Virus record (IMG/VR): IMGVR_UViG_3300047283_000054
Strand: one strand, 5' to 3'
DNA: 64,000 nt
Origin: a virus
Lineage: Duplodnaviria; Caudoviricetes
A program made the position numbers and the translations under genes. The notes below the pieces were generated by a model that had not been told where the DNA came from, ran no database searches, and saw nothing but the letters and a program-made list of their open reading frames with translations. Positions 1-64,000 of this stretch are shown here, piece after piece (the first letter of the stretch is position 1; every line of letters starts with the position of its first letter).

Positions 1-889
1 GCTTTTTAATGCTCCATAGTATTTGATTATATTTTCCATCATATACTAATTTGTCAGATCCTAAATTTGGAGCACTTGAATTAATTTGTTGCTCTGCTCG
101 TTTATAACTTTGAGGCTTGAGATACTTTTTAGCTTCACTAGGCCAGCCGCCTTGAAGAACATTATACAATGATAGTAAACTAAATGCCCAGTCTTCTTTG
201 TTATCAGTTTCCCAACCTTGTTCACCGTGAGGATAAGTAACTAATATCGCACCCTTTTGTATAAGAGTCGGTACATTTAATTTTCTACGGTCAACATTAA
301 ATGTAGTGTTTGAATAGCCTTCCGTTACACCTTGCTCTACACTTTCGCTTGTATAAGTTGCCCCATAACCTACCCAAGCAGGTGCGGTGTAACCTTGGGG
401 AAATTCCTTCAAATGTTGAATAGTTCTGTGCCAACCTTCAATCAAATCATAACCATTGCTCAATTTGGCAACAATGATAGGTTCTTGACTGACGCCCTTT
501 TGTTGGATCATTTTTTGTTGTAATGAATGTCGTTCAGCATCTTTAGGCACCTGATATGGATTACTTGAACCACCCTCACGACTCTGAATCATTCGCTGAG
601 TTTTAGGCGTAAAGATGTCAAGTGTTATAGGTAGTTTTTCTAATTGCCATTTGACTCGACCAAAATCTCGTTGCACTTCATCTAAAAAATCTTCTAAATC
701 TTTTCGATTTTTATTACCTTTTGCCTTAGCATATAAAAAATCTCGTTGCACATATTCAGGCCATTGTGTTCTTGGGAATTTAGACTGAACCCAAGTCCAA
801 AGTTGGTCACGATATTCATTCAAGTTGCTCTCCGCTACACCTGGCTGATTCTGTTCAACAGATTCTGTTAAAAACTCAATTGCTCTCAT
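1..889 (-). CDS. Partial (runs off the window) multi-module protein with a ParB/Srx-like domain; probable internal head protein
   Basis: Not in the ORF track. ATG at 889 overlaps the SOD stop (ATGA) and the frame stays open to position 1. Manual translation: MRAIEFLTESVEQNQPGVAESNLNE...EPIIVAKLSNGYDLIEGWHRT (ParB-like)...EQGVTEG... Confidence 0.75.
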   Translation of the reverse strand, partial: MRAIEFLTESVEQNQPGVAESNLNEYRDQLWTWVQSKFPRTQWPEYVQRDFLYAKAKGNKNRKDLEDFLDEVQRDFGRVKWQLEKLPITLDIFTPKTQRMIQSREGGSSNPYQVPKDAERHSLQQKMIQQKGVSQEPIIVAKLSNGYDLIEGWHRTIQHLKEFPQGYTAPAWVGYGATYTSESVEQGVTEGYSNTTFNVDRRKLNVPTLIQKGAILVTYPHGEQGWETDNKEDWAFSLLSLYNVLQGGWPSEAKKYLKPQSYKRAEQQINSSAPNLGSDKLVYDGKYNQILWSIKK

Positions 890-1440
890 AAACTCTTGCC
901 CCAGCGAGTATTGATTACATTCCAATTGATGATTTTCCATTGCTCTTTTAGATACTTTTGCTTATCACTTCCATAATCTAGTATCCAGGCGTGTTCCCAT
1001 CTATCAACTAATAACAATATATCATTACGTACTTCATGGTTCTTGATTGTTTTAATCTTACCATCAGTTGCTAAGTATACCCAACCTGAGCCTTCTAACT
1101 TCATAAATTCAATTTCAAACTGTTCTTTCATATTATCATATGAACCGTAATGTTTGTTGATAAAGCCCATCATAGGACCATTTGGATTATTTTTATTTCT
1201 AACTTCGCGGAACTGAGGGAACAATGTATTATGTAGGAATGCACCTGCATAATTAAAGTCTTTATTACCCTCACCTTTATTATAACGTTCTGCATAACCT
1301 TTAGCAAGTTTATCATAGTGAAGTTCTATTGTATCTTTACTAAGAACAGGTGCAACTTCACTATCAGTGAAGTTCAGTGGGATAATTTCTATGTCTTGGG
1401 GTTTAGACTTATCTTCAAGTAAAGTAATAAATTCACGCAT
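886..1440 (-). CDS. sod: Fe/Mn superoxide dismutase family protein
   Basis: Metal-ligand motifs TIELHY, AFLHN, GSGWVYL and DRWEHAW. Start moved to the Met at 1440 (MREFITLLE) so the gene does not overlap the upstream one. Confidence 0.9.
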   Translation of the reverse strand: MREFITLLEDKSKPQDIEIIPLNFTDSEVAPVLSKDTIELHYDKLAKGYAERYNKGEGNKDFNYAGAFLHNTLFPQFREVRNKNNPNGPMMGFINKHYGSYDNMKEQFEIEFMKLEGSGWVYLATDGKIKTIKNHEVRNDILLLVDRWEHAWILDYGSDKQKYLKEQWKIINWNVINTRWGKSL

Positions 1441-1460
1441 ATTTAAGTAATACCTTTTAT

Positions 1461-2258
1461 TTAACCTTGTACCCAAGTTAATGGCTGACTGTAATCTACA
1501 TAGCGTTTTAGTTCATCGTATAGTTGTTCCATTGCGGCTTTACCTTCAGCTTTCATAGCTGTGCCGTTTAATGTTGTGCCACCACCTGGACCTGCGATAG
1601 TACCAAACTTCTCACGTGCCTCACCAATGATTAGTTTAAGATTAGCTAAGATAAAGTCACCAATCCATACACCTGCACCCGGGTCTTGTAGTAACACTTC
1701 TTCTGGTCTTTGAACGTCAGCCCAAATAAGAACACGCTCACCACTACCTTTTGGATCACGAACAATACGTATAACTTTTGTAACTGGGTCGAATGTGTAG
1801 ATTACATATCCACCGAACATACGTGCGGCTAGTTCTACATAACCAGCATAGAAGTCATATGTTGCCATACCACCTGCATAGTTATAGTTCAATAGATAAG
1901 TGTTTAATATAGCTGAACTGAATGGATCAAAACTACTTGCACCTGGACCAGTTTCTAATCCAACTGTTCTACGATAGATACAACGAACATTGATAAACTC
2001 CTGAGGCAGTGTGTAAGTATCTACATTTTTTACAACTGTCATTAGTGTGTATGATTCAGCCGTAGCATTTTGCGCTCGTTGACGATATACTTTGATAGCA
2101 TAGTTATATGCCGCTTCATAGTGTTGAGGATCTAACTCAAGGTCAATGATTCCATCACCTAAACGATAACGAAGGTTTTGAAATAATGCTTGTTTCAATT
2201 CATCTAGGGTTAGTCCAGATGGTGTAGAAAGAATGTTTGCTGTTGCAGATATAGTCAT
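1461..2258 (-). CDS. T4 gp13-like neck protein
   Basis: LELDPQHYE N-terminal region and C-terminal IGEAREKF...GPGGGTTLNG motif typical of gp13; preceded by the late promoter. Confidence 0.8.
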   Translation of the reverse strand: MTISATANILSTPSGLTLDELKQALFQNLRYRLGDGIIDLELDPQHYEAAYNYAIKVYRQRAQNATAESYTLMTVVKNVDTYTLPQEFINVRCIYRRTVGLETGPGASSFDPFSSAILNTYLLNYNYAGGMATYDFYAGYVELAARMFGGYVIYTFDPVTKVIRIVRDPKGSGERVLIWADVQRPEEVLLQDPGAGVWIGDFILANLKLIIGEAREKFGTIAGPGGGTTLNGTAMKAEGKAAMEQLYDELKRYVDYSQPLTWVQG

Positions 2259-2260
2259 AT

Positions 2261-2293
2261 TAGTTTCCTGATGTTGTATTTATCAGGAAACTA
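2261..2293 (-). promoter_or_regulatory. Late promoter GATAAATA inside an 11-bp perfect hairpin that covers the gp13 Shine-Dalgarno
   Basis: Minus strand TAGTTTCCTGA-TAAATACAACA-TCAGGAAACTA-AT-ATG. Confidence 0.8.
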
Positions 2294-2300
2294 TTGGTCT

Positions 2301-2720
2301 TTAGATATCACCCTCTTTTCTATTTTCACTGTAATGTGCGTCAAAAGTGCCGCCGGGATAGCGTGATTCTAATTTACGCACGTTTTCATCAATAACATCA
2401 TTTGGATCAAGATTCAATGCACGACAAGCATTAATCCAATACCACATAACATCACCTAACTCACGTTTTAAATGAAACACCTCAGCTTCAGTCAGTGGCT
2501 TACCCTGAAAAAACATCTTCTTGGGCACTTCGATAAACTCACCACCTTCAGCCGCTAATCCTAAACAAGCGGTTAATAACAATGGGACATTGATACTAGG
2601 ACCACCATCATTACCGTCAAGTTCATCACAACGGTTCATAAATGTAGTCAAGTCATTACTTGCTTCACTGGTTACTGCTTCTACAAAATCTTTGTATTTG
2701 TTTAAATCAATATTACTCAT
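2301..2720 (-). CDS. mazG: MazG-like nucleoside triphosphate pyrophosphohydrolase
   Basis: GLAAEGGEFIEVPKK and ELGDVMWY motifs; NVRKLESRYP. Confidence 0.85.
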   Translation of the reverse strand: MSNIDLNKYKDFVEAVTSEASNDLTTFMNRCDELDGNDGGPSINVPLLLTACLGLAAEGGEFIEVPKKMFFQGKPLTEAEVFHLKRELGDVMWYWINACRALNLDPNDVIDENVRKLESRYPGGTFDAHYSENRKEGDI

Positions 2721-3886
2721 TAAAATGCCTTCAGTATAATCATATTCTCATTAAAGCGGCCATTAGATGCAGTAGCTACTGCTTTGATATCGTTAAAGTA
2801 TTTACGAGCTGCCGGCTTGCTTCCCATAATTTCTTTAAGTTGCTCTGCAGGCTTACGTAATGTTTTAACTTCGCTTTTTGCTGTATCAAATCCTAGTAAT
2901 GTATTACCTTTAACAGTAAATGCTTTGCTGTAATCATCGGCAATATAGTGATGCAGTTTGCGTTTTGCACTATCATACACCCACGCTTCACTTGCTCCGT
3001 GAAGTTTGATAGGACTAATGCTCACTAAGTCAAGCTTACTTGCAGTATCTTTAAATGTTTTCAAATACTTTAATTTAGATACAATCTTCTCGACCGGTAC
3101 TGCTTTACGTGCCCTTGGAGCTTTTGCGGCTTTTTTAACACTGATGTAACTGTTCAAGTCATTTATAACCAACTCAATGAACTTTACAATGTTCTTAACC
3201 TGAGTTTTAGTTAAATGATTGTAGCCTTGAACAAGTTGTGCATCGGTACCTTTAAGCAACTCCTCAAACTCATTCAATTTCTTTTTCCATACTTCAGTTA
3301 AAATACTGATATGTTGTGGCATCACATTCTTTTTAGCGACTTCATCCATAGGACGTAGTGTATGCTTTGTAGGTGCACCGGATGTGATGAACTCATCAAA
3401 CAATCCTTCAAGCTCGCCTGCGGCTTCACGTGCTTTATCTTTTAATATTTCCTGAATGTTGGGTCGAGCAGGTGCTACAACTTCAACTTTTTCTTCTTCG
3501 GGTTTGTGTACTAACTTTAACAAACGATTGATTTCGTTTTCGAGGGTCAATTCCTCGTGTTCGGTTAATGATAATCCACGTAACTGCATACGTGCCAACC
3601 AGCATAATGTCAATAGAAACTCATTTTCGTGGACTCTACGCATAATCTTAGAATCGTTTGTGCGTTTATTATATTCTAAGTATTGGGACAATAATTCCTT
3701 AGCATCTTTCTTGCCATAAAAACGATTGTACCAAGTAAAACTACGCATTAGTGTGACCCTGCGTTTATCCTCATCGGGTTGTACTACGAATAATGGTTCA
3801 TCCCCATAATGTTGTACATCTACATCCCGTGGATTCAATGCTTTAACTAAACTGTGGTCCTCTGTATTACGCTTACGTGTTGCCAT
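2720..3886 (-). CDS. Hypothetical phage protein (early)
   Basis: Long ORF. Start at 3886 is supported by SD AAGGAG and a consensus sigma70 promoter. Confidence 0.7.
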   Translation of the reverse strand: MATRKRNTEDHSLVKALNPRDVDVQHYGDEPLFVVQPDEDKRRVTLMRSFTWYNRFYGKKDAKELLSQYLEYNKRTNDSKIMRRVHENEFLLTLCWLARMQLRGLSLTEHEELTLENEINRLLKLVHKPEEEKVEVVAPARPNIQEILKDKAREAAGELEGLFDEFITSGAPTKHTLRPMDEVAKKNVMPQHISILTEVWKKKLNEFEELLKGTDAQLVQGYNHLTKTQVKNIVKFIELVINDLNSYISVKKAAKAPRARKAVPVEKIVSKLKYLKTFKDTASKLDLVSISPIKLHGASEAWVYDSAKRKLHHYIADDYSKAFTVKGNTLLGFDTAKSEVKTLRKPAEQLKEIMGSKPAARKYFNDIKAVATASNGRFNENMIILKAF

Positions 3887-3913
3887 TAGGCACTCCTTTA
3901 CTAATATTTGATT

Positions 3914-3942
3914 ATTATAACACAATCCATATTTATTGTCAA
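3914..3942 (-). promoter_or_regulatory. Early sigma70-type promoter (TTGACAATAAAT class)
   Basis: TTGACA-17 nt-TATAAT. Confidence 0.85.
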
Positions 3943-3969
3943 CCTTAGGATTCAAGCGTAGGACATTGC

Positions 3970-3977
3970 GATAAATA
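3970..3977 (+). promoter_or_regulatory. T4-like late promoter GATAAATA
   Basis: 5 nt upstream of the ATG at 3983; the motif recurs before many structural genes. Confidence 0.75.
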
Positions 3978-3982
3978 CTATT

Positions 3983-5689
3983 ATGCCAAAGTTATCCTTA
4001 TACCGCCCAAATAAACAGAATGATTATCGTTTCTTTGATAGAACAATATCCGAAGAATTACGTGTTGGCGGCACGGATTTATACATTCACAAGTATTTAG
4101 GTCCAACTAATCAAGGACCTAGTATTGATTATACTCAACCAGAATATGATAGTTTAAATCCACTGAATATTCAGGATTTATTATTCTTAGAGAATAGAGA
4201 TAGAACATATGATCCAAACATTTATAGATTACGTGGTCACTATAATGTACAGAATTTAGACTTTGATTTAAGTCAGTTTGGTTTGTTTTTGAATAATGAT
4301 ATTATCTTTATCAATGTTCATTATAATGATATGATTGATATTGTTGGTCGGAAACTAATGGTAGGTGACGTGTTAGAATTACCTCACTTATTAGATTATA
4401 ATCCATTACAAGAAACTATTCCAGTAGCATTAAAACGTTTTTATAGTATTACTGATGCTAATTATTCAAGTGAAGGATTTAGTCAAACTTGGTATCCGCA
4501 TATGTGGCGTATTAAATGTGAGCCATTAGTTGATAGTGAAGAATTTAGTCAGATATTAGTTGAGCCAATTAACCAAGATAATTATTTAGGAATATGGGAT
4601 CCCACTAAAGTATATCCAGCTGGTTATGTAATGACGTTTGGTGATAAAAATTATATCAGTAAAATAGAAGTTCCGGCTGGCACTATGCCACCAAATACAA
4701 CATATTGGGAGTTAGACACGGCCTCAAATCTTAAAGATATTCTTGCAACTTATAATAAAAATATTGCAATCAACAATGCGGCATTACAAGAAGCTGAACG
4801 ACTTGTACCTAAATCAGGTTACGATCAAAACAACTTATATGTTGTGCCTACGTATGGTACGTTTGAAACTAACACAGAATTATCAGGTAAATACAATCAA
4901 CCTGCACCACCTATAAATGTTGTGGTGCCTAACCCAGGTCCACCAGTTGCTACTGTTTCAATGGTACAGTCTTCATTGTACAGAACTGCCAGTCCTGTAT
5001 TAAGAATTTCGGCAGCATCGGCACAGGCTATTTGGGACATGACTGTTGATGGTGGTGTAGTTGCGCCTAGGTCAACACTTTCATTAACAACTACATCACT
5101 TTTACCCACACTGACTGACTCTGGTTCAGGACCGGTGTCTGGCTATACTGTATTAACTGTTGATAGTATTGGTTATAATATCACAGGTCCATATGGTACT
5201 GCTGATAATACATATGCGACTGCTGACCAGAATCCAGTAGCACCAAACTTTACTGGAACTGAACCATACGGTCCTAACACAATGGACTATCGTGCTGACT
5301 GTGATCCTCGATTCCAGTTCATTGCACGTAGTAGTCCACGTAGCTTCGGTTATAGTGCAGGTTATTTAGCCGGTGACGGGAATGCGCCAAACGGATTCCC
5401 AACAGGTGCAGGTATTGCGTTCCCACAAAATCCACAGGTAGGAGATTACTTCTTACGTATTGATTACTTGCCACAACTATTATATCGTTGGGACGGTCGT
5501 CTATGGGTAAGAATATCTGAGAACGTAAGAACACAAACTGGTATGACTGATGGAGATTTGTCACAACAATCTAGCTTTATAAATAATAGTAACGTAACAG
5601 TATTGACTGACGGAACAACGACAACACAAAGTCAAGCATTGTCAACAATACTTACAATTGCACCAGATCCAATACCCCCGCAACCTTAA
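3983..5689 (+). CDS. T4 gp14-like neck/head-completion protein with long C-terminal extension
   Basis: DLLFLENRDR, FDLSQFGLFL and GDVLELPH motifs; internal WDPTKVYPAG...YWE CBM-like segment; lies next to a gp15-like gene. Confidence 0.65.
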   Translation: MPKLSLYRPNKQNDYRFFDRTISEELRVGGTDLYIHKYLGPTNQGPSIDYTQPEYDSLNPLNIQDLLFLENRDRTYDPNIYRLRGHYNVQNLDFDLSQFGLFLNNDIIFINVHYNDMIDIVGRKLMVGDVLELPHLLDYNPLQETIPVALKRFYSITDANYSSEGFSQTWYPHMWRIKCEPLVDSEEFSQILVEPINQDNYLGIWDPTKVYPAGYVMTFGDKNYISKIEVPAGTMPPNTTYWELDTASNLKDILATYNKNIAINNAALQEAERLVPKSGYDQNNLYVVPTYGTFETNTELSGKYNQPAPPINVVVPNPGPPVATVSMVQSSLYRTASPVLRISAASAQAIWDMTVDGGVVAPRSTLSLTTTSLLPTLTDSGSGPVSGYTVLTVDSIGYNITGPYGTADNTYATADQNPVAPNFTGTEPYGPNTMDYRADCDPRFQFIARSSPRSFGYSAGYLAGDGNAPNGFPTGAGIAFPQNPQVGDYFLRIDYLPQLLYRWDGRLWVRISENVRTQTGMTDGDLSQQSSFINNSNVTVLTDGTTTTQSQALSTILTIAPDPIPPQP

Positions 5690-5698
5690 AGAATATAA

Positions 5699-7075
5699 AT
5701 GGCACAATTTTTCTACGACAATCAGATACGCAGATTTTTAATACAGTTTGCAAAAATATTCAGTTCTTGGCAAGTGACTAAAGGAAAAGATCCTGCAGGC
5801 AATGAAATACTAGTTCGTGTACCTATTATGTACGGCGATAGTAGTCGTCAAGCTAGTACCATCATTGCTAACAATAGTGCAAGTAACTTACCAAGTGCAC
5901 CATTGATTACATACTATATCAGTGCGTTAGAGTATGACCAGAGTCGTACACAGGATCCTACATTTATTGACAAGATGCAGGTTCGTCAACGTAGTTATAA
6001 TACTGAAACACAACAATATGAACAAGTGCAGGGTCAAGCATTTACAGTTGAACGACTAATGCCGGTACCCTATACATTGCGTATTACGGTAGACTTCTGG
6101 ACTACTAACTACCAACAAAAACTAGAGTTGATGGAACAATTAGGAACATTATTCAATCCATCATTAGAAATACAAAGTACTGATAACTTTATTGACTGGA
6201 CAAGTTTGAGTGTTGTATACCAAGATGGTATAACATTTACCAGTCGCAGTATTCCACAAGGTACAGGTAATCCTATTGATGTATTAAGTTGGAAGTTTTA
6301 TATGCCAATATGGTTGAGTAATGCCGCTAAACTTAAAAAGATGGGTGTTATTGAAAAAGTCATTGCAAGTATCTTTAAAGGTCAAGCATTAGAAGATATA
6401 CAAGATGATGATTTATTATTGGGGACTAGACAAAAGATTACACCATATGGATATAAGTTGTTACTGATTGGTAATAGACTTCAACTACTGCCAGCAGATG
6501 AAGCATTTTATCCAAGTAATGAAAGTTTAGATTATCCACCACCACCTGACACAAGTTTATATTGGAGTAGTTTATTAAATGTGTATGGAACAATAAGACC
6601 GGGCATAAGTCAGATATGGTTACAAAATCCATTTATGACTACCGATATTGTTGGTACTATCGTTCCTGATCCAACAGATGATAGATTGTTAATATATGAT
6701 ATTGATACTGACACCCTGCCACAAAACACATTGGATCCTGTAGACAGCGTGATTAACCCATTAGTCACAGGACCAAACGCAGGACTTCCGGGACCAATCA
6801 ACGGACGTAGATATCTTATTGTTGAAGATGTAGGTAGTCCGGGTAATAGTACTATTGCTTGGGGAGCATTGATTGCGAATGCAAATGATATCGTTGAGTT
6901 TGACGCAACATCAGGTGAATGGTTTGTATCCTTTGATAGTCAATCTGCTACTACAGTAGAATACGTAACCAATCTTACTACTGATTTGCAATATAGATTT
7001 GATTATATCAACAATGTTTGGATGAAGTCATATGAAGGTTGGTACGCCCAAGGGGATTATTCTATCGTAATCTAA
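5699..7075 (+). CDS. T4 gp15-like tail sheath stabiliser/terminator
   Basis: FFYDNQIRRFLIQFAKIFS, VPIMYG, MPVPY and QKLELMEQL...FNP motifs. Confidence 0.75.
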   Translation: MAQFFYDNQIRRFLIQFAKIFSSWQVTKGKDPAGNEILVRVPIMYGDSSRQASTIIANNSASNLPSAPLITYYISALEYDQSRTQDPTFIDKMQVRQRSYNTETQQYEQVQGQAFTVERLMPVPYTLRITVDFWTTNYQQKLELMEQLGTLFNPSLEIQSTDNFIDWTSLSVVYQDGITFTSRSIPQGTGNPIDVLSWKFYMPIWLSNAAKLKKMGVIEKVIASIFKGQALEDIQDDDLLLGTRQKITPYGYKLLLIGNRLQLLPADEAFYPSNESLDYPPPPDTSLYWSSLLNVYGTIRPGISQIWLQNPFMTTDIVGTIVPDPTDDRLLIYDIDTDTLPQNTLDPVDSVINPLVTGPNAGLPGPINGRRYLIVEDVGSPGNSTIAWGALIANANDIVEFDATSGEWFVSFDSQSATTVEYVTNLTTDLQYRFDYINNVWMKSYEGWYAQGDYSIVI

Positions 7076-7094
7076 TACTGTGATAAATCATAGT

Positions 7095-7511
7095 ATGAAC
7101 AATATTTCTGCAGGTATCTTTTTCTATTCTGAAAATACAAAACGTTTCCTATACCTGCTACGAAATGACAATAAGAATCCAGGTAACTGGGGTATACCCG
7201 GTGGTAAAATAGAAACTGGTGAAACGTTACTTGAAGGTTTACAGCGTGAATGTATGGAAGAAGTAAATTACTTTCCCGAACACGCTAAACTTGTACCCAT
7301 TCAGAAGTTTGTCAATAATACATTTACCTATCATACATTCTTTTGTAAAGTAACTGATGAATTTACCCCTGTATTAAACGATGAACATTGTGGTTATGCT
7401 TGGGTAGGCAACAAGCAATATCCTAAACCATTACATCCAGGATTATTTAATACAGTAAACTTTGATGTTGTTCAGAAAAAATTAAACGCACTTACAAAAA
7501 AAGAGACCTAA
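7095..7511 (+). CDS. NUDIX hydrolase
   Basis: NUDIX box GGKIETGETLLEGLQRECMEEV. Confidence 0.9.
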   Translation: MNNISAGIFFYSENTKRFLYLLRNDNKNPGNWGIPGGKIETGETLLEGLQRECMEEVNYFPEHAKLVPIQKFVNNTFTYHTFFCKVTDEFTPVLNDEHCGYAWVGNKQYPKPLHPGLFNTVNFDVVQKKLNALTKKET

Positions 7512-7522
7512 GTCTCTTTTTT
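7496..7522. terminator. Bidirectional intrinsic terminator between convergent genes
   Basis: AAAAAAAGAGAC-CTAA-GTCTCTTTTTT. Confidence 0.75.
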
Positions 7523-7832
7523 ATTTTAGCAGTTTTGCTATTGTATCAAAACCAAGTGAACCTATTACTATACCTGCCCCCATCATCATCCAGCGCCATT
7601 TTTCAAGCGCAGAGATTTTGTCAGACATAGACTTATGAGCTCCTGCACTAGCTTCTTTCATTTCTTTAAGAAGCTTGTGTGTATCTTCGTTGTTCTTTGC
7701 CATACAAGTATTAACATCTTTGATATCAGCTTTGATTTCACTGATATCATTTGTGATATTTTGTACTTGTACTTGAAGTACTGCGATGTCTGTTTCAGTC
7801 TTTGGCATTTTAATAGTTTTTGTTACCATCAT
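7521..7832 (-). CDS. Coiled-coil protein with C-terminal transmembrane helix (XhlA/holin-like)
   Basis: Heptad coiled coil followed by WRWMMMGAGIVIGSLG. Confidence 0.5.
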   Translation of the reverse strand: MMVTKTIKMPKTETDIAVLQVQVQNITNDISEIKADIKDVNTCMAKNNEDTHKLLKEMKEASAGAHKSMSDKISALEKWRWMMMGAGIVIGSLGFDTIAKLLK

Positions 7833-7834
7833 GA

Positions 7835-9205
7835 TTAAGCATTAGCAATCGTAACGATTGGGTTAGGCTGACCGTCATATGTATTAGCGGCGTATGCTGT
7901 ATTGAATGTAGCGATAACATCAGGGTTAACACTATAAACAACAGCAGTTCCTGTACCACTACCTGCACCAGTAGCAAGGAATGTAACACCTGTCATATTA
8001 GATGCTGATCCAACTAGTGACCAATCTGTCGTTCCTGTGCTGTAAATTGTGTACAATGTACCTGCACTTAATGAACCTGCATCAACTTGCGTTGGGAACA
8101 CTTCACTGTTGTAATCATTAACACTTGAAACATATGCTGTAGCAGTGGCTGCGTCAGTAGACAAGATGTTCATTGTGTTTGGTGTCAATGCTGTGTTAGC
8201 AACGTTTGCTGTATAGCATTGTGCTACTAAACCAGTTGTTCCACCTTGAACCAAATACTTTGTCTTACCTTTTTGACGTAAGATGAAACCAGCTTCGTCA
8301 TCAGCATAAACGTAATTCTGACCTAAGCCAGTGATAGTTGCAGATGCGTTTGCTGCCAATGTAATGCTATCTTGCAATGCATCAGGCGTACCTGTTGCGG
8401 CTGTCATAACTTTTGGTGCACCACCTAGTGTTGCAGAAACAGTAAATGCGGCTGCATTAGGAGTTGAATTAACAAAGTATGTTGTACCTGCTACCAATGT
8501 ACCTAAGCTTGCACTGAATGATACTGGCTGATCAACTGCTAATGTTAATGCATTACCTGTTGTACCAATAACGTTACCAGAAACAACTGTGTTAGCAACT
8601 GCAACTGATACATAACCAAATGTAGATGTAGCAAATCCTAAGTTAGTAGTTGTACCGTATGCATCAACTGCTTGAATTGCTGAACCAGTAGACAATGTAT
8701 TGGCAAAGTCAGTACCTGCACCATAAACTAATGCGCTTGCGTCACTTGAATAAATGTTACCTGTACCAGAGATACCGATAGCTACACGTGGTAGAACTTG
8801 TGAACCAATGATAGCTGTATTACCACCAACTACACCATATGTATTAGCGTTAGTTGATGGGAAACCTACACCACCGTCTGGGTTATTGAAGTATGCATCA
8901 ACAACACCAACTGACATTGATACTGAACCACCTGTTGTATCAGTTAATGTTACTGCTGTGCGTGTTGTGTTTGCGCTTAAATCAGTAGCAGAGGCTGTGA
9001 AATTATTAGCATCGATAACTGTTAGTACCCAGTATGTTGTATTAGCTGTTAGACCACCTACAGTAGTAGCTACTACGAATGGCATACCTGCGATAACGCC
9101 GGTTGTTGTTAGACTTTCAGTTACAGTAACAGCACCTGTTGCCGCTGTTGTATCTGTGATTGTTAAGACTGCTTGAGCCTTTGCGATTTTTAGAGGACGT
9201 CCCAT
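7835..9205 (-). CDS. Virion structural protein (Thr/Ala/Gly-rich, beta-rich)
   Basis: Composition; two similar GLTANTTYWV / TLVAGTTYFV repeats; late promoter upstream. Confidence 0.6.
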   Translation of the reverse strand: MGRPLKIAKAQAVLTITDTTAATGAVTVTESLTTTGVIAGMPFVVATTVGGLTANTTYWVLTVIDANNFTASATDLSANTTRTAVTLTDTTGGSVSMSVGVVDAYFNNPDGGVGFPSTNANTYGVVGGNTAIIGSQVLPRVAIGISGTGNIYSSDASALVYGAGTDFANTLSTGSAIQAVDAYGTTTNLGFATSTFGYVSVAVANTVVSGNVIGTTGNALTLAVDQPVSFSASLGTLVAGTTYFVNSTPNAAAFTVSATLGGAPKVMTAATGTPDALQDSITLAANASATITGLGQNYVYADDEAGFILRQKGKTKYLVQGGTTGLVAQCYTANVANTALTPNTMNILSTDAATATAYVSSVNDYNSEVFPTQVDAGSLSAGTLYTIYSTGTTDWSLVGSASNMTGVTFLATGAGSGTGTAVVYSVNPDVIATFNTAYAANTYDGQPNPIVTIANA

Positions 9206-9226
9206 TTGTTTTTCCTTTGATAAAAT

Positions 9227-9298
9227 TAGCGGGTTCTAGCCGCTACGCAGTGGGTTACTGCATAAACTCTCCGAATGAGAGTGTATGATGTATTTATC
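9227..9298 (-). ncRNA. Candidate structured 5' leader (three tandem hairpins) downstream of late promoter GATAAATA
   Basis: Minus strand ACTCTC-ATTCG-GAGAGT, TATGCAGT-AACCC-ACTGCGTA, TAGCGG-CTAGAAC-CCGCTA; promoter at 9291-9298. Confidence 0.55.
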
Positions 9299-9309
9299 AG
9301 TTTTGGTTA

Positions 9310-9597
9310 TTATTCAGTACCTGTATCAGGATGATTGGCACCTAGTTCAGTGATACTGAATGCTCCGGCTGTTCCTGCGACATTGATGTATGCAATATAA
9401 TTTCCTTGACCTACAATAACACTATTCAATACTGTATTTGCAGGAACGATTTCACAAGCTGTTAAATTTGCAGTAGTATTTGCATCGCCTATAGATATGG
9501 CAATGGCTGATGTGGATGTAGATATCCTTACTTTATCAGTATTGCTTGCACTTGATAATTGACTTGTACCATTTGCGGTGTATATTGTTGCTGCCAT
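9310..9597 (-). CDS. Small structural protein
   Basis: Beta-rich composition, within the structural cluster, SD AGGA. Confidence 0.6.
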   Translation of the reverse strand: MAATIYTANGTSQLSSASNTDKVRISTSTSAIAISIGDANTTANLTACEIVPANTVLNSVIVGQGNYIAYINVAGTAGAFSITELGANHPDTGTE

Positions 9598-9623
9598 TGT
9601 TAATTCCTATATCTTATTTATTC

Positions 9624-12437
9624 TTATAGTCTGCCTACGGCGACTTCTATTATGCCTTCGCCGGTAAAGTTTTCTAATGATTTACCAATAACTGTTCCCA
9701 TACCAGGATTGTTTGCTGGTCTAGCATAGCCATCACCACCTGACACTAACATATCACCTTTATTAATTGTTCCGCGAACTTTAGTTGGCACACGACCTTG
9801 TAGTGCTAATGCTACAATATGCTCTCCTTTGCATTTCATATTCATTACATATGCTGGATCAGTAGATACTACACCTGCTACTTTATTAGTTCCATCTTCT
9901 GCAATAGTAACTTCTTTATCTCCACCGAACGCTAATACTGTACCCGATTCATATACGGCATCTGCTTCATAATATTCTGCTAAGTCAGCATATGTCGCAT
10001 TAAGTCTTGATCCTGCACTTAGTGAGAAGTTACCAGTGAATGTGCCTGCATTAGTATTAGACCCGGTAGTAAATGTTACATTATTGCCACCAATTATTCC
10101 TGCATTTGCTGTATTTAAATTACCTACATTAGCATTACCTGAAACACTCAAGCTTGTCAATGTGCCTATGCTTGTGATATTAGGCTGTGCATTAGTTGTT
10201 ACCGTACCTGCAGTAGTTGCAGAACCAGCACTTGTTGCGTAAGTTGCATTTGCTACAGTACCGGTTACATTTGCACCAGTTAGTCCAGTTAATGCTTGAC
10301 CATTACCAGTAAACAATGTAGCAGACACATTACCGGCATTAATATCACCGCTAACCAATAAATTTCCTGTAATATTAGCAAGGGTGTTAGTCACAACAAC
10401 AACGTTAGGTGTTCCAGCTACACTGATGTTAACATTACTATCGGCAACGACTGTTACATTACTATTACCATTAACAATACTTGAGCCGGCAGCTATATTG
10501 ATATTACTTAATAAACCACCATCACCTAAGAATACGGCATTGCCGCCTGAATTACCACCAATTGTACCTAACGAGAATAGATTACCTACATTAGCATTAC
10601 CAGTAGCACTCAACGTTGTAGCAAATACACCAGCTGTACCCAAGTTGCCAATGTTTGCATTACCTGAGACTGATATACTTGTTAATGTACCAGTACTTGT
10701 AATATTTGGTTGTGCCGCAGTCGTTACTGTTCCAGCCGTTGTTGCTGATGTAGCAGAGGTTGCTGATGTAGCATTTGTTGCATTTCCTGCATCTAATGCA
10801 TATGTAGCGTTTGCAACTGTTCCAGTGACATTTGCACCTGTTAGTCCAGTTAATGATTGACCATTACCTATGATATTACCGACACTTACATTACCTGTCG
10901 TAGTAATTGTGTTATTACCATAACTTGCTAAGAAAGTTGCTACATCACTATTGCCATACGTTGCGGCAGCTGGAGCAAATACACCGTTGCCATATAACAC
11001 ATTACTTGTACTACCATCTAAATTGATTGGTGCAATATTGCCTGCACCAGAAACATTTGCAAGTGCTACACTATTTGCAGTTGAGGCATAACTTACCGCA
11101 CCACTTACGTTAGCACCTTGTATATTACTTAAATTGTTGCCACTACCTATAAAGTAATTACCTGTAATATTATTTGCACCATCTAAGTTGCCAGTAGTAA
11201 TGTTACCACTGACTGATAAACTACTTAATATACCAACGCTTGTAATGTTAGGTTGAGCATTAGTTGTTACCGTGCCTGCTGTTGTGGCATTACCTGATAT
11301 ATTTCCAGATATGTTTGCTGTTAGTGTACCTGAAATAATAACGTTAGTTGCATTGGCACTAATTGTTTGACTACCAATGTATATTGTACTGTTAGCCAAA
11401 TACAAATCATTAAATCTATTTGTGTTATTACCTAAATTGTATGTTATATCTGTGCTTGGTGTGATATTACCTGCAACAACTAAACCAGCAAGAGTACCTG
11501 TACTTGTAATATTTGGTTGTGATGCTGTCGTCAATGTACCGGTTAATAAGTTAGCTGATACATTTCCATTGGTAACAACGATATTACTTGAAGATAATTC
11601 TAAAGCACTATTTGCTGTAACATATGTTAATGATGCTGAACCAGTTAATACACCACTGACATTATATTGAATAGAACCGTCTACCCCAGCTGCCGGTGAA
11701 CTTCCACCGACTCCAAACGAACTGGTTGCAGTAGCATTTGGAGAGTTATCGTATATTAAATTTGCGCCACTGAATGCGTTAGCAAGTGTATCATCAGTAT
11801 ATAAACTTACTTCGCCAGTAGTACCAAAATTGTTAGCTACTTTAACATATAAAGTTTCACCATTGATTTCACTATTAGCATTACCTTCAACACCTAAAAT
11901 TGTAATTGCTGTGCCACTTACATAACTAACATTGTTAGGATTAAACGTCATTATTGCAGGGCTAGCATTTGATATAGCTATAATATTTGCAACTACAGTA
12001 GTCTTAGGGCTCCAAGATAAGGTACCAGAACCATCTGTTGTTAATACATATCCAATCGCACCTCCGCCAATTTTAACATTGCTAACACTACCTAAATGTA
12101 CAGGTATACCTGTATATGCATTAGCATTCCCTGCATTAGCCGTATTACCACCTGTATTTACCCACGAACCAGTTACGCTATCATATCCTAATATTTGTCC
12201 AGGTTGCAATGTGTTTGCAGTAATATTAACATTACTGTTGCCGCTACCTTGTACTTGACTAAAACTAATCTCTGAGTAGCTTGTTAGTACTTCAATGTTT
12301 TCAGGAGTCCCGGTAGTTTTACCAATGAATAGTCGGCTAGCATCTTGTGCAAAGCCAAATTGCGCTTCATCTAATTGTGGCAGGTCTACAAGGTTACCTG
12401 AACGCTGTTGGATTTTCGATATCTGTATAATGGCCAT
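9624..12437 (-). CDS. Tail fibre/spike with Mtd-N-like N-terminus and C-terminal intramolecular chaperone-like domain
   Basis: N-terminal IQISKIQQRSG...LPQLDEAQFGFAQDASRLFIG; repeated TAGTVTTxAQPNITS; C-terminal YADLAEYY...GVVSTDPAYVMN...LQGRVPTKV. Confidence 0.75.
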   Translation of the reverse strand: MAIIQISKIQQRSGNLVDLPQLDEAQFGFAQDASRLFIGKTTGTPENIEVLTSYSEISFSQVQGSGNSNVNITANTLQPGQILGYDSVTGSWVNTGGNTANAGNANAYTGIPVHLGSVSNVKIGGGAIGYVLTTDGSGTLSWSPKTTVVANIIAISNASPAIMTFNPNNVSYVSGTAITILGVEGNANSEINGETLYVKVANNFGTTGEVSLYTDDTLANAFSGANLIYDNSPNATATSSFGVGGSSPAAGVDGSIQYNVSGVLTGSASLTYVTANSALELSSSNIVVTNGNVSANLLTGTLTTASQPNITSTGTLAGLVVAGNITPSTDITYNLGNNTNRFNDLYLANSTIYIGSQTISANATNVIISGTLTANISGNISGNATTAGTVTTNAQPNITSVGILSSLSVSGNITTGNLDGANNITGNYFIGSGNNLSNIQGANVSGAVSYASTANSVALANVSGAGNIAPINLDGSTSNVLYGNGVFAPAAATYGNSDVATFLASYGNNTITTTGNVSVGNIIGNGQSLTGLTGANVTGTVANATYALDAGNATNATSATSATSATTAGTVTTAAQPNITSTGTLTSISVSGNANIGNLGTAGVFATTLSATGNANVGNLFSLGTIGGNSGGNAVFLGDGGLLSNINIAAGSSIVNGNSNVTVVADSNVNISVAGTPNVVVVTNTLANITGNLLVSGDINAGNVSATLFTGNGQALTGLTGANVTGTVANATYATSAGSATTAGTVTTNAQPNITSIGTLTSLSVSGNANVGNLNTANAGIIGGNNVTFTTGSNTNAGTFTGNFSLSAGSRLNATYADLAEYYEADAVYESGTVLAFGGDKEVTIAEDGTNKVAGVVSTDPAYVMNMKCKGEHIVALALQGRVPTKVRGTINKGDMLVSGGDGYARPANNPGMGTVIGKSLENFTGEGIIEVAVGRL

Positions 12438-12472
12438 AAGTGTAATTCTTTGAAGATTTACACTTATTTATC
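12436..12472 (-). promoter_or_regulatory. Late promoter GATAAATA overlapping a 10-bp hairpin that includes the start codon of the tail fibre gene
   Basis: ATAAGTGTAA (12436-12445) / TTACACTTAT (12458-12467); TATTTATC at 12465-12472. Confidence 0.7.
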
Positions 12473-12480
12473 TTAAAACA

Positions 12481-13167
12481 TTATAAGAACTTCATATAGT
12501 ATTGTTCAACCCTATTGAACCAAATGTCAGTATACTTGTCGAATTCAGAGCCTTCTAATATGAATTCCTGATAGAGATTATCAGCAGAACACATAAAAAT
12601 GACACCTTTACGTATCTTTGTGCCGTGAACTTCATTGTGTGCGTTTGCATAAGCCGCTAACTGAACAAAGTAATCTTCAATCCACTCACGTTTCTTGGGC
12701 TTGTTTGTTTGCTTATGGTCCATAATAGCTTCGTCACCATCGTGTACACCTACTAGGTCTGTCGTCCCTGCATAAACTTTCGGATAGTAGAGAGGAACTT
12801 CTGTACCCCAATACTCACTACACTTAATAAGACCTTGATTAATAATTGATTGGGCCATTTTATGGCTTTGCAAGCTATACGGATTGCTTCCGGGCTCATT
12901 GAGTACTCCTGTCTTAATGTAATCTTCAAGCCACTTGTGCATTCGTGTTCCACGACCTGCGGCTTCTGTTGTGATTTCTTGTGCTTTCTGAACACCCACA
13001 CGCTTACGCCAATTATTTAATGCTTGTTTAGATTCTTCACTTTTAGTAGCATCTAATATTGTAGTGACACTAGGAAGCTTTTCGCCATCTGGTGTAGCGT
13101 ATTTGCGTGAGCCGTTTATTGTTTCCCTAAGTAAGGGAGTATAATTATATTTGTTTGGAATGTACAT
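12481..13167 (-). CDS. PD-(D/E)XK exonuclease
   Basis: LPSVTTIL, GTRMH, EVPL, YAGTTDL, IMDHK and QLAAYA motifs; Met at 13167 lies 6 nt after TATAAT. Confidence 0.8.
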   Translation of the reverse strand: MYIPNKYNYTPLLRETINGSRKYATPDGEKLPSVTTILDATKSEESKQALNNWRKRVGVQKAQEITTEAAGRGTRMHKWLEDYIKTGVLNEPGSNPYSLQSHKMAQSIINQGLIKCSEYWGTEVPLYYPKVYAGTTDLVGVHDGDEAIMDHKQTNKPKKREWIEDYFVQLAAYANAHNEVHGTKIRKGVIFMCSADNLYQEFILEGSEFDKYTDIWFNRVEQYYMKFL

Positions 13168-13217
13168 TGTGTTATTATAAACTATTGACACACTAATTGT
13201 AAAGAGTAAAAGGATGA

Positions 13218-14027
13218 TTATAAATTTAGTTTAGATTTCATACGTTTTGCAAAATCATCGTGTATATATTCCGGATAATGAGAATTAGGTAATATAGGTG
13301 TAAATTTTTCGGGTATGTGATTTTCCCATATAGCAGTTATAGGTGTGTTTAAATCAAATTCTAAATAGGTTAATAGTGATTGAATGTCAGGATAATTTAC
13401 AAATTCTAAGTTTTTCCAATTGTTGAAAGTAGATGAACTATGAGAAATTATTTCAATTTCTGTTATTCCAAAATTTAGTAAACTTGTCTTAATGGATGAT
13501 AAATCTAACAAAAATCTAAAAAAGTATCCATATTCTGATTCTAGAGTTAATCTAACTTTTAAATATGCCTTTTCAATTGGTGAGCCATTTAGTAATTTTT
13601 GTATTCCTATATTATTATAAGTGGTTCGTGCACCATTGGGCATCATATCAAATATACAATCTCTATTGTATTCTGAAATTTGTATTATTGCAGTATCTAC
13701 TTTAATATTGTTTTTTTTAAAATTTAACAAATCTAAAAAGACTTTGGCTCTCCACATTGCAGGACTAGAACCACCGAACGAATGATTAATAACATTAACA
13801 TTAGCCAACGATGCTAATTTTGCAGGCCAAGCTCTTTTTAATTCCGCTTCATATTTGTCGTAATCTTTCCTAGATTCTAGTTCAAGTTTATAATCTTTAC
13901 TTATTAACCATTTATGATATTCGTTAGTATTTTTAGGATTAAATTTATAAAATGAATTAAAAGTGTGGTCTTCCAATTCTGCACCTGCAGAAAAACTGTC
14001 ACCAATTACGTATATGGTTTTAAACAT
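13218..14027 (-). CDS. SGNH/GDSL hydrolase-like protein
   Basis: GDSFSAG nucleophile block, NHSFGGSS, C-terminal SHYPEYIH; very AT-rich. Confidence 0.6.
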   Translation of the reverse strand: MFKTIYVIGDSFSAGAELEDHTFNSFYKFNPKNTNEYHKWLISKDYKLELESRKDYDKYEAELKRAWPAKLASLANVNVINHSFGGSSPAMWRAKVFLDLLNFKKNNIKVDTAIIQISEYNRDCIFDMMPNGARTTYNNIGIQKLLNGSPIEKAYLKVRLTLESEYGYFFRFLLDLSSIKTSLLNFGITEIEIISHSSSTFNNWKNLEFVNYPDIQSLLTYLEFDLNTPITAIWENHIPEKFTPILPNSHYPEYIHDDFAKRMKSKLNL

Positions 14028-14032
14028 GACTA

Positions 14033-14932
14033 TTAGTTGTATTGAAAGTTAAATCCAAGAATTTTTAGATACTCGTTTATCTGTTTGATTTGTTTAGGGC
14101 CGCAATTTTTTAAAAATCTACGGTGGAAGCCAAATATCTTTACTCTAGCATTCATCGTAATTAGTTTATCAACTGAAAAATCTTCATCTAAAAATAAATC
14201 AAAACTAGAAGGGGAACATGAAATATGTTTATTTTTTATATGATTGTAATCAACTATTGTGTTTTTTCCCAGGTCAATTTTATCATATGCTAAAAAAGAA
14301 TATAAAATAAACTCACTGATACCATAATTTATCTTACGACCATCAATGAATAAAAGTTTATAGAAAATGTCGTCTAGTATATTAGAATTTTTTAATACTT
14401 CGTATTCTATCTTAAACGGTGTTTCTGGTTTTAAAAAATATAAAGGTGTTACCTTTAAATCCAGCATATTTTTATACTGTGCTATAGCATCTACCCAACT
14501 TTTATCATTTCCATTTTTATATGGTTGATAGTCAAGACAATCGTCGGGAGGTTCGTTCACAAATTCTATAATGCCGGAGCCTATATAGCCATCCCATTCA
14601 TCAATGTTAGATGGCTTTATGAAGAAATTTTTACTATCTAAAATTAAATAATCATCTTTAACTAATTTTGCTATTGCAAGTTTACATACTTGCTGTGTAA
14701 AATGACCATATACATTTTCTTTATTTTCAAACAATTGTTGCTGTGGTATAATTCTTAACTCATGTTTATTATAAAATGGATTTAATAGTTCTTCCCAAGC
14801 TCCTATGTCGGTTATTTTCTCATTTATGATAACCCAGTGGCAACAGGGTTCTAAAAATTTGCTAATACTTTCAGCCTGTAATACCATTAAATGCCGTTCT
14901 TTATTACAAGTTACGGTTACTAAATGTTTCAC
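14033..14932 (-). CDS. Putative glycosyltransferase-like protein (DUF6492-like)
   Basis: GHFTQQVCKL, YLILDSKNFFIKP and SEFILY motifs. Confidence 0.5.
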   Translation of the reverse strand: MKHLVTVTCNKERHLMVLQAESISKFLEPCCHWVIINEKITDIGAWEELLNPFYNKHELRIIPQQQLFENKENVYGHFTQQVCKLAIAKLVKDDYLILDSKNFFIKPSNIDEWDGYIGSGIIEFVNEPPDDCLDYQPYKNGNDKSWVDAIAQYKNMLDLKVTPLYFLKPETPFKIEYEVLKNSNILDDIFYKLLFIDGRKINYGISEFILYSFLAYDKIDLGKNTIVDYNHIKNKHISCSPSSFDLFLDEDFSVDKLITMNARVKIFGFHRRFLKNCGPKQIKQINEYLKILGFNFQYN

Positions 14933-15252
14933 ACTCTAAAACTTTCTCCGCATCCGCATTTGTCACGTTCATTTGGGTTTTGAAATTCAAATCCCTCATT
15001 TAACCCATTACGTACATAATCAATGGTCATACCTTGAACGTATGCACAACTCTTTGGGTCAACATATAAATCGCAACCATTACAGTTTACTTTAATATCA
15101 TGTTCTATCGGACTATCAACATATTCAAGCACGTAAGCGAGACCTGAGCATCCTGTAGTTTTTACACCTATACGAATACCTAAGCCTTTGCCCCGTTTTT
15201 GTATTGTTTGTTGTATTTTGTTTGATGCTTTGTCAGTTATGCTTATTATCAT
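14929..15252 (-). CDS. iscA: Iron-sulfur cluster assembly accessory protein IscA (HesB family)
   Basis: GVKTTGCSGLAY and NPNERDKCGCGESF signature. Confidence 0.95.
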   Translation of the reverse strand: MIISITDKASNKIQQTIQKRGKGLGIRIGVKTTGCSGLAYVLEYVDSPIEHDIKVNCNGCDLYVDPKSCAYVQGMTIDYVRNGLNEGFEFQNPNERDKCGCGESFRV

Positions 15253-15569
15253 TGCATTGCATTCTTTGCCATTTGTGCTACGACTTTTTTATTTTCATCA
15301 GGCTCTAATTCTTGTTCAGGAGTTTGACCTTTGAATATAACGTTATCACCTTGAATGTTTTCTATACTCTGATTCAATGGAGGATTTTTAATCATATTAT
15401 ACAAATCAGACTTATCGATAATTATATCATTATCTCTATAGTATTGCAACAATTCTGGAACAGTCCAATCACTATGAACTTCACCGGAATCAATCTCACT
15501 CTTAAGTTGGCTGGTAGTAGCTACCAGCTTAACTAATAAGGGATTACCGGAAAACTCATACAAACGCAT
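15249..15569 (-). CDS. Hypothetical protein, probable virion protein
   Basis: ORF in a late operon; N-terminus MRLYEF. Confidence 0.6.
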   Translation of the reverse strand: MRLYEFSGNPLLVKLVATTSQLKSEIDSGEVHSDWTVPELLQYYRDNDIIIDKSDLYNMIKNPPLNQSIENIQGDNVIFKGQTPEQELEPDENKKVVAQMAKNAMQ

Positions 15570-15571
15570 GA

Positions 15572-16270
15572 TTATCTCTTAGGGCGACCAACACCACCTA
15601 GAGGCTCTTCTTCCGGAGCTTCAATATCAAGATTCATTTCTTCTTCGCCACCGCCTGGTAGTGGTTCTTCAATACCAACATCAGCATTCATATCGCCGCC
15701 CATATCACCACCAGCGTCAAAAGCTTCAGCACCACCTTGACCAGTGATACTATTCAATGCAGATTTCAATGTTGTTTGACTTTGTGTCAATGCGGCTTGT
15801 AGTGAAGTTAATGCTTCAGAAACTTGTTGATTGAATGTTTCGCTTTCGTTAACACCAATTTCAGATTGAACTGAATCTGTTAATGCTGGTAATTCTTTTA
15901 CTAACATATCAGAAACTTCTTCAACCATTTTCTGAACTTGGTCCACTAAGTCTTGTGCTGCCAAAACAACCTGTGACTTTTCAACTTCTTCGTTTTCTAC
16001 AACGATACGTGGTTTACGTAGGCTTATTTCAGCAAAATGCTTACTTAGTGCTTGTTCCATAAACACAAGTTTTAGGTATGACGAATTCTGTTGGCTTTCA
16101 TAGAAACCCGTAGATTTCTTTGTTTCGCTCATTAGACCGCGAACTTTGTTAAGCATATCTCTTGATTGAGCATACGACATTTTACGAACATTAAACGGAA
16201 CGTCATAATGCTCTTTTAACGCTTTAGTAGCGTTCTCAATTGGGTTTTTGTCAAAATCAGTTAATTTCAT
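15572..16270 (-). CDS. Acidic coiled-coil protein (prohead core/scaffold-like)
   Basis: Coiled coil, acidic Gly/Pro tail; GATAAATA upstream. Confidence 0.5.
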   Translation of the reverse strand: MKLTDFDKNPIENATKALKEHYDVPFNVRKMSYAQSRDMLNKVRGLMSETKKSTGFYESQQNSSYLKLVFMEQALSKHFAEISLRKPRIVVENEEVEKSQVVLAAQDLVDQVQKMVEEVSDMLVKELPALTDSVQSEIGVNESETFNQQVSEALTSLQAALTQSQTTLKSALNSITGQGGAEAFDAGGDMGGDMNADVGIEEPLPGGGEEEMNLDIEAPEEEPLGGVGRPKR

Positions 16271-16319
16271 AGTTGTATTCCAAGACTAATATAAAGTATT
16301 TATCTTTTTTCATTTATTG

Positions 16320-16802
16320 TTAGGATTTTGAATCAAATCTTTTCTGTTGCCAAGCATATGAATTTGCAATATATTGATTTAATTCATCACTCATAGCTTT
16401 TCTTTGAAACTTATCTTCATTCAATTTAGCAAGATATATCAATTTATCCTCTGTTTTTTTGGCTTTTTTGAACAGTTTAGAATGTATAGAGATATGTACT
16501 TCTACGCTACTTAAATGCATATCCAAATCAATAACCCTATCTGCTAACTGGTATTTACCTATCTTATCCATCACACACCAGCATACTGCATTCTTCATAC
16601 TAAAAAAAGAATTAACGTCATCGCCGTTATTTAACGACACTACAATGTCATTTGCATCTTTCTTTTTAATATGGTATTTGTTAAACAAACTGTATGTCCC
16701 GTCAGTATCCTTAAAAATCACAACATCTTGCAATTTTGCAAATTCTGAATTAGATATCATTTTATCTAATTTTCTATCAATTTTATTAACATCAATTCTC
16801 AT
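16320..16802 (-). CDS. Hypothetical protein
   Basis: ORF overlapping the stop of its upstream neighbour. Confidence 0.6.
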   Translation of the reverse strand: MRIDVNKIDRKLDKMISNSEFAKLQDVVIFKDTDGTYSLFNKYHIKKKDANDIVVSLNNGDDVNSFFSMKNAVCWCVMDKIGKYQLADRVIDLDMHLSSVEVHISIHSKLFKKAKKTEDKLIYLAKLNEDKFQRKAMSDELNQYIANSYAWQQKRFDSKS

Positions 16803-17247
16803 TGTTTAACACCTTAAAATAAATATTTCGTAATTCATCCGATGAATCTAAAAACGAGGGCAATCTATCCCAAGCATTTTTTGTTTTAATCATAGGAACG
16901 CTATCACAATCAGAATATAATGCGCCCAAATCAGAAGTGCCATCATTAAACACACTGGGGTGTTGTATCTCAAAATCAAAGGTCCAGCAAATTACTTGCT
17001 CATCATTTTCTAATAAGAATCCAAAATTCTCAAACTCATCAAACTTAATCTTATTGAAGATTGGTGTTGTGATGTTTTCTGGCTGGCTACGTAGTGAAAC
17101 AGCCTGCACAATAGTATCAAAATTACACTGTGTATTTCTGTTATGTAACCAAACTTCAGGGTCATCATCCATGCCCGGTTTAGAACGATTGACGATACCA
17201 GTCTGTGTGATATCAAATAATGTATAACAGCTTATTTTAAAACTCAT
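16792..17247 (-). CDS. Hypothetical phage protein
   Basis: Met at 17247 lies 5 nt after late-promoter variant TCTAAATA. Confidence 0.6.
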   Translation of the reverse strand: MSFKISCYTLFDITQTGIVNRSKPGMDDDPEVWLHNRNTQCNFDTIVQAVSLRSQPENITTPIFNKIKFDEFENFGFLLENDEQVICWTFDFEIQHPSVFNDGTSDLGALYSDCDSVPMIKTKNAWDRLPSFLDSSDELRNIYFKVLNNEN

Positions 17248-17263
17248 ACTTGTATTTAGAGGC

Positions 17264-17293
17264 AAAAAAAATCCGAGAATAAATCTCGGATTT
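17264..17293 (-). terminator. Intrinsic terminator
   Basis: ATCCGAGA/TCTCGGAT stem followed by a T-run on the minus strand. Confidence 0.8.
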
Positions 17294-17313
17294 CTTTGAA
17301 GTTAAACTTCTGA

Positions 17314-17736
17314 TTAGCTTGCGCTTGTAGCTGTAGAAGCTAAACGGAAACCAACGTTTGTTACAACAGCACCACTTAGGTCATAACCATTAACTGTACC
17401 TAAAGCACGAATTTGTGTTTGTAGGTCAGCCGCTGTGTATGCGCCAACTGGGTAAACTGCAACAGACATGTTAGTTGTGTTTGCTGTAGGCTGAACTGCA
17501 TAAATTGCAACTGTAGCTAATTGTTCGATAGAAACCATAACTTGTGCAATCATTTCGTCAACACCAAGTTGTGTTGTAGGAGCGGCGCCTAAGTCAAAAC
17601 CGAAGAAGTCTAATGCTGGACCATATAAATTAGTAGTCGTACCATCAGCTGCCGCTGTTGGAGCTACTGGACCATTTTGTACGTCAATTGCGAATACTGG
17701 TTGTGCATCGCCGTGTGTTCTTGTAAAACCTGCCAT
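17314..17736 (-). CDS. Probable abundant small virion structural protein
   Basis: Own late promoter (CATAAATA), strong SD, own terminator, strongly biased codon usage. Confidence 0.55.
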   Translation of the reverse strand: MAGFTRTHGDAQPVFAIDVQNGPVAPTAAADGTTTNLYGPALDFFGFDLGAAPTTQLGVDEMIAQVMVSIEQLATVAIYAVQPTANTTNMSVAVYPVGAYTAADLQTQIRALGTVNGYDLSGAVVTNVGFRLASTATSAS

Positions 17737-17816
17737 AATGAAATTCCTTTAAAAAGTTTGAATCGTATAGATTCATACTATTATTTATGCCTGGTAACAA
17801 AAAAAGTCGGTTTTGG

Positions 17817-18971
17817 CTACTGTCTTCCAGCCAAATTCTGGCGACTAAAGCCCATTCTATCTACAAATTTAAGACCGTGACTTACAAAACCCTCTTGAGT
17901 TTGAGTACCATCTTGTAAATATCCTTTGACAGGGGCTGTCATTGCGGCTTTATTAAGTTGATTTACTATATCCATTTTTAGATTATAGATAGCAACCCAT
18001 ATGCTAAATGCTCCAACTAGTCCTGCTTTATTGGCAGCTAAGTGCTGATTAATCTTCTCACGCATCTTATCAGTCATTGGTCTAGAGTTAACATATTCCA
18101 TGAAACCGTTTAATAACTCATTCAAGTCACCTGCTACAATACGTTTATTAATGTATGTAGTGAATAATTGATTGAATGTATTTCTAGCTTGAGGGGCTGT
18201 GGTCATTAACTGCTCTACTGCTTGTCCGTACTTTGCAATAGTTGCTTGTGCTTTTTTAAGCAACGTTGCATTTAACTTTAGTTTAGGAGTGATTGGCATT
18301 TTAGCAGGTAATATAGCTACATCACTGTTATTCTTAAGCTTACCTATAGTACCATCTAACGGAGTTGCTTGATCGGTTGTTAGTGCATCAGGAGCAATAT
18401 ATTGATGTACTACTATCCCTGAGTTTTTTCCATCAAAGAACTTACCTAAATCACTATTTGCATCTACTGTATATGTAATGCCATTAGGGTTTGCTTTGAA
18501 TGTGTACAGCCCGTTCTTTTCTACTAATGGTTTACTAAATAATAAATCTCCCCAATAATAGCCCTTACTTCTATCAGATTTCTCTAAGCCAGGCCATATC
18601 TGTGCAATAAGCTGATGCAAGTCTGAACGATTTACACCTCGTTCTTGGTCATATTGTGCAAACTGTTCAGGGCTGAATACTTGACGGCCACTACCATCTT
18701 TCTTATTGAACATATGCTTGTCTAATATAGTGAACTTACCATTAGTATTGCGACCAAATATCAATGCAGGATACCCGTCCCACTTAATCGTAACCTTATC
18801 TGGATTAGCTACTGTATCAGTCATAGCTTGTACAGCTTGATTAGCACCTTGTACACCACGTAAAAATATTAAATCTTCAGGATGGTCTAGGTGTCCCTTA
18901 TCTTCTGTTACAACATTGGTGATATTATCTACCTTATTTCTAAGATAAGCTAGTGTTTCTGATAGGTTCAT
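17817..18971 (-). CDS. DUF6267-like protein with ligase-type KxDG motif
   Basis: HLDHPEDL, TIKWDGYPALIFG, WGDLLF, QEGFV and KFVDR motifs. Confidence 0.55.
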   Translation of the reverse strand: MNLSETLAYLRNKVDNITNVVTEDKGHLDHPEDLIFLRGVQGANQAVQAMTDTVANPDKVTIKWDGYPALIFGRNTNGKFTILDKHMFNKKDGSGRQVFSPEQFAQYDQERGVNRSDLHQLIAQIWPGLEKSDRSKGYYWGDLLFSKPLVEKNGLYTFKANPNGITYTVDANSDLGKFFDGKNSGIVVHQYIAPDALTTDQATPLDGTIGKLKNNSDVAILPAKMPITPKLKLNATLLKKAQATIAKYGQAVEQLMTTAPQARNTFNQLFTTYINKRIVAGDLNELLNGFMEYVNSRPMTDKMREKINQHLAANKAGLVGAFSIWVAIYNLKMDIVNQLNKAAMTAPVKGYLQDGTQTQEGFVSHGLKFVDRMGFSRQNLAGRQ

Positions 18972-20887
18972 TTTTGCTGAGCCTGTTGTATACGTTGTTG
19001 AAACTTAGCTTCTTCATCCGCAGTAGGTAGTCCTGCTTTAGCACCTTTAATCTTTGGCATTGTTACTGTATTGTTTTTTGCTGGGGTTACTTGTTTCTTG
19101 CTAGTAGGTGGTGTTTTGGTTAATTGTGTTTGTAAGCTTTTCAATACAGCTTGTTTTTGTCTAGTAGATAAACCTTGCATTAACTTGGTGATTTGTGCGA
19201 CAGTCATCTTAGCTTGTTGTGTTGAAGCTTGAGCCGCTTGCGGTGTAGTATTTGTTGTCGCCGCGGCTGATGCAGATGATGGGGTCGCTCCAGTTTGACC
19301 AGAAGCAGTTGTTGCCTGTTGTGGATCTTTTTCAGCTTGTGCGTGGGAAACAGACCAACCCAAATCAGCTAATTTAGGTAATGTTGTCTTACCTTTATCC
19401 TTAGCATAGTTTTGTTCTAACTCTTTAGCCAATGATGCTACTTGAGTCATTACTGACGGGTCACTGATGTTCACACCCTTCATAAACTGTTTGAAGAAGT
19501 TAGTGACATATTGACTAATAGATTGTTTGCTTTGTTGTTGATTAGCTTGACCAACTACTTTACCACCGGGTGAAAGTGTTTGTCCCATTGTAGCTTCAGC
19601 TAAAATAGTTTCAAAGATATAGTTTAGTTTATCAAAACGAGTAGATTCAGCTACCTTGCCTTTTGGCTTTCTGTTGCGCTTAGGCATCTGAACTGTATTG
19701 TCAGGCTTGATATCATTAAGGTTATCATCTAACCCTGCCTGTGCCATCATACCTGCAAGTTTAGGGTTCTTTTGTTTCATCTTGTCAAGTGCGGCTCGTT
19801 CAGCATCATCGCCTGTAGATATATTCGGGGTCGTTGCTTGTGGAACTTCAGGCATATTACGTTGTGCGGCAATATTGTTCATATTTGCTGCCATATCGTC
19901 ATTGCTCTTTGCTTGCGCTTGACTTGCGGCTGCATCAGCTTTTTGTTTTTCAACACTGGCTGCCGCTGATTTATCTAACTCTTTTTGATATTCAGGTGTA
20001 GCTTTACCGGTAACTCCATCATATTTACCATTAGGATATCTAGGATCAACTTGTTTAGGTGCAGCCATCTGCTGTTGTGCAGTTTGAGTTGCAGTTGTTT
20101 GCTGTTGTTGTCTTACATTATCAGCACTCTTATTAAACTGGTCTGCAGGTAATTTACTTACAGGGTTCATTTGTCCTTGAGCGGCTGTAGTAGCCTGACC
20201 TTGTTGTGCCTGTCTTACGTTGCTTGCTGATTTTGCAAACTGGTCTGCCGGTAACTTACTCATAGGATTCATTTGACCCTGTGCTGTTGTAGCTGCCTGA
20301 CCTTGTTTCTGTTGTCTTAGATTGCCCGCTTGAACTGCGGCTTGATTAGCAGGTAACTTACTGAATGGTCCATTATTGGCCATTTGCTGTTGTGCTACAC
20401 CTGTTGCGGCAGCTTGTTTTTCTTGTCTAATCTGTTCTGGTGATTTCTTAGCAGTTAGCTGATTAGCCATTTGTCCAAAAGCATTTGCACCTGCTGTATT
20501 GGCTGCACCACGTTTCTGTACAGGAGTAGGAGAAACATTTTTTCCTGCTTTAGGATTAACTTGTGTTGTTGGATTAGTTACTGGATTAGTTACCGGATTC
20601 TTTGCTGGATTGTTTCCAAAGTTAGTACCAATATTTGCACCCGATGTTTTACCACCGGCTGCAGGATCAACTAACCCGCTATTAATCGCACTTTGCAATC
20701 CACTAAAAGCACGACTTGTGAAATTCTTAGTAAATTCATCTTTAGCCATTTGGTCCGTAGTACTTAATACATTCTTGCCCCCTAATGAGCCTAAGCCTGA
20801 TCTCACGGCAGCAGATCCATAATCTCCTAAAAATGAACTTAAATCTAGTTCATTTAGTTTTGCTTTTTTAAATTCATTCAGCTTCAC
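18968..20887 (-). CDS. Gln/Ala-rich low-complexity protein with internal repeats, probable internal head protein
   Basis: MKLNEFKKAKLNE N-terminus; about 34-aa QGQMNPxSKLPADQF repeats. Confidence 0.6.
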   Translation of the reverse strand: MKLNEFKKAKLNELDLSSFLGDYGSAAVRSGLGSLGGKNVLSTTDQMAKDEFTKNFTSRAFSGLQSAINSGLVDPAAGGKTSGANIGTNFGNNPAKNPVTNPVTNPTTQVNPKAGKNVSPTPVQKRGAANTAGANAFGQMANQLTAKKSPEQIRQEKQAAATGVAQQQMANNGPFSKLPANQAAVQAGNLRQQKQGQAATTAQGQMNPMSKLPADQFAKSASNVRQAQQGQATTAAQGQMNPVSKLPADQFNKSADNVRQQQQTTATQTAQQQMAAPKQVDPRYPNGKYDGVTGKATPEYQKELDKSAAASVEKQKADAAASQAQAKSNDDMAANMNNIAAQRNMPEVPQATTPNISTGDDAERAALDKMKQKNPKLAGMMAQAGLDDNLNDIKPDNTVQMPKRNRKPKGKVAESTRFDKLNYIFETILAEATMGQTLSPGGKVVGQANQQQSKQSISQYVTNFFKQFMKGVNISDPSVMTQVASLAKELEQNYAKDKGKTTLPKLADLGWSVSHAQAEKDPQQATTASGQTGATPSSASAAATTNTTPQAAQASTQQAKMTVAQITKLMQGLSTRQKQAVLKSLQTQLTKTPPTSKKQVTPAKNNTVTMPKIKGAKAGLPTADEEAKFQQRIQQAQQK

Positions 20888-21122
20888 GGTTTTTCCTTAA
20901 TGACTTGGAAAACTTTGCTTGGTCCTTGCTCTTTATAGCACCTAACAGTTTACGCTCTAAAATAGCGGCTTGTTCAGGACTATAGTTACGATTAATCATT
21001 TCTATTAGATTGATAGCACTTGTGATAATATTATGGCCACGACTCTCAATAATGTGAGTCGTGTCCCTATTATTACCAATAGCTTCTAATTCCTCTAGTA
21101 GACTGCGAGTTTGTTTTTGCAT
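20874..21122 (-). CDS. Hypothetical late protein
   Basis: ORF preceded by GATAAATA and SD AGGA. Confidence 0.65.
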   Translation of the reverse strand: MQKQTRSLLEELEAIGNNRDTTHIIESRGHNIITSAINLIEMINRNYSPEQAAILERKLLGAIKSKDQAKFSKSLRKNREAE

Positions 21123-21129
21123 ATTAGTT

Positions 21130-21157
21130 TCCTAATAGTATTTATCTACTTTTAGGA
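21130..21157 (-). promoter_or_regulatory. Late promoter GATAAATA in the loop of a hairpin covering the SD of the 21122 gene
   Basis: Minus strand TCCTAAAAGTA-GATAAA-TACTATTAGGA (10 of 11 pairs). Confidence 0.7.
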
Positions 21158-21158
21158 T

Positions 21159-22601
21159 TTATTTCTTTAAACTGTTTAACATTGCTTTTAGCTTAGAACC
21201 CTGTACATCTGCTACAATACGCTTGTTTTCCGGCTCTAATATCTCTCCTGTAGCTTGGTCAATAATAGGCTCAGTAGACTGTAACGTACTTTGCGGCTTC
21301 AATTGACTCATAATCTGATTTGCGCTAGGTTTAGGAGAATAGCTATTCTCATTGTCAGGATCGCTGTCACTAATACGCATAGTTTCAATATCATAGTCTA
21401 AATCAATCTTTTGTCCTACACCCGTACTACTACGACTTTTCATACACTGAATCTGATACTTGCCTCGTTCACGCATACTACGACTTGTGAAGATACCAAA
21501 CACGTTATCAGCAGTATTAATCTTACTGATACCACCTGCAATGTGACTATGGTCAAACTCAATTTCATCAACAGCACTACGATTCAACTGTGATGCAGTT
21601 ACCATTAAGATGCCCATCTCTTTTGCAAGATTACGCAATTCTTCAGCAACATACTTGTCTTTAATAAACTGGTCGTTAGGATTAACTTTAACAGAGACAG
21701 GCATAACCAAGTCTAAGTAATCAACCATAACAAAGTCAATCTTAATACCTGTTTGAATCTGTACTTCTTTTAAATAAGCACGAATATCATTTACATTACT
21801 CTGTGCAGGTAGTGCTTTAACACGATATTGACCAGACTTCTTACCAACCATTTTAACTTTCAAACTAGTTGTATCAATATCTTTACGAATTGATTTAGTT
21901 CCCATTTGTGTTAACATCGCATCAGTTCGTAAACTTGTAAGTTCTTCACTAAGTTCAAGTGTGATATAGACACCACTCATTCCTTGTTGCAACCAGTTCA
22001 ACGCAATGTTCATCATAACAAGTGATTTACCTGAACCTGAGCCACCTGCAAAGATGTTCAATTCACCTCGACTGAAGCCACCATATAAGATACGATCCAT
22101 TTGCGGCCAGCCTGTTGAAACTTGTCCACCACTATTAAAGTATTTGTTAATACGAGCTGCCGGATCATAAAAATAATCTGTACCCATATCTTTCTGCAAA
22201 CTAATTTGTACTGCGTCTTTGATTAGTTTTTCAACAGGATCAAAATCACCCTTCTCTAACAAGTCAGCGGCTTTAAGAATAGCTCGTTCTAGTTCTTGTC
22301 GTTTAGTAAACGCTTCAAACTCATCCAAGAACCAATCAAATTGATTAGGACTAAAGTTAGGAATGATATCAATATCTTGTCCAGTGATTGCCTTAATCTG
22401 TGTGGGATCGGGCAAGATACTATATTTTGTAGTATGTTCTTTATATAAGTTTGCAACTGGCCTTAATGACCTGTCAAAGTTTTCACTGTTTAATATGTTC
22501 ATAACTCTGGTATAGAGTTCTGCCTCAGTAATCATTATACGCAAAAATATCTTTTGCACTTCAACACTATAATCTTTTTTATTTTCGTAATCTTTTTTCA
22601 A
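21159..22601 (-). CDS. Replicative DnaB-like helicase (T4 gp41-like)
   Basis: AGGSGSGKS Walker A, ITLELSE, MVDYLD, TASQLNR and KSR motifs. Confidence 0.92.
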   Translation of the reverse strand: MKKDYENKKDYSVEVQKIFLRIMITEAELYTRVMNILNSENFDRSLRPVANLYKEHTTKYSILPDPTQIKAITGQDIDIIPNFSPNQFDWFLDEFEAFTKRQELERAILKAADLLEKGDFDPVEKLIKDAVQISLQKDMGTDYFYDPAARINKYFNSGGQVSTGWPQMDRILYGGFSRGELNIFAGGSGSGKSLVMMNIALNWLQQGMSGVYITLELSEELTSLRTDAMLTQMGTKSIRKDIDTTSLKVKMVGKKSGQYRVKALPAQSNVNDIRAYLKEVQIQTGIKIDFVMVDYLDLVMPVSVKVNPNDQFIKDKYVAEELRNLAKEMGILMVTASQLNRSAVDEIEFDHSHIAGGISKINTADNVFGIFTSRSMRERGKYQIQCMKSRSSTGVGQKIDLDYDIETMRISDSDPDNENSYSPKPSANQIMSQLKPQSTLQSTEPIIDQATGEILEPENKRIVADVQGSKLKAMLNSLKK

Positions 22602-23559
22602 TTTTCTTCCTCTGTAGTTCTATTTTGATTTTACTAGTTGTCGCACTACTCAATATACTGAGTAATGTAGGCAACTTACCATACTTAACTACCGCGTCAT
22701 TTACATCTTTAACATCGTCTTCCCAATTAGGAATACTTACACTATAGCCCAACTCTAATGCTCTATCACAAGTTTCTAAACCTGTACTATCTCTATCGGG
22801 AATAAAGATAATACGTTTATTAAGTTGTGCTAGAATCTGTGCTTGGTCATCGTTGATTGTATTATGTGTTAACGCACAAGCATTTAAGCTTAATGCGTCA
22901 AAGATACCTTCAACTAACAAACATACTTCCCAATCGGGTTTCTGAAAGTCATAACCAAATACATAGCCTGGTTGTTGCTCGTTAATATACTTTGGGATTT
23001 TGTTATCTAAGAATCTGCTCGTATGCCCAACAATCTTATTGTTATAAGTGTAGGGTATAATGATTCTGTTTGACTGTCTGCCAGTGTCATTAGGTGTTAC
23101 TAAGAACGGGTAGTCATTATAATTTATCGACCTCGCAGACAGATAATCAACGTATACTTTGTGTAATGAGTTATTAATATCGATTAACTCACCTTCAGGC
23201 AATGTATGTTCTTTAAATTTTATTTTTGATTTTTGTTTTTTAAGATTAGTAAAGTCTAACAAATCTTTATGTTGTAAACTTTCTAAACTCCACTTTTGTA
23301 TTTGAGTAGGATCAATACCTGACCACAACAATATATTTTTTGTATTTTGGGTAATACTTTTACCCAACATAAACCCACACTTAAACCCACAATTAAAGCA
23401 ATGATATGACCAATTGTTTTGCCCATCAAATTTAATACCACCACGACCACGTGTATCAGTTTTATGCCCGCGACGGCTACAGCAGATAGCATTAAAACTA
23501 TGCCATCCGCCGTGCGTGAGTTTTTTCTTTCCGGGAATTACTGATAGGATATCAAACAT
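22579..23559 (-). CDS. DNA primase (T4 gp61-like)
   Basis: Zn-ribbon YHCFNCG, RIIIP, TOPRIM VEGIFDA, PDRD and KDVND. Confidence 0.9.
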   Translation of the reverse strand: MFDILSVIPGKKKLTHGGWHSFNAICCSRRGHKTDTRGRGGIKFDGQNNWSYHCFNCGFKCGFMLGKSITQNTKNILLWSGIDPTQIQKWSLESLQHKDLLDFTNLKKQKSKIKFKEHTLPEGELIDINNSLHKVYVDYLSARSINYNDYPFLVTPNDTGRQSNRIIIPYTYNNKIVGHTSRFLDNKIPKYINEQQPGYVFGYDFQKPDWEVCLLVEGIFDALSLNACALTHNTINDDQAQILAQLNKRIIFIPDRDSTGLETCDRALELGYSVSIPNWEDDVKDVNDAVVKYGKLPTLLSILSSATTSKIKIELQRKKIEKRLRK

Positions 23560-23607
23560 CTATGTAGTATAACACAACTGTCATAGATAAACAACAGTTT
23601 AGGTTGA

Positions 23608-24375
23608 TTATCTTGACAATATATTAGTTACTGCACCGTTATTGCTTTCAAATTGCATTCTAATATAAGGGTGATAACCTTGAACAACATAACCTTTTGT
23701 ATCAGTTTCAGCGGTATAAGTATCGGTCAATATAGGATACCAATCACCATCTACAATCGTAGAACCTTCAACCACAACGTTGCCATAGTAATCACTATAT
23801 TGTGCTTGTAGTGTTAGTATTGGGCTATCATTGGTATCTATTACGCTTGTGTAATACGTGATATTGCTTTCACCGTTACCATCAGGGTGTAAGTTAGGGA
23901 AGTCTTGTCCAGTTGGAATACTTACTGGCATTGATGGAACAAAGCTAGGTAATACACTATTAACGATATTCATATCACCACGTGCGCCTGCATTTTGGTC
24001 TACGAACACAGGGTAATCAAATTCTCCTACAGGAATCTCCAATGAATAATAACATTTCTGTGCATCAAGACTTGCTAAGTCAGCAGAATTTAAAAGTAAT
24101 GCGGCAATACCAGTTGCAGGTAATTGCAGAGTTAGTGCCTTTTGTAATAGGACCACATTACCTTCATAATTAATAATCCTACAGACTATTGATTTCCCTG
24201 TAATATCTACGGGTTTTTGTTCTTGGTTTAAGAACTGAAATTGAATTTGGTTATCTACACCCTTATTAAGTGTGAGTGGCTTGGCATACTGAGGCATATA
24301 GCTCCTTGGGGAAAATCCTGATAAAAGTATAACGATTTGTCTTTGTGTATAGACGAAAACTTGAGTTGAGTACAT
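23608..24375 (-). CDS. Hypothetical structural protein (BppU-like N-terminal domain)
   Basis: KGVDNQIQFQFLN...KPVDITGK; Met at 24375 lies 5 nt after GATAAATA. Confidence 0.5.
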   Translation of the reverse strand: MYSTQVFVYTQRQIVILLSGFSPRSYMPQYAKPLTLNKGVDNQIQFQFLNQEQKPVDITGKSIVCRIINYEGNVVLLQKALTLQLPATGIAALLLNSADLASLDAQKCYYSLEIPVGEFDYPVFVDQNAGARGDMNIVNSVLPSFVPSMPVSIPTGQDFPNLHPDGNGESNITYYTSVIDTNDSPILTLQAQYSDYYGNVVVEGSTIVDGDWYPILTDTYTAETDTKGYVVQGYHPYIRMQFESNNGAVTNILSR

Positions 24376-24379
24376 ACTG

Positions 24380-24422
24380 ATATTTATCAAAATATATTGC
24401 CATATCGTCCGATGATAAATAT
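24380..24422. promoter_or_regulatory. Divergent pair of late promoters
   Basis: ATATTTATCA (24380-24389) and TGATAAATAT (24413-24422) back to back between divergent genes. Confidence 0.65.
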
Positions 24423-24441
24423 TTCGGTCAATATAATAACA

Positions 24442-24822
24442 ATGATATCAAACGAATTTTTCAATAAACTAACAACAAATCACCCGTTCATAACTATATG
24501 TTCATACGCCAACCAAGATTATGTTGGAATAGTTCAAAATAGGGATGAGATAGTCACCACTATATACGATTACGGGTCTATAATGGAGTCTAGTATTAGA
24601 GAAAAATTCCTAGAATTAGGTGATATTTGGTGGTGGGAAAGTAACAGACTTATCCCAATCAACCTCTTTTTAAAAGAAGAATGGTCTATCTTTAAACCAT
24701 ATCTCAGAACCTTCAATAATAAAAGTTTAACAGTAATACACGGCCCTACGTGTAGTATGTCTGAACTAAACAAACGTAGAAGTAAACGCCGTAGTATTAC
24801 ACTAGTAAAAAGAATAGTTTAA
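24442..24822 (+). CDS. Hypothetical phage protein
   Basis: ORF downstream of the late promoter; WWWESNR motif. Confidence 0.6.
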   Translation: MISNEFFNKLTTNHPFITICSYANQDYVGIVQNRDEIVTTIYDYGSIMESSIREKFLELGDIWWWESNRLIPINLFLKEEWSIFKPYLRTFNNKSLTVIHGPTCSMSELNKRRSKRRSITLVKRIV

Positions 24823-25391
24823 CTCTGTTCTTCTAACAAATTCATATGTACCACTACTAAATGTGCATATGCAACTGCGTGACTCTTTTTAAAACTGTAC
24901 CCGTCAGTATTCTTATCCCAAATTGATTTAGATATATCAGCCCAAGATTGACCTATCAAATGTCGTTTAGCAGGGCGAATTAATGCTAAGAACATTGCTA
25001 ATCTAGGAATGCTATCAACTGAGCTGGGCATCTTCTGTAGTGACTGATAATGATTACCCAAGTGAATCAATTTCTCTACAAATTCTCTTTTATTTAAGTT
25101 ACCCCAATTAGGCTCACGCATCAATGTTGCTAAATGTAGCTCATCACGAACCTGCGAATAAACGTGAACATTCAATAAATCTAGTTTGAAATATCCTCGT
25201 TGTTCTGCTTCAACATAGTCAATAGCTGCCATATCATTTACTGGATCATATGGTATGTCAGTAATATATACACCAGTAGCGTGTTTACGCATTGGATTAG
25301 CATTACGCATAGAGGCAGCTGTATGTTTTATAAGTTGTAATAACTTATCTCTATCACCAAAGTCAATGTCAATGTCTGAATCAATTCTCAT
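24819..25391 (-). CDS. Minimal DNA polymerase III alpha (DnaE)-like catalytic core
   Basis: DIDIDF, KHATGVYI, GYFKLDLLN, LALIRP and GYSFKKSHAVAYA motifs, in DnaE order, within 190 aa. Confidence 0.8.
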   Translation of the reverse strand: MRIDSDIDIDFGDRDKLLQLIKHTAASMRNANPMRKHATGVYITDIPYDPVNDMAAIDYVEAEQRGYFKLDLLNVHVYSQVRDELHLATLMREPNWGNLNKREFVEKLIHLGNHYQSLQKMPSSVDSIPRLAMFLALIRPAKRHLIGQSWADISKSIWDKNTDGYSFKKSHAVAYAHLVVVHMNLLEEQS

Positions 25392-25942
25392 CTTGGGGGA
25401 GGTACCAGTTCTGCTTTAATTAATTTAGTATACGCTTTTTGCACAACAATAGCTTGTCTTTCGGCATCTTCAACTGCCTTGTGACTAGTTACGTGACCAC
25501 CGTCTTTAAGACTTACTCCAGTTATTTCATACAAGGTACGTGTATCTCTAACGGTGTAGAAAGGCCAGGGGATTCGCATTTCGAGATTTCTCCAGGCCGA
25601 CTCTGCCACAACCACATCGAATGATGCACCATTACTCCAAACAGCACGGCGATTCCAACAAAACTTATAAAGTATTTCCATACACTCTCTAAATGGAATT
25701 CTGCCATTTTCTCCCATAGCCTCTTCAAGTGCTTCAGGGCTTTGCTCACTCCACCATCGTAATGTATCTTCATTGATACTCCTATTATAAATTTCTGTTT
25801 GTTCTTCGATTGTAGGTCGCAACTCCAATCGCTCAATAACCCCGCTGCCTTTAGGATCAAATCTTACTGCACCAATAGTTAGTATAACACAATCAGGACT
25901 TGTGTCAAGCGTTTCCATATCAATCATTACATCGTTTGCCAT
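25388..25942 (-). CDS. DEDDh 3'-5' exonuclease (DexA/Rv2179c-like)
   Basis: MIDMETL, WSNGASFD, RDTRT and HKAVEDA motifs. Confidence 0.85.
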   Translation of the reverse strand: MANDVMIDMETLDTSPDCVILTIGAVRFDPKGSGVIERLELRPTIEEQTEIYNRSINEDTLRWWSEQSPEALEEAMGENGRIPFRECMEILYKFCWNRRAVWSNGASFDVVVAESAWRNLEMRIPWPFYTVRDTRTLYEITGVSLKDGGHVTSHKAVEDAERQAIVVQKAYTKLIKAELVPPPR

Positions 25943-26778
25943 AATAATGCCGCTCCTATTACACCTGCACTGTCACCCAATTTTGCTTTAAAGATAGGTG
26001 TACTAAATTCATCATTGAATATAATCTTTTTCACACGTTCAATACCTCGGGTGTATAAGATATCATTATTGCTTACTCCACCACCAATTACAATACAATC
26101 TGGGTCTAACACTTGAACTAAATTAGCAATGGCTAATCCAAACTGTTCTAAGAAAGATTCTTGTATCTCCGAAATTTGTAAATATTCTTTTGTGGATATT
26201 TTTTTATTTGTAATATTAAATGCCCATTTACCTATCCCCGAGCCGCTTAACCAAGTTTCTACACATCCGATTCTACCGCATCGACACATTATATTATTAC
26301 TTGTATCTAGTGTTGTATGTCCCCATTCAGTGCTTATATTATGAAATCCCTTATGTAATACATTATTAATTACGATTCCTCCACCTACCCCTGTACCCAA
26401 TATCATTCCAAATACAGTATTATATCCTTTGCCTGCACCCAACAGTGCTTCTGCTAAAGCAAAACATTGGCTATCGTTTGCAATTTGTATCTTACGATTT
26501 AATTTAGTTTCCAATATACCTACAAAATCCGTATCATTTAAAAATTCTATGCTGGAATTTTTCATTAAACCTGTTCTATTGCTTATAGAACCCGGCATAC
26601 ATACTCCTAATGTATGTTCTTTTGTATTAGTATATGATGATGCTTTATTATAAAGAAATTCTATTTCTTCATATACAGATTCTGTGAGAAGGCGTTCTCT
26701 AAATAATACTTCATTAGTAGGTGATAATACACAACACTCAATTTTTGTTTTACCAATATCAACCCCAATCTTATTCAT
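25927..26778 (-). CDS. ROK-family sugar kinase
   Basis: GVDIGKTKI, NDSQCFALAE, GTGVGGG, EWGH and CRCGRIGCVE Zn motif. Confidence 0.9.
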   Translation of the reverse strand: MNKIGVDIGKTKIECCVLSPTNEVLFRERLLTESVYEEIEFLYNKASSYTNTKEHTLGVCMPGSISNRTGLMKNSSIEFLNDTDFVGILETKLNRKIQIANDSQCFALAEALLGAGKGYNTVFGMILGTGVGGGIVINNVLHKGFHNISTEWGHTTLDTSNNIMCRCGRIGCVETWLSGSGIGKWAFNITNKKISTKEYLQISEIQESFLEQFGLAIANLVQVLDPDCIVIGGGVSNNDILYTRGIERVKKIIFNDEFSTPIFKAKLGDSAGVIGAALLWQTM

Positions 26779-27128
26779 AATTGTAATGTTTTCCAAATAT
26801 ATTTCTTCTCTAAGTAATCTTGTAACTTCAATGCTTCTATTTCACTATTAAAAGCTACACCTTTAATCTCATACATATCTTCTAGGTATCTAGCGTAATC
26901 ACCATTGATATCTTGTGCCCAAGTATGCAATGTTATCCACATAATATCCATTTCGCTAAGATATCCAGGCGTTATTCCAATACCAACTTCGTAACTACCG
27001 ATATCTTCAAATAGTACATCTAACAGTTTTTTCTTAATATCAAACGTTTGAATGTTACCCCATTTAGGCCATGATACTAGAAATTTACCTTTTTGTAAAT
27101 ATGTTATGGGAAAGGGAGTAGTGTTCAT
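26775..27128 (-). CDS. Small hypothetical protein (divergent member of the small-gene array)
   Basis: Coupled ORF; AFNSEIEALKL resembles the array motif. Confidence 0.55.
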   Translation of the reverse strand: MNTTPFPITYLQKGKFLVSWPKWGNIQTFDIKKKLLDVLFEDIGSYEVGIGITPGYLSEMDIMWITLHTWAQDINGDYARYLEDMYEIKGVAFNSEIEALKLQDYLEKKYIWKTLQL

Positions 27129-27400
27129 TGGAATTTTAATAAAAATATTAGGTACTTTTTTTCATTAACAATCTCATAACCATCTGTTATGTTACCATTA
27201 ACTATGTTCATCTTTAAGCCATATTGTCCTATAAGGTAATCTTCAAAGTCATATGCATCAAACTCTTTATTCTGTTCCATATATTCTTTACGAACTTTCT
27301 TCAATGCTTCCCAATAGTTCCAACGATTTCTTCGTTTATCTATTTCTGGATCATCGTCATCGTAGTCCTGTATGTGAGGTATTGATGCCATCAACTCCAC
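27125..27400 (-). CDS. Small hypothetical protein, array member
   Basis: Ends YEIVNEKKYLIFLLKFQ. Confidence 0.65.
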   Translation of the reverse strand: MELMASIPHIQDYDDDDPEIDKRRNRWNYWEALKKVRKEYMEQNKEFDAYDFEDYLIGQYGLKMNIVNGNITDGYEIVNEKKYLIFLLKFQ

Positions 27401-27648
27401 CTCAACGTGAACATAATGTAATCTCGTTCATATCTAAACTTGAAGCTTACTCTATTTGTATCAGTAACACACCATCTACTATGTCGCCTGTATTTGCCTA
27501 CATTGTTTACTAACCATTGTGTCATCTCATTGTATTTGTCAATATTTTCTGCTCTAACTGAACATTCATACCAGCCAGGTTGAGTATGTTCCCATCCACG
27601 CTCATAGTCATAATGTTCATCTATTACTGCCATCTTAGTAGAAACCAT
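27391..27648 (-). CDS. Small hypothetical protein, array member
   Basis: Ends FKFRYERDYIMFTLRWS. Confidence 0.7.
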   Translation of the reverse strand: MVSTKMAVIDEHYDYERGWEHTQPGWYECSVRAENIDKYNEMTQWLVNNVGKYRRHSRWCVTDTNRVSFKFRYERDYIMFTLRWS

Positions 27649-27947
27649 TCTAAATCTTTTTTGTCACGAAACCAAAACTTAGAATTATTCATATACCATC
27701 GCATATTAGGTGTCCATACTCCGTCGTGTGAGGTAGGTCCAAATGTTTCAACCATCCATGCTTCCATTTCTTTCCATTTAGTACCAATGAGTGGTTGTGC
27801 AGTCGAATACTCTTGACCATAAACTTTACCTTCGCTAAACTCAAATGCCATCCATCCCAGTGCAGACATTAAAACTAGTGTATCAATATCTTTAGCCATC
27901 TGATCAGCCACTTGATTAACAATTTCTTCTGTTATATTCATCCCCAC
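27624..27947 (-). CDS. Small hypothetical protein, array member
   Basis: Ends FWFRDKKDLEWFLLRWQ. Confidence 0.7.
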   Translation of the reverse strand: MGMNITEEIVNQVADQMAKDIDTLVLMSALGWMAFEFSEGKVYGQEYSTAQPLIGTKWKEMEAWMVETFGPTSHDGVWTPNMRWYMNNSKFWFRDKKDLEWFLLRWQ

Positions 27948-28162
27948 CTCAACATAAAATAACTAGCATTACTATCATTGTAAAAAGTAAACACAGTATG
28001 CTTCTCTAATTCTGGTTCCCAATTAGATCCGCTAAAGCTGTCATAGATTGGTTTATGATAAGCAAAATCAAAATCTTTACCCATGAACCAACCGTGACGT
28101 TTTAACTCATTAACTATTTCCAAGGTTCTATTAACATCAATATATAATGTTATTTGTTGCAC
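27938..28162 (-). CDS. Small hypothetical protein, array member
   Basis: Ends FTFYNDSNASYFMLRWG. Confidence 0.7.
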   Translation of the reverse strand: MQQITLYIDVNRTLEIVNELKRHGWFMGKDFDFAYHKPIYDSFSGSNWEPELEKHTVFTFYNDSNASYFMLRWG

Positions 28163-28163
28163 T

Positions 28164-28358
28164 TCAACCCCATCTTAATTCAAAATGAACAGCGTCACGT
28201 TCATCCTTGAAATAAAAATCCATATAATCTACTGTAGGATCTGTAGTAAATTTATTGCCCGGTAATCCAAATTGTTCTATCGCCCAAGCACAGGTTTCAT
28301 TCCAGTCTATAATGTCTCCCTTTTTCCAAGGTATACGAACTCTAGTACCCGCCTGCAT
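28164..28358 (-). CDS. Small hypothetical protein, array member
   Basis: Ends FYFKDERDAVHFELRWG. Confidence 0.7.
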   Translation of the reverse strand: MQAGTRVRIPWKKGDIIDWNETCAWAIEQFGLPGNKFTTDPTVDYMDFYFKDERDAVHFELRWG

Positions 28359-29064
28359 TCAATAACTCCTTAACTTGTTTCACATTCTCTGGTTCACGAT
28401 TAAACTTAATCTTCCATAGTTCTGGATTGATATAGTCAATAACCATCTTAACCTGTGATTCATTTAAACCATCTAAGAACTTCACACCACTACTACTCTG
28501 ATATAACATCCAAGGACTAAGTTTCCCATTGGTAATACTATGACATATCTTGTTAGGATTACCATAACACAAATAGTCTTTAGGTACAATGCCTTCGTTC
28601 TCTGCCAAATCCATAGTAGTTTGGACACTACGTGCAATAGCATCTAACGGATCTTCAATACGCAGATACTCAATTAAATACTTTGTATAGACGCTATCAC
28701 TAGCCCAAGTATCAATTTTGATGTTATTTTTTAACAACCAATCTACATATCTACTGATATTAATTGCATTGATATTTGCACAATGAGTTCCAAACTTTAC
28801 AAAGGCAGTATAGTAAGCACTACGAATAAATTCTTCATAGGTTTTATTCTTTTTAGTTGAAGTATTCTTTTTATAAAACTGTAGCCAAGATTGAAAGCCT
28901 ATGCGATTGCCTTGCATATCTTTATTCATCCAACGTTGTTTATTTTCGCATAGGTGTTTAGCCATAGTAGATTCACGTAGGAACTCTCTATTGCAAAAAT
29001 CACAACCATACTTGATTGTCTTATCAGTTGCCTCTGTCTTTTTCGTATTGAGTGATATCTTCAT
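28342..29064 (-). CDS. Hypothetical protein with N-terminal zinc-finger-like motif
   Basis: YGCDFCNREFLRESTMAKHLC (C2H-C). Confidence 0.6.
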   Translation of the reverse strand: MKISLNTKKTEATDKTIKYGCDFCNREFLRESTMAKHLCENKQRWMNKDMQGNRIGFQSWLQFYKKNTSTKKNKTYEEFIRSAYYTAFVKFGTHCANINAINISRYVDWLLKNNIKIDTWASDSVYTKYLIEYLRIEDPLDAIARSVQTTMDLAENEGIVPKDYLCYGNPNKICHSITNGKLSPWMLYQSSSGVKFLDGLNESQVKMVIDYINPELWKIKFNREPENVKQVKELLNAGGY

Positions 29065-29617
29065 CTGTAACCGTTTGGCTTAATACTTCTATGTCTGCTA
29101 TTTTTAAATGGGGGTATATTTCTGCAAGATGCATTTTCTTTCTCTGCTCTTGTACAAATGTTTTTGAATATTCTGTTAAATCTTCACTATTTGCCTTAGG
29201 ATAAATCTTTGTAAAGTATTCTTTGATTTCTTTTACTTGTGCAGGTTCTTTTAACAAACTTACACGTTCTTTAATCTGAGGTAACCATTGATGATATTGT
29301 TTACCTTTACCAGGACTTGCCGCACACATCATATACCATTGTAGTTTAGGATGCTTTGATACATTCTCATTAAAGAAGTATTTGTTAGCGTGATATTCTG
29401 TACTCATCGCATAATACCCTGCAATATCACTTGACCCCTTTACATAACTCAACCATTTGATTAACATAAACGGGACAAACTTACGTTGCTGTTCAGGAGT
29501 AAGTCTATCGTAATAATCATAATCTTTCTTGTCTAATGCCGCAATAGCTTCAAACAAGTTAAAGTCTTGATTCTCTAATTTTTCATCTTGTGGTATTGCT
29601 ATTTTCTTTGTTGCCAT
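29024..29617 (-). CDS. Clamp-loader small subunit (T4 gp62-like)
   Basis: FVPFMLIKWLS, ANKYFF, HPKLQW and KQYHQWL resemble the gp62 pattern. Confidence 0.6.
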   Translation of the reverse strand: MATKKIAIPQDEKLENQDFNLFEAIAALDKKDYDYYDRLTPEQQRKFVPFMLIKWLSYVKGSSDIAGYYAMSTEYHANKYFFNENVSKHPKLQWYMMCAASPGKGKQYHQWLPQIKERVSLLKEPAQVKEIKEYFTKIYPKANSEDLTEYSKTFVQEQRKKMHLAEIYPHLKIADIEVLSQTVTDEDITQYEKDRGN

Positions 29618-30117
29618 TAGAATGCCTGACTATAATCTACAATCTCACAGTTACGACTAATCTCTTTTACAAAATACACACATCTTGGCTTAGGTCCATC
29701 ATCTAACGGTACACATAAGAATTGTCCGTTCTTTAATCGAGGTGCATACCAAGTTACATCGTGATATATATCTACAATCTCAATCGGTACAAAACTAGGA
29801 CTGAATGAACTAAGTGGATTAAACTCAAACGCATTGAAGCCTCTGTCATTAATACTTGTAAGAGGCAATGTTTCTAAGTCTCCGTGTTCTTGTTCACCAA
29901 TTAGTATTTGCCAATCAATAGGCATCTTAATCGTACTGTTACCAATCTTCAATACAAGTGCAGGACTACTGAAGGATTCCAAAAAGATTAACGGGATGTA
30001 ATGATAGTCTACGTTTTGTGGATTGCTGTTATCTAGGATAGCAAAACGCAAGTCATCAATCTCTTCGGGAAGTGTTTCTAAGTTATAGAATTCGTTGTCT
30101 AGGGTTAATATTCGCAT
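29617..30117 (-). CDS. Hypothetical phage protein
   Basis: ORF with its own TTGACA-17-TATAAT promoter (30123-30151). Confidence 0.7.
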   Translation of the reverse strand: MRILTLDNEFYNLETLPEEIDDLRFAILDNSNPQNVDYHYIPLIFLESFSSPALVLKIGNSTIKMPIDWQILIGEQEHGDLETLPLTSINDRGFNAFEFNPLSSFSPSFVPIEIVDIYHDVTWYAPRLKNGQFLCVPLDDGPKPRCVYFVKEISRNCEIVDYSQAF

Positions 30118-30136
30118 AATGTATTATATCAGATTC

Positions 30137-31588
30137 TTATCTATATGTCAATTTTTCTACGTCAAACGGGTAGTTTGCTTCTTTATAAAAAGCTTTACGT
30201 TGGGTTAAGTGTCGTTTAGCAAACTTACAACTACTGGTTATGTCCCAGATTTGTACAAAGTTTTTATCTTCTGCTTTTCGAATTCCACGTCCAATACTTT
30301 GGATAACCCGAACGAAACTCTTTCCCGGCTCCAACAGAACAAGATTAAATATCCTAGGTATGTTAATGCCAACAGCCGCAACACCGTAAGTCGCAACAAT
30401 AATTTTATTCGTACTTGTAGCAATTTCATCATACTCCTCTTTCCTGTCAACCATATTAGTAGCACCACTAACAAATACGCTATCGGGTAATCTGCTAACA
30501 ATTTCTTTACCTGCATTAACTCTATCAACTAGGATCAATGTATTACCACTATCTTTAATCTTTAGTACCAATTCAGCAATAGCATCTAATCTATTTGTAT
30601 CCTCAAGCAAATGTTTCAACTCACTTTGGTAATTAGTGAATTCTACATCGTCTTTTAATTGTACAATGTTTACGTGACATTGTGCCAATACACCTTGATC
30701 CTGCAATTCACTTGCACTTAATTTACTGATTACCGGACCCAAACTTACAAACAATGATTGTGCTTCAAATTTAGCTTTTGGAATAGTTCCTGTTAGTCCC
30801 CACCGAATGGGAACTTTAGCAAACACTCCTGTAAGTAATGTTTTTAATGCATCAGCTTTTGCCATATGCACTTCATCAACCATTACACAAACAACACCTT
30901 CGATGAAGTCCATAATATCTGCTTCACCGGCTTTTGTTTTCTTAAGCATATTGTTAAGACTCTGCCAAGTGCAGATAGTGTGTGTTTTGTTGTACTCTTT
31001 ACGATCACCAAAGTATACACCTACATCTAATCCAAGATTAATATAATCAGCTTCGGTTTGTGTTACTAAACTTTTGTTAGGAACAATGACAATACTACGG
31101 CCATAGTTCTCAACACTATAACTTAGTGCGGCTGTCATTAGTGTTTTACCTGCACCTGTAGCAATCTCTTGTAATGATTGTGGGTTCTTTAAAAAGTTGT
31201 TGACGATACTGATTTGATAATCACGTAACTCTACGGGTGTGCCTTCTTTGGGATGACCTTTAGGCCAGTTCTTATGAGCAAACGTTGATTCGGACACTTC
31301 AGCGAATTCAAAGGTTGTTGTATAATCTCTTGTGTCATCCAACTCAATATCATATCCTGCTCTATCTAATACAGGAAGTATTTCTTCTAACAAATTAATG
31401 TAAGTACTTCCTGCTAAACTGAAATAACTTACCTTACCGTTCCATCTACCAAGTCTTACTGCAGGTAGATAACGTGCTCCGGGTACTTCGTACTCAAACA
31501 TTTTCATCAGTGCTTTACGCTCTGTAAGTTCAAGTCCTTCTATCTTTACGTTAACTTCATCTTTAACGATTATCTTACATTGTTTCAT
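30137..31588 (-). CDS. uvsW: SF2 DNA helicase UvsW
   Basis: LRDYQ, ATGAGKT, DEVH, GLTGT and QSIGRGIR motifs. Confidence 0.9.
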   Translation of the reverse strand: MKQCKIIVKDEVNVKIEGLELTERKALMKMFEYEVPGARYLPAVRLGRWNGKVSYFSLAGSTYINLLEEILPVLDRAGYDIELDDTRDYTTTFEFAEVSESTFAHKNWPKGHPKEGTPVELRDYQISIVNNFLKNPQSLQEIATGAGKTLMTAALSYSVENYGRSIVIVPNKSLVTQTEADYINLGLDVGVYFGDRKEYNKTHTICTWQSLNNMLKKTKAGEADIMDFIEGVVCVMVDEVHMAKADALKTLLTGVFAKVPIRWGLTGTIPKAKFEAQSLFVSLGPVISKLSASELQDQGVLAQCHVNIVQLKDDVEFTNYQSELKHLLEDTNRLDAIAELVLKIKDSGNTLILVDRVNAGKEIVSRLPDSVFVSGATNMVDRKEEYDEIATSTNKIIVATYGVAAVGINIPRIFNLVLLEPGKSFVRVIQSIGRGIRKAEDKNFVQIWDITSSCKFAKRHLTQRKAFYKEANYPFDVEKLTYR

Positions 31589-32619
31589 TTAATTCCCAAA
31601 TTTACAGGTTCTGAATTTACACATTTTATAGTTTTAAATAGAGTTGTAGGCAAATCCATTACTCCGTAATTTCTATAATGTAGCATAACAGGTTTCTCAT
31701 ATGATTTCAAGTTAGAGTGGTCTCGTATGATATCAATTTCTAATGCATTTAATAGATTTTCTGAATATTCTCCTAATAAGAATAATTGTTTGAAATTAGA
31801 ACTTAGCCTTGAAGATTCGGATATACCATCACATCCCAATTCACTTAACCATTTAATAGCAGTCTCTAATTCTTTAATTTCAAATTCACTTTGAAAATTA
31901 ACAGCAAGGTTTACTTTACGTGGATCTTCAATAGTAGAGAAATATTCTATAACAGAATCACTGATAGTGATTCCATATTGAACATAATCCGCTATCATTA
32001 CTAAATCGTTGGTTAGTGGTATATCTTTAATAATGTCGTACAATACTTCATTGAGTGCGGCTACGTAGAAATAACCATTGTTATATACAAGTGTCGGCTC
32101 CCAATATTTAACTGATTCATATTCGCTAAGACTGTTAATAATATCTTTAGTAATCGGGCAATAGTCTATCATTTCAAAGTAATCTGCACTTAATGTGATT
32201 AGCATTTTTAATGTTGTTGGGCCATACTCAATTTCATATTGACGTTTGTCCCTGTGCCATTCCATTGAATGTATTGGATTCTTTTTTAGTGCAGTTAAAA
32301 AGTTTTTATTAAAAGGTGATCTAAAAATTATAGTGTCTTTTAAAATAGCAATAGATGCATTTGTATACTGCGGAGAACTTTCTATAACATTACATTTCCA
32401 AGGTAATATTAACAAGTTATCAACGTCAAATTTTTGTTGCGTAAACTGTTTACGATATTTTAATGCAATCTTTCTAAAAAGACTATCCTGATTGGTAGTG
32501 ATTGTATTCTTTATGCCAATCAGATTGGTTAAGTTATTTACAAATTGTAGGTCATACCTGCTTAATCGTACATTGATAAGCATAAAGGTGCCAACATCTT
32601 CAAGCGTCTTAAAATCCAT
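31585..32619 (-). CDS. Hypothetical protein
   Basis: Long ORF coupled to uvsW; promoter TTGTCA-17-TATAAT at 32625-32653. Confidence 0.65.
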   Translation of the reverse strand: MDFKTLEDVGTFMLINVRLSRYDLQFVNNLTNLIGIKNTITTNQDSLFRKIALKYRKQFTQQKFDVDNLLILPWKCNVIESSPQYTNASIAILKDTIIFRSPFNKNFLTALKKNPIHSMEWHRDKRQYEIEYGPTTLKMLITLSADYFEMIDYCPITKDIINSLSEYESVKYWEPTLVYNNGYFYVAALNEVLYDIIKDIPLTNDLVMIADYVQYGITISDSVIEYFSTIEDPRKVNLAVNFQSEFEIKELETAIKWLSELGCDGISESSRLSSNFKQLFLLGEYSENLLNALEIDIIRDHSNLKSYEKPVMLHYRNYGVMDLPTTLFKTIKCVNSEPVNLGIK

Positions 32620-32664
32620 TCTTTATTATATCACATTCAAATATTATTGACAAACATAATGGTT

Positions 32665-32683
32665 AAAGGAGCAATGCTCCTTT
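32665..32683 (-). terminator. Hairpin/terminator downstream of the AAA gene
   Basis: AAAGGAGC-AAT-GCTCCTTT. Confidence 0.55.
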
Positions 32684-32728
32684 ATCGGAGAGGACTTATT
32701 GACGTTGCCTCTACGCACACTGCAGGGG

Positions 32729-33760
32729 TTATGCAGATTTCATACACGTTGTACGTGCAAGATTTTTCCAGTTGTTCGGGCTAATCTTTACCAAGTCAGC
32801 AATCTTCAAACACATACGCAAGGACACTTCACGCAATTTTGTATGATTGTCCCACATAAAGTCAATTACCATTTGTGATTGTTCTTCTGTGAAATCGTAA
32901 TCACTAAACAAACCACCTTCAGCATCACGATGGACCTGCTTGATACGCAACATTTTGTCACGATCACCATCAATAGTCAGGTCCAGAAAGTGACAACGTG
33001 ACTGCAATGCCTCTAAGTGATCCTGCAATTTCTTAGACTTCAAGTTGCCGAATTTCAAGTTAGTGATAAAGATAGCACTACCATTGAAGTTGAAAGTATT
33101 CGGGATACCTTCTTCACGCAACAAACGTGAATCACTATTCCAGCAAATTCTACGAGTCTTGCCTGAATCAAGTGCGGCCTTCAAAATGTTCAATGCCAAG
33201 TCATCGGTAAAAACTGAATCACAATCATCGAAAATCAACACGTTTTTAGTGTCAGAATATTTGTACAACTGAGCATACAAACCCAATGCAGTCATCGCAC
33301 CTTTAACAATGTTAAAGCGAACACGTTTACCTGCAAGTTTGTCAAACATACTTGCTTTTTCCATTTGTGTCTCAACACCATATGACTTACCAACACCGGG
33401 CGGGCCTGATACAATCATAGCACGAATGTCACCATTGATTGCCGCACGTGACATTTCATCAAGGACCTCAAAACGAGCCGCAATACGGTCCATTGCTTCT
33501 GTTTCTGTTTCTTTAGCTACTTCAGCTTTTGCAAATTTTACTGTATTTTCTGTCACAGATTCTCCATTCAAAAATTCAATTTCATTGATACTATCAACAA
33601 GCACCTTAACTTCAGGGATGTTGATTGCGAATTGACCGTCATTTTTAACAGTCACATAACCACCTTTAGCACCGGTCTGAAAACCTTTAACTAATGTAAA
33701 TTCTGTATTGACTACAGATTGTTTACGATAAGAGCCAGAGAGAATGCGAATAGTAGACAT
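32729..33760 (-). CDS. AAA-family P-loop ATPase
   Basis: SGPPGVGKS Walker A; LIFDDCD Walker B; ALQSRC arginine finger. Confidence 0.85.
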   Translation of the reverse strand: MSTIRILSGSYRKQSVVNTEFTLVKGFQTGAKGGYVTVKNDGQFAINIPEVKVLVDSINEIEFLNGESVTENTVKFAKAEVAKETETEAMDRIAARFEVLDEMSRAAINGDIRAMIVSGPPGVGKSYGVETQMEKASMFDKLAGKRVRFNIVKGAMTALGLYAQLYKYSDTKNVLIFDDCDSVFTDDLALNILKAALDSGKTRRICWNSDSRLLREEGIPNTFNFNGSAIFITNLKFGNLKSKKLQDHLEALQSRCHFLDLTIDGDRDKMLRIKQVHRDAEGGLFSDYDFTEEQSQMVIDFMWDNHTKLREVSLRMCLKIADLVKISPNNWKNLARTTCMKSA

Positions 33761-33791
33761 TTGTTTCCTTTATTTCAGTGTCAATACAAGT

Positions 33792-33820
33792 ATTGTATCA
33801 CGTTATCCATTTATTGTCAA
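33792..33820 (-). promoter_or_regulatory. Early sigma70-type promoter (TTGACAATAAAT class)
   Basis: TTGACA-17-TACAAT. Confidence 0.8.
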
Positions 33821-33830
33821 ATTTTGTGCC

Positions 33831-34208
33831 TTAAGCGGCCTTGCGAAAATACCCGTAAGGTAAGCTAAGTGTCCAAGCCAAATACTCATCATCGCCATTA
33901 GTGTCCTCAGCTTCGTGGATCCAACGCATAGCAGTAGCACGGTCCTTAGCACCAGCATCAACCAATGACTGAATCCGTTGCTCAAAAACAACAGTTGCAG
34001 TGGCCTCTGCCTCTTTGCGGGCCTTATCTTCGGCTTCAATAGCTACACCGAGTCCTTCAAATTCTGCTTCAAAATCCTCAAGGGTCCAGTGTGAAGTGTC
34101 AACACCGCGAGGGCGAACGCCGTAAGCGTCCTTATACATATCCCAATACATAGATTGGGCTTGTTCCAATTGTGTCAACTCTTCCCAAGATTTGAATTCT
34201 GTAGTCAT
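33831..34208 (-). CDS. Hypothetical early protein
   Basis: DMYKDAYGVRPRG motif; SD AAGGA; own promoter. Confidence 0.7.
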   Translation of the reverse strand: MTTEFKSWEELTQLEQAQSMYWDMYKDAYGVRPRGVDTSHWTLEDFEAEFEGLGVAIEAEDKARKEAEATATVVFEQRIQSLVDAGAKDRATAMRWIHEAEDTNGDDEYLAWTLSLPYGYFRKAA

Positions 34209-34241
34209 TTTCAAGTCCTTTTCTTTACTGTCTAAGATTCT

Positions 34242-34270
34242 ATTATAGCAGAAAACCCATTTATTGTCAA
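34242..34270 (-). promoter_or_regulatory. Early sigma70-type promoter (TTGACAATAAAT class)
   Basis: TTGACA-17-TATAAT. Confidence 0.85.
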
Positions 34271-34274
34271 ATTT

Positions 34275-34499
34275 TTAGCCACGAATTTCAAACGCAAATT
34301 CAGTGCCGGCCCGTGTGACATAAATCTTACGGCCATAGACTGTAATGTAACCCCATTCTCCGTCTTGGTAAATGTCGTGCGGGTCTTTTTCAATAGTGAC
34401 ATTACGGACTATTTCACAGAAACCATTGCGCCAAGTGGGCAATTTCTGATTGAAATACTTGTCGTTGTCACGTTGGACAATGAAGATTTTTGCTTTCAT
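34275..34499 (-). CDS. Hypothetical early protein
   Basis: ORF with SD AAGG and own promoter. Confidence 0.65.
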   Translation of the reverse strand: MKAKIFIVQRDNDKYFNQKLPTWRNGFCEIVRNVTIEKDPHDIYQDGEWGYITVYGRKIYVTRAGTEFAFEIRG

Positions 34500-34530
34500 T
34501 TTAGACCTTTATTTAACTATCTAAGACTCT

Positions 34531-34559
34531 ATTGTATACCCAAACTGATTTATTGTCAA
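34531..34559 (-). promoter_or_regulatory. Early sigma70-type promoter (TTGACAATAAAT class)
   Basis: TTGACA-17-TACAAT. Confidence 0.8.
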
Positions 34560-34586
34560 CCTTTTGCACAAACATAAATAAAATTT

Positions 34587-35885
34587 ATGAACAGAATATT
34601 AGTAGCATTTGATTATTGGGGCCCGAATTATCCACTAAGGAATAATCAAAACTTTAATAAACCATTTTCAGAGTTAATAGTTGATGATACCAGTTGTGAG
34701 TTTTTTAATAAGATACCAAGATATGAATGTGTACCATCATCCATTTTAAAAGATAAAGATTTATTTATTTACCCTATAATAATAGGATTCGGTCAATATG
34801 AATGGCCGTATAATACTGATATTGATATATTATCATCAACCTCAATGTCAATTAATGTAGCTAATAGCATACGTAGTAGAAATGGATTTTTATTTTTAGA
34901 TTTAGGTAACGAGTCGGCAATGACAGATTCTTTATTAGATAAGGTGCATTCATATATGTTAAGTAAAGATATTCCATTAAGGAAGATTATATTTCAAACC
35001 GGAAATAGTAATGGAAGAGAAATATATAAAAACTATTGTTTAAAAAAAGGAATTATTTTTGAAAAAGCAATGAATATATCTTCTATTGAATACTTTGAAT
35101 GGCATACAAGTAAACACTACAATGTAGGTATAAATAATCAAGGGTTTGTACCTTTACCAAAAAATGTAGATTATAGTAAAATTGAAAAAACATTCTTATG
35201 TTTAAATAACAGACAGCGACAACATAGAAAAAATCTGTTTATACTCTGGAATTTAAATGATTTAATTAAAGATAGTTTTTACACAATGCCCAATAAATCC
35301 GGATATACATTTGATACTAAAACATATAGTCTTAATGATTATATAGATACTGATTTAATGCACCGAGTTGGGGTAACACCTGAATACATTAATGAAATAG
35401 AAAAAACATTACCACTTACACTTGATGACCCTAGTAGACCGGTAAATTTATTATCTTTGTTTGTATCGATTGGTACGTATTATCAAAGTAGTTTAATTAG
35501 TATAGTCACTGAAACTAACTTTGAGGGGTCTGAGGTGTCTGATATTTTTAATACAGAAAAGATATTTAAACCAATGATTCATAGACACCCATTTATTCTG
35601 GTGGGTCCATATAAAACATTAGAGAAATTAAGAGAACTTGGTTACAAAACATTTAGTGAGTTTTGGGATGAGAGTTACGATGATATTGAAGATCCTACTG
35701 AACGATTATTAAAAATAGTTGAATTATGTAAATCCATAAATGAATGGAGTGACCTAGAAAAAAAGAGGTTTTTCTATAAATCTATGCTTATTACTAACCA
35801 CAATCATAAACTCTTAACGGAATGTTATCCCAATAACATGCGTAAAAACTTTTGGCATGAATTCAAGGATATAAACTATGAATAG
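34587..35885 (+). CDS. Putative glycosyltransferase-like protein, paralogue 1
   Basis: FLCLNNRQRQHR, ISIVTET, TEKIFKP and FWDESYD motifs. Confidence 0.55.
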   Translation: MNRILVAFDYWGPNYPLRNNQNFNKPFSELIVDDTSCEFFNKIPRYECVPSSILKDKDLFIYPIIIGFGQYEWPYNTDIDILSSTSMSINVANSIRSRNGFLFLDLGNESAMTDSLLDKVHSYMLSKDIPLRKIIFQTGNSNGREIYKNYCLKKGIIFEKAMNISSIEYFEWHTSKHYNVGINNQGFVPLPKNVDYSKIEKTFLCLNNRQRQHRKNLFILWNLNDLIKDSFYTMPNKSGYTFDTKTYSLNDYIDTDLMHRVGVTPEYINEIEKTLPLTLDDPSRPVNLLSLFVSIGTYYQSSLISIVTETNFEGSEVSDIFNTEKIFKPMIHRHPFILVGPYKTLEKLRELGYKTFSEFWDESYDDIEDPTERLLKIVELCKSINEWSDLEKKRFFYKSMLITNHNHKLLTECYPNNMRKNFWHEFKDINYE

Positions 35886-37188
35886 AATATTAGTAGCTTT
35901 TGATTATTTTGCACCTAATTATCCAATACTTAATAATCAAAATTTTAATCAACCATTAACTAAACTATCAATAGATAATGGGGTATACGAGTTTTTTAAA
36001 TCATTAAATGGTTTTGAATGCGTACCATCATTATCATTAAAAGAAATGGATTATTTTGTATATCCAATTCGTTTAGGATTAAAGCCTGATGATTGGATAA
36101 ATCGTCCAGAAATAGATTTATTGGCTACCACTAATATGTCGATTCATACATTTAATGGAATAAGAGGTAGAAATGGATTTTTACTTCTTGATTTGGGACA
36201 TGAATCTATATTAAATGATAAAATTATAGATACTATCCACGAGTATTTAAAACTAAAAGATATTCCTTTAAGAAAGGTAATATTACAAACCGGTAGTGCA
36301 AATGGTGAAAAATACTATAAAGAATATTGTTTTAAAAAACAAATTAGTAAAGGAATCAATATATGTTGTATAGAATATTTTGAATGGATGAGTAGTAGAT
36401 TAGTAACAGAAAATAAAAAAATTAATAATAAAATTCTTCCAAAAAATGTAGACTATAGTAAAATTGAAAAAACATTTTTATGCCTAAATAGAGTACATCG
36501 ATGGCATCGTGTTAATTTATTTGTGTTATGGAATATCAATAATCTAATGGAAGATTCTTATTATACAATGGATAACAAATCCAATTTTCCTGTAGGTGAG
36601 AATTATGATAATGATATTTGGAGAAGAACTATTGATGTTAAATTAGTTAATAAATTAGGATTAACTGAAGAAGTCATAGATAAAATACAAGCCACATTAC
36701 CTTTAAAAATAGATGAGTTTTTGGAACCGGATGTTATGGCTGAATTATTTAGTACCATAGATCCGTATTATCAAAGTAGTTTAATTAGTGTGGTAACTGA
36801 AACCAATTTTCAAAACAACGATATTTTTAATACAGAAAAGATATTTAAACCAATGATTCATAGACACCCATTTATTCTAGTAGGTGCATATAAAACTTTA
36901 GAATATTTAAAAAATATGGGATATAAAACATTCAGCGATTTTTGGGATGAATCATATGATGATATTGAAGATCCATTTGAAAGATTATTAAAAATAGTAG
37001 AAATTTGTAAAGATATACAGAGTTGGGATGATGTTAAAAGAAAAAAATTTTTCTATAAGTCAATGGTTATAACTACTCACAATTATGATTTATTAACTTC
37101 TCAATATCCTGACAATATGCGTAAAAACTTTTGGCATAGATTAAGAGATTATGCTGTATTTCAACGGGATAAAGATAAATCTATTTAA
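35878..37188 (+). CDS. Putative glycosyltransferase-like protein, paralogue 2
   Basis: Colinear with the preceding gene from MNRILVAFDY to NMRKNFWH. Confidence 0.55.
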   Translation: MNRILVAFDYFAPNYPILNNQNFNQPLTKLSIDNGVYEFFKSLNGFECVPSLSLKEMDYFVYPIRLGLKPDDWINRPEIDLLATTNMSIHTFNGIRGRNGFLLLDLGHESILNDKIIDTIHEYLKLKDIPLRKVILQTGSANGEKYYKEYCFKKQISKGINICCIEYFEWMSSRLVTENKKINNKILPKNVDYSKIEKTFLCLNRVHRWHRVNLFVLWNINNLMEDSYYTMDNKSNFPVGENYDNDIWRRTIDVKLVNKLGLTEEVIDKIQATLPLKIDEFLEPDVMAELFSTIDPYYQSSLISVVTETNFQNNDIFNTEKIFKPMIHRHPFILVGAYKTLEYLKNMGYKTFSDFWDESYDDIEDPFERLLKIVEICKDIQSWDDVKRKKFFYKSMVITTHNYDLLTSQYPDNMRKNFWHRLRDYAVFQRDKDKSI

Positions 37189-38210
37189 ATAAATCCCTTG
37201 ATGACCTGACTATAATCATTAATAGCATATTGTATTTTGTTATTAGTTGAGTTAGGTCTGCAAGGTTTACAAAAACTTGTTATAAAGTTATTATAAATTT
37301 CTTTGTGCTTATCACTACACCATATATCTCTAAAATCATCATCTATCCAAGAGCCTAATTTAGTATCTTCTCGACCCTTGTACTCACAGCATAGATAAAT
37401 GTTTCCGTCAGCACAAAAACTAGGAAACAAAAACATCTGGTGGCATCGTCTGTATTCTCTTGCATCATATCTACCCAATGATACATCTGCCTTGATACCA
37501 TAGAATTCGCTTGCAGTTTTGATTCTGTTTGCGACTTCATCATTCATTATGAAACTATGTCCATTCAAAACCATAGGGCGTAAATGCACTGCACGTGCTT
37601 TCACATCTTTTGCATATTCAAATATGCTGTTGATTTCTATTTGACTTGTGTTCTCCGGCATTAACAATGCTTTTACATCTAATGGAACACCCCTACTACC
37701 TAACTCTTTTGCAGTCTCTTTAACTCTATCAAATGGACAAGCTGACATTTTACTATTACGTATTAACTCATACGTATTAGGATTACCACTATCAATATCA
37801 AGTCCTACATAAGCCATGCGCTTTAGCTTATCAGTATTGATAGTTAATAACTTATGTAACTTTGTACCATTTGTATTCATTGCGGCAACATAACCCTTGT
37901 CAATTACATCCTCTAGTAAATCTTCATAGCCTGGAAGTAATGTAGGTTCACCTCCACCACTAAAGATTACATTACTTAATGTACCTATGACGTTACTGTC
38001 ATGTTGTCTCCACGTATGTAGTCTGTCAATGAGTTTGCTATACTGTTCCACAGACTGGTACACCGGCAAGTCATTTCTGAATTGCTCGGTGTTGCAGTAA
38101 TAGCAGGCTTGATTGCAGATATTTGTAGTGTCTAAGTCTATCTGCCAGGGTAGTATCTTACCAGGTATGTTACCTTGTATCCAACGTGAAATTAATTGAT
38201 ATTGATCCAT
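37185..38210 (-). CDS. Radical SAM protein with C-terminal SPASM/twitch domain
   Basis: CNQACYYC, SGGGEP, TNG, DGNIYLCC...CKPC. Confidence 0.9.
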   Translation of the reverse strand: MDQYQLISRWIQGNIPGKILPWQIDLDTTNICNQACYYCNTEQFRNDLPVYQSVEQYSKLIDRLHTWRQHDSNVIGTLSNVIFSGGGEPTLLPGYEDLLEDVIDKGYVAAMNTNGTKLHKLLTINTDKLKRMAYVGLDIDSGNPNTYELIRNSKMSACPFDRVKETAKELGSRGVPLDVKALLMPENTSQIEINSIFEYAKDVKARAVHLRPMVLNGHSFIMNDEVANRIKTASEFYGIKADVSLGRYDAREYRRCHQMFLFPSFCADGNIYLCCEYKGREDTKLGSWIDDDFRDIWCSDKHKEIYNNFITSFCKPCRPNSTNNKIQYAINDYSQVIKGFI

Positions 38211-38219
38211 TAATCATAT

Positions 38220-39026
38220 TTAGACAAATTTAAACTTGTTATCTATTCTTAGAAACTCGTATCCATCTCTTGATTTTTTTCGGTATATGCCGTCAATGAT
38301 AACATCTGTATTATTAATTGTCATATCTAATAATGAAATTAATGGGTTAGTTATCTCAAAATTAAGTGCGACCAAGTTATTATGATTATCACTAAACCAA
38401 TATTCTTTACATTTAAACCGTTTTTTATTTACTGTTAGTTGTTTCACAAACTTCAATTTCTTTTTATCTGGTTGCAACAAACCATCTTGTCGCTTAACTT
38501 CTTTGTTGTATTCAAATAACATTTTTTCAAATTCAATATCATATTCGTAGAATTCAGGTAGACGATATGCTAATGGAATCATATCTTCTTTGAACGTTTT
38601 ACCATCACTATGTACAAAGGTATTTAAATCTTTGCGGAAAGAAGTAAATCCCACATTCTTAAGTTTCCACACCATGATTTTCTTACTATAGTAATCACGT
38701 ATATTATTAGCTTGAACAATATCATCTTCACTTACTAATCGGAATAATTCACTATCTAATAGTTTAGTGATAGTAGGACGTACCTTAAGGTCATCTTTAA
38801 CTTTGCGATATCGTGCCCAACATACACTTAGTGCAAGAAGGTCTTGACTGATTTCATAGACTTCATATTTTTTGACGTTATCATTGAATGCAAATTCTAA
38901 ATCACCTAAACTGATACTATTATTATAACCAGATATATTACTTAGTGAAATAGTATTTTGGCTTGCGGCTGCGATACCGATTCCACCACTACTACCATTG
39001 ATTATCCAGGGGTTATTATTTGACAT
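38220..39026 (-). CDS. Hypothetical protein
   Basis: Start moved to the Met just after the uvsY stop, with SD AGGA. Confidence 0.6.
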   Translation of the reverse strand: MSNNNPWIINGSSGGIGIAAASQNTISLSNISGYNNSISLGDLEFAFNDNVKKYEVYEISQDLLALSVCWARYRKVKDDLKVRPTITKLLDSELFRLVSEDDIVQANNIRDYYSKKIMVWKLKNVGFTSFRKDLNTFVHSDGKTFKEDMIPLAYRLPEFYEYDIEFEKMLFEYNKEVKRQDGLLQPDKKKLKFVKQLTVNKKRFKCKEYWFSDNHNNLVALNFEITNPLISLLDMTINNTDVIIDGIYRKKSRDGYEFLRIDNKFKFV

Positions 39027-39028
39027 GT

Positions 39029-39490
39029 TTATCCTATTGTAATATCTTCCATACCGGCTGTGCGTAATCTTACAATGTGACCCATCTGCCATTGTTTAGC
39101 TTCAAGACCCTTCATAATGCCCAACCACTTATTTCTTAACAGTGCCACTTCATTGATAAGTGTTTCAAAGTCAACTACCTCATCTTCACCATCAACGTAC
39201 TTCTCAGCATCACGGCTTGTCAATACTCTATTATACGCTTCTAAATATTTTTGAAAATGCTTTCGGCGAATTTGCCGTAATTTAATATTGAGATAGTTCA
39301 ATACTGCTTCTATCTCTTGTAGTTGATTAAAACGATGTTCGGTAACTCCGGGAATAGCGGCAATGTTCTTTTCAACATTACCGTATACCTTTACCTCACT
39401 TTTTGCAGATAATAATTCATTCTCAAAATGAGAGATGAAATCGGGTATCACATTTAAATTTTGTGATACCCTTGTGTACCAATTTGACAT
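39029..39490 (-). CDS. uvsY: Recombination mediator UvsY
   Basis: Helical protein with KYVDGE...GIMKGLEAKQWQ; near uvsX. Confidence 0.75.
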   Translation of the reverse strand: MSNWYTRVSQNLNVIPDFISHFENELLSAKSEVKVYGNVEKNIAAIPGVTEHRFNQLQEIEAVLNYLNIKLRQIRRKHFQKYLEAYNRVLTSRDAEKYVDGEDEVVDFETLINEVALLRNKWLGIMKGLEAKQWQMGHIVRLRTAGMEDITIG

Positions 39491-39742
39491 TTAATCCCAT
39501 TCTTCTTGGTCTTCGTCTTCATCATAATCTTCATACGATTCTTCAGTATCTTGATGTGCTAAATTCTCTTTAAGAGCAGTTAGCATTTCTTTATCGCCTT
39601 TAAAGGCATCTTTGATATCTTCAGCTTCGTAATTGTTATCAATCAGTAGATTGATTAGTGAATCGGCCGCATCAGTGCGGTCATTGAAATCAATATGAGA
39701 ACGCAATGCGTCCCATACTTCCGCAACAAAATCTAATTTCAT
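39491..39742 (-). CDS. Small acidic hypothetical protein
   Basis: ORF coupled between uvsX and uvsY. Confidence 0.65.
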   Translation of the reverse strand: MKLDFVAEVWDALRSHIDFNDRTDAADSLINLLIDNNYEAEDIKDAFKGDKEMLTALKENLAHQDTEESYEDYDEDEDQEEWD

Positions 39743-40806
39743 TCTGTAACATCCTCCTCCGATGATACATTACTTATCTTTGTTGTTGATTTTTGTGAAT
39801 ACTCAGTCATAACTTTGTCTAAGCATCCATCACTATTTGCTTCCCAAGCTTTACGAAACTTTTTAATGATTTCACCATCAAGTGTTGTATAAACAAGACT
39901 GTTACCTTCTTTCTTAACAAGTTCAGCCTTCTCAATCATATCTAATAGACCTGAATAAGGACTCATACCTGTTTCATACGGAATCTTAACTTGCACTGAT
40001 TCAAATGGTTTCGCATAACGAGTTTTCATAATCTTACAGGCTGCACGAATACCTCGTACATCACTAATCTTATTACCATCTTCATCTTCTTTAAGTTTCA
40101 ATTTCTTCATAGCAACTACGATGGAGCTTGCATAAACGAAACCTTGACCGCCTGAGATTTTATCATCTGGATCAAACATATCTTGTGAAGCATATGTGTG
40201 ATTAGTAGCTACTAAACCAATACCTAATGAACCAAACATATTAACACAGTTGCGAACAAGTGCTGTTAGTGCTTTAGGCTTACGACCCATATCACCTTTC
40301 ATATCACCTGCTTCAAACTGATTAACGTCAGTGGGAGTTAATAACATACCCAATGAATCAATTACAAATAATACCTTAGGACGATCTGTTTCAGGCAGTG
40401 CTTTGTAGTCTTTAACGAACATAGAAATAGTTTTTCCTACTTCGTCAATCATAGCCATATTTAATTTAAGCAACTTACTGTCGTCAGTTGATACGCCAAG
40501 TGCGTGTAGCCATGCTTCGTCAAGGGCATTCTCAGAGTCAACTAAGACTACAAAGATTCCTTGTTGTTGTGCGTGTCTAACAAGGTTTCCTGAGCAGATG
40601 AATGACTTTCCTGCTCCTGACTCTCCGGCAAAGACAGTAACTTTACCAAGAGGTACGCCTTTATTAAAATCACCGCTAATGAGATAATTGAGAGCATAAT
40701 TTCCTGTCGAGATCCAATCAGTGGGATCGTTAAATCCTATTGATAGACCTTCAATACTTTTTGTAATGTCCTTGCGGAACTTACTAATGTCAAAAGGTTT
40801 TCCCAT
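39739..40806 (-). CDS. uvsX: RecA-like recombinase UvsX
   Basis: ISTGNYALN, AGESGAGKS, VDSENA, VIDSLG and SGGQGFVYASS motifs. Confidence 0.92.
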   Translation of the reverse strand: MGKPFDISKFRKDITKSIEGLSIGFNDPTDWISTGNYALNYLISGDFNKGVPLGKVTVFAGESGAGKSFICSGNLVRHAQQQGIFVVLVDSENALDEAWLHALGVSTDDSKLLKLNMAMIDEVGKTISMFVKDYKALPETDRPKVLFVIDSLGMLLTPTDVNQFEAGDMKGDMGRKPKALTALVRNCVNMFGSLGIGLVATNHTYASQDMFDPDDKISGGQGFVYASSIVVAMKKLKLKEDEDGNKISDVRGIRAACKIMKTRYAKPFESVQVKIPYETGMSPYSGLLDMIEKAELVKKEGNSLVYTTLDGEIIKKFRKAWEANSDGCLDKVMTEYSQKSTTKISNVSSEEDVTE

Positions 40807-40807
40807 T

Positions 40808-40999
40808 TTAATTATCTACTTCCATTGCTAATGCTTCTTTGATTACTGCAAAGAGTTCTTCACTAGTAGTGCAAAGAATCTTGCAGTTCGTCCAATCATT
40901 TTCATTATCACGACCACCTACTTCAATCATAAAGCCATTATCATATCGGTTAACGGTAAATGATTCATTTACTTTGTTTAATTTTTCTAGGTATTTCAT
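40808..40999 (-). CDS. Small hypothetical protein
   Basis: SD AAGGA; in operon. Confidence 0.65.
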   Translation of the reverse strand: MKYLEKLNKVNESFTVNRYDNGFMIEVGGRDNENDWTNCKILCTTSEELFAVIKEALAMEVDN

Positions 41000-41007
41000 A
41001 TCATTCC

Positions 41008-41241
41008 TTATTGTTTGTGTATTCCGTTAGTATACACACTAAACGGTTGTTTGTCTAGCATATCTGGACATTTTTCTGCGATAGATTCTAATTCCCAATC
41101 ATTTGGGAAATGTCGTAATGCCCCTCTAGCCCTATCTCTGATTAAGCTAGGAACACGTGGAGTTTTACCTGGATCGCATAATTCTTCCAATAGTTTTTTA
41201 CCCTGCTTTAGGGCACGGTATCTTTCGTCAGGTAGTGTCAT
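41008..41241 (-). CDS. Small hypothetical protein
   Basis: SD AAGGAG; MTLPDERYRA...LRHFP. Confidence 0.65.
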   Translation of the reverse strand: MTLPDERYRALKQGKKLLEELCDPGKTPRVPSLIRDRARGALRHFPNDWELESIAEKCPDMLDKQPFSVYTNGIHKQ

Positions 41242-41258
41242 CTAGTTCTCCTTAGGAA

Positions 41259-41272
41259 GGGGCCGAAGCCCC
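41259..41272 (-). terminator. C(UUCG)G tetraloop hairpin after the SSB gene
   Basis: GGGGC-TTCG-GCCCC; only a short U-tract, so it may be a stabilising or partial terminator hairpin. Confidence 0.6.
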
Positions 41273-41280
41273 ATCACCTA

Positions 41281-42285
41281 TTAAGACTTATTTTGTCTAG
41301 CACGAATCATTGCTAGAATGTCTTGTGCTTTGTCACTTGATGTACCAGCTGCCGGTACACTAACCGGCGCAGTTGTTGTTGCAGGCTCATCTTCCCACGG
41401 TGCTGAAGTCTCTGCTACGGGTGCTGTTGCGGGTGCTCTAGTTCCAGTAGTAGCTGTTTGTTTATCCGCTGTCGCTCCTGCAGGTGCTTCTAGTCCCCAA
41501 GGACGATAGTAACTACCCCAACGCTCATTGTCAAAAGGTTGACCATCTACTGATGCTTCAAACATTTCTTTAATGATGCGTAACTCTGCTTCATTAGGCT
41601 TCTTGGGCAAGAAGTCTGTTAAGTTGAACAAACCATGTGCTTCAATTGCGGCTTGCTCTGACTCATTCAATGGTGATTCTTTACGTGCCCAATTACTAGT
41701 AGAGTAATCTGCGTAACCACCTTTACTTGTTTTCTTAATGTTGAAGTCAACACCGTGCAAGTAATCTGTTGGCAATTCTTCCATTTCAGGATCCATCAAA
41801 CTAGATTTAATCACATTGAAAATTTGTGAACTGATAACAAACCTGCGAATTGGGTTTGCAGGAACTTTGTCATCACCTAGTGGGTTCTGACGTACAAAAC
41901 CCTGAAAAATATAACTGCGTTTCTTCCAATACTTGTTTGCCATTTCTTTCAATGTTTCGTCTTTATACCAAGGACGAACTTCTGCCAAGATTGGGCAAGT
42001 CTCGCCTGTACCATACATTTCAATACAAGGTACTTGAACGATTGTTTGCTTGATGTTAGGATCACCCTTGACACCATTGAACGGCAACTTAATTAGTTGA
42101 CGCTCTACCCAGAAGAATGTATTGCTACTATTTGCGTCAGGCAAGAAACGAACTGTTGCTGTCGTGCCTTCATCAATGTTCCAATGGGGGTAGATAGAGT
42201 TATCTGATTGAGTATTAGAACTCTTGTTGTTTGTTTTGTTGTCTTGTGCCGCGATACGAGCACGAATGTCTGCTAATGATGCCAT
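41281..42285 (-). CDS. Single-stranded DNA-binding protein (T4 gp32-like)
   Basis: VRFLPD, PCIEMYG...CPI, YWKKRSY and KGGYADYSTS motifs; upstream of uvsX. Confidence 0.85.
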   Translation of the reverse strand: MASLADIRARIAAQDNKTNNKSSNTQSDNSIYPHWNIDEGTTATVRFLPDANSSNTFFWVERQLIKLPFNGVKGDPNIKQTIVQVPCIEMYGTGETCPILAEVRPWYKDETLKEMANKYWKKRSYIFQGFVRQNPLGDDKVPANPIRRFVISSQIFNVIKSSLMDPEMEELPTDYLHGVDFNIKKTSKGGYADYSTSNWARKESPLNESEQAAIEAHGLFNLTDFLPKKPNEAELRIIKEMFEASVDGQPFDNERWGSYYRPWGLEAPAGATADKQTATTGTRAPATAPVAETSAPWEDEPATTTAPVSVPAAGTSSDKAQDILAMIRARQNKS

Positions 42286-42307
42286 GATAATATTTCCTTA
42301 TAAAATT

Positions 42308-42406
42308 GAGATGGTCTCGTTTTTTAATATTCGCCGCTTCCCTGTGAAACGACTAACATTAGAGATAGTATAGCAGTACTATCTCTGAATGTCAATAGTA
42401 TTTATC
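42308..42406 (-). promoter_or_regulatory. SSB control region: late promoter, sigma70 promoter with overlapping palindrome, structured leader
   Basis: GATAAATA 42399-42406; TTGACA-17-TATACT 42367-42395; inverted repeat AGAGATAGTA/TACTATCTCT 42361-42386. Confidence 0.7.
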
Positions 42407-42442
42407 CCGTTTGTGGGTAAACACATTTTTTTCTACGGTTTT

Positions 42443-43804
42443 TTACCCTTTTATATAAGGTAGTCCGATTAGGTTATCCAACATACGTGAGTATGTTTTG
42501 TCTAAACTTTCACTAAACAAATCATTTTGTTTCAGATGTAGTGTTGAGCTTTCAGGAGGTTGACCGAATAAATCAGTTTTTACCCAATTGTAAAATGCAT
42601 CCATTGTTTGTCTTGATATTGGATTTTCTTCGTGTTTGAATAAGAACTCAATATTATCTTCGATTGTATATGCAATCTGATGGTCGCTATAGGTTGGATG
42701 CTTCTTACTTAATTCTACAGCATATTTCTTTTTAAATGAACGAACCATCATTGGTAAATATTTTGTCATCCATTCAGCTTTATCCGGGTCGTGTGAATAG
42801 TCAAGTGCAGGCCTAACTGCCATATTAGCTTCTTCAAATACTTTACTTTCGGATCTGTTTTTGATGGTCGGTTTATCTTCTTCATCACCAAATAGTTCAG
42901 GATCAAACTCAGGTGGTTTAGATTGTTGTGTTGCAACCTGTGATGTAGCTTGTGCATTATCGATAGCACCCTGTGCTACTGCGGCTGCATTTGGGCGAAT
43001 AGAAGGTTTAACAAATCTAATATTAGTTGCGATTTCATCAGCCATTTGTTGAATCTCACCTCTAAGATTCAGAATATTATCTCTCTCTGTATTCATAAAC
43101 TTATCAAAGTTATCAATCTTTTCTTTAGCGGCATCTACAATTTGAGAATACTTTTGAATTTCTTCAGCAGAGGTTTTCTTATATGTGTTAGTATCATCAA
43201 TGTAGTTTTGAAATCTCATTTCTTTACTATCCAAATCCTGCTTTGTTTTTTCAAGTTGTGCGGCAACCGCATCATAATTAACATTTGCTTTACTTTGAAT
43301 ATTGTTTACTAGATTTTGTAACTTCTTAACATCAGCATCTTCTGCACCATTACTATTAGCCAAAGCACTAATCTGTTGTTCTATCTCTTTGTATTTTTCT
43401 GGATCCATACCAGGCTTAGATTTCAGTGCTTCTAAATCTTTTTGTAGCTTCTCTAACTCATCAGCACTTACTTTAGCCTTCTGTTGTCTATCAGCACTAC
43501 CAGTTGTCAATGTACCACTTAGTTGTTTTAATCTTTCAACTTCACGGTCAGTCTCTTGTGCTTGTGCTTCGTAATCTTGCAATTCTTGCCCAATAGTTTT
43601 TAATGCACTTTGCTGTTTATTGATTAAGTTATTTTGTGCATCATCAGTTTTTTGTTGTTTGGCAGCTTTATCAGCTATGTACAATGATAATGCCTGTTGG
43701 CTATCATAGCCAGGAAACTTCAACATGGCTCTCTGCATTAAATCTTTATCTAAAGATAATGTAGGACCTTTTTGTGCTTCTCTTAACAATGACGATATTT
43801 TCAT
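42443..43804 (-). CDS. Long coiled-coil protein, probable virion component
   Basis: Extended heptad repeats; N-terminus MKISSLLRE. Confidence 0.6.
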   Translation of the reverse strand: MKISSLLREAQKGPTLSLDKDLMQRAMLKFPGYDSQQALSLYIADKAAKQQKTDDAQNNLINKQQSALKTIGQELQDYEAQAQETDREVERLKQLSGTLTTGSADRQQKAKVSADELEKLQKDLEALKSKPGMDPEKYKEIEQQISALANSNGAEDADVKKLQNLVNNIQSKANVNYDAVAAQLEKTKQDLDSKEMRFQNYIDDTNTYKKTSAEEIQKYSQIVDAAKEKIDNFDKFMNTERDNILNLRGEIQQMADEIATNIRFVKPSIRPNAAAVAQGAIDNAQATSQVATQQSKPPEFDPELFGDEEDKPTIKNRSESKVFEEANMAVRPALDYSHDPDKAEWMTKYLPMMVRSFKKKYAVELSKKHPTYSDHQIAYTIEDNIEFLFKHEENPISRQTMDAFYNWVKTDLFGQPPESSTLHLKQNDLFSESLDKTYSRMLDNLIGLPYIKG

Positions 43805-43805
43805 A

Positions 43806-45596
43806 TTACTTACTAATTAAACGCTTAATAACATCTAGGTCGTCTTGACCTTCACCAACTAGATCACCAATTGTTGCTGGCTTGTTAGCTTTAGGTCCTT
43901 TGTTACGCCATTGACCTGCTTCACCTGTAGCATAGTCACCTGCGAACTCACCATCTTCTGCAACTTCTTCTTTACTGCTATACTTAGCACGAATGTTTTG
44001 CATTGTTTTCTCGCTAGCATGCTCACTACCTGCTTTGCGTAGTGCATCCATACCATCTTTGCCGTATTTTTTATTACCCAAATATGCCTGCAATCCGCTT
44101 TCTTCAATGTCATCTTCTTCTAAGCGTTCTTCATCTTTAGAATGACCCATGTTTGGTTTACTGTGTTGTGCTGATGCCGGTATGCCTGCATCCTTTTGTA
44201 TCTTTTTCAATAGTTCTTCGTCACTACCGTGACCTAATTTATCCAATACTTTACCGCCAACTGTTTTAACAGCATCTTTAACTTTATCGAACATTCCTTC
44301 ATGCATATTACCCAATGAACGTTCTACTTGTTTTACCCAACCGCTTACATCGCTTGAACCAATTTCTTCAACGTCACCTACAAAATCTGCAACGTCGGCA
44401 ATAGCAGCCAATACTTTATCAGGACCGTGCTTTAATAATTCAGGGTGTTGACGTATGATACGGCGAGTTATTGCGCTTACTACTGGATCGTCAATATCAT
44501 CGTGACCTTCATCTATTTCTTTGTCTAACTTGTCAGCAAAGTGTGCAAGTGCCGGACTTTTACCTGCCATGTATGCATCCACGGCTGCACCTTCGTCAAT
44601 TAGGTTGTCTGCCCATTCACTTAATTCACCGACTTCTTTCATCTCTGCTACTTTCTTCTGTAGCTTATTCAATATTGGCATTACACTTTCAATACGTGGA
44701 TCTAATGTTTCTTGCACAAACAACTCATTTAAGTTGTTTTCTTCACTTTCTTCTTCCATCAATGATGGTGTCCAGCTTTCAAAGTAAGTATTGTAACCAC
44801 GATGGCCGGTCATTCTACTTAATGTTTCACGTAGACCTTGATAGTGATTGATACCTTCATTAACTAGTCGCTGTGCTGATTCATTGAACTGACCATTACG
44901 TGTGGCACGAACAAACGCACCCATCTTTTGATATTCTTCTACTAAACTTGTAACGTGATTCCAACGCTCACCATGTGGCTTATCACCTTCGGCAATCAAT
45001 CGACCATATACACGTGCAATGCCCGGCTTGATAGTTGGGGCTAAGAAACGTTCACCTTCACTATTCTCTAGGAAGATTTTAGCAATATTACGATAGCGTT
45101 GCTCACCTTCTTCAATTTGGCGAGTATGCTGTAATACAATTTTTACATTTGGCACAGCATCATTGTAACTTGCCTTTTTACCCATTGGGTAGTAACCTTC
45201 AGATATTCTTTCTTGCTTTTTCATATATTCCCTTTTTGCCATGTCGTGTTTCAAATGGTCAATATTCTTTAATTCAAAACTCAATTGATACTTTTGTGCA
45301 AAACGCTTCAATTGATTTAATACTTTGTACCAAGATTCATCTTCCCCATGACTTTCTTCTTTTTCACTATTAGCTACCTCGTCACTGAAGTATATACATA
45401 ATTTATGCAATCCATCAATAGAGATAGTTACTTTACCGTAATCTTCTCCGTCTTTGACAAAATTGAATTGAAATACTTCAGCTTCTTCAGGGGTAGGAAT
45501 TTCCTTACCTGAGGTGTCAAGCATAGTAGGGTCAAATCCTTTACTGTGTAAAAGATCGAATAATGAACGGTTTAAGGATTCTGTATTTTTTGGCAT
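43806..45596 (-). CDS. Probable head-associated protein with Glu-delimited C-terminal modules
   Basis: Late promoter 4 nt before the ATG; C-terminal half is broken by LIDEG, EIDEG, NMHEG, DIEES, EVAED and LVGEG. Confidence 0.55.
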   Translation of the reverse strand: MPKNTESLNRSLFDLLHSKGFDPTMLDTSGKEIPTPEEAEVFQFNFVKDGEDYGKVTISIDGLHKLCIYFSDEVANSEKEESHGEDESWYKVLNQLKRFAQKYQLSFELKNIDHLKHDMAKREYMKKQERISEGYYPMGKKASYNDAVPNVKIVLQHTRQIEEGEQRYRNIAKIFLENSEGERFLAPTIKPGIARVYGRLIAEGDKPHGERWNHVTSLVEEYQKMGAFVRATRNGQFNESAQRLVNEGINHYQGLRETLSRMTGHRGYNTYFESWTPSLMEEESEENNLNELFVQETLDPRIESVMPILNKLQKKVAEMKEVGELSEWADNLIDEGAAVDAYMAGKSPALAHFADKLDKEIDEGHDDIDDPVVSAITRRIIRQHPELLKHGPDKVLAAIADVADFVGDVEEIGSSDVSGWVKQVERSLGNMHEGMFDKVKDAVKTVGGKVLDKLGHGSDEELLKKIQKDAGIPASAQHSKPNMGHSKDEERLEEDDIEESGLQAYLGNKKYGKDGMDALRKAGSEHASEKTMQNIRAKYSSKEEVAEDGEFAGDYATGEAGQWRNKGPKANKPATIGDLVGEGQDDLDVIKRLISK

Positions 45597-45613
45597 AATG
45601 TATTTATCTAACT

Positions 45614-47173
45614 TTAACCCATAACAGCATAGAAGGGCAACGGCATTATAACTTCATTGTGGTCTCTGATTTGATTCTCTAAGTCATAATGGTAGTCACT
45701 TAATTGTTGTAACATACGTGTTACTAATAAGCTGGCCATAATCAAATCGTCTGTATCACCTATTTTAGCCGCATAACTTCCACCATGTGCTACAAATGCT
45801 TTTAATTCTGAAATAAGACTACGACTATTTACAGTCATTTTCTTGCTTTCAACCAATGTTTTAAACTTAGCACAACTTGCTAATTTACTCTTATTAGTTG
45901 TGTTAAATCCTCTACGTCCTTTACCTACTTCGCTGATAAAAATACCCGGAATATTTGCTTCTCCGTATTCATTTAATGACACGATTGCGGCTTCTCCTAT
46001 CCCGTTACATTCAATACTGTAGTAAATGTTGTTGGGTTCATTGGTGCATTCAGCAATATGTTTGTTAATTTGAGCCAATAGTTTAATCTGACTTGGAATG
46101 TCAGTTTTATTGTGCTTCCATTCACCTACTTGAGTAGTAGTGTTTGCTTCAAATATTTGAATAGCTGACGGGTCACCACCTGTACCTAGACTAGGATCTA
46201 ATCCTACACAATAAATATTACCTTTAGTTGGTTTCTTATACCAACGTACTTGTCCTATACGACTAACAGGCTCAATGCCTTCCATCATAATTAGTGTGTT
46301 TGGATTAATCAATGTTTCGTCAGCAATAATGAACTCACAACCAATCTCTCGGTTGAAACGATCCTCACCGAGCTGTGCTTTCATTTCATCAGCCCACTTC
46401 TGGTCTCTGCCCGGTTGCTCGTTCCAAAATGCTCTGTATGCTCTGAAGCCGTTTACACCTAGTTCAGTTGTGTTGCCAAACTCATCTTCAGTCTTATTAG
46501 CACCCTTCCAGATGAATGCAAACTGATCCTCGTCACTGTTTGGAGTACTTGTGATAATAGCTTTACCACCAGTACTTAGTGTTGGTGTAATAGCTGTCCA
46601 GAATTCTTTAGCGATACTTGGTCTAACGAATGCAAACTCATCTAAGTATAGTAATGTAATAGACATACCACGACCTGTATTTTCAGTAGTTGTTGCACTT
46701 ACAATACGACTACCGTTTTCAAAGTCTAATGATCCTTTGTTGTATGTGGTCACACCTGCTTTAATATGATCCGGGCAGTTTTCATATGCATAACGAATAC
46801 GTTGCATAATCTCCTGAGCACCTGTATACTTGTGTGCCGCAACTAAGATAGTTGAGTCTGGCACAAACATTGCGTACCAAAGCAAGTATCCTGCGGCTGA
46901 AGTTGACTTACCTGATTGTCGAGGCATCAAACTGATTGAATAACGAAAGTTGTGATAGGTTTCAATCAATCGTTTTTGATAGGGCCAAGGGTGATAAACC
47001 ATACTACCTTTTGTAGGGTGTTGTATGTAGAAGAAGTTATCCATAAAATATAGATAACCTGTATCTGGGTCACAGCATTTGATAAAATCCTGTAGTTCTT
47101 TATCAGTTTTAAAAACTGTTTTAGTATAAGGATTCTTTACTAATGAAGGTGCGTTGCTTAATGGCTTACTCAT
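45614..47173 (-). CDS. terL: Terminase large subunit (T4 gp17-like)
   Basis: PRQSGKS Walker A, LYLDEFAF Walker B, ITSTPN, GLDPS and DDLIMA nuclease motifs. Confidence 0.93.
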   Translation of the reverse strand: MSKPLSNAPSLVKNPYTKTVFKTDKELQDFIKCCDPDTGYLYFMDNFFYIQHPTKGSMVYHPWPYQKRLIETYHNFRYSISLMPRQSGKSTSAAGYLLWYAMFVPDSTILVAAHKYTGAQEIMQRIRYAYENCPDHIKAGVTTYNKGSLDFENGSRIVSATTTENTGRGMSITLLYLDEFAFVRPSIAKEFWTAITPTLSTGGKAIITSTPNSDEDQFAFIWKGANKTEDEFGNTTELGVNGFRAYRAFWNEQPGRDQKWADEMKAQLGEDRFNREIGCEFIIADETLINPNTLIMMEGIEPVSRIGQVRWYKKPTKGNIYCVGLDPSLGTGGDPSAIQIFEANTTTQVGEWKHNKTDIPSQIKLLAQINKHIAECTNEPNNIYYSIECNGIGEAAIVSLNEYGEANIPGIFISEVGKGRRGFNTTNKSKLASCAKFKTLVESKKMTVNSRSLISELKAFVAHGGSYAAKIGDTDDLIMASLLVTRMLQQLSDYHYDLENQIRDHNEVIMPLPFYAVMG

Positions 47174-47192
47174 AGAGAGTATTTATATCCAT

Positions 47193-47215
47193 AAAAAAAC
47201 GGCAGAGCCGTTTTT
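47193..47215 (-). terminator. Intrinsic terminator
   Basis: AAAAAAACGGC-AGA-GCCGTTTTT. Confidence 0.75.
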
Positions 47216-47216
47216 A

Positions 47217-47906
47217 TTATTTAATATCTAAAGGTCTTGCTTTTGTAGCAAGGATACAATAATATTTTTCTTTTGCGGTTACCATTTCACCACTTTCATT
47301 TGGAGTTTGGATATCAAATTCTAAATTATTAAAATAATCAATATTGAATCCACAACGTGTTAATAACGCGGCTAGTTGTTGTTCACCCAAAATACTATAA
47401 TGATTTAAATTCCATTCGTGTCTACGGTCACAGTTTGGAGCGGGAACTTCAATGTAAATTTTACCACCTTGTTTTAAAATACGATTGTATTCCATAATAC
47501 TAAAGATAGGATATGGACTATGTTCTAATGCGTGACGTAAAAAGATGAAGTCAACACTTTCATCAAAGTATCCGTCTTTTTGTGGTAAGAAACTTAAATC
47601 ATATTTTGCAATTTTATGACCTTTGTCCTCACAGATTTTAATATCACCCGGGCTTAGTGTAACACCAGTAACATCTGTGTAATTACGAGTTTTCATCTCA
47701 TCTAGGAAATATCCTGGGCCACATCCCAAATCTAATATTTTACTATTTTTTGGCAAGTTAATTGGATCTATATATTTTATAACTACTTCTTTGGTGAGAT
47801 TTTCGTGCATTGGGCTGTTGCCCTCATCGTAAATATGAGCGGTGTAAAGCCATTCATTGTAAAATTTTAATTTGATTAAATCTAAAGTGTTGTTAATATC
47901 TATCAT
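47217..47906 (-). CDS. Class I SAM-dependent methyltransferase
   Basis: ILDLGCGPG, HALEH and RILKQGG motifs. Confidence 0.88.
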   Translation of the reverse strand: MIDINNTLDLIKLKFYNEWLYTAHIYDEGNSPMHENLTKEVVIKYIDPINLPKNSKILDLGCGPGYFLDEMKTRNYTDVTGVTLSPGDIKICEDKGHKIAKYDLSFLPQKDGYFDESVDFIFLRHALEHSPYPIFSIMEYNRILKQGGKIYIEVPAPNCDRRHEWNLNHYSILGEQQLAALLTRCGFNIDYFNNLEFDIQTPNESGEMVTAKEKYYCILATKARPLDIK

Positions 47907-47958
47907 TGAGAATCCTGTAATTTGATATAATTACTTATTCTCTATATCAACGATGAAA

Positions 47959-48327
47959 TTATTTTTTGTAGCCCTTGAAAGGCTTTATTGTGCTTTGTGT
48001 ATTAGTTGATTCTAATTCTTGGCTATTTAGATCACCTTTGTTCAAATCTTTATACGTGATACCGGTGGCTTTATATGCTAATTTTAACATAGCTTGTTCT
48101 TCTTTGGTATACGGATGTGCCGTATTGTTTTTACCAACCCAACTTTCTGCATTCATTTCTATAGGATTCACACCATCGCTACACGCAACTGCCATCATTA
48201 CACGATTCAAATCATATAGTCGGTCAAATTGAGTGTCAGCAAATATATTCAAACCGCGTGTAGGCTGCTGTTGACGTTTAGTTATTTTTCCATTCTTACT
48301 TTCGGATACAAATTCATTTGCTCTCAT
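47959..48327 (-). CDS. Small probable internal head protein, paralogue A
   Basis: MRANEFVSE N-terminus; ends KPFKGYKK. Confidence 0.6.
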   Translation of the reverse strand: MRANEFVSESKNGKITKRQQQPTRGLNIFADTQFDRLYDLNRVMMAVACSDGVNPIEMNAESWVGKNNTAHPYTKEEQAMLKLAYKATGITYKDLNKGDLNSQELESTNTQSTIKPFKGYKK

Positions 48328-48725
48328 CGTTTATATCCTTTAAAGGCCTTCATTGGTGACTGTGTTAGTGCATCATCCATTTCATCACTTGTCGATGAGC
48401 TGACTGCTTTTTTACCTGACTTACCTATTTTACTTAATGCTTTATCAATCAGTTGTCCTACTTCAGGATCCATTGAACTAACAATTTGATGCTCCCCCCA
48501 TTCAGATTCAGCACGAAATTCAGGTTCAGAACCATTTTTAACATTATCGTTACCACTCTCTCCTCTGACTGCAGCCATCGCTACACCAAAACGGTATAGC
48601 TGATAAAAATCTTGATTTTGTAAATCAGGAATAATAAAAGTATTAGGCAGTGACTTTGCAACAATAGACAAACCATCGTGTACGTCATCTAATTTCTGTT
48701 CTACTATAAACTCTTTGGCTCTCAT
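48324..48725 (-). CDS. Small probable internal head protein, paralogue B
   Basis: MRAKEFIVE N-terminus; ends KAFKGYKR. Confidence 0.6.
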   Translation of the reverse strand: MRAKEFIVEQKLDDVHDGLSIVAKSLPNTFIIPDLQNQDFYQLYRFGVAMAAVRGESGNDNVKNGSEPEFRAESEWGEHQIVSSMDPEVGQLIDKALSKIGKSGKKAVSSSTSDEMDDALTQSPMKAFKGYKR

Positions 48726-48726
48726 C

Positions 48727-49548
48727 TTAATTTTCTGTAGTTAAGATATCATTATTCTCTGTGCCCAACACAGAATCAACATATCCATTTAGACCAATAT
48801 CAACACCAGGTGTTATTTCACCAATGAATGTAACCTGAGATGCTATAAAGTGTAGTATGAATGTGTTTGCAATAGGATTAGCAAGAATTCTAACATTACC
48901 ACCTGACACATCCATATCGTAACGTGTCAATGCATTGCCTGCAAAAGTCATAGCATAACCAGTGAATTTCACTGCGTCATTGTTGTTTGTAAGTTGTGCT
49001 GAAATTGTGATATCTTGACTATCAGGAGTTCCTGGATCGCTTGAACGAATTTGGAACATACCTTGAGTAAATGCATTTGCAGGATATTCATATATGACTT
49101 GTCCTGCAGTTAATCCGCTTGTGTAAACATTACTTGTATTAACAGTAGTAAAGAATAGATTACTAAAGTTGTTATTAATTTTACCAAACGCAACTCGTAA
49201 AGGATCTCCTAAACCATCATTGGGTGTTACACCAATGTTAATGTATTCTTGTGCTCCGTACGGACCTTCGGTTGTAGTAAATGACAATAACTGAGGTTCA
49301 GCTGGAGTAGAATCTGAGATAATATTAGTGTTGAAAACAACTTGACCAATATTTAAAATATTCTGTGTGCCACCGTTGTTGGATACGGTTGCTTCAGGGA
49401 ATTGTGAGGAATCAATCAACTCTACATTGGCACCTATTGTGGTGAATAAGTTAGCAAAATTGTTGTTAATTTTGTCGAAGGCTAAACGGAGTGGATCACC
49501 GGAACCATCGTTCGGTATTTCACCTGTTTCAATAACTTCTTGTGTCAT
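48727..49548 (-). CDS. Baseplate wedge/tail-fibre connector-like protein (T4 gp9/gp10 N-terminal motif, duplicated)
   Basis: Two copies of G-x-x-PNDGxGDPLRxAFxKINNNFxNLF. Confidence 0.65.
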   Translation of the reverse strand: MTQEVIETGEIPNDGSGDPLRLAFDKINNNFANLFTTIGANVELIDSSQFPEATVSNNGGTQNILNIGQVVFNTNIISDSTPAEPQLLSFTTTEGPYGAQEYINIGVTPNDGLGDPLRVAFGKINNNFSNLFFTTVNTSNVYTSGLTAGQVIYEYPANAFTQGMFQIRSSDPGTPDSQDITISAQLTNNNDAVKFTGYAMTFAGNALTRYDMDVSGGNVRILANPIANTFILHFIASQVTFIGEITPGVDIGLNGYVDSVLGTENNDILTTEN

Positions 49549-49575
49549 TATAATTCCTAGACTATAATGTATTTA

Positions 49576-49848
49576 TCAGTTTCCAAACATACCTTTGGGT
49601 TGTTGTATGATAATAGGACGCTTACTACGCTGGATTTCTTGTAGTGCTTTGATAGCTTGTATCTTTACTTGATTATCTGAACTCTTAACCATTTCGGTCA
49701 AGGCTGCTATACGTGCGGCTTCTGCTACAGTAGCATCTCTACTTAATGACTTCTGTGCTTCTACATAGACTGGATAATTGTCTACTGTTGCACACCCGGT
49801 CAATAAACATAATGCTAATAATATACTACTATTTTGCAATGTTATCAT
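49576..49848 (-). CDS. Lipoprotein
   Basis: Lipobox LLTGC after a hydrophobic stretch. Confidence 0.6.
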   Translation of the reverse strand: MITLQNSSILLALCLLTGCATVDNYPVYVEAQKSLSRDATVAEAARIAALTEMVKSSDNQVKIQAIKALQEIQRSKRPIIIQQPKGMFGN

Positions 49849-50092
49849 AGATTTTCTTCTGTGCGTTGTACCAATCTTGCCAACCATCTACTTTGGCACT
49901 GCATTCCCAATACAATGAGTAGTTATGGATTATAACTTTCATCATTTCGGTAATAGCTACTTTGTCACCCTCAATCTTTTTGAGGTCTTCACATTTCTTC
50001 ATTAATTCAGGAGTAGCGTTTGGGAACTTCTGAGTTACGGGAACTGTCGTAGAACAACCGGCTAATAATAGAAGTATTAATAGATATTTCAT
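49829..50092 (-). CDS. o-spanin (Rz1-like) lipoprotein
   Basis: MKYLLILLLLAGC lipobox; Pro-containing segment and Cys pair; follows the i-spanin. Confidence 0.75.
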   Translation of the reverse strand: MKYLLILLLLAGCSTTVPVTQKFPNATPELMKKCEDLKKIEGDKVAITEMMKVIIHNYSLYWECSAKVDGWQDWYNAQKKIYDNIAK

Positions 50093-50547
50093 TTTGTAGC
50101 AGCCTTATTCAACTCAGCGGCTTGATTGTGTAAGTCTATGATTTCTTTAGGGACAGGGCAGTTTTCTACATACTTGATAACTTCTTCTTTTTTGACTACT
50201 TCTTTATCAATGTATTTGATAATGTCTTTACCCTTTTCACGGATCACTTTAGTCTTTGTTACAATCTTTTCCTGTATTTCTACATTCTTGTTTGCAGATT
50301 CAGCTTCAGCCTTTGCAACTTTAGCTTCCATCTCTTTTACTCTAAGTTCCCATTCTTTATAGTCGGCCAAACCGCCCTCAAGATAGACACCAAAGACTAA
50401 TACAACTAAACTAATTATTTGTATAGCTAATCTGTAGGTTTTAATGAAGGGAATGAATCCTAGGACGAATCCTGCTATTGTGCCCAAAATACCCAATCCA
50501 AAGATTGTATGTATTGCGGCTTCTGGTAGTATTGATAGTATCCACAT
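50089..50547 (-). CDS. i-spanin (Rz-like) inner-membrane protein
   Basis: N-terminal TM helices, periplasmic coiled coil, CPVPKEIIDLHN. Confidence 0.7.
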   Translation of the reverse strand: MWILSILPEAAIHTIFGLGILGTIAGFVLGFIPFIKTYRLAIQIISLVVLVFGVYLEGGLADYKEWELRVKEMEAKVAKAEAESANKNVEIQEKIVTKTKVIREKGKDIIKYIDKEVVKKEEVIKYVENCPVPKEIIDLHNQAAELNKAATK

Positions 50548-50558
50548 AAACTTATTTA

Positions 50559-51797
50559 TCAGGTTAATCGCAAATTGTTTAATTCAACGTTGACATTTTT
50601 AAGATAAAAATCTCTATTTTTATCAAACACATCGTTCATTTGAAAGAACCTAGACAGATTATTAGTATAGTCAACATCGGTGTGACATTTAGTTTTTATG
50701 ACCTGCATCTTTTTAAAAAAACTAGGGGCTTGAAATTCAGTGTTTTTAATCATCCATTCTTCTATTTTAAACCAGCAATCTTTTTTATAGTTCAACGGTA
50801 AATTTATACAGTCCAAATGATTAGGGAGTTGCAAATTTATAGGTAATATACTAACTTTTGTAGTTCCTGCAATTCTATTAAAATTTTCAAAATAGTCAAA
50901 TAATTCTACAAGTTTATTCAGATTCGTAATCTGTATGACAGGAGATGGTTTTAATGTAATATTATCAAAATTCTCTACTAGATAATGAAAATTCTTATCT
51001 ATTTGTTTCCAATTGCTAGGATAACGTATATATTCTTGCAACGACCCCACACCGTCAATACTTGCATAAAAAGTTACGTTTTCAAATTCTTTAATGAGAG
51101 AATAGAATTTTTGATTGAGATTAGTCATGTTAGAATTTATAACTAATCTCATATGTTTACTACGTCCACTAGACACTAACTTATCTAAAATTTCATAATT
51201 TTTTTTAACAATAGTAGGTTCACCACCTGTAATATACATCTGTAATAGATTCTCTAACTGCGTATTGATATTATCTTCAAATATAAAAGTTTGATACCAA
51301 TCATTTATAGTTGTCGTATCTATAGGTTCGTAGAAGGTATTTAATTTAGTATGTTTCAATTCATCTAGTTCTTTTGCTAGTTGACTTGAATATAATGCAT
51401 TACAACTTTTACAAGCTAGATTACATAAGTTTCCAAAGCGCAAATCAATATCCAAGATTCTAGCATCGATAATAGAACCCTGCGCTATTTTTTCTTGTGT
51501 GATTATATTATCAAGCCATCGTTCATTATACATTTGTCGTTTACTTGATTCATCACCAAATTCTTCACTTTGATAACATCGATTACATCCTGATACCTTC
51601 TCACCTGCTAACATCTTTTCTCGTATGTTTACATAGTCAGGTGAGTTAATTATATCTGTTATATTGTCATAACCTAAATTAAATTTATCACCGTTATTTT
51701 TTTTAATTGGTTCTGTTGATATACAGCATGGTTTAATGCTACCATCAGAATCAGCACTTATGTTAATCCAAGGCATTACACAAAAAGTTTTATTCAC
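50559..51797 (-). CDS. Radical SAM protein with N-terminal twitch/SPASM domain
   Basis: FCVMPW...KPCC...GCNRC; CNLACKSC; TGGEP; ASIDG. Confidence 0.9.
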   Translation of the reverse strand: MNKTFCVMPWINISADSDGSIKPCCISTEPIKKNNGDKFNLGYDNITDIINSPDYVNIREKMLAGEKVSGCNRCYQSEEFGDESSKRQMYNERWLDNIITQEKIAQGSIIDARILDIDLRFGNLCNLACKSCNALYSSQLAKELDELKHTKLNTFYEPIDTTTINDWYQTFIFEDNINTQLENLLQMYITGGEPTIVKKNYEILDKLVSSGRSKHMRLVINSNMTNLNQKFYSLIKEFENVTFYASIDGVGSLQEYIRYPSNWKQIDKNFHYLVENFDNITLKPSPVIQITNLNKLVELFDYFENFNRIAGTTKVSILPINLQLPNHLDCINLPLNYKKDCWFKIEEWMIKNTEFQAPSFFKKMQVIKTKCHTDVDYTNNLSRFFQMNDVFDKNRDFYLKNVNVELNNLRLT

Positions 51798-52768
51798 GGT
51801 GCAACCTTATACGTTCCTAGATTAATAGCACAATGACATTCTCTGTATGGACAACTAATAGGATCTTTTTCAAAGCTAAATGTGTCTGTGTTTAAATCTG
51901 CCATCATTGTTCCGGCACCACATATACCTCTATATACTTTATCATATTCTATTCTAGCATTATCTACACCAATATTGCATTTCCAATTTTTGAATAGATT
52001 TCTCCTATCCTTCATTATTTTCTGAGCAGTTTCAATTTCTTCAATACTTCCATCACTATATGTGAATTTTAATTGAGAATTTAATTGCATATCAACGGGT
52101 AATTCAGTTTTGCATTTATCTTCATACTTGTTACCATAATACAATGTTTGTTTTCGTAGCTTAGCCAATTGTTCCGGTGTATATAGTTCGTAAATATCAT
52201 ATGCAACGATAGTCATTGCTTTACTATAAATCAATGCTCCTGTATTCTCAACAAAATAATCTACTGCATCAAATGCTTCTTCTACGGTTTTAATAACATG
52301 TGTTACCAAACATACAGTTTTAATAGGTTCGTTATGGAATAAATTTAATACTTTTGAAATGTGTTCTCTATCAGCTTTCTGTTCAGTATGAAAAGTTACA
52401 TATAAATGATCCAATGACTTTGATTCTTTGAATTCTTCCCACCATCTTAATGTGCGTGTTCCGTTGGTCACTATCCCAGTATATACACCTTTTGATTTAA
52501 TATATTTAAAAAGATCAATTAGTTTTGGATACAATGTAGGTTCGCCTCCTGTAAACTGTATCCATAATGGTTGTCCATTTGAAGCTGAAACCATCTTATC
52601 TATATACATCTTGTATGTGTCCAAGTCTCTCCATCTATCACTACCGTTTTTATGTTCTTCTCCGCAAAAACTACAATCATAGTTACAAACATTATGTAGT
52701 TTCCACTCAATGAATTTAAATTTAGGCGTAACTAATTTTTCTAATTTAATTGGAAATATCTTCATCAA
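51794..52768 (-). CDS. Radical SAM protein
   Basis: CNYDCSFC, FTGGEPT, TNG; C-terminal Cys cluster. Confidence 0.9.
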   Translation of the reverse strand: MMKIFPIKLEKLVTPKFKFIEWKLHNVCNYDCSFCGEEHKNGSDRWRDLDTYKMYIDKMVSASNGQPLWIQFTGGEPTLYPKLIDLFKYIKSKGVYTGIVTNGTRTLRWWEEFKESKSLDHLYVTFHTEQKADREHISKVLNLFHNEPIKTVCLVTHVIKTVEEAFDAVDYFVENTGALIYSKAMTIVAYDIYELYTPEQLAKLRKQTLYYGNKYEDKCKTELPVDMQLNSQLKFTYSDGSIEEIETAQKIMKDRRNLFKNWKCNIGVDNARIEYDKVYRGICGAGTMMADLNTDTFSFEKDPISCPYRECHCAINLGTYKVAP

Positions 52769-53830
52769 CTATTTATAAAACCCTACAACCTTATCAGCAA
52801 TATATTGAACTTCAATATCGGTTAATTCTGGGTACATAGGTAGACTTAGTGCGCCCCTAGACAACATTACACTAGTACTTAACAAATCAGGTCTACTAAT
52901 GTTTCTATCTTGTGCGGTTGGTAAATCACCTAACACATATTCATAATGAATCTTACTATCGATTCCATCAGTTAGTAAATGCGTGTGTAAGCTATTACGA
53001 TCAGCCATATATACTACAAATTTCTGATGTGCGTGTGGGTCTACTGTATCTGATAAACAATGTAATGGTAGTTCTCTAAATTTATCACACCAATACTTTG
53101 CTATCTCACCTCTACGATTTTGCCACTCATCAATATACTTTGCACGAATCATAATCTGGGCACAATCTTGTTCGCTCATCTTACTATTAGTTCCCACATC
53201 ATGGAATGCAGGTTTGTTGTTGTCTCTATATGTTGCGGCAAACAAATATAATTGTTCATCATTGGTAACGATAGCACCACCGTTACCTGAGCTTGGTAAA
53301 TTCTTTGTAGGGTCAAAGCTGATTGACATACCACTACCTACATCACCGGCGGCAACTAACCAATGTTGTGCTCCATCTACAATAACAGCGTTGGCACTAG
53401 CATATCCTGCAATAGGCCAAGGTTTGCGACCACCATATCCCATTACACAAGTGTACCCTTTCAGACTATTCTCTACATCAATGACACCATTCTTATCAGT
53501 GTCAACTAACTCTACATCCCATCCTGCAGTCAGTAATGAGTTTAGTGTTGCTGGATAAGTTAAATTAGGAATACGAATCTTAGGAGTATTTTTAAATGTG
53601 TCTAAGTGTTTCTTTTTCTTATATCTTGCAATAATCTCTAATGCTTGTGTGCCACTATGTACTGTTACCGCATACTTTGTTTTAGTACGATGTTTAAGCC
53701 ATTCTTCAAACGAGCGGGTATAATGACCACCCACAAGTTGTCCGTCTTTAAGGGCACGGTGAGTTGCATCAAGCAACTCTTCACCGATGTTCTTATACTG
53801 TCTTGCTAGACCGAAGTGAGGGATTTGCAT
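52769..53830 (-). CDS. DegT/DnrJ/EryC1/StrS PLP-dependent sugar aminotransferase
   Basis: SGTQAL, DGAQ, SFDPTKNL (PLP Lys) and LSLPMYPEL motifs. Confidence 0.9.
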   Translation of the reverse strand: MQIPHFGLARQYKNIGEELLDATHRALKDGQLVGGHYTRSFEEWLKHRTKTKYAVTVHSGTQALEIIARYKKKKHLDTFKNTPKIRIPNLTYPATLNSLLTAGWDVELVDTDKNGVIDVENSLKGYTCVMGYGGRKPWPIAGYASANAVIVDGAQHWLVAAGDVGSGMSISFDPTKNLPSSGNGGAIVTNDEQLYLFAATYRDNNKPAFHDVGTNSKMSEQDCAQIMIRAKYIDEWQNRRGEIAKYWCDKFRELPLHCLSDTVDPHAHQKFVVYMADRNSLHTHLLTDGIDSKIHYEYVLGDLPTAQDRNISRPDLLSTSVMLSRGALSLPMYPELTDIEVQYIADKVVGFYK

Positions 53831-54002
53831 TTTTTGCCCAAGCTATATATCCGCCATTAGCAACAGACCATGGGCAATACTGTTCCCATAGTGCTTTTGA
53901 TTGTTCAGTATTTTCTTTCATCAACTTGTCTACATTGACTCTGGATTTATATCCGTCTAGAGTCCAATCATGTGCTTTTAGTACAGTTTCTAATTCATTC
54001 AT
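53793..54002 (-). CDS. Small hypothetical protein
   Basis: Coupled ORF; LKAHDW...LWEQYCP. Confidence 0.55.
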   Translation of the reverse strand: MNELETVLKAHDWTLDGYKSRVNVDKLMKENTEQSKALWEQYCPWSVANGGYIAWAKNANPSLRSSKTV

Positions 54003-54967
54003 TTTATTTTATCTTGCCAGTAACTGGATGTTCTAAGCCAATCATAATATTTTTCAAAGCCTTCTTCTACGTCTACCTTAGGATCATATCCAAAGTCTCT
54101 ACGAGCGGCATCGATGTTTAATGCACCACGACTTGGGAAGTCAGCGTCTTTATCTTTAACTATTAATCGCCCTCCACCGGCTAACTTCAATGCTAGTTGT
54201 GCGGCTTCTAACAATGTACGACTGTGACTCTTAGTTATATTATATGTCTTGTTCTCTGTATTATCGCTTAATGCTGCCGCAACAATACCATCTGCGGCGT
54301 CATCAACATAAGTAAAGTCTAATGTTTCATTAGCACCATTAACATTCAATGTGCCTCCACGCATTGCTGTTAACATAAACTTGGCAATCACACGATCCTC
54401 AACATCTAACGGACCATAGACAGCACTAGGGCGAATGATAGTATGACTAAAGCATTTACGGCGACTATAATCTTCTACTAATCGTTCTCCTGCTAGTTTC
54501 ATAATGCCATACTGACCTTGAGGTTTACAGTTATAATCTTCTGTTACATCATCAGTAAAGTCACCATATACCATTGAACTACTGATATAAACAAATTTCT
54601 TTATTTCATGTTTCTTACTAACTTCACACAAATTCAATAGACCTTCCATCATTGTTTTTGCTCCCATAGTTGGATTAGCATTAACAACTTTTTGTCTTGG
54701 GAAGCTAGCCATATGAATTACAATATCAAACTTGTATCGACCAAATAACCAATCAATGCTTTCGCTAGAAATGTCAATAGCGTGAATACTGCCGGGTTGA
54801 ATTTTCTTCAACCGTTCTGTCATTAGATAGTCAATTTCATCTTGCGGAATGATGCCATAGTTAGTTCGTATATCGGTAATAGCAACACGGTGCCCCATAC
54901 GTTGTAATCTATCTACTACGTTATGTCCAATAAGTCCTAATCCGCCTGTAACTAATATATTACTCAT
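53999..54967 (-). CDS. NAD-dependent NDP-sugar epimerase/dehydratase
   Basis: TGGLGLIG, SSSMVYG, YGIMK (YxxxK) and DFTYVDD motifs. Confidence 0.92.
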   Translation of the reverse strand: MSNILVTGGLGLIGHNVVDRLQRMGHRVAITDIRTNYGIIPQDEIDYLMTERLKKIQPGSIHAIDISSESIDWLFGRYKFDIVIHMASFPRQKVVNANPTMGAKTMMEGLLNLCEVSKKHEIKKFVYISSSMVYGDFTDDVTEDYNCKPQGQYGIMKLAGERLVEDYSRRKCFSHTIIRPSAVYGPLDVEDRVIAKFMLTAMRGGTLNVNGANETLDFTYVDDAADGIVAAALSDNTENKTYNITKSHSRTLLEAAQLALKLAGGGRLIVKDKDADFPSRGALNIDAARRDFGYDPKVDVEEGFEKYYDWLRTSSYWQDKIK

Positions 54968-55292
54968 ATTTTAATTTCCAAAATGTTAATTGTTTGTGTG
55001 TTAGATATGCTCTAATCTGATATACATAACTATAATCGTATAGATCGTTGTTACGATGCCAACTGGGTGTGGGATTAGAGTTTTCCATTATCCACTTACC
55101 TTCTTCTGTTTGTTGCCATTCATATATAGGTTGTGCCACCATTAGATCAGGATCTTCAACATCACCCATTCTAATAGTATGAACCACCTGAGTAATAGAT
55201 ACTGATTCTTCTCCTATATCAGATACTCGTACTTGATACTTGGGTCTATTAAATTCGTCTTTAGACTGCCATTGATGCTTTGATAGGGCCAT
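54960..55292 (-). CDS. Small hypothetical protein
   Basis: DVEDPDL...WQQTEEGKWIM; ends TFWKLKYE. Confidence 0.65.
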   Translation of the reverse strand: MALSKHQWQSKDEFNRPKYQVRVSDIGEESVSITQVVHTIRMGDVEDPDLMVAQPIYEWQQTEEGKWIMENSNPTPSWHRNNDLYDYSYVYQIRAYLTHKQLTFWKLKYE

Positions 55293-56160
55293 GACTTTGA
55301 TAGTTCTCTAAATGAATGTCTTCCATTTTTATTTCAAAAATGTTATTCTTTTCTGCATTTAACATCAATGTAGGCAATGGATAAGTTTCACGCTGTAATT
55401 GTTCTTTGACTTGTTCAATATGATCTTTATAGATATGAGTATCACCTGTACTGATAACAAGCTCACCTACTTTTAGATTACAGTGATGTGCCAATAGATG
55501 TGTAAGTAATGCATAAGAAGCAATGTTAAAAGGTAAGCCCAAGAAAACATCAACGCTACGCTGATACATATGGCAAGATAGTTCTTTATTTTTGTTGACA
55601 TAGAATTGACTCATAACGTGACAAGGGGGCAAGGCCATTTCGTCTAACTCGCTCACGTTCCAGGCACTTAGAATGTGTCTGCGCCCATTAGGATCTTCAG
55701 TTAATCCTTTAATGAGATTTGCCAATTGGTCGACTTCTGTTTGGTCAACAGCGAGGCGTGTGCCACCTTTGTGCGCTTTGCCCATGTCTTTCTCTGTGCG
55801 ATACTTGTTCCAGTGACGCCATTGTACCCCATAGACACGACCGAGATCACCTTCGAATTTCGCTTTGTGTTTCCAATACGGAGCCTCTGCATTCGGGGTC
55901 CAGATAGTAGCCGTTCCTTCACGTGTACCGTGGGTGATCTCTGCCAGTCTACGTTCATCACTAGACCCTTCAATAAACCAGAGAAGCTCACCGACGCAAG
56001 CTTTCCAAGCAAGTTTCTTAGTAGTGACTGCGGGAAAGCCCCTACGCAAATCAAAGCGAAGATGACGTCCAAACACACTATGAGTGCCAATACCAGTTCT
56101 ATCATCTTTAATTTCTCCGTTATCTAAAATATCTTGTAGAAGTTCTAAATACTGTTTCAT
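55261..56160 (-). CDS. thyA: Thymidylate synthase
   Basis: DRTGIGT, ELLWF, YGVQWR, LPPCH, YQRSVDVFLGLPFNIASY and HIY motifs. Confidence 0.96.
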   Translation of the reverse strand: MKQYLELLQDILDNGEIKDDRTGIGTHSVFGRHLRFDLRRGFPAVTTKKLAWKACVGELLWFIEGSSDERRLAEITHGTREGTATIWTPNAEAPYWKHKAKFEGDLGRVYGVQWRHWNKYRTEKDMGKAHKGGTRLAVDQTEVDQLANLIKGLTEDPNGRRHILSAWNVSELDEMALPPCHVMSQFYVNKNKELSCHMYQRSVDVFLGLPFNIASYALLTHLLAHHCNLKVGELVISTGDTHIYKDHIEQVKEQLQRETYPLPTLMLNAEKNNIFEIKMEDIHLENYQSHGPIKASMAV

Positions 56161-56453
56161 AATTTACCTAATAGTCTGTCTGTCTCTGGTTGTACGGTGT
56201 CTGCAATACTTTGAACGTTGAGAACAAATTCTACACTCACTATTAGTTCATCTAGTTCATCTAGTTTGCGACTGACTGCTTCTTCTATTTGGTCTGGGTC
56301 TAATCCTTGTGATAGAAATTTTTGAATATTGATAGTCTGTTGTTTTTTACCTTGAAGTTTGATAATCAACTTCTTAATAAATTCTACAGGTATTTTATTC
56401 TTTTCTACATCTTCAAGGATATGTTCCCATTTTGAAATGAATTCTGGTGACAT
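56157..56453 (-). CDS. Hypothetical protein
   Basis: Coupled ORF. Confidence 0.65.
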   Translation of the reverse strand: MSPEFISKWEHILEDVEKNKIPVEFIKKLIIKLQGKKQQTINIQKFLSQGLDPDQIEEAVSRKLDELDELIVSVEFVLNVQSIADTVQPETDRLLGKL

Positions 56454-57118
56454 TAGACACTAACTTTTGCTCTTGGTTTTTTAACTTTAACTGGTTTTGT
56501 TTCTATAACTGCAGGTTCTGCAATAGTAGGATCTAAACTTTTTGCCTCATCGGTCAAACGCTTTGCTTCTGCTAGTAAGCCTTTAGCTTCACGTTCCATT
56601 TTTTGTGCTTGCTCTAATCGTTGTTTTGCTAGTGAAGCATCACCAAGTAAATCACCAGTTGGTGTTACTGGGTTTTGATTGCCACGCATTCTACGAACTA
56701 CATCAGCCGGATCTTGCATTCCACGACTGTCATCTAATTCTTGCAAACGCTTAACTGCGCTTTCACCTTGTTGCATCTCATCTAGTATCTTATTCAATTC
56801 ATCTAATCGAATTGTTTGATTTGGTGAGGGTGTCATAACAATTGCCGATGTTTGAACCTTCTTTAGTTGACCCTCTAAGTGTAATACCTGTAGAATTGGT
56901 CTACCATCTTTGGCATATGTTCTATTCAATGCGTCTGCTAAATGTTCGCTATTTTGTCCAATATCACTCTCAATGCATTTGATTAGTGGATCGTGAACGT
57001 GCTGATTTAATGTCTCTGTATATGTGACTAAGCACATATGAACTTCATTAGGCACTTCTCGAAATACTATTGCGACTTTCCTATCTCCGTGTTTACCAAC
57101 GTGTCGTGTAAAACTCAT
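56453..57118 (-). CDS. Hypothetical protein with C-terminal coiled coil
   Basis: Strong SD GAGGAG. Confidence 0.7.
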   Translation of the reverse strand: MSFTRHVGKHGDRKVAIVFREVPNEVHMCLVTYTETLNQHVHDPLIKCIESDIGQNSEHLADALNRTYAKDGRPILQVLHLEGQLKKVQTSAIVMTPSPNQTIRLDELNKILDEMQQGESAVKRLQELDDSRGMQDPADVVRRMRGNQNPVTPTGDLLGDASLAKQRLEQAQKMEREAKGLLAEAKRLTDEAKSLDPTIAEPAVIETKPVKVKKPRAKVSV

Positions 57119-57180
57119 AGTTGTGTTCTCCTCTTATATAAGCTTAAGATATTTAATACAAATTAATGTATCAAATATTT

Positions 57181-58425
57181 TTATTGGATAGTATGATAAC
57201 CCCATTGTTTGCTAAAATATGAATTAATAGTTTTTTGGGCATCTGTGTTATTAGTTAAATCAACCCCACAACAATAGTAATGATATATTCCGGTACCTTG
57301 TTTACTAAAATTTACATCCTGTAACCAGGGATTGAATCCTCCAAAACCCACACCATCGGTAACATCTATTAAGTGTTTATTTACTGCTTCCATAAATGCA
57401 GTAATTTTTAATAATTGCATTCGTTTATCAGTATGGGGTGTAAATACATTTGACCAAACATTATTAATTACATTTTCCCAAAAAGTAGAAGGTACATAAC
57501 CTACACCCATGTCAGTTATAACTGGGTGCGTTATTAGAATAAATTTCTTACCATATACCATGTGAAAATTCTTAATCAATTGAATTTGATTTTTATTGGA
57601 TGCATCATTAAAATATAAATTTATAATTGTTTTCAAATCATATATCGGAGTTTTAGATAATGTTTCATTCAAATTAATACTAGCGTAGTCAACGTGATTC
57701 CAAATTGATGTTGGCATCATTAAGTATGTGGTGTACGACAATTTGCCCGAATACACTTTTCTAATCTCAGAAATTAACTGTTGCCAATAATATAAATGTT
57801 CATATGATTCTAAGTTATAGTTACCCTCACTGATAAAAATACCTTGTACTTTGTATTGTTCAGCAGTTATTGCAATTTTTCGTTGATATTCAATGATGTT
57901 GTTAAACATTGATTGTTCGGTATATTTATTAAAATCCGGTGTCAACAATACATCAGTAACACTATCTACAATTTGTAGTGACAACCATACTTGTAATCCT
58001 TGAGATTTTATATACTCAACTAATTTCCAAGTATCTTTGGGAATTGTTTTATCAGTGTTTGCTGTATCATAAAGACTAATACGTCCAGTATGTTTGTTAA
58101 TGGGTGTTTGCAATTGTACAATAATCCCAGTAAATCCTATTTGTTTAATTTTATCAATTGCTGGTTTTACTGATTCGAATGAAGTAGTATGATATCCATT
58201 AATGTCAAATGATTGATTTTTTGATGTATCATATCTGTAATCAAGCTGTGCCAATCTAAATTTATCTACTGATATAGTAGTAGGAGTTTCAAACTGCGAA
58301 ATAGGTTTTATTATTGGAGTAGGGCTTGGGTCTGGTTGGGGAGATCCCCCATCTCCACCACCTCCGCAACCAGTTAGAATAACACTCAATGCCAATAAGC
58401 TTGCAATAATTTTTTTCATGACCAT
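57181..58425 (-). CDS. Lipoprotein with TIM-barrel glycoside-hydrolase-like (GH113/GTA-TIM-like) domain
   Basis: Lipobox ILTGC-GGGG; WQQLISEIRKVYSGKLSY and WNHVDYASIN motifs. Confidence 0.55.
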   Translation of the reverse strand: MVMKKIIASLLALSVILTGCGGGGDGGSPQPDPSPTPIIKPISQFETPTTISVDKFRLAQLDYRYDTSKNQSFDINGYHTTSFESVKPAIDKIKQIGFTGIIVQLQTPINKHTGRISLYDTANTDKTIPKDTWKLVEYIKSQGLQVWLSLQIVDSVTDVLLTPDFNKYTEQSMFNNIIEYQRKIAITAEQYKVQGIFISEGNYNLESYEHLYYWQQLISEIRKVYSGKLSYTTYLMMPTSIWNHVDYASINLNETLSKTPIYDLKTIINLYFNDASNKNQIQLIKNFHMVYGKKFILITHPVITDMGVGYVPSTFWENVINNVWSNVFTPHTDKRMQLLKITAFMEAVNKHLIDVTDGVGFGGFNPWLQDVNFSKQGTGIYHYYCCGVDLTNNTDAQKTINSYFSKQWGYHTIQ

Positions 58426-58661
58426 TTCAATTCATAAAATGTAGCATCTTTGGAATCTTCAAATGCTACGTTACCTAAATAATATTCTACCAAAAACAAT
58501 TGATTGGTTTGAATAATACAAAATCTACCTTTAAGATTATCTAATACCCATTGTTTAGAATCTACTGTCAAAGGAGTAGAAACTAAAATAAAATGTTTTG
58601 GACAAAAGTCTACCTGTCTTTTACCAAACCAAATATAAGGATCAATCTTATATTCAGTCAT
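58416..58661 (-). CDS. Small hypothetical protein, dispersed member of the F..D..F.L[RK]W family
   Basis: Ends VAFEDSKDATFYELKWS. Confidence 0.65.
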   Translation of the reverse strand: MTEYKIDPYIWFGKRQVDFCPKHFILVSTPLTVDSKQWVLDNLKGRFCIIQTNQLFLVEYYLGNVAFEDSKDATFYELKWS

Positions 58662-59080
58662 TTTGTTAAAGTATCCAACATCTTGTATTTTTCATAAGCT
58701 TCAACTACTGCAGGAGTAGAGTTGGTGTTAGTTGGAACCACTTGCATCCACAACCCACTACCATATTCAGCAGGATGCTGATATGCAACACCAAACCCAC
58801 CTTCTTCAACAAAAACCCTAGGTTGATGTATCTTACCCAAATAGTATAATCTACTAGCCATTTCAATTACGTCATCCAGTGATGATTCGCTCAAATCATA
58901 ACGAGATGGTTTACGTGCATATAGATTACCTTCTGCATAGTATTGCTTAACTACATCAATATATTTGTCAAATGTAGGGCACATTGTGCGTGTCACAATG
59001 AACATAACCTCATCGATGGACACTTCGTTTGCCATTAGACTTTGTAAACACCCACCGAGGCTTGTACCAATATACATCAT
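58658..59080 (-). CDS. Hypothetical protein
   Basis: Coupled ORF; GKIHQPR. Confidence 0.65.
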   Translation of the reverse strand: MMYIGTSLGGCLQSLMANEVSIDEVMFIVTRTMCPTFDKYIDVVKQYYAEGNLYARKPSRYDLSESSLDDVIEMASRLYYLGKIHQPRVFVEEGGFGVAYQHPAEYGSGLWMQVVPTNTNSTPAVVEAYEKYKMLDTLTK

Positions 59081-59451
59081 ACAATCATCTTTCTATTACT
59101 TTTAACATAGTCACTATACACTTTTTTGCCGTTCTCTCTAATCCATTCAACAACGGGTTGAGGGTCATCATTAAATACTTCTGTGAGTTCCTTATATCCC
59201 ATTGTGCTAGCGAATTCGTAAATCTCATACGAACGTTGGCTATTCACCTTTGCTCGTAATATCATATGCTGTAATGGAATAGCAGGTGGCTTTTCTGGAA
59301 TACGTTGTTCCTTAAGAATAGCAACAACTTTTAGTTTTTCCCATTCATTATACTGATCCATATAGGAGTCAACATCAAACAGGCACTCAAGACCTTGCAT
59401 ATCCCACATTGCAAGATAGTGTTTAGTTTTCTTCTTTCTTAAGGATGACAT
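59077..59451 (-). CDS. Hypothetical protein
   Basis: Coupled ORF; WDMQGLE, RAKVNSQRSYEIY. Confidence 0.65.
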   Translation of the reverse strand: MSSLRKKKTKHYLAMWDMQGLECLFDVDSYMDQYNEWEKLKVVAILKEQRIPEKPPAIPLQHMILRAKVNSQRSYEIYEFASTMGYKELTEVFNDDPQPVVEWIRENGKKVYSDYVKSNRKMIV

Positions 59452-59671
59452 ATAACATCTCTGCTTTGTTAATTGCGTTTGCCAATGAAGGTTCTGTTTC
59501 TGCTAGTTTAAGAATTTCTTTCCACTCATACCATTTTGTAATGTAATTTTGTGATGTATCTTCTTTAATTAGTGTTCGGTCCGACGATCCACTCTTACGT
59601 GAGTAGATCGTCTTACCACCATCCGGGCTTTCGTAAATGATTATTTCCTCACTAGACTTAATCATCGACAT
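59423..59671 (-). CDS. Hypothetical protein
   Basis: IYESPDGGKTIYSR motif. Confidence 0.65.
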   Translation of the reverse strand: MSMIKSSEEIIIYESPDGGKTIYSRKSGSSDRTLIKEDTSQNYITKWYEWKEILKLAETEPSLANAINKAEMLYVILKKEEN

Positions 59672-59768
59672 CTTTTATCATTCCTAAAAATCTAATTAAG
59701 GCAATAACAAAAAGCCAACATAAGCCTAATATAAGTATTGAAATTATAATATAGTCAAGCCAACTCAT
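59658..59768 (-). CDS. 36-aa single-pass membrane peptide (below the ORF-track cutoff)
   Basis: ATG overlaps the VWA gene stop (TAATG); MSWLDYIIISILILGLCWLFVIALIRFLGMIKDVDD. Confidence 0.55.
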   Translation of the reverse strand: MSWLDYIIISILILGLCWLFVIALIRFLGMIKDVDD

Positions 59769-61045
59769 TATTTTTCATCATAGATAGCATACGTACCGAA
59801 TGGGGGATTCGGATTCTTATCACCATGAATGATCCAAGTAGTATCACAATAGTCTGGATCACCCCAACTACCACAGGGATATCCATCAGTGAAAACAATC
59901 AATCGTTTTGGATCAATAGCGTTATCTTTCAGATACTTAAAGATACAATCAAAGTCAGTGCCACCACCTCCCATTGGCTCATATTCTTCAATGCTTTCCA
60001 TATTCTCACTAGAGAAATCTTTCGGGTTATATGTATCAGTATCAAAGCAGAATACGTGAACCTTATAACCATCAAACGCATCCATCATACCACCAATTTC
60101 ACCTAAGAATTGTTGAGCTTGTTTGTTGCTAATTGAACCTGACATATCAATAGATACTACAACATCAATTTCCTCTCCCGGTGTCATACCGGGCATAATA
60201 GCATCCATATGCCAACCTCTACGTGAGGGACGCATCCAACTGTAATCTGTACGAATGGCACTTGTCAAATTAGTTTGAATCAGTTCACGCCAGGGCATAA
60301 CTGGGTTAGTATGCTGACGGATCAATCGTTCGACACCTAAGGGCAACTGACCTGCTTCTGCACTTTGTGCGGCATTGATAATAGCTTGCTTAACTTCCTG
60401 ACGTACACGCTCACGTTCCTCAGCACTCATTGAGGGACGCTTGCCTTTACCCTCTTTATCTCCATCACCTTCACTATCGCCATCTCCGTCACCATCCATA
60501 TGATCGTCAATCATCTGATCCAACAAATCTTCAATAGAGATTTTCTGTACATTTTTCATCAAATCATCATAGATAGCTTCTGCGGCTTTACCATCATATT
60601 TTGATTCATACAAGCAAGGTACAGTAGTAATGAATTGGCCAACTTTGTGACGTTTCAAATCTGCATTGACTGCATAGTCATCAGCAATATTCCAGATTTC
60701 AGGATCACGATTATCACGGCGACCCATATGATCGTACACCACGTGCAATACTTCGTGACCAACTAGAAACTCAACTTCTTTCGGCTTCAACATCATAATG
60801 AAGCGACTATTATAATAAAACTTCTGACCATCAGTTGCCGCAGTACTACACCATAGATCGGCATTAATCAATTGCATACGTGTGGCAAGATTGCCAAAGA
60901 ATGAATGACGTAATAGTAAACCAATACGTGCGGTTACTAAACGTTCACGTGCTAGTGCATCAATTTTGCTATCTGTAGGTCCTACTAGATTTTCAAATTT
61001 CTTACTACGACTACGTTTTTTAGTGGGATTAAGTACTTCGCTCAT
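59768..61045 (-). CDS. Metallopeptidase-like + VWA domain protein (DUF2201-like)
   Basis: TAATDG, HEVLH (HExxH), DMSGS MIDAS and GGGGTDF motifs. Confidence 0.88.
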   Translation of the reverse strand: MSEVLNPTKKRSRSKKFENLVGPTDSKIDALARERLVTARIGLLLRHSFFGNLATRMQLINADLWCSTAATDGQKFYYNSRFIMMLKPKEVEFLVGHEVLHVVYDHMGRRDNRDPEIWNIADDYAVNADLKRHKVGQFITTVPCLYESKYDGKAAEAIYDDLMKNVQKISIEDLLDQMIDDHMDGDGDGDSEGDGDKEGKGKRPSMSAEERERVRQEVKQAIINAAQSAEAGQLPLGVERLIRQHTNPVMPWRELIQTNLTSAIRTDYSWMRPSRRGWHMDAIMPGMTPGEEIDVVVSIDMSGSISNKQAQQFLGEIGGMMDAFDGYKVHVFCFDTDTYNPKDFSSENMESIEEYEPMGGGGTDFDCIFKYLKDNAIDPKRLIVFTDGYPCGSWGDPDYCDTTWIIHGDKNPNPPFGTYAIYDEK

Positions 61046-61071
61046 ATTGGTCCTTTACTGTTTATGTGTAT

Positions 61072-61100
61072 ATTATAGCAGAATTTCTATTTATTGTCAA
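61072..61100 (-). promoter_or_regulatory. Early sigma70-type promoter (TTGACAATAAAT class)
   Basis: TTGACA-17-TATAAT. Confidence 0.85.
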
Positions 61101-61249
61101 ATAGACAAGCCACGATATCCTGCATCAAATGCAATCCTAGCGTAATCCTGTGCGGACTCAATAGCATACAAGGCCATTCCTTGGTCCTTTGATAAACCTT
61201 TTGCTCGGGCACTTTGCCCCAATGCGTAAAAATATTTCTTACCTGACAT
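61097..61249 (-). CDS. 50-aa hypothetical protein (below the ORF-track cutoff)
   Basis: SD AAGGA; MSGKKYFYALGQSARAKGLSKDQGMALYAIESAQDYARIAFDAGYRGLSI. Confidence 0.6.
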   Translation of the reverse strand: MSGKKYFYALGQSARAKGLSKDQGMALYAIESAQDYARIAFDAGYRGLSI

Positions 61250-61260
61250 TATATTCCTTT

Positions 61261-61287
61261 AAAAAAGGGTGAGCATTACACTCACCC
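61261..61287 (-). terminator. Intrinsic terminator after the MoxR-like ATPase
   Basis: Minus strand GGGTGAG-TGTAATG-CTCACCC-TTTTTT. Confidence 0.8.
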
Positions 61288-61293
61288 ATTAAA

Positions 61294-62394
61294 TCACTCA
61301 CCAGCTTGCACAATGTACTTGCCGTATTTTTTGTGAAACTCATCAAAGTTTTTCAACTGACTTGGCTCAATGGGCAACTTGTAAGTCTTAAGTGCAATCT
61401 TTGCACCCATCACAACTAACTCAGTCTCAAAGTTTGCCATGATGTAGTTAAAGAAGTTGTCAGCCATTTCGTGGAACTTCTTACTATCCACTTTCTTATT
61501 CTCAAGTGCATCACGCAATTCATAGCACATTGAAATAGTCAATGAATACATAGCCGAGATTTCTTTAACTGCAAGGTCCTTCACTTTACCTGACAGAATA
61601 TCACTGGGCTCGGGCATACGACCTGCAACTTTGCGGTGTGCCGCAAACTTAACAGCAAGACCTTCACCAACAGCACCACTGATCAAATTGAACAATGTAT
61701 CGGCATCAGTATCATCCTCGTCATTCAACAAGTCACTAACGAAACACCAGCTACGTGGAGTAGCGAATGCACGGCTTGATGATTTACTATCAAACTCATA
61801 CAGGTCCTGTTTAGCGAATGATAGATAACCTACAACGTCTTTATGAATAGCTTTATTCACAGCCCAAGTCTGCCAAGCAGTAAAATCGGCTCGCATTTCT
61901 AAGTGTAAGAAACGATTAGCAAGGGGCATCGGCATACGATATGTAACGCCTTTGTCACTGTCACGATTACCTGCCGCAACGATAACAACATTATCGGGCA
62001 ATACATACTTACCAACTCTACGATTCAAAATCAGTTGATAGCCAGCTGCCTGTACTGCAGGTGATGCACTATTCATTTCATCTAAAAACAATACCACGAT
62101 CGGATATTGACTTGCAAGTTCCTCATCGGGCAAGTCAACTGGTGCCGCCCAATCCATCTTATTGATATCACGATTGAAGTATGGGATACCACGAATATCT
62201 GTAGGCTCCATTTGTGCCATACGCAAGTCAATCACGTGACCACCAAGCTCGTCAGCAACTTCTGCTACAACTTCACTTTTGCCGATACCGGGCGGACCCC
62301 ACAAAAAGAGTGGGCGTTTTGCCTTGAAAGCTTTAAGAATAGCTTTGCGGGCTTGAACTGACGTAATCGTCAGATTATCTGATACTGATGCCAT
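61294..62394 (-). CDS. MoxR-like AAA+ ATPase
   Basis: WGPPGIGKS, LFLDEMN, AAGNR, PLANRF and TPRSW motifs; neighbours the VWA gene. Confidence 0.88.
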   Translation of the reverse strand: MASVSDNLTITSVQARKAILKAFKAKRPLFLWGPPGIGKSEVVAEVADELGGHVIDLRMAQMEPTDIRGIPYFNRDINKMDWAAPVDLPDEELASQYPIVVLFLDEMNSASPAVQAAGYQLILNRRVGKYVLPDNVVIVAAGNRDSDKGVTYRMPMPLANRFLHLEMRADFTAWQTWAVNKAIHKDVVGYLSFAKQDLYEFDSKSSSRAFATPRSWCFVSDLLNDEDDTDADTLFNLISGAVGEGLAVKFAAHRKVAGRMPEPSDILSGKVKDLAVKEISAMYSLTISMCYELRDALENKKVDSKKFHEMADNFFNYIMANFETELVVMGAKIALKTYKLPIEPSQLKNFDEFHKKYGKYIVQAGE

Positions 62395-62425
62395 TAGATG
62401 CTCCTGTTAAAAATTTGATATATGA

Positions 62426-62454
62426 AGTATAGTAGAAAACTGATTTATTGTCAA
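62426..62454 (-). promoter_or_regulatory. Early sigma70-type promoter (TTGACAATAAAT class)
   Basis: TTGACA-17-TATACT. Confidence 0.8.
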
Positions 62455-62527
62455 ATTTTGAGTTGTTGTTTATTTACAACATCTGCCCACTTGATAAACT
62501 AGTCAGTTTTCTAGCTTCAATACAAGT

Positions 62528-62556
62528 ATTGTATCACCGATTCGATTTATTGTCAA
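62528..62556 (-). promoter_or_regulatory. Early sigma70-type promoter (TTGACAATAAAT class)
   Basis: TTGACA-17-TACAAT. Confidence 0.8.
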
Positions 62557-62557
62557 A

Positions 62558-62854
62558 TTACGGCAGTTTTGTGTATGCTCTACTCAGCATAGTTTGCAAT
62601 AGAGTGCTGGCCCTACTTACGTTAAAGTTTTCTTGACGATAGTGCCATTTTTTCTTACGTTCTGCAATTTCTAGTAGGTCCATTAATTGATACTTGTCTT
62701 TTAGATCACTTGTGCCCATAAGCATTTTCTGCATATCTACAATATCTAAACTGTACTCTACCCATTTCATTGTGCTATCAATTCTTTTCTTAGGGATCAT
62801 TAGTGGCCCATCGATTGATTTACTGTACTTCAATACATAATTTGCTATCTTCAT
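62558..62854 (-). CDS. Hypothetical early protein
   Basis: SD AAGGA and own promoter. Confidence 0.65.
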   Translation of the reverse strand: MKIANYVLKYSKSIDGPLMIPKKRIDSTMKWVEYSLDIVDMQKMLMGTSDLKDKYQLMDLLEIAERKKKWHYRQENFNVSRASTLLQTMLSRAYTKLP

Positions 62855-62881
62855 AATAGGTCCTTAGTTAAATGAAACTCT

Positions 62882-62910
62882 ATTATAGACCCAAAATGAT
62901 TTATTGTCAA
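62882..62910 (-). promoter_or_regulatory. Early sigma70-type promoter (TTGACAATAAAT class)
   Basis: TTGACA-17-TATAAT. Confidence 0.85.
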
Positions 62911-63500
62911 TTTTTAGGCAAAGTAAAATACCATATAGATGTTTTTGGGATGATTGTTACTTGTTGTTTTAGTAAGTCTTCCATGTATTCAACATTTGTA
63001 TTTACATCTGGTATCCTACGGTCCTCATACCAATCATGTCCTAAAAACATTCCTCCTGGTTTGATTTTTGGTAACCAAAAATCAATGTTGTCTCGGTCAC
63101 TAGGGTTGTGATGCGATGCATCTAAAAAAATAAAATCTATGGGCTTTGTCCAATCTTTTACCACTTCGGGACTAGACCCTTGTATTGCAACAATGTTTTT
63201 TCGATCCTCTGTATTTTTTAAGAAAGTCTCTTTTATATTATAACTTCCTTTAGGTGGCAAATTATTTTTGGCAATTACTTCATCACTAAATTGCGGATCA
63301 TATGCATCTCTACCATCCCAAAGATCAATACAATATAATGTACCCTTATGAATTGCTACAGATATTGCATAACTACTTCTACCATGCAGGCATCCAACCT
63401 CTACACCAACACAATCTGGATGATTGTATTTCAATAATAATTTAATTGTTTCTGTTTGATGCGGGCCAGAAAACCAACCCAAGATATTGTTCATGTTCAT
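62907..63500 (-). CDS. Class I SAM-dependent methyltransferase (Methyltransf_24-like)
   Basis: VEVGCLHGRS, CIDLW, DFIFLDASH and KPGGMFLGHD motifs. Confidence 0.85.
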   Translation of the reverse strand: MNMNNILGWFSGPHQTETIKLLLKYNHPDCVGVEVGCLHGRSSYAISVAIHKGTLYCIDLWDGRDAYDPQFSDEVIAKNNLPPKGSYNIKETFLKNTEDRKNIVAIQGSSPEVVKDWTKPIDFIFLDASHHNPSDRDNIDFWLPKIKPGGMFLGHDWYEDRRIPDVNTNVEYMEDLLKQQVTIIPKTSIWYFTLPKN

Positions 63501-63751
63501 TTCATTAGATTAGCCATCAATACTAGTTTTTCTAAGTGATTGATTGCTGTATTGATTTCTTTTACTCTATCATCAAGCATACTGTATTTGCCTGTTCTGC
63601 GTAGATTGACTTCAAGTTTACTTAATTCACTTACCATTTTACCAATATTCAAATGCATACGTACTAGATCGGGATTATAGCCAATGCCATTCATTTGACT
63701 ACTTAAGTCAATGCTAACTTGATTCCAATCTATTGCACGTTCTATTTTCAT
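63497..63751 (-). CDS. Hypothetical protein
   Basis: ORF with promoter TTGACA-17-TACATT (63758-63786). Confidence 0.65.
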   Translation of the reverse strand: MKIERAIDWNQVSIDLSSQMNGIGYNPDLVRMHLNIGKMVSELSKLEVNLRRTGKYSMLDDRVKEINTAINHLEKLVLMANLMK

Positions 63752-63787
63752 ATCGCTAATGTAACATAGTATGATATTTATGTCAAC

Positions 63788-63812
63788 AAAAAAGGCTCAT
63801 AAAGAGCCTTTT
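63788..63812 (-). terminator. Intrinsic terminator
   Basis: AAAAGGCTC-ATAAA-GAGCCTTTT with a T-run on the minus strand. Confidence 0.75.
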
Positions 63813-63828
63813 ATAATAGTATATTAAA

Positions 63829-64000
63829 TTACGCTACGAATGGAGTATATTCGATACCAGTTGTTGCTAGTCCAACTAAACCTATAGTTGTTTCAAATGC
63901 GGATAACTCACTTGCGGCTACTAAAACATCTGCTTGACTTAGATTACTAGAAGTCATCCAAGTCGTGTATTCATTGACTTGCGCCAATGTAGCATCAGTG
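63829..64000 (-). CDS. C-terminal fragment of a protein resembling DUF4214/S-layer-type C-termini
   Basis: Manual translation ...SQADVLVAASELSAFETTIGLVGLATTGIEYTPFVA*. Confidence 0.45.
   Translation of the reverse strand, partial: TDATLAQVNEYTTWMTSSNLSQADVLVAASELSAFETTIGLVGLATTGIEYTPFVA

Follow-up and report, generated by a model that had tools for sequence, protein, structure and literature searches.

A probable C-terminal subunit of a split minimal family C DNA polymerase in an uncultured freshwater phage lineage

The stretch of viral DNA analyzed here (64,000 nucleotides, referred to as the window) carries an open reading frame of only 190 codons whose product displays the motifs of DnaE, the alpha subunit of bacterial DNA polymerase III, and which adjoins a gene for a DEDDh exonuclease. 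This raises the question of what so small a piece of a replicase is and with which partners, if any, it would act. The original prediction took it to be a miniaturized DnaE core coupled to the exonuclease, either a second nucleotidyltransferase in its own right or one part of a split polymerase. The reading that we favor is that the protein is the C subunit of a minimal family C polymerase made of two chains, which would serve as a short-patch accessory polymerase, and taken as a whole, this proposal has, from our analysis, a probability of about 0.6. Its narrower core, that the protein is the C-terminal subunit of the two-chain minimal family C polymerase of group 2.2 jumbo phages, is close to certain. 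The two genes at issue are as follows.

24819..25391, minus strand: C-terminal unit of a split minimal DNA polymerase III alpha, running from ATG to TAA and encoding 190 aa
25388..25942, minus strand: DEDDh 3'-5' exonuclease, 184 aa, Rv2179c-like/T4 DexA-like (Pfam PF16473, E 1e-31)

Likeness of the 190-residue protein to DnaE

The five motifs quoted in the original prediction are all present in this frame, which has an intact start and stop, and they begin at residues 6, 37, 69, 137, and 167, in the order found in DnaE. Among the PHROG profiles, phrog_11778 ("DNA polymerase," 197 positions) covers the whole protein (E 1.5e-59), while Pfam gave no matches and PDB searches with the single sequence and with a shallow alignment returned nothing. 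A family HMM built from 90 selected diverse homologs, family members alone, scored 26.7 bits against E. coli DnaE, compared with at most 2.5 bits for 500 shuffles, and the nine PDB sequence matches of the 90-homolog profile were all to Pol III alpha. The AF2 model derived from the 90-homolog alignment reached a pLDDT of 94.5, and its seven best structural matches were family C (PolC/DnaE) chains, with 183 to 187 residues aligned at an rmsd of 3.1 to 4.1 Å (Z 6.2 to 9.5), covering residues 397 to 780 of the E. coli protein; the first match after these seven had a Z of 4.0. Viral structure matches were likewise family C polymerases. Foldseek with the same model placed Pol III alpha among the top 12 matches at E >0.001, and with an earlier model from 31 sequences, in which residues 1 to 59 were poor, the Foldseek search was not significant.

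Alignment equates D6, D8, and D71 with D401, D403, and D555 of E. coli DnaE, K69 with K553, H37 with H511, R139-P140 with R639-P640, Y175 with Y764, and H171 with H760, the steric gate of E. coli Pol III alpha (PMC11253446). The claim that all three catalytic aspartates are kept was borne out, as D6, D8, and D71, along with K69 and P140, are invariant in the 90 diverse homologs, while the figure is 89 of the 90 for D10, H37, R139, and H171 and 79 for Y175. Between and beyond these residues, the protein is drastically shortened. The 110 residues of the thumb that lie between D401 and H511 in E. coli are represented by 31 here, the 119-residue fingers segment with R709 and R710 by 30, and the 404 residues that follow the start of the FxKSH motif by 23. 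Everything beyond about E. coli residue 780 is missing, and neither a PHP domain nor clamp-binding, HhH, or OB domains are attached. The absence of the PHP, HhH, and OB regions and of most of the thumb had been recognized from the outset, but that list was incomplete, as the N-terminal part of the palm (about E. coli residues 320 to 392, including the GRGS motif) and a fingers segment of ~90 residues are absent as well. A full-length DnaE or PolC replicase, a single chain of ~1000 aa or more, is ruled out by these motif spacings and by the score of the frame against TIGR00594, the model for full-length DnaE (10.7, against a cut-off of 434).

Given how small a part of DnaE is covered, the protein could be imagined to be a decaying or misassembled piece of a full-length dnaE, a reading that is refuted by the data from relatives and from independent assemblies and to which we leave a negligible probability. 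At least 7,997 protein clusters have a similar length, the 90 selected homologs range from 179 to 231 residues, and a short stand-alone frame, rather than a full-length dnaE, occupies all 84 loci examined. A search for longer homologs of the window protein found none, at a sensitivity low enough for the same search to have missed the real fusions described below. The dN/dS ratios measured against the window gene lie between 0.04 and 0.15, and the median over 732 pairs is 0.14, far below 1, which, at the level of sequence, means that the C unit is under purifying selection. The description of the gene as miniaturized rather than decayed is therefore upheld by its conserved aspartates, similar lengths, and low dN/dS. 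The frame is also no assembly artifact, because contigs from two other sequencing runs span it completely without gaps, one with 0 differences across positions 23500-26164 and the other, from a 2016 lake sample, with 21 differences across 23500-25616. DNA of the window was detected in freshwater metagenomes, and metatranscriptome contigs of related strains overlap parts of the polymerase gene, such contigs being no measure of transcription.

The N-terminal unit and the family B polymerase

A split of this kind has been described previously. According to the available text of Iyer, Anantharaman, Krishnan, Burroughs, and Aravind (2021, PMC7824862), the RaK2/PA5oct-like jumbo phages of group 2.2 encode a minimal Pol III alpha divided over two distant genes, one for an N-terminal NTP-binding protein and the other for a C-terminal Mg2+- and template-binding protein, which coexists with a family B polymerase and for which a role on one strand or in repair was proposed. 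The cultured relatives of the window protein are jumbo phages of precisely this kind (RaK2-, PA5oct-, and Atu_ph07-like); it is 41 to 49% identical to the homologs of Atu_ph07, PA5oct/Paride, RaK2, and PBECO4, and the orthologs in cultured group 2.2 phages occupy the same gene block. The split family, having been described from sequence in 2021, is hence not new, and the high novelty implied by the original prediction falls away.

The GRGS motif is absent from all frames of the window. In 13 of 17 related records, a separate gene for a GRGS-bearing protein of ~170 aa was found, which belongs to PHROG 11127; the 13 include the two complete IMG/VR records and each of the four cultured phages. 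The family HMMs align this N unit with E. coli DnaE residues 320-392 and the C unit with residues 538-641 and 739-769, and the C unit starts five residues ahead of the equivalent of D401. The two genes are 31 to 44 kb apart in most records and 183 kb apart in Atu_ph07, and tallied genus by genus across the phage collection, the two units are almost equally numerous. In Ralstonia phage RsoM2USA (MG752970.1, 133294-138585), the N gene lies ~4.7 kb upstream of the C gene on the same strand. A 200-aa gene abutting the C unit of a distant relative was considered as a further N unit and turned out to encode a zinc-finger protein.

The most informative relative is a complete 352-kb genome syntenic with the window (G001), in which the N gene is 43 kb from the C gene. 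Over the stretch compared, this genome is collinear with the window, and its N gene lies about 20 kb beyond the homolog of the left end of the window, so the N gene of the window virus is expected about 18 kb past that end. A contig 99.95% identical to the window extends only ~6.8 kb beyond it, still in synteny, and does not reach the N gene. The same complete genome encodes, at about 204 kb and far outside the stretch that matches the window, a family B polymerase with intact motifs, so that both genes whose presence was to be checked, a family B polymerase and a separate gene for the N-terminal part of DnaE, are found together in one relative. A family B polymerase is present in every complete record searched, and none of the window frames inspected by eye resembles one. 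In Atu_ph07 and Paride, the family B match is spread over two open frames, which suggests that these genes are perhaps split or interrupted. The view of the locus as a T4-like replication block with a family B enzyme as the main polymerase is thus supported by the relatives, but the gp62 label given to one neighbor could not be confirmed. Of the alternatives in the original prediction, the one that treated the protein as one part of a split polymerase proved to be the correct one, with the other part on a separate, distant gene in relatives; a complete nucleotidyltransferase formed by the 190-aa protein on its own is not supported, because the GRGS part that binds the triphosphate is on another gene.

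The two units also occur naturally as one chain of 375 to 376 aa, in three protein clusters (P0167, P0271, and P0272) and on four contigs from ENA and Logan.

L111:1066-2193: natural N+C fusion gene
L192:519-1649: natural N+C fusion gene
L193:1827-2957: natural N+C fusion gene
L194:1292-2422: natural N+C fusion gene

In these fusions, the N part precedes the C part, as in DnaE, the spacing from GRGS to DxD is 43 residues compared with 40 in E. coli, and a single match to the DnaE model crosses the junction. In a quick unrooted tree, for which a more thorough search is unfinished, the three fusions form one clade (support 100) within a supported group (96) of otherwise unfused proteins, and this nesting hints that the fusion may be secondary.

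When the C unit of the window and the N unit of its complete relative were submitted together to structure prediction, the complex scored 0.91, while the best of three controls scored 0.00; the mark used for this score was met by 58 of 80 solved complexes and by 2 of 110 mismatched pairs. Contacts agreed from run to run at ≥96%, the pLDDT of the partner was ≥90, and in the predicted complex, D10 of the C unit contacts W133 and G134 beside the GRGS motif, with the DxD strand lying against those residues. The halves of a split gene can score in this way through their likeness to solved Pol III alpha structures, and the score therefore speaks for compatibility rather than binding. Together, the fusions and the model lead us to infer strongly that the two chains would pair non-covalently and rebuild a single Pol-beta-type active site.

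Gene neighborhood and the DEDDh exonuclease

The other genes of the block that bear on the argument are listed here.

21159-22601, minus strand: gp41/DnaB helicase, conserved downstream replication gene
22579-23559, minus strand: gp61-type primase, conserved downstream replication gene
24397..24822, plus strand: antisense neighbor (phrog_11637), tail-to-tail with the C unit, with a 4-base overlap
25927-26796, minus strand: ROK-family gene (Pfam E 6.5e-63), in the variable upstream block
28342..29064, minus strand: conserved zinc-finger protein of 240 aa (C2H2-type pattern; phrog_11058)
29024-29617, minus strand: 197-aa gene (phrog_11758)
29617-30117, minus strand: highly conserved 166-aa gene (phrog_11279), 96% identical to the complete relative and 48% to Paride

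The stable neighbors of the C gene are the zinc-finger gene upstream and, downstream, the antisense gene, a 260-aa gene, the primase, and the helicase, and the position of the C gene upstream of the primase and helicase is conserved. The antisense gene occurs at 83 of 84 loci and also beside two of the fusion genes, and it has no match in Pfam, NCBIfam, or the atlas. The zinc-finger gene immediately precedes the C gene in Paride and at two distant metagenomic loci, and in the window, a variable block of ~3 kb lies between the two; its product is a candidate accessory subunit. The profiles tried gave no function for phrog_11279 and phrog_11758, the two genes flanked by those for the UvsW-like helicase and the zinc-finger protein. 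The ROK gene was found at just 7 of 80 viral loci, many of these loci being truncated, and is skipped in one contig from an RNA run.

Elsewhere in the window, positions 59768-62394 on the minus strand hold the gene for a MoxR-like ATPase (phrog_1297) and, after it, one for a protein of 425 aa (phrog_1314) that contains an HExxH motif. The two fit the peptidase-vWA/MoxR pair listed for group 2.2 by Iyer et al. (PMC7824862). In translations of 34587-38210, 50559-54967, 886-1476, and 14929-15252 inspected by eye, we saw radical-SAM-like genes, sugar-nucleotide enzymes, two tandem paralogs (432 and 436 aa), a superoxide-dismutase-like gene, and an IscA-like iron-sulfur assembly gene.

The gene immediately upstream of the C unit encodes an exonuclease with a complete DEDDh set (D8, E10, D109, H154, and D159), and its stop codon overlaps the polymerase start as ATGA at 25388-25391, as originally reported. 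This arrangement invites the reading that the two proteins work together as polymerase and dedicated proofreader in the manner of alpha and epsilon, all the more as, of 41 non-redundant close loci with ≥2 kb of upstream sequence, 26 have the exonuclease directly next to the C gene and 11 more have it nearby, and as T4 DexA shares a process, intron homing, with the exonuclease domain of gp43 (PMC12153337). In those 11 loci, however, other genes intervene, the exonuclease is missing from the remaining 4, and it is not beside the C gene in any of Atu_ph07, Paride, RaK2, and PBECO4, a member of the family lying ~40 kb away in the last two and being undetected in the first two. Furthermore, the best PDB sequence match of the exonuclease, and its closest solved relative, is T4 DexA (8KEL, E 3.6e-4) rather than epsilon, and the PHP and thumb surfaces to which epsilon binds are missing from the polymerase. 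The exonuclease is a neighbor typical of the freshwater clade and no universal partner, and since it is DexA-like and non-adjacent in cultured relatives, the proofreader suggested in the original prediction is unsupported and, in our estimation, very improbable. It is most likely an independent DexA-like enzyme, which may have a looser functional link with the polymerase. The 5'-terminal part of the exonuclease gene contains, at 25908-25881 on the minus strand, an 11-of-12 match to a sigma-70-like promoter with a TG extension, which faces the polymerase gene; promoter-like sites are not enriched in the region (20, compared with 27 in shuffles).

Possible role of the split enzyme and its relation to known systems

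In E. coli DnaE, contacts with the incoming dNTP are reported for R390, R709, and R710 (PMC4374717). From sequence alignment, the segment with R709 and R710 is deleted from the C unit, and in an ungapped alignment, 58 of 59 N units have Glu at the position of R390, as do four cultured phages. This near-invariant Glu sits two or three residues from the C terminus of the N protein (L096:1216-1719 of the complete relative and 58 other N units). With none of the three arginines kept, normal dNTP binding is not guaranteed. Conserved lysines are found at K142 (82 of 90) and K168 (84 of 90), where E. coli has P642 and N757, and these may compensate for the lost arginines.

By sequence and model, the C unit carries the three metal-binding aspartates, the lysine at E. 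coli position 553, the sugar-gate histidine, and a shortened fingers domain, and the portion of the palm with GRGS is on the separate N unit of ~170 aa. In the mechanism that we propose, the DxD strand of the former would pack non-covalently on the GRGS strand of the latter to give one Pol-beta-type active site. Because the thumb, long fingers, clamp-binding, HhH, and OB parts are missing, probably only a few dNTPs would be added per binding event, and the enzyme would be a distributive accessory polymerase of low processivity that assists the family B replicase. It might extend the primers made by the neighboring primase-helicase before handing them off, or it might fill short gaps in recombination or repair. 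For the former there is a bacterial precedent in B. subtilis, where DnaE extends primers before PolC takes over (PMC5627055, PMC3664799). We consider these two roles about equally probable. T4-type family B polymerases extend RNA primers without help, which counts against the necessity of a primer extender. A literature search for biochemical or genetic tests of the split enzyme found none.

The same heterodimer might instead be a template-independent or otherwise specialized nucleotidyltransferase that performs no templated synthesis on gaps or primers but serves in end tailing, the unblocking of 3' ends by pyrophosphorolysis, the use of modified nucleotides, or counter-defense. The near-invariant Glu in place of R390, the loss of the R709/R710 segment and thumb, the conserved basic residues K142 and K168, and the fact that replication is already covered by a family B polymerase are all consistent with such a function, whereas the residues for sugar selection and the primer end are retained (H171 in 89 of 90, Y175 in 79 of 90, and K69 in 90 of 90), and the gene is kept within the core replication block across distant phages, which would be unlike the patchy distribution of counter-defense genes. 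On balance, we regard this alternative as unlikely, if the most serious of those considered, and we give slightly less credence still to the joint claim that the rebuilt nucleotide pocket, with Arg390 changed to Glu, the index-finger arginines deleted, and new conserved lysines, no longer serves ordinary templated synthesis but catalyzes a different reaction, for example untemplated addition, the unblocking of primer ends, or modified-nucleotide use.

A more ambitious role, as a processive co-replicase of one strand for which other phage proteins supply the thumb, clamp contact, and long fingers, is more doubtful again. The helpers could be the product of the conserved zinc-finger gene, which abuts the C gene in Paride and at two distant loci, or that of the antisense neighbor, and an RFC-like clamp-loader gene, recognized from translations, lies a few genes downstream of the N gene in relatives. 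Against this, no neighbor matches any DnaE domain model, the natural fusions end at the same C-terminal point without an additional domain, and the complete relative has an intact family B polymerase.

The finding as such is a rediscovery, to which our analysis adds the natural fusions, the switch from R390 to Glu, and the unlinking of the exonuclease; the fusions, the predicted heterodimer, and the Arg390-to-Glu change with the Arg709/710 deletion do not appear in the available text of Iyer et al. 2021. The phages with this two-piece enzyme already own a family B replicase, and some of them are cultured (Paride, PA5oct, and RaK2). If active, the enzyme would represent a family C polymerase core of very small size, from which one could learn what the chemistry can do without among the parts of the bacterial replicase. 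For activity assays, the natural fusions of 375 aa offer candidates already in a single chain, and the R390-to-Glu position would be the first residue to examine.

Among known systems, the closest is the minimal Pol III alpha that group 2.2 phages encode in two parts (PMC7824862), whose C unit has the same size, motifs, and gene block as the window protein; the relatives also share the N unit on a distant gene and the family B polymerase. The window lineage differs from the phages described in being uncultured and from freshwater and in having a DexA-like exonuclease, a ROK gene, and small frames upstream. T4 DexA (PDB 8KEL; PMC12153337) is a DEDDh 3'-5' exonuclease like the neighbor in the window, at 227 aa compared with 184 aa, and the similarity is weak and confined to residues 4-112. 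Intein-split DnaE, of the cyanobacterial type and of the phage "fractured genes" (PMC2677866), is likewise made from two distant genes. The phage units described here leave no room for an intein half, as the N unit ends at the equivalent of ERFL and only five residues precede the first Asp in the C unit, and unlike the intein-split enzyme, they are miniaturized, and their association would be non-covalent. With bacterial Pol III alpha (DnaE/PolC), the window protein shares the Pol-beta-type palm, the equivalents of D401/D403/D555, K553, H511, R639-P640, H760, and Y764, and a structural match over the whole length of the model (Z up to 9.5). The bacterial enzyme has 1160 aa in one chain, compared with about 360 aa in two chains here, and the phage version does without the PHP, thumb, R709/R710 finger, clamp-binding, HhH, and OB parts and has Glu in place of R390.
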